43,751 nucleotides of DNA from an uncultured archaeon. GTDB lineage: Archaea > EX4484-52 > JAADEF01. The translations under genes and the position numbers were made by a program. The notes under the pieces were generated by a model. The model saw only the letters and a list, made by a program, of their open reading frames with translations. It was not told the DNA's origin and searched no databases. The stretch covers positions 7,161 through 50,911 of the forward strand of contig CAYOWP010000008.1 in the NCBI GenBank assembly GCA_964407715.1. The letters run 5' to 3'. Positions 1 through 43,751 of this stretch are shown piece by piece; the stretch's first letter is position 1, and each line of letters begins with the position of its first letter.

Positions 1-787
1 AACATTAAATGGAAAATATGGAGTTTATCTATATTCTTCAAATAACAACCTTTTCTATAACAATATCTTTAATAACACAAATAACTTTTATTTTTATTCT
101 TCATCAAATCAATGGAACACATCTCTTCAACTTGGCCCAAACATAGTAGATAGACCTTTCATAGGAGGTAATGTATATGCTACTCCTTCAGGAAATGGTT
201 ACTCAGAAACTTGCAGCGATGCGAATCATGATGGTATATGTGATTCCCCATATACAATAGCATCTGGAAACATAGATTATTATCCTTTGGCATTATCAAA
301 AACATATCCTTTGAATCCAAAAATCTATGTGGGAGAGCAATTGGCATGGAAGTATGATGGTTTCTTTAATGAAAGTTCAAATGCAGATATAACCTCTTAC
401 ATTTTGGGTTATATTAACAATAAATGCTTTGGTATAGTACCTTGCATAATTCCAATAAGATATAAAGCGGATTCACGTGGAGGATTTAGTCTTCTTATAA
501 ATATATTTGGACCTACTAAGGGTTACAAAGTAAGAATAAAGAATGTATATTTTGAGAAAGCAGGCATAAAGAACATAACAATCTATAGTAAAGATTATAA
601 GAAGGTATGTTATACTAACCTCTCTAAAGTATATGTTTTACCTCCTGGAAAAGTAAACATTTTTAGAATACCTTGCGATATACTATGCGATAATATAAAA
701 GATATAATAGTAGAGACCACATGTGGAGTAAAGGATAAGCTATCTAATCATCCTGTTAGAAAAAAGATTTTGTGGTGTTTGGAATAA
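1..787 (+). CDS. 5'-truncated surface protein with NosD/CASH-type beta-helix C-terminal motif
   Basis: Frame of ORF 287..787 is open back to position 2 and reads ...GVYLYSSNNNLFYNNIFNN...IGGNVYATPSGNGYSETCSDANHDGICDSPYTIASGNIDYYPL..., the typical end of NosD/CASH domains in archaeal surface proteins. The TTG start at 287 is therefore not the true start. Confidence 0.75.
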   Translation, partial: TLNGKYGVYLYSSNNNLFYNNIFNNTNNFYFYSSSNQWNTSLQLGPNIVDRPFIGGNVYATPSGNGYSETCSDANHDGICDSPYTIASGNIDYYPLALSKTYPLNPKIYVGEQLAWKYDGFFNESSNADITSYILGYINNKCFGIVPCIIPIRYKADSRGGFSLLINIFGPTKGYKVRIKNVYFEKAGIKNITIYSKDYKKVCYTNLSKVYVLPPGKVNIFRIPCDILCDNIKDIIVETTCGVKDKLSNHPVRKKILWCLE

Positions 788-890
788 TGCAGCATGCTAA
801 CCTTTGTTAAGGTTAGCTGCTTCCTAAACGCTCAAAAAGGTCAGCTGTTGTGATATGCTCTCTTAAAGAGGTTATGTTTCCCGTTAACCA
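788..890 (+). repeat. Palindromic repeat element, left-truncated copy of the long variant
   Basis: TGCAGCATGCTAACC..AGGTTAGCTGC..AGGTCAGCTG..TTCCCGTTAACCA, followed by an AT-rich linker and a TGGTTA remnant at 911-916. Confidence 0.9.
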
Positions 891-978
891 ATTATTTTAA
901 AATAAAAATTTGGTTATTTTCCACTTCCCAAACAAATTTTAAAAATTTTATAAAATATCGCGTACATAATAATATACT

Positions 979-2040
979 ATGGTTACATCTCAAATTCCAA
1001 GGAAGATGAAGATTGGGTTTTTTGAGTGTGAGGGATGGGAAGAAGAATATATTAACAAAAAATATCCATATCTTTCCAAGATAGGAGATATTAATTATTT
1101 TGATATCACTGTGCAGGATGCTATAAAAGAAGGGATAAATCTCGGAGAATATGATGTGCTTTCCATATTTATATATTCAAAAATTGATGAGCATATTCTC
1201 TCATTATTGAAGAATTGTAAAGTGATAATCACGAGATCCACAGGTTATGACCATATAGATGTGGAGTATGCAAAAAGAAAAGGGATAAAGGTCTATAACA
1301 TATATGATTATGGAACCAACACTGTTGCAGAGTTTACAATTCTCTTGATGTTAATGATCCTCAGAAAAATAAAAAAGATTTTCTATGATTATGAGATTCA
1401 CGAAAAAATAGATCCAAGAGCATTCAGAGGTGAAGAATTAAAGGATAAAACGATAGGCATAGTAGGTACTGGAAATATAGGGACAAGGGTAATAGAGCTC
1501 TTACAACCATTCAATGTCAAAATACTTGCGTATAGCAGGCATAAGAAAAAAGATATTGAGATAAAATATAATGTAACATATGTGGATAAGTTTGAGGATC
1601 TTCTAAAAGAGAGCGATATAATATCCTTTCATGTTCCTTTAACACCGCAAACATATCATATGCTCAATAAAAACAATATCAAATATCTCAAAAAGGGAGC
1701 ATATATTATAAACACATCAAGAGGAGGTGTAATTGATACAGAGGCGATTATTATTGGCATAAAAGAAGGAAGAATAAAAGCCATAGCCATGGATGTATTT
1801 GAGGGAGAAAAATTGGAGAGAATGGAGATGGATATCATGTTAAGGTCATCTCATGATTTAGATGAGCTTAAAAAGGGATTGGCACATCAGATTCTAAGGC
1901 ATAATGAAAATATAATTGTGACACCTCACATTGCATATGATACTGAGGAGGCAATATATAGAATTCTGAATACTACAGTAGACATTATAATCTCTTATTA
2001 TAACAACACACTGGATAGTGTTATGAGCTATCTTCTTTAA
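979..2040 (+). CDS. D-isomer-specific 2-hydroxyacid dehydrogenase (D-lactate dehydrogenase-like)
   Basis: RSTGYDHID, GIVGTGNIG Rossmann motif, HVPLTPQT, INTSRG, DVFEGE and TPHIA catalytic motifs. Confidence 0.9.
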   Translation: MVTSQIPRKMKIGFFECEGWEEEYINKKYPYLSKIGDINYFDITVQDAIKEGINLGEYDVLSIFIYSKIDEHILSLLKNCKVIITRSTGYDHIDVEYAKRKGIKVYNIYDYGTNTVAEFTILLMLMILRKIKKIFYDYEIHEKIDPRAFRGEELKDKTIGIVGTGNIGTRVIELLQPFNVKILAYSRHKKKDIEIKYNVTYVDKFEDLLKESDIISFHVPLTPQTYHMLNKNNIKYLKKGAYIINTSRGGVIDTEAIIIGIKEGRIKAIAMDVFEGEKLERMEMDIMLRSSHDLDELKKGLAHQILRHNENIIVTPHIAYDTEEAIYRILNTTVDIIISYYNNTLDSVMSYLL

Positions 2041-2049
2041 CTTCAGAAA

Positions 2050-3840
2050 TCACTTTACAGTTACGCTTTTTGCTAGATTTCTGGGCTTATCTGGGTTTAG
2101 GTTTCTTAATACAGCCAAATAATATGCAAGAAGTTGTAGAGGAATTATGTTAAGAATTACTTGAAATACAGGATGCTTTGGTATTAAGATTTCAATGTCA
2201 AATATCTCATTATGTTTTGTTGTGATGCCTATTACTTTTCCACCTCTTGCTTTTACTTCCATCACATTGCTCATTATTTCATCATATGTCTCATCTTCTG
2301 GTGCGATTGCAATGACATATGTTCCATTTGATATCAACGCGATACTACCATGCTTTAAGGCTCCTCCAGAAAATGCTTCCGCATGTATATACGAGATTTC
2401 CTTTATTTTTAATGCTCCTTCTAATGCAGATGCATAATTTGCTCCCCTTCCTATGATATAGAGATGCTCCTCTTTCTTTAATTCCTTTGCAACATGCCTT
2501 ATTTTTTCTTTGAAATCTTCATTTAAAAGATAAGAAATGCTCTTTCTTAAATCAGATAAAGAGCGAGATATTATTTCTTCTTTTCCGGCTAATATGGATA
2601 TGATATAAATCAATATGAGTAGCTGTGCAGTATATGTCTTTGTTGCTATTACGCTTATCTCGCTTCCAACATGCATTAGTATGGTTATGTCTGATAATCT
2701 GTGGAGTGTGGAGCCATATACATTAGTGATGCCTATTATTTTACATCCCTTTCTTTTTGCAACTTTTATGCTTTCTATTACATCTGCAGTTTCTCCGGAT
2801 TGTGAAACTCCTATAACCAATGTCTTAGGTGTGAAGAAATGAGTATAATACGAGAGCTCAGATGCATCTACAACATTTACATGGGTTTTTGCTATGGAGG
2901 AGAAAAGATAGCTTGCACATAAGCAAGCGTTATATGAGCTACCTGAGCCTATAAGAAATATCCCTCTTGCCTTTTTTATTTCCTCCACAACCTTTTTTAC
3001 ATCTCTGCTGATATATGATATCATTTCATAAAGCTTGTCCTTTTGTTCTTCTATTTCCTTTATTGTATAATGAGGATATCCATTTAGCGGCTCCCATTTT
3101 CCATATTTTGATACATCCTCTACCTCTTCAAACCTCGGAGAGAATATCTTATTTTGATATATATTATAAAATAGCAGTTTCTTATGATTTTCTATTATAA
3201 CGAGATCCCCATCATTAAAGGCATATACTTGGTTAACATCATTTATAAAACTTTTTACATCTGAGCTAATATATATCTTCCCTTTTTTGTTTATTCCTAT
3301 TAGGAGAGGTAGATTTTTGGCAGCCCCTACTAAATATCCTTGTATTATCATTGCTAATGCATAACTTCCTTTTATCTTCTTTAACGCATTTGCCAATACA
3401 TGCATAAAATCCTTATTTCCATTTGATGCTTTTATCTCATATTCTATTAGGTTTGCTATTATTTCAGAATCTGTATCACCATAAAACTCATATCCTTTGC
3501 TTTTTAAATAATCCTTAAGTTGCTTAAAATTTTCAACTATGCCATTATGCACAAGATAAACCTCTTTGTTCATGCTTATATGTGGATGGGCATTGTTTTC
3601 TTTAACCCCTCCATGTGTTGCCCATCTTGTGTGTGCTATTGCTATATTTGTAAGTAAACTATTTTCAATTTTATTTTGAGATATAGAGCCTATTTTTTTA
3701 ATTACACACATGCCTTTTTTCGGATTTTTAAATGCTATACCCCAAGAATCATATCCCCTATACTCTAATATTTTCAATCTTTCAATAACCTCTTTTATAC
3801 TTATTTGATTTTTTGACATTATTCCCAAGATGCCACACAT
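2050..3840 (-). CDS. glmS: Glutamine--fructose-6-phosphate transaminase (isomerizing)
   Basis: N-terminal MCGI, EYRGYDS, HTRWATHG, HNG, SQSGET, ALKIKE, C-terminal PRNLAKSVTV. Confidence 0.97.
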   Translation of the reverse strand: MCGILGIMSKNQISIKEVIERLKILEYRGYDSWGIAFKNPKKGMCVIKKIGSISQNKIENSLLTNIAIAHTRWATHGGVKENNAHPHISMNKEVYLVHNGIVENFKQLKDYLKSKGYEFYGDTDSEIIANLIEYEIKASNGNKDFMHVLANALKKIKGSYALAMIIQGYLVGAAKNLPLLIGINKKGKIYISSDVKSFINDVNQVYAFNDGDLVIIENHKKLLFYNIYQNKIFSPRFEEVEDVSKYGKWEPLNGYPHYTIKEIEEQKDKLYEMISYISRDVKKVVEEIKKARGIFLIGSGSSYNACLCASYLFSSIAKTHVNVVDASELSYYTHFFTPKTLVIGVSQSGETADVIESIKVAKRKGCKIIGITNVYGSTLHRLSDITILMHVGSEISVIATKTYTAQLLILIYIISILAGKEEIISRSLSDLRKSISYLLNEDFKEKIRHVAKELKKEEHLYIIGRGANYASALEGALKIKEISYIHAEAFSGGALKHGSIALISNGTYVIAIAPEDETYDEIMSNVMEVKARGGKVIGITTKHNEIFDIEILIPKHPVFQVILNIIPLQLLAYYLAVLRNLNPDKPRNLAKSVTVK

Positions 3841-3933
3841 AATTCTTTGAGTTTTAATAAAAGATATTTAAAGATTAATTTAAAAGTTGTTTTAAATGTT
3901 TAAAATTAGATTTTAACGGATTCTTCTTACTCA

Positions 3934-4017
3934 CGCCGGGGGAGGGATTTGAACCCTCGCTCCCTTGCGGGAAGTGGGTCTCGAGCCCACCGCCCTACCT
4001 GGCTAGGCGACCCCGGC
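3934..4017 (-). tRNA. tRNA-Ser(CGA)
   Basis: Minus strand GCCGGGG...CCCCGGC-G acceptor stem, anticodon arm GTGGG-CT-CGA-GA-CCCAC, long variable arm (TTCCCGCAAGGGAG), T-loop GGTTCAAATCC. CCA not encoded, no intron. Confidence 0.95.
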
Positions 4018-4023
4018 TTTATA

Positions 4024-6648
4024 TCATGATATCTCTCCTATTTTCTTCATTATTTGCCTATGAAGTAGTTTCAAGAGTTCACGTTTGGATTCCATTAATA
4101 CTACATCGCTATCTCCTAAGAGAATCAAATTATGTGCAAAAGGAGATGGCAAATCAAGATCCTTATAAATATTATACTTCCATTTTTTCAATTTAAGATT
4201 TTTTAATACCTCTTTTGCATTATTTATATCCATCACATCTTCCAAGATTTCTCTTTTAACCTCTTTCAATAATGGAAAATCTGGGGCCTCATCCTTAAGG
4301 ATTTTATAAAGCTGCCATGAGCTTATTAGTTGTTTTCCTACAGATTTTTCATTGCCTGCATATCTCCTCAATACCAACAAACCTCTCACAGCCACTTGTC
4401 TAAATCTCCTCTTTATAAGTTCTGTATTCTCAATTGCCTTTGACAATATCTTCTCTATGTTTTCATCTGTAACAAGCTCTACTATGCTTTCAATTCTTAT
4501 TCTTTTTCCATAAGGTAATGTAAGCACAAATCCATTGTCATTAACAACAACACCAACATTTGTTTTGTAAAAATGAGATATTAAGAAGGCATATGCCCTT
4601 GAAAGAGCATCATTTACTTTTCTTCCAAAGAGAAAATGAAATATAAAGTTTTGCCTAAGTTTTTCATCAAAGTATTCCTCTATCATTAGGTTATGCAATG
4701 TTGGTATATCTAAATATTTGTATTGTTCATAAAAGTATTCATAAATCATTTCAGCTGTGGCTTTTGAGATAGGAAACTCCTTTTTAAGATATTCTATTAT
4801 CTGATTCTTGCTATAATGCTCAAGCAGATTTTTCATAAGATTTCTGAATTCATTAATCTTTATTGCTAAATCATAAGACAATGGCAATTGTTCTGAGAAC
4901 CATGCAGGTATGGTTGGCATTTCATCAAAGGCCTTTTTTACTCTTATCTTTGATCCCCTTGAACTTATGAATTCATATACCTTTCCTGCTAACACAAATC
5001 GATCTCCTGGCATTAATCTCTCTGCAAATTCCTCTTCAATCTTACCAATATATTTGTTATTTTCATCCACTACACGTATCATTGCCTCATCAGGTATAGT
5101 GCCCGTGTTTGTATAGTATATTACGCGAATATTTTTTCCTTTTCTTCCAAATTCTTTGGTATTAGAGTCATACCAGATTTTGGCATAGACATTATTTTCC
5201 TCTAAATCATGATAATAGCCGCTGAGATATCTTATCACCTCCATAAAGTCTTCTTTCTTAAGGTTTCTATATGGATATGATTTTCTTATTAAATCATATG
5301 CCTCCTCTATATTCCATCTTTTTTCTAAGCTTATGCCCACAATATGCTGAGCGAGAACATCCAATGCATTTTCTATTATCTTTATTCTATCTATGTTCCT
5401 ATTCAATGCCTCTTTAGCCATCACTGAAACCTCTACCAAATCATCTCTATTTAATGCTATAAACACCCCTTTAGAGGTCTCATGCAATCTGTGTCCTGCT
5501 CTCCCTACTCTCTGCAATGCTCTGGCAATTGACTTTGGAGAGCCTACAAGTATAACAAGGTCAATATATCCAATATCTATACCTAATTCAAGTGATGTAG
5601 AGGTGACTACACATTTAAGTTCTCCATTCTTTAGCTTTCTTTCAACTTCTAATCTCACTTCTCTTGACAGAGAACCATGATGCGCTTCTATGAGATTTTC
5701 GTATTTATCTTTGAATCTTGTTTTGAGATGATGCACAATGCTCTCTGTTCCTGCTCGTGTATTTGTGAAAATTAATGTGGTTCTATGACTTTCAATAAGT
5801 TTGTCTAATAATCTATAAAAGTTTTCTTTTAATCTTTCGTTATCTGTGTTTATTAAATCCTCTACAGGTGAATAAACAAAGAAAGATGTTTTTTTCATAT
5901 AACTTACATCCACCACTTTTATATGTCGTGATTCATTACCTACTAAGAACATAGCAACTTCCTCTAAGGGAGATACTGTAGCAGAGAGACCTATTCTCAC
6001 GAATTCATTATATCTTGCCAATCTCTCCAAGGATAGCGCAAGATGAGTACCTCTTTTATTCTCAGCTAAGGAATGTATTTCATCCACTATCACATATTCC
6101 ACATTCCTCAAATATTTTGAAAATTTAGGGGCTACTAATACAATGGATAAGCTTTCTGGTGTGGTTATTAGAATATGAGGAGGTTTTCTGAGTTGCTTGG
6201 CTCTCTCGCTTTGTGTTACATCTCCAGTTCTTTTACCTATCCTTATTTCTTGTAAGTTAATGCCTTTGCTTTTTATTTTTTCAGAGATTTCCTTTAAAGG
6301 TTCTTGGAGGTTTCGCTCTATATCATTATTTAGTGCCTTTAATGGAGAAACATAAATCGCGTAAACTCTATCCTCTAACATATTGTTCTTTGCTAAGAAA
6401 ACCAATTCATTTATGATTGATAAAAACGCAGAAAGTGTTTTTCCTGATCCTGTGGGGCTGCTTATGAGTATGTTTTGTCTCTTATGTATGGCTGGAATTG
6501 AGAACCTTTGTGGAGGGGTGAATGTATGAAATTTAGAGAGAAACCACTCTTTAACATCCTCATCCAGGATTTTTAGTATCTTTTCATCATTTAGTGCATC
6601 ACTTTCCTCAAGAAACTCCACGTTTTGGTAGGAAGAATTTATTTTCAT
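4024..6648 (-). CDS. lhr: Lhr-family ATP-dependent SF2 helicase (archaeal Lhr core)
   Basis: SPTGSGKT, YVSPLKALNND, DEIH, GLSAT, HHGSLS, SLELGIDIG, QRVGRAGH, DVLAQH, GTIPD, PAWFSE. Confidence 0.95.
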   Translation of the reverse strand: MKINSSYQNVEFLEESDALNDEKILKILDEDVKEWFLSKFHTFTPPQRFSIPAIHKRQNILISSPTGSGKTLSAFLSIINELVFLAKNNMLEDRVYAIYVSPLKALNNDIERNLQEPLKEISEKIKSKGINLQEIRIGKRTGDVTQSERAKQLRKPPHILITTPESLSIVLVAPKFSKYLRNVEYVIVDEIHSLAENKRGTHLALSLERLARYNEFVRIGLSATVSPLEEVAMFLVGNESRHIKVVDVSYMKKTSFFVYSPVEDLINTDNERLKENFYRLLDKLIESHRTTLIFTNTRAGTESIVHHLKTRFKDKYENLIEAHHGSLSREVRLEVERKLKNGELKCVVTSTSLELGIDIGYIDLVILVGSPKSIARALQRVGRAGHRLHETSKGVFIALNRDDLVEVSVMAKEALNRNIDRIKIIENALDVLAQHIVGISLEKRWNIEEAYDLIRKSYPYRNLKKEDFMEVIRYLSGYYHDLEENNVYAKIWYDSNTKEFGRKGKNIRVIYYTNTGTIPDEAMIRVVDENNKYIGKIEEEFAERLMPGDRFVLAGKVYEFISSRGSKIRVKKAFDEMPTIPAWFSEQLPLSYDLAIKINEFRNLMKNLLEHYSKNQIIEYLKKEFPISKATAEMIYEYFYEQYKYLDIPTLHNLMIEEYFDEKLRQNFIFHFLFGRKVNDALSRAYAFLISHFYKTNVGVVVNDNGFVLTLPYGKRIRIESIVELVTDENIEKILSKAIENTELIKRRFRQVAVRGLLVLRRYAGNEKSVGKQLISSWQLYKILKDEAPDFPLLKEVKREILEDVMDINNAKEVLKNLKLKKWKYNIYKDLDLPSPFAHNLILLGDSDVVLMESKRELLKLLHRQIMKKIGEIS

Positions 6649-6741
6649 AACATAATAAAGCGGTTTGCGAATTTAAAAATTTAAAATAATTTAAATACTT
6701 ACATCACTTATATATTTATGATATAGCGAGAGGTGAGATTT

Positions 6742-6996
6742 ATGAAGAAAGGAAAATCAGCCAAAAAATCGGGAGAGACAAAGAAAAAGGAAGCATATAA
6801 TTTGGAGAAGATAAAAGAGGAGATAGAAAAACTAAAAGAGAAATACAATCTATCAAAGGAAGATGTTGAAAGGATCATGAAGGAAATAAAAAAGAGGAAA
6901 AGAGATATTGAAGAGTATACAAAGGAAAATCCTATTAAATCAATAGCAATTGCTCTTATTATAGGAATCATAATAGGGAAGATACTTAAGAGGTAG
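6742..6996 (+). CDS. ElaB/YqjD (DUF883)-like small tail-anchored membrane protein
   Basis: Charged helical N-terminus then YTKENPIKSIAIALIIGIIIGKILKR, matching the DUF883 C-terminal pattern. GAGGTGA Shine-Dalgarno at 6730-6736 favours ATG 6742 over GTG 6733. Confidence 0.65.
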   Translation: MKKGKSAKKSGETKKKEAYNLEKIKEEIEKLKEKYNLSKEDVERIMKEIKKRKRDIEEYTKENPIKSIAIALIIGIIIGKILKR

Positions 6997-7002
6997 ATTG
7001 AA

Positions 7003-7272
7003 ATGTTGAGGCTTTTACTAAATATAGTGGGATTTGTGTTATCATATTATAGAATTGTTGAGAGATTATTTAAGAGAATAAAAAAGATATTGATTTCATT
7101 TTTGATTTCTTATGCATTATTTATTGTTGGTATTTTATTAATATGCGAGGGACTTGTTGTGTGGATAGCCAAGATATATAATGCGAATATTGAATGTATC
7201 TCTATTTTAATAGGACTCCTTTTAGTGATTCTTAGCATGGCTCTTATATGGTTCGGAAAGAAAACTAAATAA
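7003..7272 (+). CDS. Small two-TM membrane protein, YqjE/holin-X-like
   Basis: 89 aa with two hydrophobic segments, 6 bp downstream of the DUF883-like gene, GAGGT upstream. Family assignment is from context and topology only. Confidence 0.5.
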   Translation: MLRLLLNIVGFVLSYYRIVERLFKRIKKILISFLISYALFIVGILLICEGLVVWIAKIYNANIECISILIGLLLVILSMALIWFGKKTK

Positions 7273-7902
7273 GAAGGAATTGTTCTTTTTTATATTTTTC
7301 ATCACAACAATCAAGAGCACTATGAAAAACAATATTAAAAATGCAAAAATATAGATTCCTTTGAGATATTCAAATGATAATGTAGAGAGATAAAGCGCGG
7401 TAATGCTATACAGCAAGAGAAGATAATGAATAAATAATAAAGGTGAAGAGATTTTATTCTTTTTATTGTTAAACCTGTACTCTACGACCATGTGAATCCT
7501 ATAAAAGATGATTAGAGTGGTTATGGATAAAAATAAAAACAATATCTTCAGATAATTCCACAAATCCGCATCACGTATAGCGCTACCGTTGATATAGAAG
7601 AGGATATATTGATAGAGCAAGAGAAAATAATATGACATGCTTTTCCGTAATTGTAGAGTATATCTATTTGAATAGTATCTCATGAATATATATCCTATTG
7701 CTAATACAATACCATTTAAGATGATCAACACGCTAAATACATATATTTTATCCTTAACATAATACACTCCATATAACGAAAAAAGCAAGTTTAAGACTGT
7801 AAAGGTTATAGAGAGATATTTTATGCTTAAATTGTTAATGTATAAAAACTTATTCATAAACGCTTTACCTGCAACCTTTTCTCCCTTTTTCTTCTTACTC
7901 AT
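7222..7902 (-). CDS. Hypothetical multi-pass membrane protein
   Basis: 226-aa ORF with about 6 hydrophobic segments, overlapping the trm56 stop; 3' end overlaps the convergent gene by about 50 bp. Confidence 0.65.
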   Translation of the reverse strand: MSKKKKGEKVAGKAFMNKFLYINNLSIKYLSITFTVLNLLFSLYGVYYVKDKIYVFSVLIILNGIVLAIGYIFMRYYSNRYTLQLRKSMSYYFLLLYQYILFYINGSAIRDADLWNYLKILFLFLSITTLIIFYRIHMVVEYRFNNKKNKISSPLLFIHYLLLLYSITALYLSTLSFEYLKGIYIFAFLILFFIVLLIVVMKNIKKNNSFLFSFLSEPYKSHAKNH

Positions 7903-8440
7903 GTATAACTACCTTTTTCCCTTTTTCCATTGGAATGATCTCCATCTTTGGATTTTCATATTCCCTATTCAAATTATGATTGTTTAACTCATATACAAAA
8001 ATTGCAAATGCGCTTAACTCGGAGTGTGGCTGTGTTCCAACAGATACATTATAATCTGAAATCTCATATATATATCCTGGAACCTTTTCACTTCCTACGG
8101 TAACGCACACACCTTTCTTTTTTCCATTTTCTATTTCCTCTCTTAATTTTGGAATGACATCTTTATAATCAAGACCATACATGGTCAAATGTATTAATAA
8201 ATATTTTTCTTTTATTCTTTTTATAAATTCCTTGACATTTCTTATATATTTTATTTCATCAAATACCTTTCCCCATTTATATTCAATTTTCTTCAGATTT
8301 TCTTCTATGCTATCATCCTTATCACCGCTATACCACACATTTTTTATGCCCAGAATTCGTGCAGTTAAAAAAAGGTGTGTTGTCAATCTCTTATCCCTCT
8401 CCTTTCTATGCGATAATCTTAATAGAGCAAGTTTAACCAT
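7895..8440 (-). CDS. trm56: tRNA (cytidine(56)-2'-O)-methyltransferase (SPOUT)
   Basis: LRLSHRKERDKRLTTHLFLTAR, HLTMYG, VGSEKVP, DYNVSVGTQPHSE motifs of archaeal aTrm56. Confidence 0.95.
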   Translation of the reverse strand: MVKLALLRLSHRKERDKRLTTHLFLTARILGIKNVWYSGDKDDSIEENLKKIEYKWGKVFDEIKYIRNVKEFIKRIKEKYLLIHLTMYGLDYKDVIPKLREEIENGKKKGVCVTVGSEKVPGYIYEISDYNVSVGTQPHSELSAFAIFVYELNNHNLNREYENPKMEIIPMEKGKKVVIHE

Positions 8441-8518
8441 AATAAGAATTAATGAAATCCATAATATTTAAAAATCTAATTTTATAGGCATTATTCAATA
8501 AGTTTCTCTTTAGAAAGA

Positions 8519-9464
8519 TGGTTAACGGGAAGATATCACTATCATGAAGGTTTTGCGGCATGGTAACCTCATCAAAAGGTTAGCTGCTGCAATGTGCTTT
8601 GGATATGGCTATGTTTCCCGTTAACAAAAAATAAAAAATGGTTAAGGGGAGGAAATCGCTAACATAAAGGTCTTGCAGCATGCTAATCCTCTAGAGAGGT
8701 TAGCTGCTTCAACACGCAGAACGAATAGGTTATGTTTCCCCTTAACCATTTTTATTTAAAATGGTTAACGGGAAGATATCACTATCATGAAGGTTTTGCG
8801 GCATGGTATCCTCATCAAAAGGTTAGCTGCTTCAAGACGCTTTCTCTATAAGGTATGTTTCCCCTTAACCAATTATTTTAAAAAAATAAAAGATGGTTAA
8901 CGGGAAGATATCACTATCATGAAGGTTTTGCGGCATGCTAACCTTTTTTTGAGGTTAGCTGCTTCAATATGCTGAATAAAAGAGGTAAGCTTTCCGTTAA
9001 CCATTTTATCTCAAAATAAAATTTGGTTAACGGGAGAAAATCCATTTCATAACCATATTGCAGTATGCTAACCTCATGTAAGGGCTATCTGCTGCAATGT
9101 GCTTTGGATATGGCTATGCTTACCGTTAACCATTTTCATTAAAAGAATTTGGTTAACAGGAAGATATCGCTATCATAAAAGGTATTAGAGCATGTTAACC
9201 TTTTTTTGAGGTTAGCTGCTTCAAGATGCTTTTTGATATGGCTATGCTTCCCGTTAACCAATTATTTTAAAAAATAAAAGATGGTTAACGGGAAGAAATC
9301 GCTACTACTAAAGGTTTTGCATCATGAGCACCTCTCGTGAAGGGTTAGCTGCTTCAATATGCTGAATAAAAGAGGTATGCTTCCCGTTAACCATTTTATC
9401 TCAAAATAAAAAATGGTTAACGGGAAGTATATATCTTACCAAAGGCTTAAAGCATGCTAACCTT
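8519..9464 (+). repeat. Tandem array 1 of ~110-bp palindromic elements (7 full + 1 half copy)
   Basis: Copies at 8519-8627, 8639-8748, 8762-8871, 8894-9003, 9024-9132, 9150-9260, 9282-9393 and a left half at 9414-9464. Full copies are bounded by TGGTTAACGGGAA/TTCCCGTTAACCA-like ends and separated by 11-22 bp AT-rich linkers. Confidence 0.95.
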
Positions 9465-9471
9465 GCAATTT

Positions 9472-10341
9472 TTATGCTTTTTTCCATATAATGTAAAGTA
9501 ATAGAGAACAAACAATCACCAATATATATGTTGAAATCCAGCTTTTTTCAATGATTTTCACTGTTGGTAATGAGGTATAATCTTCTTGAGATGAATCCTT
9601 TAAATAACTACCTGTAAGGTTATCTTGATTTGTTCCATAGGAAGATTTGAGAGTCTGATCAAAGAATTCAGCATTACTTTCATTGCTAACATTACCCTCA
9701 ATGCTCTCATTTCCTTCGCGTTGGTGTGATGCATCTTTTCTACCTTTCTTCTCTAATTTACCCTCATGCGATGATGTTAAATTCTCTTCAGATTCTTGAG
9801 AGGTTTGAATGGATGACTGCGATAAAGGAGATTGTTGGATTGGAGGAAGATAAGCATTTAGATATACATTGAAATCATAATGTATGGCTGGAGAGATTCT
9901 TGGCACCACTTCTCCATTTGAGATTTCATTAGAGATTAGCGGATAAATATCTATGGAAACCTTTTTTTTCATGTTATGAGAGGATGGAGAATAATACTCA
10001 AAGAGAACATAAACCTCTTTATATTTTTTGATTTTATTTCCTAAAACCAATACTACATCCTTACCTGCAGATGTGAAAAATTGAGAATCCAATACACGTC
10101 CATGTTCATCAATCAAAGATACTTTTAAGTTGTTATCTGAATTTTTGTTATCTATCTTTATTGAATACATATATTTATCATAGGCCATATCTAAGATAAC
10201 TGGAATTATCCTTTTTTCTCCATATCCAAGAGCTATGTTATGTCTATGCACAATATATGCAATATTATAACCATAACTTAACATAGCAAAACAAGTAAAC
10301 ATTAAAAAAATCAAAACTATAAATTTAATGCTTTTATTCAT
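9472..10341 (-). CDS. Secreted/membrane-anchored hypothetical protein
   Basis: Likely start MNKSIKFIVLIFLMF (ATG at 10341, GGTGA SD upstream) giving a signal peptide; low-complexity S/Q/E stalk and C-terminal TM ending WKKA. Confidence 0.75.
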   Translation of the reverse strand: MNKSIKFIVLIFLMFTCFAMLSYGYNIAYIVHRHNIALGYGEKRIIPVILDMAYDKYMYSIKIDNKNSDNNLKVSLIDEHGRVLDSQFFTSAGKDVVLVLGNKIKKYKEVYVLFEYYSPSSHNMKKKVSIDIYPLISNEISNGEVVPRISPAIHYDFNVYLNAYLPPIQQSPLSQSSIQTSQESEENLTSSHEGKLEKKGRKDASHQREGNESIEGNVSNESNAEFFDQTLKSSYGTNQDNLTGSYLKDSSQEDYTSLPTVKIIEKSWISTYILVIVCSLLLYIIWKKA

Positions 10342-10358
10342 TATATCACCACTAAACC

Positions 10359-13300
10359 TTAATATGACGCATTCACCATTATCCATATGGTTCCGCTATA
10401 TACTCCGCTATACACTGGAGGAATATCCAAAAATAGTGTGAGATTTACCCAATCACCAGCATACATGGCACTTAATATTTGCCTGTACTCATAACTTAAC
10501 TTATTATCCATATCGCTCCAACATGATTGTGCTGAGGAAGGAGTTGGATAATCCTCAACCCTACCAAGACATCTTGTAATATTCCATACAGGTATTTCAT
10601 ATCCTGGTGTAGAGGAGGTAAGATTTTCTCCTTTTATCCATAGACCTCCGTTACCATCTGCTGAATCTGGAGAGAGTTTAATCTCTGTGGTATTTGCAGC
10701 TTTAATCATAGAAGTAGAGGGATCTGCTACGGTTACAGGAGGAGTAATATAGTTTTGAGTAGCGTCTTGAGGAGGCAAATACCAGTAAGTAATGTTTTCA
10801 GGCTCAACGCTCAATAACAGAACATATCCTATATATACCTCTGCATTTTCTGTTGAATTGGTCATTCCAAGACTGGAATTAAACCATACCGAGACATTCC
10901 ATTCACTTCCATATTCTCCTGTTGCATTAACCAAAAATGAGATATTGCATGTTTGATTTGGCTGCATGTTTGCTAAGCACAATCTTGGATTTGGTTGGCC
11001 ATCATTTATATAGAACGGCTGCGCGCCTATTGTGGTAGAGATTATATAGCTCTCATTGTATATAGCAGTTGCATTAACATCTCCACAACCACCATACTTA
11101 CATGTTACTGTAGCATTAATATAGAAGTTATCGTATCTGGATACATATGTGGTTGTTTCTGGATCTGGGAATATTAACTCGACCCATAATACGCCCAATG
11201 TCTCATTAATGTATACTGTGTTTCTACTTTCTGATATGTTGGTTTCATACCACAGTTCTGGTTCAGAATTGATTTTACATACGATATCATAATATGATCC
11301 TTTAACATACTTGTTTTCATCAACAAACCAATTAAGCGTTGCTATTCCTGAGGAATCTGTCAAAGAAGATCCAAGGTATTCTGTATATGTTGAGTTTTCA
11401 ACATAAAAACTCACATTATAGTTTGCGATTCCTTGTTCATTGACATAATCCTTAACACTACATTTTATTTGCACCGTATTATTGATATAGACAGAACTTC
11501 CGTTATATGGATATGTTACATTTACATCTGCCTTGCTCCAATATTCAACCATAACCTCATCATGACCTCTCTTATAATATGGCGCAGATGTATTGACCTC
11601 TATGAGATGATATCCAAGAGGTGCATTAGATGGAATGGTATATGTGAAGTTCTCTTGAGAGCCAATTTGAGTTCCATTATCAGCCCATACCACACTCTCT
11701 GGGGTAATTGTTTCACCTGTATCATCCTTTGTAGTGGAATTAAACCAATAACTTTGCCCGCGATACAATTTTGACCCTTCAAGTGGAGATAGGATTGTTG
11801 TATTCAAAGCTCCCATAATCACAATTATTATGGTGATAGATGAAGTCTCTGAGTATGCCTCGTAATATTTATCTGGATCATCATCTATCATAGCTGTGAG
11901 TTTGTGATATCCAACCTCTGTTGTGGATGCATCCCATGTGAAATTAGCATAGCAGTTGTTGTTTTTATCTGTATATGCAGAGCCAAGGTAATATCCAGGA
12001 GTTACATTGTCATAGTAGTCAACTTTATATCCATCAATACATGCCCATGTATCATAGTCACTTACATTGGTAATGAGATAGATTATTGACCTATTTACCT
12101 CTTGTCCATCTTGTGGAGAAATCCAATCCACTCTGCTAAATCCCCATACTGAGAAGTTCAAATATGAGAGTGTATTATTCACATTTCCTGCTGTATCATT
12201 AGCATATAACTTCACATAATGTACACCAACCAACCATGAATAATTAAGCGTGATGGTGTGGTTTGTCCAGTTATTAACATGTCCAGGAACATACACAAAG
12301 TACATATTTGGTGAAGTAGTATTTATTTCATACCACGAGTAGTTTATTTCTTCATCCCATAATCCGTAGAGAAGTATGCTTTCATTTCTGAAAACCTTAT
12401 CTGTATAGCTCACATTTAAGCCATAAAGATTATTGACAATATGTGGTGGAACAGCATCTCCACTCACGACAGTGTTAAGTGTGGCAGACTTATTTCTAGG
12501 ATATGAGGCATTATACATCAAAGTGGAGTTATCCAATATCTCACATGTCATTGTTTCTTGACCTTCTGTATAATCAGTATAATTCCATGTTGCTATTCCA
12601 TTGCTATCTGTGTAGTTAACACCTAATAGATGAGTTTCATTATAAAATCTTACCATATACCCCTCTATTGGTGAAGAACTATTGGCATCTATCACTTTAC
12701 ATGAAATAATGGTTGAGTTTCCAACATACATGCTTGATGGGTTTAAGGTTATAGATGATATTTTAGCCCATCCCCATACCTCAAATATTGTGTATGATGT
12801 TGAGTTGATATTTCCTGAGGTATCATTGGCATATTGCTTCCATGCTATATAGCCAGGCGAATATGTTACTGGATATGTATATGTAAAGTTAGCCCATGCA
12901 TCCTTTTGATGTGATAAATACATCGCGGAGATATTTTCAAATGTTCCTGAAACATTCATCTCTAAGATAGCATAATCCAATTGATAGTTATCATGCCAAT
13001 ATACGTCCATCTCTATTGATTCACCTTTATGTATTAAACTTGTATTTTGAAGCACAAGCGTATAGTTTGGATAAACAGATTCCTTTGTAAAGATAGTGAA
13101 TGATTTCTCATCACTACTTGGATCAGCTTTATAGAATAGAGTTTCGTTATCAGAGATATTGCATTTCAATGTCTCATAACCTGGGGTAGTATCCATATAA
13201 ATCCATGAAGCATATCCACTTGAGTTTGTATAGTTTACGCCCAATAGATGTGTGCTGTTATAGAAATATACAGCATAACCTTCTATTGGTGAAGGAGGAG

Positions 13301-16300
13301 AAGCACTCAAATCTTTTACTTGACAATGAATCTCCACATAATCTCCAACACCAATCTCACTTGCATTTATATATCCATTTGTTATGGATGCCAAACCATA
13401 GACAGGCAATGTTAGATACCATAATGATGAATTCATGTTTCCTGCAACATCCGATGCATAGATTTTCACTACATGATTGCCCAATAACCATAAAGGTCCA
13501 GTATCAATAGTATAGTTTGTCCAGTTATATGGATTCGGAGATGGCAATGTAATGGTATAATTGATTAATGTGGATGCAGTGGAGTTATACTCAATTATAG
13601 CATTAGAGATTTCTTCATCCCATCTTGCATATGCAAGAACATCCTCTCCACGAATGATATAACTTACATTTAATCCATAAGTATTGTTATATAAATCAGG
13701 AGGATCATTATCCTGAGCCAAAATCCTGAATGTTGATATATCTCTTTCCCCAACACCAGAACCAACAACCTTAAAAGTAACTTGTCTTTCATCAGGAGTA
13801 GCATTTGTTAAGTTTAGGATAAAGTAGAATGTTACCTTTCCTCCAGGATCTTCTTTACCATCTAATGCAGAGGTATTCCATTCCAATATATTATTTTCAA
13901 ACTTTCCACCTATTCTATCAGAGGTATCTGTAGAGTTCCTATACCATATGTCATTATACTTAATAATCCATTTTGAACTATCAAGATTCTCATAACTTAC
14001 ATTTGTTTCATTTATCCACCATATAGCAGAATCAGAACTTACATTGACATCTATCTCAATTCTATATATCTCATCAACATACATTATAAAGGTATCATTC
14101 AAACCTTCCTTTTCTAAATCCAATGTAGATGTTCTTGGATTCAAAGAGTTTGTGATGTTATATACACGTATTGATGTGATGTTTAGCTTTAACTCTCCTG
14201 TTGAGATATTGAACTCATCAGTATTTGTAATTAATCCATAGATGCTTTGCAAGATATTGCCTTTTTTATTCGCGATATCAACCTTAACTCTATATACTCC
14301 TTTAGGATAAAGATTGGTGTTGAATGGTGAGGCATTCCAAATAGATGCAAACTCAAATGAGTCATGAGGAGAAAGGAATCTTAAAGTATCTGTAGACGAA
14401 TCATTAATAATTGTTTCTATTGTTACCCATCCTGATGTTGTGTTTTGTTGCACATATGCAACCAAATAATAATGCATAGAAGAGTTACCATGATTTATCA
14501 CCACAGAACCCTGATTAAATTCCTCTAAGATATACTTCTTTGTAGAATTATAACCATAGCTTATTCTATTACTTATAGCACCGAAAATATTTGTCTCTCT
14601 ATCATTAGATAATTGTTCATAATATGCAAATACAGAATTATTACATTCTAAGCTATATCCAGCATCTCCAGCACCAAAGAGCATATGGCCAGGATATGGA
14701 GATTCCAAGTTTCCTACTGTCTTACTATCTACTACTTGTCCGAGAGAATTCTTAAGATCACATTTCGTGAATGAGTAAGGCACAGCAACAGCAATATACT
14801 CAAAATCTACTGGGAAGTAATATTTGCTACTTAATTCCCATCCTGGAAGGAAAGTAGTTCCATCGGTTCCATCACCATCAGCTATTGAGTTTACACCTAC
14901 AGGTTTATTGGCTTTCACATATACTGCAGGTCCAGCACCCTGAGATCCTAAACCGGTCTCTCTATACGTTTCTCCTCTATTTAAAATTATAGGTGTAGCA
15001 TTTGTGGTTCCATCACTCTTATAATACCATACATAAGTATTATCTTCTAATGCAGATATCATCAAATACTCACTTGCAACACCATACCACTCCTTACTTG
15101 CAGGATACATTATATAAGCATCATTTCCTGTAGCATCATGAAATGCCAATACAGGCGCATCACATTCCAATATTCCTGCATTTCCATCTGTGATATCTGT
15201 GTTTCTTGTTACAGCCTGACCTTTTTGTACAGTGAAGCTATCAACAAGAGATGTGGAATCATAAATCTTACAATTTGCATCCTTCCATGGTGATAGCACA
15301 TAGAATCTATCTGATCCACGATCCATTCTATATGTGAATCTCTTTCCAGCCATTGCAATGCTTGGAAATGCATCTCCATCATCATGTACGCTTGCTATGA
15401 ATACAGGAACATCATGCGCTATAGGTGAGTTTTGAGACATTTCAGTTGAGGATATAAGTTCAGGTTGTTGTTCTGTAAGTGCATGTACTGTGGAATCCAC
15501 AATCATATATCCATCCTTAAATGCTATTGCATAAGCATCGCTTCCATTGTGAACAGAAGATACAGGATAATGTATTGTTATGTTTTGATCATATGACGTA
15601 ATCTCTATTTCAGAGGATGCATAGTTCTTTACGCTTGCATGCGAGTCATAGTACATGAATAATGTTGCATTTCCATTTTGCGGTATTTCAGGAACATATA
15701 CATAAATATATGTCTTTTTGCGATTGCATGATCCTGGAATAATATAGAAAGATGTATTTTCCTCTTCTTGTGAACTTGTATTATAATAAGTAAATGCTAA
15801 ACTACGGCAATGTTCATCTAATTTGCCAGCATCTATTAATTCTTTGGTATCTACAACAATCAACTCATAACTTCCATTTAACTGAAATGGATGTAGATTC
15901 TCAAGAACTATTTTTCTCTTATAATATCTATCCCTATAATACCAACTCTTATTAGATATTAAATATACATCTGTGTTTGGAGGATAACTGCTATTGTCTG
16001 TTTTAACATAAACTTGGGCATAGGAGTTCAACTTAAAGATGTTTGTTTGGGAGGTATTTTTACTTCCTGTGATATCTTCTGTAGTAACATAATAATGATA
16101 TGTTCCATAATCCCAAAGGTTTGTGAGGTTATATGAGTAGATATCTCCATAGATGTTTGTCATGTTATATGAATATTGCGAGCCATTCGGATACTCTATA
16201 TAAAGTATAGCATTTGCTATGCCATCATCATCTGTTAGGTTAGCATAGATGGATATATTACCTCCATAAGAGATTTCTTGTGGTTCATGCCATAAAGCAT

Positions 16301-19300
16301 TTATTTTTGGTTTTAGGCCAATATCTAAATAGCTTTGGTTATCTGAGTATAGCAAGTATGAGGCATCATTTCCAAAGAAGGATACATTAATAAGATGCAA
16401 CCCAGGTTGTGCATCTAAAGGAATATCATAAGTGATAGATGCTATTCCTTGGCTATTTGTTATGGAAGATCCTATGAAGATTCCTTCAGTTTCATCATAG
16501 AATCTTAATTGCTCATTTGATACAGGATTGCCTAAGTCATTCAAAAGCTTTGCCTCTATAATTACACTCTCTCCTACACTTGCATTTGTATCATTGAATG
16601 TGATGTTTATTACCTGAGTTTTTGCAAATACCTCTATCTGGAGATTCTTGAAATCTTCTTGTCCTTGATCAGATGCTGATTTTAATGTAACTGTTTGCAA
16701 TCCTAAGGATGCTGAGGATGTAATGTTTACTGTAATATTGTTCCAGAAGATATGGTATGGCTCTAAGAGAGATGTCTTCTCCGAGAGATTACCAGAGGCA
16801 TTTATCCATCCACTTGGCAATGTATAATTTAACCATGCATTAGTTGCATTTATGTCTGCGGTGTTGTTTATATAGGATTCAAATAAGTATCCGCCACTTC
16901 CTCTTATTACACGTGTTGGATATGTATAAGGAGTTATTACTAAGATGCCTTGATATCTTACCTCTAATGTTTGTGGTGCTAATTCTTCCCATTTCTTGTA
17001 TTCATCTCCAATGTTCACATATTGAAGTGTAGCATTTATGATATAATCGCCTTGTTGTGTTGATTGTGTATAATTTATGGAAAAGTTGGCATAGGCATAG
17101 GTATTTCCAGAGATGTTTCCTAGATAGCATATATTTTGCTGGTTCTCTTGTCCTGGAAGAGCACATGTACAATTTAATGTTGGGTCACAATTGATAGTGA
17201 CGTTAACATCACTGATATTTACGCTCCATGCATTATACAAAGTAAAGTTATAATATGCCAATTTATTTCCACCTATATATATTCTTGTTGGTTGTAATGT
17301 TGAGGATACGTTATTTCTTAAATCATGAACTATAATGTACTCTGTACCATTGGAACGTGTCTTACCATTCTCTAATGTCATGGTTACATTCCAATAAAAC
17401 ATATAATTTCCTTGTGCTGTTAATGGTATAGGATATCCATTAGAAGAATTGTCATATATAGCATAGCACTCGCTGTCATATGGTATATTACCACAGGAAT
17501 ATATTTCATTAAGTGGACCAAATCCTGCATAGCTCTTATCTTTTTTGACGAGATCCAACTCCACTTTTGCATCTATTGCAGTATTGTTATATGCCTTTAC
17601 TGTGATATTGATTAAGGCAATATTATCACCAACCTCATATTCTTTTACATTTCCTTTATAAATATTTTCATGCTCCAATTTTGTCATTCTAAGTTCTGAT
17701 TCTATTATCTCAAAGATATAGTAATCTTCCAAGCGATTTCCAAATGAATCTCTTATAGGATTCATATTCTCATCAACAAATGCAGCGTAGACTCTATATC
17801 TTCCTGGTGCATGATCAGAGGTATCCCACCCTCCTTCAGATTTCCATAATTGTGTAAGATTGATTTCCTCTCCTGGAAGTAAGGTACGCAAATTACCATC
17901 TGCTTTGTCATTGATAATTACACCTCCTGGAAACACTAAACTCCACCCTGTAGAGGTTTCTTCTTCAACAATCATATATAGATATCCTTTCAATGTAGTG
18001 TTTCCTCTATTCTTTAGGTTATTGTACACATCTTCCTCTGTTCTATTTATCTGAACTATGCTATACTCGAATGCATTTCTGAAATGTTTTATGCCATAGA
18101 GATTTGTCTCATAGGAACCTGCTCTTTCAAAATATGCAAAAAATGGAGAGGTACAATTAATCATAGTACCTCCAGGAAGATTTCCAAATCTCACAAATCC
18201 TGGATTAGGATATGAGGTATTGGATGCGCTGGCATGTTGTGATGCGGCTAAAGTGTTATTGGCATAGTAAGCGTAACATGTAGCATCTGCATCTTGTGTT
18301 GCAATAGCAACATACTCTGCATCTGCAGGAAGAATATACTCATCCTCAAGCTCATGCTTAGGTAAGAAAGTTGTTCCTTCTGTACCATCACCATCAGCAT
18401 ATGCTAATGCATATACTGGCTTATCTGCTTTGATATACATCGCAGGAGCATTTCCTTGCTGACCTAAAGAGCCTGAGGTATAGCTATCTCCAGCATTTGT
18501 TAATGTTATTGTTGTTGGTGTGTTTTGATCACTTCTATAGATTGTGATATGCGTATTTGCCTTTAATGCAGTAATAACTAAATTGTTAGATGGTACTCCA
18601 TACCATTCTTTATTTGGTGGAAATACAGTGAAGAAATCATAGTTTGATTCTGCTTTTCTATGTAAGAGTATTGGTTTTGTTGAATTAACATATATTGCAA
18701 CACCATCTGAGAAATCATAAGTAAAGGTATTTGCTTGTTCATAATTAAGCGATAGAGATCCAACTTTATTATATGTTCCTCCAGAAATGCTATAAAACTC
18801 TATTATATTGTCATCTCCGAAAGACAATACTGTAAGGTATTCTGTACCTCTTATAGCATAGCTTATAAATTCCTTACCCAATGCAATCTTAGGTGTAAGT
18901 GCATCACCATTTCCGCTACTTAAAGTAGTAGTGGAAAGTGGCTTATTGCTTTTGAGAGCGCTTCCCAAACTCAAATATGATGAAGAAATAGTTGCTATTT
19001 GTTGTTTATCAACTGTGGAAGAGTATCCTCCTATTTCAAATTCAGTATTGTTATAGTATGCAGATATTTGAAGGTTAGCACTAGCAATATCTTCATCAAG
19101 CACATAATATAGAGATTTCTTGCATAGATAGCTAAACACGGCACTTTTGTTTTGTTTGTCTTCTGCTGAGGGATTGCCATAATATATGTAGAGGTATGTT
19201 TTGTCATGGGAATTTATTATAGGCACTTGAGTCCATATAAGAGTATTGGATGTATTACATCCACTTTCAATCCAATAGGGTATCTCTTCATAAGTAGAAC

Positions 19301-22300
19301 CTATAACTTGTGGATCTCCAACTGTAGTGGACATTGAATAATCTCCATATGGCAGTCCATATATTAAAGTTGCATTACTTATTGCCAAATAGCCATTGTC
19401 TTCTGTTGTGTGATAACCATCATATCCTGCTTCTTCTTCCATTTGATATTCAAAACTTCCTAATTTTACATTTCTTATTCTTTCATGAAGATTATCTCCT
19501 CCATTTTCACTTAATACCTTTGCAACCACTGCAGGAAAAGCATCTCTAAAGCTTAAGGTATATAATGTCCAATCATCTCCTGTAGGTTGATTATGGGATC
19601 TAATGTCGCATTGCATTCTAAATGTATCAATCTTAAAGGACATGGGTTGCATGGCTATATATCCTATATCTTCATAGGTATGTGATGTATCAGAGGTATC
19701 CGTCTCCTCCAATTTAACTTCAAAACTTCCTGTAAGTATATTATCGACCCTTGTTTTTACAGGATCAGCTTCATTGTATGTCAAGGTTTGGGTAAGAACA
19801 ACAGGTTTAGAAGAGAAAACTTTTTGGAATGTAACAGTGGAATATGAGGAATCAACTGTTGATGTTCCAACCTCAATATATTTTCCTCCTACTAACCATT
19901 GTCCAGGTAGCATTGCGATATAAGATGCATTTTCATTCCCATGCACACCATCAAGAGCAACAGATTCCTCTATTTTTGCAGTAAATTCATTTGTGGATAT
20001 GCTTAATATTCTAACAAATGCTTGATCAGCTTCATTTTCAGAATTCAAAGATGCTATTATTATAGGAGATTGCGAATATGCATGCATAAAGGAAATAGTG
20101 GTATTGGTACTATTCAAAATGAAGGTTCTTGCCTCTCCTATTACTTTATTGAATACAGCAGAATAATTCTGCTTGTTAAGAGCATTTTTATTTCCATAGT
20201 ACATATAGAGTGTCTTAGTTTTGTGAGCTCCAATATATGGAATCTTAATCCATATAATTGCAGTACCTGCCTCTTTATTTATGCTCTCTACCCAATAATC
20301 CAAGAACGTATCATTATGATAAGGATTTTCTACACGAGTCTCAAATATTCTTATATCAGAACCATCTTCATTCATATTTGCAACTATTTCTTTGTTATTT
20401 ATTGTAATCTTTACACTCCTATCTGTAAATGAGACTGAGTTAGTGTTTGTGATATTCAATTCCACAAGATAAATGTTTTTTATAACTGTAATTCTTAGAT
20501 CCTCACATGAGTTTTTCATTTTTCCTTGAGAAATTAATTGTTTAGTATTTAGTGTGATGTTTATTACATCAAAACATACAGATTCATCATTAGGATTATA
20601 AAGCTCTATAGGTAATCTATATTTCCAGGATGTATTGAACCAATCATAGTCATAATTGCTCAAATATACCTTTTCAAAGTTTCTATACTTATCTTTTTCT
20701 GTTTTAACTGAAAACTCAGCTTTAACATCAACAACAAAATATGCAAAGTCTGATTGGTTATCTATGCCATCAGTGTTGTTTACCCAAACATAAAACTTAA
20801 ACTTATCCGCATGCCAAGATGAAAAGTTATATTCATAGAGATCATTGCCTATATAGCTCATAGAAGCACCATCTACTATTACATCATTTGTTGAGTTATA
20901 TACATAAATTAAGGCAGTATCTACTCCCACTTCATCAGTAATATTCGCTCTTAACCTTATAATTTGATGATTTCCTTGCCAATATGGTAAAGCATAAATC
21001 TTATTTATTTGTGGCACAGAAGATACTTTATATTGAGAAGATGCATTTGATTTTTCAAGAAACTCTGGCCAAGAACCATTAAACATAGCATATACAGTAT
21101 GGTATCCAAGTATTTCATCTTTTGGTATTGTGTATGTAATCTCAGCATAGCCATTTTCATCTGTCAATGCCGTTCCATAATATTTATTTGCGGTTGCATC
21201 ATAAAATGTGATATTATGGGCGGATAAAGGCTCATTTAAGTCATTTACAAGTTTTGCTCTTAAAGTAATATTTCTTCCTTGTCCTTGTACCGATGGGATA
21301 ATAGTGAAATCTATAATATATGTTCGTATGAAGACAGTAACATTTATTTCTTGAGAATATGCATCTTCTATATATTGATTTGTAGAATTTACCTTTATTC
21401 TTATAGTATAATTACCTTCTTGTTTTGGTGTGATTACCCAAGAAATGTTGCACTTGCATGATGATGTATTCTTTTTGACTTCTTCTAAGGAACATGTATG
21501 TGGGTTAGTGGTTGAGAAGATACTAGAAGGTTTCATAATAACAAATGAAGGTATGAGTACGCGATATCCTAATTGGATTTTATCAATGATATCTGATTCA
21601 TTTCCATAAGTTGATGTAAACTCTACTTTATATTGCACATATTTATCTGGAGGCGCCTCAATAACAGTATTATTATCCATCAAATACCACTCACTCCATG
21701 CACTACCATCAGGTGAGGTTCTTACATAGAAGGTTGTATCACTATATTGCATATCTTTTCCATACCAATAAAATTTGTTAAATTGATATTCTGCTGTACC
21801 AATATTGAATACCTTGGATATATATATTCCGCTGTTTTCTATCTTCCTTTTTTCCTCACTTCCTACATAACTCTTAAAAGTTGCATTCTCAGCATATTTC
21901 CTAACATATATCAAATCATATCTTGCAGGATTTGATGATGAGTCAGCATCATTAAATCCACATAAACTACCTGAAACATAGGAAAGAGTATTTGAGGTGG
22001 AATATCCATTATTCAAATCTATTATATATTGATATCCATCACGCAATGTGATTCTATAGTGATGGAAAGTTGTATCTGTTTGCGAACCTGATGGATAACA
22101 AACACTTGTATCAATACATTGAGATCCAGAACCATCATCTGATATGAAGTATATGTTTCCTATCTTTAATCCAGAATCAAAATCACTTCTAGTTTCCTCT
22201 TCTCTCATCCAGAAATCTACAAATATATCTGCAGACATACTTTTTATAGTACATGCACCTAATATTTCATTACCACCATTAACTTTCATAACTCCTGTAT

Positions 22301-25300
22301 TGTACACAGGATCAGTTTCAACTGTAGTATCTGGATCATCATTCCACTTACTCGTATCTAATGAACCACTTTCAAAATCATCAAAGAAAATAAATACCTC
22401 ATCTGGATTTTCATCGCTTAATGTATCGTTATTACCATAATACATATACACTGTTGTATTTGAATTTGCCTTCAATAAAGGAACTTTTATCCATATAATG
22501 GTATTGGAGGTATCGCATCCACTCTCAATCCAATAAGGTATTGGTTTCTCTTGTTTTGATGTTTCATTATAGTATGTGAATCTTATATCCTGACATGTTG
22601 TGTTCATCTTGCCTTGGCTGATTAATGTTTGTGTATCTATTGTTAGATTTATCTGGAAGTCTTTAAGGTCCTCATTGTTTGGATTTGTAATATTTATGGG
22701 TTTACGATATAGCCAATCATAGTCATACCAAGATTTTAATGAATTATTCATTAAGAATAGCTCACCATGTTTAACGCTAACAGTAACATTTTCTCTATAA
22801 GAGGCATTATAGAAATCTTCACTACTATCATCTATCAAGAATTTTAATGGAGCTGCCAATGAGAAATATTGTGACCAAGCATAAGGAGAGTTATAGACTC
22901 TTTCATAGTCTATTTGAATCTTATACAATTTTGGAGATGTTTTATTGTCTGTTGTATTCATCTGTACCATAAGTTGTAGATATCTCTCTGAAGGAAGATC
23001 AGGATAGGTGCTATTTGTTATTACTTTCCATGAGTTCCATGATAATTTATCATTTGATGTTCTTGCATACAATGTTAATGATGTATTTTGTGGAATTGTT
23101 GCTATGTATGTGATATTTGTATAGTTTATGGATATGGAGAAGAAATCTAAAGTTGTGATATATGTTCCGTTTTCATGATAGGTAAGGTCATTTTCTTCTT
23201 CTTCTCCCATATAGCTATCAAAGGTCATGTTCTCAGCATATTTCCTAACATATATCAAATCATATCTTGCAGGATTTGATGATGAGTCAGCATCATTAAA
23301 TCCACATAAACTACCTGAAACATAGGAAAGAGTATTTGAGGTGGAATATCCATTATTCAAATCTATTATATATTGATATCCATCACGCAATGTGATTCTA
23401 TAGTGATGGAAAGTTGTATCTGTTTGCGAACCTGATGGATAACAAACACTTGTATCAATACATTGAGATCCAGAACCATCATCTGATATGAAGTATATGT
23501 TTCCTATCTTTAATCCAGAATCAAAATCACTTCTAGTTTCCTCTTCTCTCATCCAGAAATCTACAAATATATCTGCAGACATACTTTTTATAGTACATGC
23601 ACCTAATATTTCATTACCACCATTAACTTTCATAACTCCTGTATTGTACACAGGATCAGTTTCAACTGTAGTATCTGGATCATCATTCCACTTACTCGTA
23701 TCTAATGAACCACTTTCAAAATCATCAAAGAAAATAAATACCTCATCTGGATTTTCATCGCTTAATGTATCGTTATTACCATAATACATATACACTGTTG
23801 TATTTGAATTTGCCTTCAATAAAGGAACTTTTATCCATATAATGGTATTGGAGGTATCGCATCCACTCTCAATCCAATAAGGTATTGGTTTCTCTTGTTT
23901 TGATGTTTCATTATAGTATGTGAATCTTATATCCTGACATGTTGTGTTCATCTTGCCTTGGCTGATTAATGTTTGTGTATCTATTGTTAGATTTATCTGG
24001 AAGTCTTTAAGGTCCTCATTGTTTGGATTTGTAATATTTATGGGTTTACGATATAGCCAATCACTATATCCACTATACCAATCTGTAGTGAGTGGTGCAA
24101 GTTTTAGATAGTCTTCAGGGGAAGCATCAATAATTGTTATGTTTTCCATGTAATCGTAGTATATAAAGTCATTATAATCAGATAGGATTTTACTTCCATT
24201 ATCATATAATGAGAATCCTCTTGCTTTGACGGTGCTATTTAGATAAAATGACTCGTACCTATAAAGTTTCATGTTATTTGGAGGAAATGTAATTGTAACA
24301 TTAAAGCTGCCAACATACTCTGTGGAGTTATAAATTAATATGGTATCGTTATGATAATACTTAGTCACGTAAATATAATCAAAATATGCTGTTTGAGATG
24401 ATGAATCAGCATCATTAACTATGAAAACATATCCATCTCTGATAGGAGGTGCATTTGTGGAGGAAGTTGTGGTGTCATCTTCATAATTATACCACTCAAG
24501 TGAATTATTTTTCATAATTAATTTATAAGTTCTCCATGATGATGTTGACACTCCGCTTCCTCCGCCAGAAATAGTATTACTCCACCAATCTGGATAGTGA
24601 ATATACATAACATTTCCGCCTGGATAATCATCTGTTGCTATGGTTATATCTCCGGAGGCATTTCCTACTGCTACACCACCATCAAAATCTTCAGATGTTT
24701 GTGCCATCATTGAAATTCCAACCACAAAGGGCATGTAGAAATATTGAGCTGTTCTAACATGCTCTATAGAATCTCCTCCAGTACCTTTGAACATACCATC
24801 TGATACTGTATATGAGCCATCAACATCTACCCATTTTGATGAATCTAAAGATGTTCCAGGAAAGTCATCAAAAAAATCAAATGTTTTATAGCCATCGCTT
24901 TCATCAGCAGCATCGGGATTATAGTGATAAATGAAAAGAGTTATATTACCATTAGCAGATAAATTTTGCACTCTTACCCATACATATCCTTTTTTGTTGA
25001 CGCTATCCACATATTCTATCCAATGAGATAACAAAGTTTCTGTTTGGGTTGTTTCATTAAACTGGGTTATTCTTATGTCGCTTAAATCTGAATTTGCGAG
25101 ATCCCATTTAAAGTTTGTTGAGTTTAGGATGAGAAGTACAGAGTTGTTTTTTAAACTATAGTTATTTGTATTTTTTAGGTAATATATGCTCCTATACTCC
25201 CAAGATTCATTCCACCAACCACTATAGAAAGGATCAAAATAGAAGAGTTTAAAGGAATATTGTGGTCGTGATTTCATTGTTATTGTAATTGGATATTCTA

Positions 25301-25952
25301 TATTTGTGTTATCTATTTCATAAAGAATGTTAATCCATGAGTTATCTGGAAGAATTTCTTTATAAAAGATATCCTCTATGCTTTCTGGTGAGATCCCTTT
25401 TTTTCTCAAATCTTCCTTGATATTCTCTACCCAATGTGCATTGCTTTTCCATTCTTTTTTTAGGTTTTCTATATATTTTATTTTTGTGAATGATATCTTT
25501 TTTCCTTTTTTATCTCTTATATCTATTAATACATCTCCATCTGTTTTTGAGAGAATGAAATATTTTGTATCATTATAGATTTTATAGGTTACTTCTCTAT
25601 AAAGTGGGTTGGATTTTATGCTTAAGATATCTACTTTTGTTTTATATGTTTGTATCTCAAAGTTTTTTATTTTTATTAATGTCTTTTTGTTTGAGTATAT
25701 GGATTTATTTTTAATGAGAGAGATATCATATTCCTCTAAGTTGTATATCCTGTTAATATTTTTTTCTTTTATCCCAAGGTTCTTTGCCACTAACCTTGCA
25801 TCTATATTGCTATCACTCATTAATAGAGACGAATATATATGATATGGAGAATAAAAAATATGAACAGAAAAATAAACAAGTAAGATCCCTAGGATTATGC
25901 AAAAAATCAACATGATTTTGCTTTTTAAACTTTGCTTTCTTAGGTTTATCAT
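10359..25952 (-). CDS. Giant 5197-aa cell-surface protein with six DUF2341-like domains, Ig-like repeats and lectin-like repeats
   Basis: Uninterrupted 15.6-kb ORF; N-terminal hydrophobic anchor; repeated W.YR.PI.I.N...DIRF...IPYWIE...IWIKVP...YMYYGN...FFDDF pattern; Ig-like GxxxTDxxGxA repeats; very many N-x-S/T sequons. Confidence 0.9.
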   Translation of the reverse strand: MINLRKQSLKSKIMLIFCIILGILLVYFSVHIFYSPYHIYSSLLMSDSNIDARLVAKNLGIKEKNINRIYNLEEYDISLIKNKSIYSNKKTLIKIKNFEIQTYKTKVDILSIKSNPLYREVTYKIYNDTKYFILSKTDGDVLIDIRDKKGKKISFTKIKYIENLKKEWKSNAHWVENIKEDLRKKGISPESIEDIFYKEILPDNSWINILYEIDNTNIEYPITITMKSRPQYSFKLFYFDPFYSGWWNESWEYRSIYYLKNTNNYSLKNNSVLLILNSTNFKWDLANSDLSDIRITQFNETTQTETLLSHWIEYVDSVNKKGYVWVRVQNLSANGNITLFIYHYNPDAADESDGYKTFDFFDDFPGTSLDSSKWVDVDGSYTVSDGMFKGTGGDSIEHVRTAQYFYMPFVVGISMMAQTSEDFDGGVAVGNASGDITIATDDYPGGNVMYIHYPDWWSNTISGGGSGVSTSSWRTYKLIMKNNSLEWYNYEDDTTTSSTNAPPIRDGYVFIVNDADSSSQTAYFDYIYVTKYYHNDTILIYNSTEYVGSFNVTITFPPNNMKLYRYESFYLNSTVKARGFSLYDNGSKILSDYNDFIYYDYMENITIIDASPEDYLKLAPLTTDWYSGYSDWLYRKPINITNPNNEDLKDFQINLTIDTQTLISQGKMNTTCQDIRFTYYNETSKQEKPIPYWIESGCDTSNTIIWIKVPLLKANSNTTVYMYYGNNDTLSDENPDEVFIFFDDFESGSLDTSKWNDDPDTTVETDPVYNTGVMKVNGGNEILGACTIKSMSADIFVDFWMREEETRSDFDSGLKIGNIYFISDDGSGSQCIDTSVCYPSGSQTDTTFHHYRITLRDGYQYIIDLNNGYSTSNTLSYVSGSLCGFNDADSSSNPARYDLIYVRKYAENMTFDSYMGEEEENDLTYHENGTYITTLDFFSISINYTNITYIATIPQNTSLTLYARTSNDKLSWNSWKVITNSTYPDLPSERYLQLMVQMNTTDNKTSPKLYKIQIDYERVYNSPYAWSQYFSLAAPLKFLIDDSSEDFYNASYRENVTVSVKHGELFLMNNSLKSWYDYDWLYRKPINITNPNNEDLKDFQINLTIDTQTLISQGKMNTTCQDIRFTYYNETSKQEKPIPYWIESGCDTSNTIIWIKVPLLKANSNTTVYMYYGNNDTLSDENPDEVFIFFDDFESGSLDTSKWNDDPDTTVETDPVYNTGVMKVNGGNEILGACTIKSMSADIFVDFWMREEETRSDFDSGLKIGNIYFISDDGSGSQCIDTSVCYPSGSQTDTTFHHYRITLRDGYQYIIDLNNGYSTSNTLSYVSGSLCGFNDADSSSNPARYDLIYVRKYAENATFKSYVGSEEKRKIENSGIYISKVFNIGTAEYQFNKFYWYGKDMQYSDTTFYVRTSPDGSAWSEWYLMDNNTVIEAPPDKYVQYKVEFTSTYGNESDIIDKIQLGYRVLIPSFVIMKPSSIFSTTNPHTCSLEEVKKNTSSCKCNISWVITPKQEGNYTIRIKVNSTNQYIEDAYSQEINVTVFIRTYIIDFTIIPSVQGQGRNITLRAKLVNDLNEPLSAHNITFYDATANKYYGTALTDENGYAEITYTIPKDEILGYHTVYAMFNGSWPEFLEKSNASSQYKVSSVPQINKIYALPYWQGNHQIIRLRANITDEVGVDTALIYVYNSTNDVIVDGASMSYIGNDLYEYNFSSWHADKFKFYVWVNNTDGIDNQSDFAYFVVDVKAEFSVKTEKDKYRNFEKVYLSNYDYDWFNTSWKYRLPIELYNPNDESVCFDVINITLNTKQLISQGKMKNSCEDLRITVIKNIYLVELNITNTNSVSFTDRSVKITINNKEIVANMNEDGSDIRIFETRVENPYHNDTFLDYWVESINKEAGTAIIWIKIPYIGAHKTKTLYMYYGNKNALNKQNYSAVFNKVIGEARTFILNSTNTTISFMHAYSQSPIIIASLNSENEADQAFVRILSISTNEFTAKIEESVALDGVHGNENASYIAMLPGQWLVGGKYIEVGTSTVDSSYSTVTFQKVFSSKPVVLTQTLTYNEADPVKTRVDNILTGSFEVKLEETDTSDTSHTYEDIGYIAMQPMSFKIDTFRMQCDIRSHNQPTGDDWTLYTLSFRDAFPAVVAKVLSENGGDNLHERIRNVKLGSFEYQMEEEAGYDGYHTTEDNGYLAISNATLIYGLPYGDYSMSTTVGDPQVIGSTYEEIPYWIESGCNTSNTLIWTQVPIINSHDKTYLYIYYGNPSAEDKQNKSAVFSYLCKKSLYYVLDEDIASANLQISAYYNNTEFEIGGYSSTVDKQQIATISSSYLSLGSALKSNKPLSTTTLSSGNGDALTPKIALGKEFISYAIRGTEYLTVLSFGDDNIIEFYSISGGTYNKVGSLSLNYEQANTFTYDFSDGVAIYVNSTKPILLHRKAESNYDFFTVFPPNKEWYGVPSNNLVITALKANTHITIYRSDQNTPTTITLTNAGDSYTSGSLGQQGNAPAMYIKADKPVYALAYADGDGTEGTTFLPKHELEDEYILPADAEYVAIATQDADATCYAYYANNTLAASQHASASNTSYPNPGFVRFGNLPGGTMINCTSPFFAYFERAGSYETNLYGIKHFRNAFEYSIVQINRTEEDVYNNLKNRGNTTLKGYLYMIVEEETSTGWSLVFPGGVIINDKADGNLRTLLPGEEINLTQLWKSEGGWDTSDHAPGRYRVYAAFVDENMNPIRDSFGNRLEDYYIFEIIESELRMTKLEHENIYKGNVKEYEVGDNIALINITVKAYNNTAIDAKVELDLVKKDKSYAGFGPLNEIYSCGNIPYDSECYAIYDNSSNGYPIPLTAQGNYMFYWNVTMTLENGKTRSNGTEYIIVHDLRNNVSSTLQPTRIYIGGNKLAYYNFTLYNAWSVNISDVNVTINCDPTLNCTCALPGQENQQNICYLGNISGNTYAYANFSINYTQSTQQGDYIINATLQYVNIGDEYKKWEELAPQTLEVRYQGILVITPYTYPTRVIRGSGGYLFESYINNTADINATNAWLNYTLPSGWINASGNLSEKTSLLEPYHIFWNNITVNITSSASLGLQTVTLKSASDQGQEDFKNLQIEVFAKTQVINITFNDTNASVGESVIIEAKLLNDLGNPVSNEQLRFYDETEGIFIGSSITNSQGIASITYDIPLDAQPGLHLINVSFFGNDASYLLYSDNQSYLDIGLKPKINALWHEPQEISYGGNISIYANLTDDDGIANAILYIEYPNGSQYSYNMTNIYGDIYSYNLTNLWDYGTYHYYVTTEDITGSKNTSQTNIFKLNSYAQVYVKTDNSSYPPNTDVYLISNKSWYYRDRYYKRKIVLENLHPFQLNGSYELIVVDTKELIDAGKLDEHCRSLAFTYYNTSSQEEENTSFYIIPGSCNRKKTYIYVYVPEIPQNGNATLFMYYDSHASVKNYASSEIEITSYDQNITIHYPVSSVHNGSDAYAIAFKDGYMIVDSTVHALTEQQPELISSTEMSQNSPIAHDVPVFIASVHDDGDAFPSIAMAGKRFTYRMDRGSDRFYVLSPWKDANCKIYDSTSLVDSFTVQKGQAVTRNTDITDGNAGILECDAPVLAFHDATGNDAYIMYPASKEWYGVASEYLMISALEDNTYVWYYKSDGTTNATPIILNRGETYRETGLGSQGAGPAVYVKANKPVGVNSIADGDGTDGTTFLPGWELSSKYYFPVDFEYIAVAVPYSFTKCDLKNSLGQVVDSKTVGNLESPYPGHMLFGAGDAGYSLECNNSVFAYYEQLSNDRETNIFGAISNRISYGYNSTKKYILEEFNQGSVVINHGNSSMHYYLVAYVQQNTTSGWVTIETIINDSSTDTLRFLSPHDSFEFASIWNASPFNTNLYPKGVYRVKVDIANKKGNILQSIYGLITNTDEFNISTGELKLNITSIRVYNITNSLNPRTSTLDLEKEGLNDTFIMYVDEIYRIEIDVNVSSDSAIWWINETNVSYENLDSSKWIIKYNDIWYRNSTDTSDRIGGKFENNILEWNTSALDGKEDPGGKVTFYFILNLTNATPDERQVTFKVVGSGVGERDISTFRILAQDNDPPDLYNNTYGLNVSYIIRGEDVLAYARWDEEISNAIIEYNSTASTLINYTITLPSPNPYNWTNYTIDTGPLWLLGNHVVKIYASDVAGNMNSSLWYLTLPVYGLASITNGYINASEIGVGDYVEIHCQVKDLSASPPSPIEGYAVYFYNSTHLLGVNYTNSSGYASWIYMDTTPGYETLKCNISDNETLFYKADPSSDEKSFTIFTKESVYPNYTLVLQNTSLIHKGESIEMDVYWHDNYQLDYAILEMNVSGTFENISAMYLSHQKDAWANFTYTYPVTYSPGYIAWKQYANDTSGNINSTSYTIFEVWGWAKISSITLNPSSMYVGNSTIISCKVIDANSSSPIEGYMVRFYNETHLLGVNYTDSNGIATWNYTDYTEGQETMTCEILDNSTLMYNASYPRNKSATLNTVVSGDAVPPHIVNNLYGLNVSYTDKVFRNESILLYGLWDEEINYSWYEINTTSPNMYFVYVPGHVNNWTNHTITLNYSWLVGVHYVKLYANDTAGNVNNTLSYLNFSVWGFSRVDWISPQDGQEVNRSIIYLITNVSDYDTWACIDGYKVDYYDNVTPGYYLGSAYTDKNNNCYANFTWDASTTEVGYHKLTAMIDDDPDKYYEAYSETSSITIIIVIMGALNTTILSPLEGSKLYRGQSYWFNSTTKDDTGETITPESVVWADNGTQIGSQENFTYTIPSNAPLGYHLIEVNTSAPYYKRGHDEVMVEYWSKADVNVTYPYNGSSVYINNTVQIKCSVKDYVNEQGIANYNVSFYVENSTYTEYLGSSLTDSSGIATLNWFVDENKYVKGSYYDIVCKINSEPELWYETNISESRNTVYINETLGVLWVELIFPDPETTTYVSRYDNFYINATVTCKYGGCGDVNATAIYNESYIISTTIGAQPFYINDGQPNPRLCLANMQPNQTCNISFLVNATGEYGSEWNVSVWFNSSLGMTNSTENAEVYIGYVLLLSVEPENITYWYLPPQDATQNYITPPVTVADPSTSMIKAANTTEIKLSPDSADGNGGLWIKGENLTSSTPGYEIPVWNITRCLGRVEDYPTPSSAQSCWSDMDNKLSYEYRQILSAMYAGDWVNLTLFLDIPPVYSGVYSGTIWIMVNASY
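21886..24063. repeat. 834-bp direct repeat inside the giant gene (21886-22719 and 23230-24063)
   Basis: Offset 1344 bp. The translated segments are identical and the antisense ORFs 22144..22440 and 23488..23784 are identical too; no nucleotide mismatch noticed by eye. Confidence 0.92.
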
Positions 25953-25955
25953 TAT

Positions 25956-28625
25956 TCAAAACACCTCTTTGAGATGCTTTATATATTCCTTTCTTGATTT
26001 CCTCATTCTTTCCTTTTTCCTTTTCATTATATAGCTATATCCTATAAAACTTGATATCCCTATAAAAAATATAACACCAATAACTTTAAAAGATTTATCT
26101 CTTGTAATATCAATGATCCTTCCAGTTATGCTTGCAAAGGCATTTATGCTTTTTTCTTCATTTTGGGTTATTGCATTTTCTACAAATTCTATTTCGCTTT
26201 CAGTATCGCTTTCAGTAGTTTCGTTTGATGGTGTTTTATTCAAGGAGTTTGTATTTTGATTTTTATTGTTTGAGTTTGATGATCTCACGTGTTTGTTGTG
26301 CTTATTGGATTGCGCATTATTTTCAGATATTTTATGCGTATCTTCTGTATTTGATTTATCGGATGTGCTTACATTTGCTTTTTTTGGCAACTTGTACCAA
26401 TATTCTACATATATTTTATGGCTTCCGCTATTGTATGGCAATTGAATTATTAGCATGTCCTCATCTAACGTGTAATTTAACGAATTAGACAAATCATTTT
26501 GATACACTACCAATGCCTCTCTTTCATCAAAGTGTTTCAAATCATTGGTATTTAGGATGTATTTTAACGTCTTTCCATTTAATAAACGTGTGTAAGGAAT
26601 ATAATATGAGACAATATACGAGTATTTTATTCTCTTATTGCTTATTTTTGTTTTAACAAATTGCGTTGATAACTTAATAATATCACATTCATATCGCGCT
26701 TCGATTTCTTTATTTTCTAAGGGAAATATATTTATATAAAGAGGTTCCTTTAAATCACAAGAGGTTTCATTAAAGATATCTGAATATCGCATTGGAAATC
26801 TTGTCTTTAAATCAACAAAATAGATATTATCTTTGTTGATAACTTTTTGTTTTAGATATACATTTAAAGGTTTTGTAAGATATATCTCTTCATTCTTTAA
26901 ATAATAATCATTTGTATATGAAGATATTACTCTATAATATCCCTTTAACTTAACTGTTACAAAAGCCTTATAGTTTATATCTATTTTGCCATGCTCACCA
27001 TCGTATGGCACATAATAGGGCAACTTTTCATTTAAAAACTCTGTTAGGTTGTATTTAACATCTTTAAATGGAAGATGAGTAACAAAAGCATCATCTTTGT
27101 TTATTATAGAGATGTTTGCTATAATATATGTAGCGCCTAATATTTCACTCTCTTTTGATGTATCCTGTTCTATGCCATCTATTTTTATTTCAAAAGGATT
27201 TGCTGTTTTATTAGGGGAGTAATAGATGGTAATATTTCCTTTATGATTTTTACATATTAATGTCTTGTTATTTTTCCAATATTTAAAGAAAGCGCATCCT
27301 TTTATATATGAGATCTCATCAGAGAAACCATTAAGTAGAATGGTGTTAACATTAGATGGAATCTCAGGTATTCTAAGTACAATAGTGAGATTCTCAGATG
27401 AAGAGATGTTTTCTCTTTTTTCAAAGTCAAGATAAGGTTGCATTAATGGTAGGCCTTTATGATAACATGTCAATGAATCTCTATCTAAAGAAAAGTAGCA
27501 ATCCATTACATTATTTGCCTTATTGAATACAAAGAGATATGATTTCGTGTTATTTGCATAATCATATAGAGTTAGATTAATTTTGATGTCTTTTTGTGGT
27601 AAATCATTAAGAAGTATATGCTTACATTCCTCATAACTTAGATATCCCTTATATTTTCCATTAATCCAATATGAACATGCCTTTGAGTTATTTTTTACAT
27701 CCTCAAAAGTTAAGTTTAGCTCTATATATGTGTGATTTATAATATTTGAGTTGTTCTCAGGAAAAGAAGAAAATTCTATTATCTGTGGTGGCTTGTCATC
27801 CAAGTAATAATAATATGTTGTATTAATCCATTCATAAGGCGTGCGTGTAAGTATTCTTATATCAAATATAGGAGAGAAGGTATCTTTTACGTCATCATCA
27901 TAAATCAATTGTGAGAGATCAACATAAAAAGGAAAATTCTTATTCTTCTCGCAGGGAGTATCTTCATCACATAAAAGCTTGTGAGATGAGGGATTATCAT
28001 CGTTGTTATCAATGCAATAAGGATACTTAACATAAGCAATTTTAATGATGTTATTATAAGGAAAAACATATGAGAAATTAAAAGGATAAGTCAGATTTTC
28101 AGCATTAGTATCAAGGGGATATGATGAAGAGGGAGACACGTGATATTCAAAATTATTATAGAAGAGTTGTTTATAATAATACTCAATCTCATTGTTATTC
28201 AATAGAGTTTTAACTCTAATTTCAATAGATTTATTGTTTTGTTTGGATAATTTTATGATGTTTGTATCGCATTTTTTGGTTTTGTCATCACGTTGTGGAA
28301 TATCATCAGGATTGTCATACCATAATATTGTTACGTTTATATAATCATTTGTGGTATCTAAAAGACAATTTTCAGATGGTTCACCATCAATAAGAAAAGT
28401 TACATTTGCTTGAGTTGATCCGCTTTCAAAATACACCTCTATATAATTTATTTTGCTATCATTAAGAATATAGGTTATATCATTGGTAGTGGTATCATCA
28501 TAGGAGATATTTTTTTCATTAAGGAGAGGATAATGCTCTATTATTTGTTGAGAATATGCAATACTAACAAAGATATATAAAAGGAATACAGTTATCAGAA
28601 TTTTCATTTTTAAATATTTTAACAT
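25956..28625 (-). CDS. Secreted, C-terminally anchored surface protein (889 aa)
   Basis: Signal peptide (MKILITVFLLYIFVSIAYS), Ig-like segment (DDKPPQI...YDYANN), N/S/K/T-rich stalk, C-terminal TM followed by basic tail; stops 3 bp before the giant gene. Confidence 0.8.
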   Translation of the reverse strand: MLKYLKMKILITVFLLYIFVSIAYSQQIIEHYPLLNEKNISYDDTTTNDITYILNDSKINYIEVYFESGSTQANVTFLIDGEPSENCLLDTTNDYINVTILWYDNPDDIPQRDDKTKKCDTNIIKLSKQNNKSIEIRVKTLLNNNEIEYYYKQLFYNNFEYHVSPSSSYPLDTNAENLTYPFNFSYVFPYNNIIKIAYVKYPYCIDNNDDNPSSHKLLCDEDTPCEKNKNFPFYVDLSQLIYDDDVKDTFSPIFDIRILTRTPYEWINTTYYYYLDDKPPQIIEFSSFPENNSNIINHTYIELNLTFEDVKNNSKACSYWINGKYKGYLSYEECKHILLNDLPQKDIKINLTLYDYANNTKSYLFVFNKANNVMDCYFSLDRDSLTCYHKGLPLMQPYLDFEKRENISSSENLTIVLRIPEIPSNVNTILLNGFSDEISYIKGCAFFKYWKNNKTLICKNHKGNITIYYSPNKTANPFEIKIDGIEQDTSKESEILGATYIIANISIINKDDAFVTHLPFKDVKYNLTEFLNEKLPYYVPYDGEHGKIDINYKAFVTVKLKGYYRVISSYTNDYYLKNEEIYLTKPLNVYLKQKVINKDNIYFVDLKTRFPMRYSDIFNETSCDLKEPLYINIFPLENKEIEARYECDIIKLSTQFVKTKISNKRIKYSYIVSYYIPYTRLLNGKTLKYILNTNDLKHFDEREALVVYQNDLSNSLNYTLDEDMLIIQLPYNSGSHKIYVEYWYKLPKKANVSTSDKSNTEDTHKISENNAQSNKHNKHVRSSNSNNKNQNTNSLNKTPSNETTESDTESEIEFVENAITQNEEKSINAFASITGRIIDITRDKSFKVIGVIFFIGISSFIGYSYIMKRKKERMRKSRKEYIKHLKEVF

Positions 28626-28703
28626 AACAATATATTAATATATCAATATTTTTAAAACTATCGCTTATAATCACATGCCAGGCATTGTCCAATAATTCTT
28701 TAT

Positions 28704-28767
28704 TGTTAAGCGGAAACTTAACGCGCAAATAGCACTTTTTTGATATGGCTACGTCTCCAGTTAACCA
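28704..28767 (+). repeat. Degenerate, internally deleted copy of the palindromic element
   Basis: TGTTAAGCGGAAA at left and TTTTTGATATGGCTACGTCTCCAGTTAACCA at right, matching the right arm of the copy ending at 9260. Confidence 0.65.
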
Positions 28768-28787
28768 ATTCTAAAAGCTTTGATTTC

Positions 28788-30419
28788 TTATTTTTCATAT
28801 GCTCTCTTAATGTATTCTGTCAAGGTTCTGTGCGTATTGAACAAGCTACCCACAACCTTCAAAGCATTTCTTCCTATCTGAAGATATTCATGCTCTCTTT
28901 CCCTATACAACTTTAATATCTCCTCTAACTTATCATAGAAATCCTTTATGTCTTCCTTTTCATTAAATTCCTCAGGATTTAGTATGTTCTTTCCAAAAAA
29001 CCATCCATTATATCCATCAACTATAGCCTCTAAGGTACCGCCATCTTTAGATGAGAGTACAGGTACCGCATTTAAAGATGCTCTCATCCATGATGTTCCG
29101 CAGGCTTCATATGGAGGAATAGGAGAATGAATAAATAGATCTCCTCCACTTACTGCGATCCTTTCATAAGGTTTACCATTCTTAAGAAGAATCGCAAGTT
29201 TTGAGTGATTTAATGTTGGCATTATATCAAGGAGATATTTGAGTATCTTCTTTCCACTGTTATCATGCGGATGCAATGTACCGCTTACCAAAACCTGCAC
29301 TTTGTATCTCTTGGAGATTTCTTCTATTCTTTCAATATCCTTGAAGACAATATCGTTTCTTTTATAGCCAGTTATTCTCCTTCTTAAAACCAATAAGATA
29401 CTTGTTTTATCAAACCTCTTGTTATATATGGCTTCAGAGTTTATTACATTTATTAGTTTTTTCTTTATAATCTGTTTAGCTTCTTTAAGCTCTTCGAGAT
29501 CTATGTTACCAGCATACACGAATTTCTCAGGATGATGGAACCATCTTGGAATGTATTTATCATATAAAATCCTCATGGGTTGTTCAATCCATTTTGTATG
29601 AACTCCATTTGTGATATAATCTATATCTTCATCATGAAACATTTTCTTTATAATTAGCCAATGCTTCCAAGATACGCAATTTTTATATGAGGAAAGTTTT
29701 AATAGCACAAGCGTTGTATGAAGTTTCTCTGGAGAAATACTTTTTATGATATCAGGAACTTTATAGTACTTCTCAACATGTTCATATTCATACACTTCAT
29801 GACCATGAGGCAGGGGGGTGTGAGATGTAAATATTATTTTATTTTTTGTTTTTTCAATGTTTTGATATCTCTTAAGTAATTCAATAGCAAGAAATACGCA
29901 ATGCGATTCATTGAGATGAAATTTTTTGATAGGGAGATTAAGCTCATCCACTATTTTTAATGTTCCAAGACCTAAAAGTATCCTCTTTAGTATAAATTCT
30001 TCTTTATCCCTATCAATGTACACCCTATCACTTAACCTTCTTATTTTTTCATCATTTTCTTCTATATCCGTATCTATAAAATAGACCTCTACATCATCAC
30101 TTAAATTATATTTCCATGCCTGAAACCATATTTTCATGTTTTCCAAATCTATGCAGAATTTTCTTTTTATTTTTATAAAGAATTCCTCAGGGTCAAAAGG
30201 GTCTTCTTCAAATATGATTTCTCCGTTTTGTATTCTATTTTTTACATATCCTTTTTTATATACCAAAGTGAACCCTGTCATTGGATATCTTATATCTCTT
30301 GCTGCTGAGAACAACCCACCTGCTAAGATTCCCAAACCCCCTGCATAGTTTCTTAAATCACTAATTAAGACTTCCATAGAAACAAAGCCAATCCTTGATT
30401 TCTCATTCTCCATAATCAT
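28788..30419 (-). CDS. glgP: Alpha-glucan (glycogen/maltodextrin) phosphorylase-like protein, GT35, short form
   Basis: YAGGLGILAG, HLNESH, FTSHTP, ITNGVH, RRITGYKR, EACGTSWMRASLN. Likely start at ATG 30419 or 30413 rather than GTG 30482. PLP lysine is replaced by Arg (see findings). Confidence 0.85.
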   Translation of the reverse strand: MIMENEKSRIGFVSMEVLISDLRNYAGGLGILAGGLFSAARDIRYPMTGFTLVYKKGYVKNRIQNGEIIFEEDPFDPEEFFIKIKRKFCIDLENMKIWFQAWKYNLSDDVEVYFIDTDIEENDEKIRRLSDRVYIDRDKEEFILKRILLGLGTLKIVDELNLPIKKFHLNESHCVFLAIELLKRYQNIEKTKNKIIFTSHTPLPHGHEVYEYEHVEKYYKVPDIIKSISPEKLHTTLVLLKLSSYKNCVSWKHWLIIKKMFHDEDIDYITNGVHTKWIEQPMRILYDKYIPRWFHHPEKFVYAGNIDLEELKEAKQIIKKKLINVINSEAIYNKRFDKTSILLVLRRRITGYKRNDIVFKDIERIEEISKRYKVQVLVSGTLHPHDNSGKKILKYLLDIMPTLNHSKLAILLKNGKPYERIAVSGGDLFIHSPIPPYEACGTSWMRASLNAVPVLSSKDGGTLEAIVDGYNGWFFGKNILNPEEFNEKEDIKDFYDKLEEILKLYREREHEYLQIGRNALKVVGSLFNTHRTLTEYIKRAYEK

Positions 30420-30540
30420 AAATAAAAATAATATATTAGGATTAATATAAAGATTTTCCTTTCCTCTAAAAAGCATAACCACTTTGATGCACTTTTTGTT
30501 TGAGGTGCGTCATGTTAATCAAAAATTTTTATTGGGAATG

Positions 30541-30840
30541 TGGTTAACGCGAGGAATTCGCTATCACAAGCGAATCACAGCATGGTAACCTTTAAAAGAG
30601 TTTAGCTGTTGTTATATGCCCTCTTAAGAGGCTATGTTTCCCCTTAACCACTTTTTATTTAAAATAAAATCTGGTTAACGGGAAAAATCGCTTTTCAAGG
30701 CACATTAGAGCATGCTAACCCTTTACAAGAGGTTAGCTGCTTCAAAACCGCTTGAAGAGGTTAGCTGCTCTGATATGTCTCATTGATAATGTAATCTTCC
30801 CGTTAACCAATTCTCTGAAGTTTTACAGCATGCTAACCTT
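30541..30840 (+). repeat. Tandem array 2 of palindromic elements (2 full + fragment)
   Basis: Copies 30541-30650 (short) and 30672-30809 (long), plus a left-arm fragment TTTTACAGCATGCTAACC at about 30820-30840. Confidence 0.93.
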
Positions 30841-30862
30841 TTTTCTTTTTTAAAGACAGTTC

Positions 30863-30877
30863 AAAGATTTTTAATAT
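30863..30877 (+). promoter_or_regulatory. Putative BRE/TATA box of pelota
   Basis: AAAGATTTTTAATAT about 26-40 bp upstream of ATG 30903, with no SD; consistent with a leaderless transcript. Confidence 0.5.
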
Positions 30878-30902
30878 TATCTCTACATAATATTTCATCT
30901 TT

Positions 30903-31898
30903 ATGAAGATATATCCAAAAAAAGAGAAAAATGGGTTTACGATAATCATTGAGAGCTTTGAGGATTTATATTATTTAGATAAGATCATAGAACCAGAAGA
31001 TTTGGTAGGTAAAGTAGATTTTAGAACAACATCACGAGGAGAAAGAGGAGAGAAGAAAAAAGCATATATAAAGATAAGAGTTAAAAATGTTTCTTTGGAT
31101 TTAGATAATAAACAGGTGAGAGTGTTGGGGGAGATAACAGAGGCGCCAGAGGATATACTAAAAGGACATCACTCTTTTGTATTAACCATAGAGGATAAAT
31201 TTGATCTCTATAAATCTAAAATAGATGAGCTATTTAGAAGCATCATTAAAAAACTTAAGAGCCATAAATCTTTCAATGTTTTAGGTGTTGTGGTTGATAA
31301 TAAGGAAGCCACTTTTGGAGAAATAAGACGCTCTTCTGTTAAAGAGATTTTTACAATAAAAAACAAAATAAAAAAAGGAGTAGAGGATAATGAAATCTTT
31401 TATGAGGAAGTCGCTGATAAAATTGATGAGATATGCGATAGATATGATATTGTCATTCTTGCAGGTCCAGGTTTTGCAAAAGATGAAGTAATGAAAAAAC
31501 TAAAAAACTGTAAAGCATTTGTTGGAGATACAAGCGTTACTGGAGAGACGGGATTGAAGGAGATTGTAAGGAGAGGATTACTTTCAAGGGCATTACGTGA
31601 AAGTACAATAGAAGAGGAAATCTCTATCATAGAGAGGTTTTTTGAAGAACTCAAAAAGCAATCTGGATTGGTCACTTATGGCTTTGATTATGTGATGCGC
31701 GCACTTGATATGGGTGCTGTTGAAACACTAATTATTGCGTATGAATATCTTAAGATAAAGGAGGTTAAAGAAATCTTTGAGAAAGCTGAGCATACCTCTG
31801 CAAGAATAATCATTGTGGAAGATATAAATCCATACTATAACCAAATAAAATCAATGGGTGGCGTATTAGCATTTTTAAGATATAGTTTAGAGTTTTAG
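30903..31898 (+). CDS. pelA: mRNA surveillance/ribosome rescue protein Pelota (Dom34)
   Basis: EDLYYL..II...D, RVLGEI, GHHSF, AGPGFAK, G..GLKEIVRRG, VTYG, GAVETL, GGVLAFLRY. Confidence 0.93.
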   Translation: MKIYPKKEKNGFTIIIESFEDLYYLDKIIEPEDLVGKVDFRTTSRGERGEKKKAYIKIRVKNVSLDLDNKQVRVLGEITEAPEDILKGHHSFVLTIEDKFDLYKSKIDELFRSIIKKLKSHKSFNVLGVVVDNKEATFGEIRRSSVKEIFTIKNKIKKGVEDNEIFYEEVADKIDEICDRYDIVILAGPGFAKDEVMKKLKNCKAFVGDTSVTGETGLKEIVRRGLLSRALRESTIEEEISIIERFFEELKKQSGLVTYGFDYVMRALDMGAVETLIIAYEYLKIKEVKEIFEKAEHTSARIIIVEDINPYYNQIKSMGGVLAFLRYSLEF

Positions 31899-31912
31899 AT
31901 TTTGATGATATC

Positions 31913-32693
31913 TCATTTTTTGCTTTTGTCATAATTATACACGTTGATAAGCTTTTTAGCCGTCCATTTTAATGGTTTAAAAGATACGAACATTCTCATT
32001 AATCCTAAGGAATAATAATCTATGAGCTCTGTAATTTCTCTTTCTTTCATAGTCTTAGTATCGCACTTTTTAGCAAGATCTTCTCTATGATAATATTTAA
32101 AGACCTCAGTTATAGGGTTAACATAGAATTTAGGGGGATTTCTTTTTTTCCTATTTTTTGGTATAGCTTATAGATGTTCCATATTCTTTCTATGGCAAGC
32201 ATATGATTTGGGAATGCTATAGAGTAAATCCTACAAAGATTAAGCCTTTTAGATTCCCTATAAATAGATCTTATTTCTCTAAGGGTATCGGTATTTTTAT
32301 TATCCTTTAATACATGATAATATGAGAGAGGATAAGAGATTTCCTTTTTTATAGCTTCATAAATAATTTCTACCCCAGGAATAGCATCTTTAACTAACAC
32401 AGTATTGCCTTCATGAATAGCTATAGGAGTCTTTTCCTTTAAAAAATATTTTTCTTCATTTGTGAGAATGGTTGCTAATGCTTTCACCATTAATTCACTT
32501 TCCTCTGTAAGGGAATAATTCTTAGGATCCCTGGATCACCGCCATGATATAGATATCCATAAAAATGAGCATTTAACATTGTTCCTTTTGGATATTTCTT
32601 GATTTCTTCTATAACCTCATTGAATGGCTTGTACAACTTGACATTTCTTGGATTATAGAGATCCTCCCTTCTAAGAAGCCCTCTATATACCAT
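31913..32693 (-). pseudogene. Single ~260-codon gene split by two -1 frameshifts, weakly DUF218/YdcF-like
   Basis: ORF 32490..32693, ORF 32110..32490 and an unlisted frame ending at TGA 31913 join into one reading frame if one G is added to GGG (32530-32532) and one A to the A7 run (32143-32149). NTDTLRE...IYSIAFPNHM resembles the DUF218 NT.EN...LVT...HM motif. Confidence 0.55.
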
Positions 32694-32756
32694 ATCATGC
32701 TAATATAATTTTTGAAAAAATTTTTAAATTTTTGTATGGTTTTCAAAATAAGAAAT

Positions 32757-33436
32757 TGGTTAACGCGAAAATATCGCTTTTCAAGACACATTAGAGCATG
32801 CTAACCCTTTACCAGAGGTTAGCTGCTCTGATATGGCTCATTGATAAGGTATTCTTCCCCTTAACCCTATTTTATTTATCCACTGAATGGTTAACGGGAA
32901 GAAATCGCTATTATAAAGGTTTTGAGCATGCTAACCTATTTAAAAGGTTAGCTGCTCTCTAACCGCTTGAAGAGGTTAGATGCTGTGATATGCTCTCTTG
33001 AGAGGCTATGCTGCCCCTTAACCATTTTTATTTAATCTGGTTAACGGGAAGATATCACCATCATAAGCACATTGGAGTATAGTAACCCTTTGTGAAGGTT
33101 AGCTGTTGTTATATGCTCTCTTCGGAAGGTAATTTTCCCCTTAACCATATTTTATTTATTCAATGAAATGGTTAACGGGAGGATATCATCAATACAAGGA
33201 GCTTGCAGCATGCTAACCATCTCCAAAAGGTTAGCTGCTTCAAAACCGCTCGGAGAGTTTAGCTTCTCTGATATGCTATTGATAATGTATTCTTCCCGTT
33301 AACCATTTTTATTTATTCAATGAAATGGTTAACGGGAGGAAATCGCTATCATAAAGGTTTTGCAGCATGCTAATCTCTTCTGCGGGTTAGCTGCTCCAAT
33401 ACGCTGGATAAAAGGGATTATGTTTTCCGTTAACCA
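32757..33436 (+). repeat. Tandem array 3 of palindromic elements (5 full copies)
   Basis: Copies 32757-32866 (short), 32888-33024 (long), 33038-33147 (short), 33169-33305 (long), 33326-33436 (short). Confidence 0.95.
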
Positions 33437-33462
33437 AAAATGAAAAACAACGAAGATTTCCT

Positions 33463-33475
33463 GAAACTTTAAATA
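33463..33475 (+). promoter_or_regulatory. Putative BRE/TATA box
   Basis: GAAACTTTAAATA, with TTTAAATA 26-33 bp upstream of ATG 33501. Confidence 0.55.
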
Positions 33476-33500
33476 TTTTACTGAAATAATTCAATATAGT

Positions 33501-34160
33501 ATGAGGATCAATATCACACCACAAGCGGTGTATGAGTTTGTAAATAATATAAGCAAGGATCCAAATCCAATACATAGGGAGAAGAATCCTGTAATCCCTG
33601 GGGATCTTTTGGTTTCTCTATACCTCATAACCAAAGGACTTCAATATGGTGAGTTCTCTTTTAACTCTATTAGGAAAGCACCTGTAGAGATAGAGATAAG
33701 AGATGGTGGAATATATCACAATAACAAAAAAATTATATCTTATCAATTATATCATATGATACCTTATAAGATGTTAGAATCTTATGATATAGCCTGGGAA
33801 GAAGTTAATTCCAATGAGAAATTGAATGAAGTAATAAGATTTTTTAATAAGCATTTTGATAACATTTTTGATACATATTATCCTAAGAGACCGCATAGAG
33901 AATCAGTAGCACGACTGATTTTTGCTTATACTCTTTTAACTAACAAGATAGCATCATATATTAATGAAAAATATAAAAATGTATCGTTAGCAGTATATAC
34001 GCGACATTCATTTGTATCTACTTTAGAGCATAAAGATTCAAATGATATAACATATGTTATTGAGGAAAATAAGGAAAAAAGAATAGCTTTAATAAGGGCA
34101 TTTATGCCATACAATCCAGATATTATAATCTCAAAGGAAGTAAAATTAAAGTATAAGTAA
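33501..34160 (+). CDS. Hotdog-fold (MaoC/DUF3581-like) protein
   Basis: N-terminal F...ISKDPNPIH....IPGDLL resembles the MaoC-type D.NPIH...PG motif. Confidence 0.55.
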   Translation: MRINITPQAVYEFVNNISKDPNPIHREKNPVIPGDLLVSLYLITKGLQYGEFSFNSIRKAPVEIEIRDGGIYHNNKKIISYQLYHMIPYKMLESYDIAWEEVNSNEKLNEVIRFFNKHFDNIFDTYYPKRPHRESVARLIFAYTLLTNKIASYINEKYKNVSLAVYTRHSFVSTLEHKDSNDITYVIEENKEKRIALIRAFMPYNPDIIISKEVKLKYK

Positions 34161-34170
34161 ATCTAAAGCA

Positions 34171-35556
34171 TCAATACTTTTTTCCAACACTCCATCTATA
34201 TAGCTTTTCCAAAGAATCTACAGCTTCATAAACTGAAGAATATGCAATTATACCTTTGCTCTCAAGCATTTTTCTAAAAATGTTTGCATATGTACCACCT
34301 TCAACCACACCAACTATAATTTTATCTGTGACTTTGTTATATTCAGATAAAACGTCAATTACCTCTTTTCCTAAAGAGAAAGTTTGTACAAGCATGATTA
34401 CTATAAAAGCACCTATTTTTGGATTATCAGAAAAAGCATTAAGCACATTTTTATATCTCTCACTATCCGCATCTCCAATAATATCTAAGGGATTGTGTAT
34501 ATTAGCATATTCTGGTAGATATTTTCTAACTCTACGAATATCTTTAGATGTTAACTCATAAAGCGATAGTAATTTAGATGAGGAAATTTCATCAGCTGCT
34601 AACACTCCAAATCCTCCTCCATTGGTGATAACCAAAACTTCCTTTTTTGTCATTTTTTTGCCAATAGAGAATATCTTCAGATAATTCTCAAAATCTCTAA
34701 AATTATTAGCAAGAATTGCATTTGTTTGATTACACATTCCTTTAAAGATTTCATAATTCCCTGCAAGACTCCCAGTATGCGTTAAAGTTGCCTTATTTCC
34801 TTTTTCAGTTTTCCCACCTTTCACTACAACTATTGGCTTTTTAGATTTCTTAAATAATTCATATATTTTTCTTCCGTTTCTTATGCCCTCTATATACACC
34901 CCAATAACCTTTGTTTGCGCATCTTCTATGAAATACTCCAAGAAATCAATCTCATTTAGATCACAAGCATTGCCATAACTAACAAATCTGCTTATACCTA
35001 TAAGCTCATCAGCGAATCTATCTATAAGTGCAGCCCCTAAGGCACCACTCTGAAATATCAAAGAGATATTCCCTTTTTTTGGCTTTGTTACTTTATTCTC
35101 AGGCAAGAATAACACATCAAATTTAGAGTGATTATCCAATATTCCAAGACAATTTGGTCCAATAACTCTAGTTTTGTAGTTATGTTCCTTTATCATGTCT
35201 ATTAGCTCTCTCTCCCTTTTCACACCTTCTCCTCCAATTTCCCTATACCCAGCTGTAATTACAATAACAAACTTTACTCCTTTCTCCATACATTCCCTTA
35301 TTACCATATTTGAGATAGAGGCATTTACCACAATGACAGCTACGTCCACTTCATCAGGTACATCCTTTATGGTTTTATATGCTTTTCTTCCTTCAATTTT
35401 ATCATATTTTGGATTGATGAGATATAGTTTTCCTTTATATTTTGAGATTAAATTTTTCATGATGGTATAGGAGGCTTTTTCTTTATGTGCAGTAGCACCA
35501 ATAATTGCTACGGATCTCGGAGAAAACAATCTTTCCAAATTTTTCATTTTGCTCAT
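34171..35556 (-). CDS. acdA: Acetate--CoA ligase (ADP-forming), alpha subunit
   Basis: PRSVAIIGA, YLINPK, ITAGYRE, IGPNCLG, QSGALG, SYGN, YIEG, THTGSLAG (phospho-His), TNGGG, NPLDIIGDA. Confidence 0.92.
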   Translation of the reverse strand: MSKMKNLERLFSPRSVAIIGATAHKEKASYTIMKNLISKYKGKLYLINPKYDKIEGRKAYKTIKDVPDEVDVAVIVVNASISNMVIRECMEKGVKFVIVITAGYREIGGEGVKRERELIDMIKEHNYKTRVIGPNCLGILDNHSKFDVLFLPENKVTKPKKGNISLIFQSGALGAALIDRFADELIGISRFVSYGNACDLNEIDFLEYFIEDAQTKVIGVYIEGIRNGRKIYELFKKSKKPIVVVKGGKTEKGNKATLTHTGSLAGNYEIFKGMCNQTNAILANNFRDFENYLKIFSIGKKMTKKEVLVITNGGGFGVLAADEISSSKLLSLYELTSKDIRRVRKYLPEYANIHNPLDIIGDADSERYKNVLNAFSDNPKIGAFIVIMLVQTFSLGKEVIDVLSEYNKVTDKIIVGVVEGGTYANIFRKMLESKGIIAYSSVYEAVDSLEKLYRWSVGKKY

Positions 35557-35658
35557 AATTTTATCTATATATACAAAAAACTATATATACATTATAAGTA
35601 CTTTATTTTATTTAAGATTATTTAATGATGAATTTTCCTTCAAGAGAGGAGGGATAAT

Positions 35659-36771
35659 GTGAAGGCAAAAGAAAAGATAATAAGATCTGCTTTTGTGTTG
35701 CTAATTATGAGCGCTTTGCTATGCAATTTATCTTATCCTATATCAATATCTAATCCTCTTTTATGTGATATGTTTAAAAAGGATAATATTCCAAATGATT
35801 ATTATCCAATTGTAGGTGTAGCAACCGATAATGTGGATGCTAATGGTAATCCAATCAATGGGCATCTTTCTCAATTAACGCCAAATATAAAAGATGGAAA
35901 TTATACATATGTGATAGCATGCAATACAAAAAATTATGTTGAGATAGAAGGAAAGGTATTAGAGAAGTATCAAACATGTGAAGATTTTGGATATGCATAT
36001 GTAATAAATATGAGCGATAAGGAAAATGCTCATGTAAAATCTCCATATTCCACTTTACCTGATAAGTATTATAATGAGCTTTGTATTAATATATTGGCAT
36101 TTTTAGTTGGAGGGAGCGGTCTTATATATTGTGATGTTAAGGATGGAGATTGCAATAGTGATGAAGGATGTATGTTCAAATTTATTGGGACAGGAAGCGG
36201 AGGTTCAGCTATTGATTCAAATGCTCATGTATATCATTGCAACACATCTATATTTACTTCTCCTTCTCAATATAAGAGTGTTTGTTGTAAATTACTTGTG
36301 AATCCGGAAGGAGAGGTAATAATAGATATAAAATCTTCTATAATATCTCAAAATGAAACATATTTACAATTAGGAATGTATTCACAATTTTTGGTATCTC
36401 TTTATAATCCATCAAGCAAACCTCAATCAGTTACATTAGAGCTTGGTACTACAAATGATGAAAACGGAAAGATTTTCAAAAACTTTATATGGTTCAGTGG
36501 GAAGGGAGCTGCATCAAAAAGAGAAACAATAACTCTTAAACCTTATGAGAGGGATTATGTGATTGTGAATATCTTTGGAGGAAAGGTTGGGAAATATAAG
36601 TTATACATTCTAAAAGATAAGGATGGCGAAAAGATAAAACTTTATGAAATTAATGTTACGGTATTACCTTCTTCTACAATAGGAATTTCTGAGGAATCAC
36701 CAGAATTTGGGCAGGTGTTTATGCTAGCAATACTAATATGCGCATCTATGTTATTGTACAGAAAACTATAG
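35659..36771 (+). CDS. Cys-rich secreted protein with PEF-CTERM-like sorting tail
   Basis: GAGGAGG SD, signal peptide, Cys-rich NAHV repeats, C-terminal SPEF + TM helix + RK. Confidence 0.75.
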   Translation: MKAKEKIIRSAFVLLIMSALLCNLSYPISISNPLLCDMFKKDNIPNDYYPIVGVATDNVDANGNPINGHLSQLTPNIKDGNYTYVIACNTKNYVEIEGKVLEKYQTCEDFGYAYVINMSDKENAHVKSPYSTLPDKYYNELCINILAFLVGGSGLIYCDVKDGDCNSDEGCMFKFIGTGSGGSAIDSNAHVYHCNTSIFTSPSQYKSVCCKLLVNPEGEVIIDIKSSIISQNETYLQLGMYSQFLVSLYNPSSKPQSVTLELGTTNDENGKIFKNFIWFSGKGAASKRETITLKPYERDYVIVNIFGGKVGKYKLYILKDKDGEKIKLYEINVTVLPSSTIGISEESPEFGQVFMLAILICASMLLYRKL

Positions 36772-37425
36772 GTTTTTTAATTTTTTCAATACATACATTA
36801 GTTCCTTAGAATCATTTACATAATATAATCTTCCTTTAAATTTTTCTATGTATTTTTCGATCTCATAAGGGAGTTTATCTTTAATGAAGGGTTTATATAT
36901 GATTGTAGAGTATGATATTCTCTTTCCTGCTAATGTTTCTGGATGAATTATATCTCTTTTTGCTTTTACTTCTGGTTTTTTACCTTCGAACAGCTTATAT
37001 AAATAGTATCCATAAACCAGTTCACCCATAGAACCTAAGCTAATGCCCAACATCAATATAACATCCCCTAAGATGCAGTGTATGAGATCCTGTTTATACC
37101 AATTATTTGTGTCAATGAACTCATCAAACAAAGCATTTCCCCTTACTTTAGTTTCTATATATGTTTTTAGATGCTCTATGCCAAATTCTTTATCACTATA
37201 AGGAATAGTGCCTATAACTTTTCTTCCTCCATATTCTTTGTACTTCTTAGCAACCTCAAGGGAAACGCCTCTATCTGGGAGTAAAAGTATCTCACATTCT
37301 GTCTTTGCTAAGACTTTCCCAATTTCTTCTATTTCTTTCTCAAAATCTTCTTTTTTGATTTTAAGCAGATTAAAGTAATGATATTCTATATCCCCAGCTC
37401 CAATTAAGCATATCTTTAACCTCAT
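36766..37425 (-). CDS. SLOG/LOG-superfamily nucleotide-binding protein
   Basis: KICLIGAG, GVSLEVAK...GGRKVIGTIP, DVILMLGISLGSMGEL pattern similar to LOG-family G.GT..E. Confidence 0.6.
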   Translation of the reverse strand: MRLKICLIGAGDIEYHYFNLLKIKKEDFEKEIEEIGKVLAKTECEILLLPDRGVSLEVAKKYKEYGGRKVIGTIPYSDKEFGIEHLKTYIETKVRGNALFDEFIDTNNWYKQDLIHCILGDVILMLGISLGSMGELVYGYYLYKLFEGKKPEVKAKRDIIHPETLAGKRISYSTIIYKPFIKDKLPYEIEKYIEKFKGRLYYVNDSKELMYVLKKLKNL

Positions 37426-37449
37426 GCTTCCACTATTATTTTAAATATG

Positions 37450-37721
37450 ATGGGGAGCGGAAGGTAGTGGACATTCCTATTAGGTAACCTACCTATGTGC
37501 CTACCTTATATCTCATGACTCCTCTAACATGGCATATGTGACTTATGGCTGCTCCCTCCCGGGCCTGACCAGGTTCATCACATATACCATCCAGAGGGAG
37601 AGATACTCATTGTTCAGCACATAGGCTGTTACCTAATGGATATGCCGCCTACCTTCCTTCGGCACCTCCTTAAGGGCTGGAGGTTACAGGGCCTTGCCCA
37701 AGGACCCCTGCCTATCCCCAT
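37450..37721 (-). ncRNA. ffs: Signal recognition particle RNA (7S)
   Basis: Minus strand has helix 8 TGGTCAGGCCC-GGGA-GGGAGCAGCCA, Alu-domain CCCTGTAACC motif, terminal helix ATGGGGA/TCCCCAT, long helix 5, and TTTTTAAAT TATA box about 25 bp upstream. Confidence 0.93.
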
Positions 37722-37776
37722 AATAAATCCATAAGTTATAAATTTAAAAACTTTATTAAAATTCTTATAGAATTAT

Positions 37777-39387
37777 ATGAGCGAGTTTTTTAGATATGAT
37801 GATCCGCATGCTCTTTATTCGTTATGTAAAAGTGTTGTGAAGATATATGAGGATCATAAATTTTTAGATTATTCTTTCTCCCACTCAATTGAAAATTATA
37901 TGATAAAGAAGATTAAAAATAATAGAGCATACTATTCTAAGGAGTTTGAAGAATTTCTAAAAGAAGATGCCTTATACAATTTTCTTGAAAAATATGTTGA
38001 TAAGGCTAAGAAAGAGTATAGAAGAGCATTAAAGAAATTTAAAAAGGAATATAAGAAGGCATTATTCTTTAATAAGGTTAATGAGAACCTCTATAAATTC
38101 TTTGATGATAAAATTGATATAGAAAAGAGATACACGAAAGTATTAAACATAGCCAAGCAATGGTATATGTTTGCTGAGCCTTTCATTGGAGATGAGAATA
38201 AAATAAGGGAAGAGATTTCTCTTCTTATAAAAAAACTTTTGTATCTTATTGACAAAAGATATGTATATAAAGAAATAGAAAAAGAAAAAAGGGAGAGATT
38301 GTTTTTCTATTTATTGGGAATAAGGGGAGAGGAAAAAAGAGAGAAATTTAAAAGCATATATAATAAGTTATATAAAAGATATGAGATGTGCAAACCAGAA
38401 AATTTACCTGAAAGGAAGATTGAGGTAATAGAGTATCTCTTAGATGTTTATAAAAAAGAGATTCTTCCAGCATATGGTGTTCCAAAGAAAAAGATTGAAA
38501 AAATAACCTCTTTATCAGAGCTTATTGCAAGAGTACAAAAAGAAAAGATGAAAAGAGAAAAAAAGGTAAAAACTCTTATAGAGAATATTCTAAATAAATT
38601 TCAAGAGAATGAAAAATTAGTTGAGGAATACGTCATAGAAATTGTTGACGGAAAAATAATACCTATTCATCTTAAAAGATTTATGAAGACACTATCACCC
38701 AGCAAAGAATATTATGAAAAGATATTTTCCAAATTTAAAAGTGAATCTGGCAAGATACCACTTTCAACACCAATAGGAATAACGATAGCTTATCAGGAAT
38801 TATCCAGAAAACCACATAAATATAAAGAAACAAAAAAAGAAAGAGAGGAATTATTTTTTTATCTCTTAGGAATGAGAGAAAAAGAGAAGATAGAAAAATT
38901 CAAGAAAACATATACTAAGTGGAGTAAGAGATATAAAAAATGTATCCTTAAAAATTTACCTAAAAGAAAGATTGAGGTAATAGAGTATTTATTAGATGTT
39001 TATAAAAAAGAAATACTTCCGGCATATAACATTCCAGAAGAAAAAATTGAAGAAATAACATCTTTATCAGAGCTTTTAGCAAGGATATATAAGGAAAAGA
39101 TGGAAAGAGAAAAGAAAACAAGATTATATATAGAGAAACTCCAAAATAAATTAAAGAATGATGAAGAACTAAAAGAGAAATATATTTTTGAAGATGCTGA
39201 TGGTGAAAAAATACCTATTAGCTCCTCAATATTTGTTGAAACATTATCGCGAAGTAAAAAGCACTATGAAAAGGTATTTTCAGAATTAAGAAATAAGTTG
39301 GGTAAGATTCCTTTATCAACACCAATAAGCATAGTACAAATTTATGAGAGATTACCTAAAAGAAAGAGATTTAAACAATATAAATAA
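37777..39387 (+). CDS. Hypothetical K/E-rich helical protein with a tandem 184-aa duplication
   Basis: LFFYLLG...KIEVIEYLLDVYKKEILPAY...GKIPLSTPI occurs twice with 552-bp period (about 38281 and 38833). Confidence 0.8.
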   Translation: MSEFFRYDDPHALYSLCKSVVKIYEDHKFLDYSFSHSIENYMIKKIKNNRAYYSKEFEEFLKEDALYNFLEKYVDKAKKEYRRALKKFKKEYKKALFFNKVNENLYKFFDDKIDIEKRYTKVLNIAKQWYMFAEPFIGDENKIREEISLLIKKLLYLIDKRYVYKEIEKEKRERLFFYLLGIRGEEKREKFKSIYNKLYKRYEMCKPENLPERKIEVIEYLLDVYKKEILPAYGVPKKKIEKITSLSELIARVQKEKMKREKKVKTLIENILNKFQENEKLVEEYVIEIVDGKIIPIHLKRFMKTLSPSKEYYEKIFSKFKSESGKIPLSTPIGITIAYQELSRKPHKYKETKKEREELFFYLLGMREKEKIEKFKKTYTKWSKRYKKCILKNLPKRKIEVIEYLLDVYKKEILPAYNIPEEKIEEITSLSELLARIYKEKMEREKKTRLYIEKLQNKLKNDEELKEKYIFEDADGEKIPISSSIFVETLSRSKKHYEKVFSELRNKLGKIPLSTPISIVQIYERLPKRKRFKQYK

Positions 39388-39398
39388 ACTTTTATAAA
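39385..39398 (+). promoter_or_regulatory. Putative BRE/TATA box of debranching enzyme gene
   Basis: TAAACTTTTATAAA, with TTTATAAA 24-31 bp upstream of ATG 39422. Confidence 0.55.
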
Positions 39399-39421
39399 CA
39401 GAGAAGATACTTTATTCATAT

Positions 39422-40672
39422 ATGGCTCCAAATCAACCTATAAAGATTAGGGATTTTAATGAGATTCCATCTGATTTTTTTGAGAAAAATGCCAACATCA
39501 TTCTTGATCTTTTTGAGAAGGCATGTGATATGTTTATCTTTAAATTCGATGGAGAAGTAGGTATTTTAGCATCAAGTATGGACTGGTTTATGGAGGAATG
39601 GGGGAGGGATACATTTATTTCATTACCAGGATTACTTCTGAGCAGATGGAGATATGAGGATGCTAAGAAAATCATTTTAAGATGGGCAAGATATGAAAGG
39701 AAAGGATTGATACCTACAACAATAAAAAATAATATTTCGTATTATTTGGATGCTGATTCCTCTTTATGGTTCATAAGAGCATTAAAAAAATACTTTGAAT
39801 ATACCAAGGATATTGAGATTCTTCATGAGGTGAAGTACATCGTAAAGGATATCTTGTATGGCTATATTTATGGAACATCTTATAGAGATGGAGAAAAAAT
39901 AAAGCATATTTATATGGATGATGATTTTCTCATTGTGACACCTGAGAGAGCCACATGGATGGATGCATCTGCTTTAGGAGCACTTCCGCCAATAACACCA
40001 CGAAATGGCAAGGCGATAGAGATAAATGCGTTATTTTATGATGCTCTCTTATTTGCTATCCAGATTGAAAAAATAACCTCATATGAGTTTCACATAGATT
40101 TGGAATATTATGTTAGAGGTATAAGAAATGCATTTTTGAAGAGGTTTTGGGATAAGGAAAGAGGAATATTTCGTGATGTGATAGATGGAGATCCGAAAGG
40201 TAATGCTTTTAGACCAAATCAATTGTTTGCATTATATAGCGAGAAACTTATACCTTTGGACATAGCAAATATTGCGTTTTGCAATATAGAGAAGGCTTTG
40301 CTTACTCCTGGAGGAATAAGAACCCTTTCTCCTGATGATCCAGATTATCATGGTAAATATGATACCTATGCTCCTATAGAGATTAAGGATCTCGCATATC
40401 ATAATGGAACTGCATGGCCATGGTTGATGGGAATATTTTGTGATGTTTACTTTAAAATCAAAAGTGAAGAAAAGAATGAAGAGGAGATTAAAAATAGGAT
40501 GAGATATTATGTGGCACCACTAATCAATTTTTTAATAGAGAGTCCTTATCATTCACTTCCAGAATTATTTTCTGGAGATCCTCCTCATGATCCAGGTGGT
40601 ACGAGATCACAGGCATGGAGTGTTGGCGAGATATATAGAATTATAAAGGAATACAAGCTTTTGAATAAATAG
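39422..40672 (+). CDS. Amylo-alpha-1,6-glucosidase (glycogen debranching enzyme C-terminal catalytic domain)
   Basis: WGRDTFISLPGL, DSSLWF, TWMDA, TPRNGKAIEINAL, RPNQ, GIRTLSP, YHNGTAWPWL, SQAWS. Confidence 0.92.
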   Translation: MAPNQPIKIRDFNEIPSDFFEKNANIILDLFEKACDMFIFKFDGEVGILASSMDWFMEEWGRDTFISLPGLLLSRWRYEDAKKIILRWARYERKGLIPTTIKNNISYYLDADSSLWFIRALKKYFEYTKDIEILHEVKYIVKDILYGYIYGTSYRDGEKIKHIYMDDDFLIVTPERATWMDASALGALPPITPRNGKAIEINALFYDALLFAIQIEKITSYEFHIDLEYYVRGIRNAFLKRFWDKERGIFRDVIDGDPKGNAFRPNQLFALYSEKLIPLDIANIAFCNIEKALLTPGGIRTLSPDDPDYHGKYDTYAPIEIKDLAYHNGTAWPWLMGIFCDVYFKIKSEEKNEEEIKNRMRYYVAPLINFLIESPYHSLPELFSGDPPHDPGGTRSQAWSVGEIYRIIKEYKLLNK

Positions 40673-40782
40673 AAACCCAAAATTTTATATGTGAGAAGAG
40701 ACATATAAAATTTATGAAAACTAAAATATAAATAGATTTAATTTTTATAATTTTATTTAATAGAACATATGGGAGGGCTTTT

Positions 40783-41952
40783 ATGAAAATACTCATGCTA
40801 TCATGGGAGTTTCCTCCAAAGATAATTGGAGGGTTAGGGGTAGTGGTTTATGACCTCTCAAAGGCTCTCCTAAGAAAGAACATAGAAGTGAACATCGTTC
40901 TGCCTTTCAATCCAAAAAATAATGAGGAAATCTTTCGCAATAGGATTGTTTCCTTATCAGAGGATATGGAGTTTAATTTTGGAGTGTATGATTCAATAAG
41001 GTTTATAGGTGAGTCTATCAAAGGAGAGGATTTTATAAAAAGTATTGAAAAATACACGCAGAGATGCGTAGAAATTTGTAGATATATGGACTTTGATATA
41101 ATTCATGCTCATGATTGGCTAACTTATAATGCAGCAATGAAGTTAAAGGAAATAACTGGTAAGCCATTTATTGCACATGTTCATTCTACAGAGTTTGATA
41201 GAGCAGGAGGAGGATGTGGAAATCCTTTGGTTCATGATATTGAATATCGCGGCCTTAAAGCTGCGGATAAGATTATTGCGGTGAGCGGATTGGTTAAGAG
41301 ATGGATAGTTGAAAAATATGGAATAGATGAGAATAAAATAGAGGTTGTACATAATGCTATAGAGATAAATCCAGCTATATATATGAATGGTACTGGAAAT
41401 CCACAACCTAAAAAAGGAAAGTTGGTGTTATATGTTGGGAGATTATCATGGATGAAAGGTGTTGATTATTTCTTGAGGGTTGCTAAAAAAGTTTTAGAAA
41501 AGGAGGATGCTTATTTTGTGATAATAGGGACAGGAGAGCTTTTACCACAATTAATAGAGGAGGCATGTAATTTGGGGATAGCGGATAGAGTATTATTTAC
41601 AGGGTTTGTTGATAGGGAGAGAATTATTAATGAGTATTATAAGATTGCTGATGTTTTGGTTATTCCTTCGAGATCCGAGCCTTTTGGGTTGATAGCATTG
41701 GAAGGTGCAATAAATGGCGTGCCTATTGTGATTTCAAAGCAAAGTGGAGTTTCAGAGGTGTTAAATCATACATTGAAGGTAGATTTTTGGGATGTGAATG
41801 AAATGGCTAATAAAATACTTGCTCTTTTGAGATATGAGCCATTAAAGAGGATGATAAGCAAGAATGTTGTGAGAGAGGTGGTGAGACTTACATGGGATAA
41901 GCAATCACAAAAGATAGTAAATATTTATAATGAAGTTATGAGAGGTAGATAA
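40783..41952 (+). CDS. GT-B (GT4-like) glycosyltransferase, probable glycogen synthase
   Basis: WEFPP..GGLG, HAHDWLT, HVHSTEFDR, GRL..KG, PSRSEPFG..ALE; flanked by debranching enzyme and GH57. Confidence 0.88.
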   Translation: MKILMLSWEFPPKIIGGLGVVVYDLSKALLRKNIEVNIVLPFNPKNNEEIFRNRIVSLSEDMEFNFGVYDSIRFIGESIKGEDFIKSIEKYTQRCVEICRYMDFDIIHAHDWLTYNAAMKLKEITGKPFIAHVHSTEFDRAGGGCGNPLVHDIEYRGLKAADKIIAVSGLVKRWIVEKYGIDENKIEVVHNAIEINPAIYMNGTGNPQPKKGKLVLYVGRLSWMKGVDYFLRVAKKVLEKEDAYFVIIGTGELLPQLIEEACNLGIADRVLFTGFVDRERIINEYYKIADVLVIPSRSEPFGLIALEGAINGVPIVISKQSGVSEVLNHTLKVDFWDVNEMANKILALLRYEPLKRMISKNVVREVVRLTWDKQSQKIVNIYNEVMRGR

Positions 41953-41954
41953 AG

Positions 41955-43439
41955 ATGGTATCCGTGATTCTTTATTTGCATGTTCATCAACCTTATAGGA
42001 TAGGAAAATTCTCCTTCTTTGACATAGGTACTGGAAAGAGTTATTGGAATGCTCAAAAGAATAAAGAAATCTTAGATAGAGTAGTAAAAAAGAGCTACTT
42101 GCCAACCACAAATCTATTGCTTTATTTGATAAAAGACACCGAGGGAAGGTTTAAGGTATCATTTAGCATAACAGGCATAGTTCTTGAACAGCTTAGCAAA
42201 TATCATCCAGAGGTAATTGATAATTTCAGAAAGATTGTTGATTTGGGAGGGGAAATAATAGACGAGACATATTATCATTCATTGGCTTTTTTATATTCAA
42301 AAAAGGAATTTCGAGAGCAAGTAAAACTTCATAGGGAGATAGTGGAGGATTTATTTGGATATTCTCCAAAAGTTTTTCGCAATACTGAGCTTGTATATTC
42401 AAATGATATTGCAAGAGAGGTAGAGAGGCTTGGATATAAGGGTATATTAGCAGAGGGTCATGAAAAGATATTGGGATGGAGATCTCCCGCGTTTATATAC
42501 AAGTCAAAGGATGGCAATCTAAAGGTTCTTTTGAGACATTATAGATTGAGCGATGATATCTCTTTTAGGTTTTCTTTGCATACATGGGAGGAATACCCGC
42601 TAACAGCAGATAAGTTTGCTAGTTGGGTTAATATCCATAATGGAAATGGAGAAGTGGTGAATCTTTTTATGGACTTTGAGACATTTGGAGAACATCAATG
42701 GCATGAAACAGGGATCTTTGATTTCTTGTTACATTTGCCACATGAGATATTAAAGCATCCGGATAATGAGTTCTTAACACCATATGAGGCTATTAAGAAG
42801 TATCCTTCAAGAGGGGAAATTGATGTTCCTTTTATTGTCTCTTGGGCAGATACAGAGAGAGATTTAACCGCATGGCTTGGTAACAGTATGCAACAATATG
42901 CTGCTCAGAGTGTTTATCAATTGGAGGAATATGTAAAGAAATTAAATGATCCCAAGATTCTTGAGGAATGGAGAAGATTGCAGATTTCTGATCACTTCTA
43001 TTTTATGTGTACAAAATGGTTTGCTGATGGTGATGTGCATAAGTATTTTAATCCTTATGATACTCCTTATGAGGCTTTTATAAATTATATGAATGTGGTT
43101 GAGGATTTGAAGCATAGAATATTTGAGTTGCTTAGTTATAAGTATGTAACACGCGAGATGGGACTTAAGTTTTTGGGAGATGTTGAAGTGGATCAGGAGT
43201 TTTATTCATGCAATGGCTCTATATTTAGGAATCTAAAAGATCTCTTGGAAGGTTTGAAGAAGATGAAGAAAAAGGATTTTGAGTATCATGTTAATTCCTT
43301 TAAGAATGATTTTGCAGAGTGGGTTGAGAAAAGCATAGGTGACAAGTTCCTTGCCCAAAAACTACGCGAATGTAAGGACAAGAAAACCATGATAAGAGCT
43401 GTATCTTCACGAATAAGAGAATTAAAGAAAATCATTTGA
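41955..43439 (+). CDS. Glycoside hydrolase family 57 (alpha-amylase-like) with C-terminal DUF5752-like domain
   Basis: HVHQP, ETYYHSL, FRNTEL, LSDDISFRF, DFETFGEH, SWAD.ERD, SDHFY; C-terminal FYSCNG...FEYHV...NDFAEWV. Confidence 0.92.
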   Translation: MVSVILYLHVHQPYRIGKFSFFDIGTGKSYWNAQKNKEILDRVVKKSYLPTTNLLLYLIKDTEGRFKVSFSITGIVLEQLSKYHPEVIDNFRKIVDLGGEIIDETYYHSLAFLYSKKEFREQVKLHREIVEDLFGYSPKVFRNTELVYSNDIAREVERLGYKGILAEGHEKILGWRSPAFIYKSKDGNLKVLLRHYRLSDDISFRFSLHTWEEYPLTADKFASWVNIHNGNGEVVNLFMDFETFGEHQWHETGIFDFLLHLPHEILKHPDNEFLTPYEAIKKYPSRGEIDVPFIVSWADTERDLTAWLGNSMQQYAAQSVYQLEEYVKKLNDPKILEEWRRLQISDHFYFMCTKWFADGDVHKYFNPYDTPYEAFINYMNVVEDLKHRIFELLSYKYVTREMGLKFLGDVEVDQEFYSCNGSIFRNLKDLLEGLKKMKKKDFEYHVNSFKNDFAEWVEKSIGDKFLAQKLRECKDKKTMIRAVSSRIRELKKII

Positions 43440-43450
43440 ATAGAACATTT

Positions 43451-43751
43451 TTCACGTTAACAAAGTAATAAAAATTGGTTAACGGGAAGAAATCGCTATC
43501 ACAAGCACATTGCAGCATGGTAACCCAAAAGAGGTTAGATGCTCTTTAATCGCTTGAAGAGGTTAGATGCTATAATATGCTATTGATAAGGTATTCCTCC
43601 ACTTAACCATTCTTTATTATTTTTTAAATTGGTTAAGGGGAGAACATCACCAATACAAAGGTCTTACAGCATGCTAACCCTTTGTGAAGGTTAGCTGCTC
43701 TCTAACCGTTTGGAGAGGTTAGCTGCTGTGATATGCTATTGATAAGGAATG
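43451..43751 (+). repeat. Tandem array 4 of palindromic elements (runs off window end)
   Basis: Right-end remnant TTCACGTTAAC at 43451-43461, full long copy 43476-43609, second long copy from 43630 to the window end. Confidence 0.93.

Follow-up and report, generated by a model that had tools for sequence, protein, structure and literature searches.

What are the palindromic units of about 110 nt that are stacked in tandem between two genes in the 43,751-nt stretch of DNA analysed here (hereinafter the window), and what has spread them? The preliminary description, made from the sequence of the window, likened them to the BIMEs and REPINs of bacteria, i.e., to alternating inverted units associated with HUH (RAYT-type) transposases, and counted about 20 full or partial copies at six loci. 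The archaeal SRP RNA encoded in the window identifies the host as an archaeon, and among four DNA runs in which the window locus was found three come from hydrothermal vents. The assembly comprises 16 contigs totalling 898,521 bp, with about 32% G+C and an estimated completeness of 92%. One of these contigs is an exact reverse-complement copy of the window (43,696 bp, 100% identity) and was left out before any genome-wide count was made, which leaves 854,509 bp on 15 non-redundant contigs; open reading frames of at least 70 aa served as a proxy for genes (88% coding). The 23 ORFs of the window that were compared with Pfam are housekeeping, glycogen-metabolism or surface-protein genes or have no Pfam match, and none is a mobilising gene, as the preliminary description had also found.

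An nhmmer model built from the copies recovers 18 full or partial units in the window, to which three fragments can be added by reading the sequence, in agreement with the earlier count and its six loci (Table 1). With up to two mismatches allowed, the 13-bp unit terminus, TGGTTAACGGGAA, has 35 matches in the window as compared to 0.48 expected, and none of 100 shuffled sequences reaches 35. One of these matches, at 40421, lies within an ORF and is probably due to chance. In the main array TRF reports 7.2 copies with a period of about 132 nt (8514–9432). The AT-rich linkers of this array measure 11–22 nt, and linkers 3 and 6, as well as 4 and 7, are near-identical; thus, segments made of a linker and a half-unit recur at a higher-order period of about 389 nt, as also seen in a self-match of 8953–9035 to 9343–9425 at 95%.

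Table 1. Repeat units, outer ends and a reference RNA gene in the window (positions and strand are those of the window; short and long denote units of about 110 and 138 nt).
Feature	Position	Strand	Basis and remarks
Partial long unit (model positions 31–137)	783..890	+	nhmmer; terminus match 878–890; begins shortly before the stop codon of ORF 2–787, overlap about 5 nt
Degenerate outer inverted repeat, GGCATTATTCAATAAGTT	8488..8505	+	Left edge of main array; 14/18 positions; 4 mismatches to the 17-mer used in the flank scan
Main array, seven full short units, head-to-tail	8519..9393	+	Sequence read, TRF, nhmmer
Main-array units 1–4	8519–8627, 8639–8748, 8762–8871, 8894–9003	+	
Main-array units 5–7	9024–9132, 9150–9260, 9282–9393	+	
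Truncated eighth unit, left half only	9414..9466	+	Ends 6 nt before the stop of ORF 9472–10386 (-)
Exact outer inverted repeat, GGCATTGTCCAATAATTC, solo left end	28681..28698	+	
Internally deleted TTG-type unit (TTGTTAAGCGGAA ... CTCCAGTTAACCA)	28703..28767	+	Sequence read; adjoins the solo outer end
Short unit, long unit and left-inner-stem fragment	30541..30840 (30541–30650, 30672–30809, 30813–30840)	+	Divergent intergenic region; fragment by sequence read
Five units, short and long alternating, one orientation	32757..33436 (32757–32867, 32888–33024, 33038–33147, 33169–33305, 33326–33436)	+	
Archaeal SRP RNA	37449–37722		Rfam scan of the window
Right-terminus fragment, then two long units	43451..43749 (43451–43463, 43476–43609, 43630–43749)	+	Fragment by sequence read; last unit cut by the window end

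Each unit is bounded by a 13-bp inner terminal inverted repeat and contains an inner GCAGCATGCTAACC/GGTTAGCTGCT stem, and these parts are both palindromic and 85–99% conserved, whereas only about 46% of cells in the middle arms are paired, with a conservation of 45–60%. Four GGTTARC motifs recur in every unit, again with 85–99% conservation, and this preservation of termini and motifs alongside a drifting middle is not predicted by pure neutral decay. The units fall into two size classes, one of about 110 nt (100 of 178 paired units) and the other of about 138 nt (69 of 178), the latter with a second inner hairpin of the form CTAACC-loop-GGTTAG. Folded as DNA, single units reach z-scores of -3.7 to -7.8, and as RNA three example units show minimum free energies of -38 to -59 kcal/mol. 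The linkers are nearly pure A/T, mostly 18–21 nt long and often self-complementary, with T-runs and TATA-like A/T tracts. At the junctions, the linker together with the unit ends on its two sides folds into an alternative hairpin, with z-scores of -10.4 and -5.0 in the DNA fold, as anticipated in the preliminary description. In the array of the window, where this was read, the A/T tracts flanking a unit on its two sides are inverted copies of each other, and the palindrome hence extends into the linkers.

An unoriented alignment of 94 copies yields no structure in RNAalifold, and in this first alignment some of the nominally paired columns are identical rather than complementary (A-A with T-T, G-G with C-C), which implies that one asymmetric element had been aligned in two orientations. 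When each copy is flipped to its best fit with the remaining copies and a new model is built, conserved mismatches become apparent (A.G, A.A, T.T and G.G at columns 15–20/91–96 and C.C at 8/103), and this oriented model separates the two strands by a median of 34 bits. By its assignments, 159 of the 194 scored adjacent pairs have the same orientation and 35 the opposite one, with 18 more including an unassigned unit, and all 22 units on the contig of the window point in one direction. Many of the 35 opposite pairs lie inside the composite bounded elements described below. The units are thus stacked head-to-tail, which is the reverse of the alternating BIME architecture that had been proposed for them. 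A replication-strand bias was considered as a source of the common orientation and set aside, with neighbouring arrays agreeing in 49 cases and differing in 35, a weak tendency.

Across the non-redundant contigs we count 337 non-overlapping copies, 273 of them full length, at 125 loci of one to eight units, i.e., 394 units and 146 loci per Mb; together they take up 36,582 of 854,509 nt (4.3%). Copies occur on all 16 contigs of the assembly, so the family is not confined to that of the window. As many as 320 of the 337 copies lie outside the ORF-proxy genes, and eight cases that appear to lie inside are mostly ORFs of 76–107 aa made of the repeats themselves. Hence, at 88% coding, about a third of the intergenic DNA is occupied by this family, in keeping with its initial portrayal as a high-copy, non-coding intergenic element. 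Divergent gaps harbour 58 of the 116 placeable loci as compared to 147 of 755 gene gaps genome-wide, and convergent gaps are under-represented (14/116 loci versus 145/755 gaps); divergent gaps are also the longest, with a median of 168 nt against 9–17 nt for the others. The motifs GGTTAAC and GGTTAGC are concentrated in the elements, with 164 and 165 occurrences inside and 29 and 14 outside, respectively. GTTAAC is not avoided as a restriction site outside the elements, where 162 sites are observed versus 162.5 expected.

The relationship of these units to a known class of mobile DNA emerges from a subset of loci. About 16 apparent inverted unit pairs are in fact instances of a homogeneous composite element of about 245 nt, bounded by inverted copies of GGCATTGTCCAATAATTC and represented by 12 canonical copies. 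With two mismatches allowed, this 18-bp outer end, which starts with GGCATTGTCC, has 106 matches in the assembly, as against 0–2 per genome in 41 members of the same order. At 54 of the 125 loci a correctly oriented outer end adjoins the units on at least one side, as compared to six flanks in the wrong-orientation control. The 45 bounded elements are 116–390 nt long and contain one to three modules. Their 9-bp flanks match at seven or more of nine positions in 22 of the 45, perfectly in seven, versus 0/45 in a control shifted by 15 nt. As a reference for the ends we used an annotated copy of IS903B, reached by tblastn with the IS5-family transposase of a relative and delimited at 1,057 bp; 14 of the first 18 positions are invariant across three outer ends and both ends of IS903B. 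Thus, the bounded elements display ends resembling the IS903 inverted repeat, which begins with GGC, together with 9-bp direct repeats, the length that Table 2 of PMC3281130 gives for IS903-group elements. On these two features, the bounded elements are IS903-type MITEs.

The bounded elements and the arrays differ in their unit termini: of 100 termini in bounded elements 75 are TTGTTAA, and of 462 termini in arrays without outer ends 338 are TGGTTAA. Given the IS903-like outer ends and the 9-bp target-site duplications, the TTGTTAA subfamily was moved by cut-or-copy DDE transposition. Of the 125 loci, 71 lack outer ends, and among the 50 arrays with at least three units 43 do so; the main array of the window has only a degenerate left one. 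Degenerate outer ends show no excess around the bare loci (eight versus seven flanks among 126 scanned with up to six mismatches), and no consistent target-site duplication is seen by eye at 22 bare arrays with both termini intact. Accordingly, since most arrays have neither outer ends nor an excess of decayed ones, their MITE origin is argued from the sister subfamily. The family had been described as unrecognised, and this stands for the termini of the TGG-type units, which match nothing recognised, but not for the sister subfamily, whose ends match IS903B at 14 of 18 positions.

With 337 small, non-coding copies dispersed over 125 loci and 15 contigs, each with terminal inverted repeats, the family has the general properties of MITEs; a parent IS with matching ends and a transposase was found neither in the assembly nor among the 41 relatives or the viral contigs. 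Nine transposase families of Pfam, namely Y1_Tnp (PF01797), DDE_Tnp_1, OrfB_IS605, Transposase_mut, rve, DDE_3, DDE_Tnp_IS1595, DDE_Tnp_1_5 and DDE_Tnp_1_2, have no match in the 92%-complete assembly. Control genomes exceeded the family cut-off for eight of them, and for DDE_Tnp_1_5, where the only control match came from one genome and fell below the cut-off, the negative is weak. The HUH Y1/RAYT gene that the preliminary description suggested looking for is likewise absent from the assembly, with no match to PF01797 as compared to matches in 6 of 14 control genomes. No pair of outer ends in the assembly encloses an ORF. As multi-copy IS elements often fail to assemble and the assembly is incomplete, these negatives describe the assembly and do not show that the organism is devoid of a transposase. 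The one tyrosine recombinase (286 aa) is assumed to be a housekeeping Xer-type enzyme. Repeated genome segments of 0.7–1.1 kb were inspected as candidates for the parent IS and proved to be paralogous β-helix/NosD-type surface proteins with neighbouring genes. IS5-family transposases are present in 22 of the 41 relatives; at the five loci inspected, the ends are unrelated to those of the elements described here. A 17-mer resembling the outer end near the IS5-family transposase of one relative lies inside another ORF and was taken as chance.

Outside this genome the family is hardly seen. Searches of the 41 genomes of the same order with the unit terminus, with the outer end and with a 371-nt array segment give no matches beyond chance level, and a pattern combining the terminus and the inner stem has a single match in the genome contigs of species representatives, from an unrelated bacterium and taken as chance. 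In the JGI metagenomes the unit pattern retrieves two loci of the same species and a further one without a match to the model. In the viral contigs of IMG/VR it has no match, and the outer end has 11 single matches at chance level, none with a partner end or units. The restriction to one species is unsurprising, since even the representative of the same genus is remote, with an aTrm56 that shares 54% identity in protein. Given this distance and a different neighbouring gene, a 73-nt repeat-free gap in that genome does not qualify as an empty site.

The array units have a mean pairwise identity of 66% as compared to 88% for the 12 composite MITEs, from which they differ in age; they are old or fast-evolving. 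Units that share an array are 71% identical on average against 66% between arrays. The best match of a unit is an array mate in eight of 73 cases, versus about 1.3 expected, and lies elsewhere in the genome for the other 65, so recent tandem duplication cannot explain most arrays. Local amplification and recombination nonetheless leave traces, in the 389-nt recurrences of the main array and in the relatedness of units, which through their left halves is only weakly correlated with that through their right halves (r = 0.22). In a second assembly of the same species one array is about 98 nt longer, with flanks that are about 99% identical. When the short-read contigs of the four DNA runs are compared over 7200–10800, only fragmented pieces are obtained inside the array; the pieces of one run agree exactly with the sequence of the window, and one record in each of two other runs joins 8620 to 8865, which would drop two units. 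As the second part of that join fits at only about 88%, it offers a weak hint of a difference in copy number.

Putting these observations together, we propose, with a probability of roughly 0.65, that the units are species-specific selfish palindromic modules, akin to the cargo of IS903-type MITEs, which are stacked head-to-tail, reshuffled by recombination and decaying without structural constraint. The same hairpin-forming module of 110 or 138 nt would constitute the cargo of the MITE family in this genome, with the MITEs presumably moved by a transposase of the IS5/IS903 group. That enzyme would be supplied in trans, by an element that is unassembled, lost or foreign. The TGGTTAA-type arrays would then have grown in place, through unequal recombination or replication slippage between modules, and may persist as they are tolerated in the promoter-side gaps of genes rather than used there. 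Individual copies decay without compensatory change.

A different origin for the bare arrays would follow if the TGG-type units were MITEs in their own right, with some other transposase recognising the 13-bp termini and inserting new copies in a fixed orientation beside existing ones. This would accord with the termini being the best-conserved part of the unit (90–99%), with the closest relatives of most units lying outside their array and with the lack of degenerate remnants at the 71 loci without IS903-like ends. It is hard to reconcile with the want of a consistent target-site duplication around intact bare arrays, with unit-flanking sequences that, as read in the window array, are inverted and not direct repeats, with the scarcity of truly solitary TGG units and with the absence of all nine transposase families from the assembly, and we regard it as unlikely. 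We consider distinctly unlikely the notion that the TGGTTAA modules are a separate element, spreading and stacking without a classical transposase, either by palindrome-driven template switching or recombination, or through a protein that recognises paired GGTTARC sites, and that the IS903-type MITEs captured this module. Such an element would explain the bare loci (71/125), the lack of close kinship between array neighbours and the four conserved motifs per unit and, if real, would represent a transposase-independent way to spread long palindromes. The same four sites, arranged as two inverted pairs per unit, might alternatively form a platform for a host- or element-encoded binding protein, with a role in chromosome organisation or at the adjoining divergent promoters. 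The conservation of these motifs while the rest drifts, their concentration in the elements and the enrichment of loci in promoter-containing divergent gaps speak for this. Yet, inheritance from transposition-competent or master copies also conserves motifs, and divergent gaps surpass the others in length and tolerance. There is no known candidate protein and, as none of the 41 relatives searched has the family, any binding role would have to be a recent invention; hence, we hold such a platform to be quite improbable.

Very improbable, in our assessment, is a role of the unit or array as a structured non-coding RNA gene or as an RNA hairpin, such as a terminator, a processing site or a small-RNA precursor. 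The strong folding and the T-runs and TATA-like tracts of the linkers are what one might expect of it, and as RNA the oriented strand has a mean advantage in stability of 1.1 kcal/mol (153 versus 109 units); this asymmetry is small given a standard deviation of 5.9, and with DNA parameters it disappears. Base pairing provides no sign of selection for structure: the Watson-Crick fraction is 0.692 within units as compared to 0.699 ± 0.004 after the right arms have been exchanged between units, none of the three stems (outer, middle, inner) shows an excess by itself, and G-U and A-C mismatches are equally common (401 versus 367). In RNAalifold, the 11 short copies of the window have a compensatory change in one of 30 pairs, with the covariation term at +0.07. 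In tandem contexts, the orientation of units bears no relation to the strand of the flanking gene (62 same, 55 opposite), nor does the more stable RNA strand to the direction of the neighbouring gene (48 versus 50), and convergent gaps, where terminators are expected, are depleted of these loci. Rfam 15 at gathering thresholds finds only the SRP RNA and one tRNA elsewhere in the window, so that the search for a known RNA family urged by the preliminary description yielded none; below threshold, the top match in the array is to CopA, at 33.5 bits where 60 are required, and the best such matches are generic hairpins. Finally, the initial analogy, in which a RAYT-type HUH (Y1) transposase would act on single-stranded hairpins and thereby spread a REP/BIME-like system, is in our view extremely improbable. 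The units do share with BIMEs and REPINs a palindromic form, intergenic arrays with linkers, a high copy number and, at the junction, an alternative hairpin. However, REP units are short, alternate in orientation or form inverted doublets, and co-occur with a Y1 transposase, whereas those described here are about 110–138 nt long and stacked head-to-tail, and neither Y1_Tnp nor TnpB/OrfB was detected in the 92%-complete assembly. Moreover, HUH transposition is not known to make target duplications, in contrast to the DDE-type 9-bp duplications of the related bounded elements; the analogy is thus not supported.

Returning to selfish modules akin to MITE cargo, an archaeal likeness is found in the MJRE1-3 elements of Methanocaldococcus jannaschii, described by Suyama, Lathe and Bork in 2005. 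These palindromic, diverged and intergenic elements reportedly number over 100, measure about 100 nt each and lie in an AT-rich genome, of which they are said to make up about 0.9%, without an identified mobilising enzyme. Compared by description only, they would thus occupy a smaller share of their genome than the 4.3% recorded here, and we know of no account of tandem head-to-tail arrays among them. Relative to the IS903 group, the elements of this archaeon share the outer ends (14/18 positions with IS903B) and the 9-bp target duplications, and are non-coding, 116–390 nt long, intergenic and confined to one species; they differ in that only 54 of the 125 loci have such ends, the arrays being mostly bare modules, in that the assembly contains no IS903-type transposase and in their archaeal host. 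A partial parallel is offered by BrickBuilt of Porphyromonas gingivalis, which PMC4596501 presents as a MITE containing a minisatellite: it too is a species-specific intergenic MITE, in which small inverted-repeat ends enclose a tandem repeat that varies in copy number. In the account given there, its repeat is 23 nt long, lacks spacers and occurs 19 times per genome, as opposed to a palindromic module of 110–138 nt with AT-rich linkers in 337 copies, mostly without MITE ends. In a census of 8,220 archaeal genomes, the top MITE densities given are 146, 105 and 100 per Mb and MITEs make up at most 1.23% of a genome (PMC11602168). New in the present analysis are the orientation of the units, the direct comparison with the IS903B ends, the split into TGG and TTG types and the lack of degenerate ends around bare arrays.

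The repeat arrays thus most likely represent a new, densely packed family within a well-known class of selfish DNA and not a new system. Their immediate consequences are practical, as short-read assemblies are broken at every array, and in annotation such arrays might pass for RNA genes, for CRISPR-like arrays or for REP systems. The presence of IS903-type ends in an archaeal assembly without the transposase raises the question of the source of the enzyme, which might be an IS that failed to assemble, a virus, or a host or partner cell. For the organism itself, the family means that an otherwise streamlined and very small archaeal genome carries an unusually dense load of selfish DNA (4.3%), which accounts for about one third of all its non-coding DNA.

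The minus-strand 5,197-aa ORF of the window probably encodes a giant protein of the surface or adhesion kind. DUF2341 domains occur in it five times, alongside an H-type lectin match and sub-threshold bacterial Ig-like (Big) matches, and it contains an internal 834-bp exact duplication. The first ORF of the window is the C-terminal portion of a multi-copy beta-helix/NosD-type protein (560–920 aa), which in its paralogous copies follows a 110-aa ORF lacking any Pfam match, the pairs sharing 84–93% DNA identity. The repeat arrays of the window are surrounded by a glycogen-type gene set, comprising a glycosyltransferase/phosphorylase-like ORF, an amylo-alpha-1,6-glucosidase (GDE_C), a GT4/starch-synthase-like ORF and a GH57 enzyme.

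In the assembly, open frames of 76–107 aa continue unbroken through repeat arrays (examples are tabulated; further ones exist) and may be called hypothetical proteins by gene callers. Only one tyrosine recombinase, of the Phage_integrase type, was found across the assembly.

Feature coordinates (C, contigs of the archaeon's assembly, G000; C8 carries the window)
Feature	Location	Strand
5,197-aa ORF	window 10359-25952	-
834-bp duplicates	C8:29046-29879 (window 21886-22719); C8:30390-31223 (window 23230-24063)	
First window ORF	window 2-787	
Paralogous pairs	C2:111155-113072; C14:18515-21389; C3:38750-39507; C10:34968-36023	
Glycogen-type set	window 28788-30482, 39422-43439	
Array-spanning frames	C1:38478-38801; C3:51865-52173; C7:26036-26266	
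Tyrosine recombinase (286-aa frame, locus L011)	C1:72424-72912	-
Window and its second copy	C8:7161-50856; C9:262-43957	reverse complement

The whole window occurs twice in the assembly, as 43,696 bp of 100% identity, which probably reflects redundancy of assembly or binning; any genome-wide count retaining the C9 duplicate would be about 5% too high.
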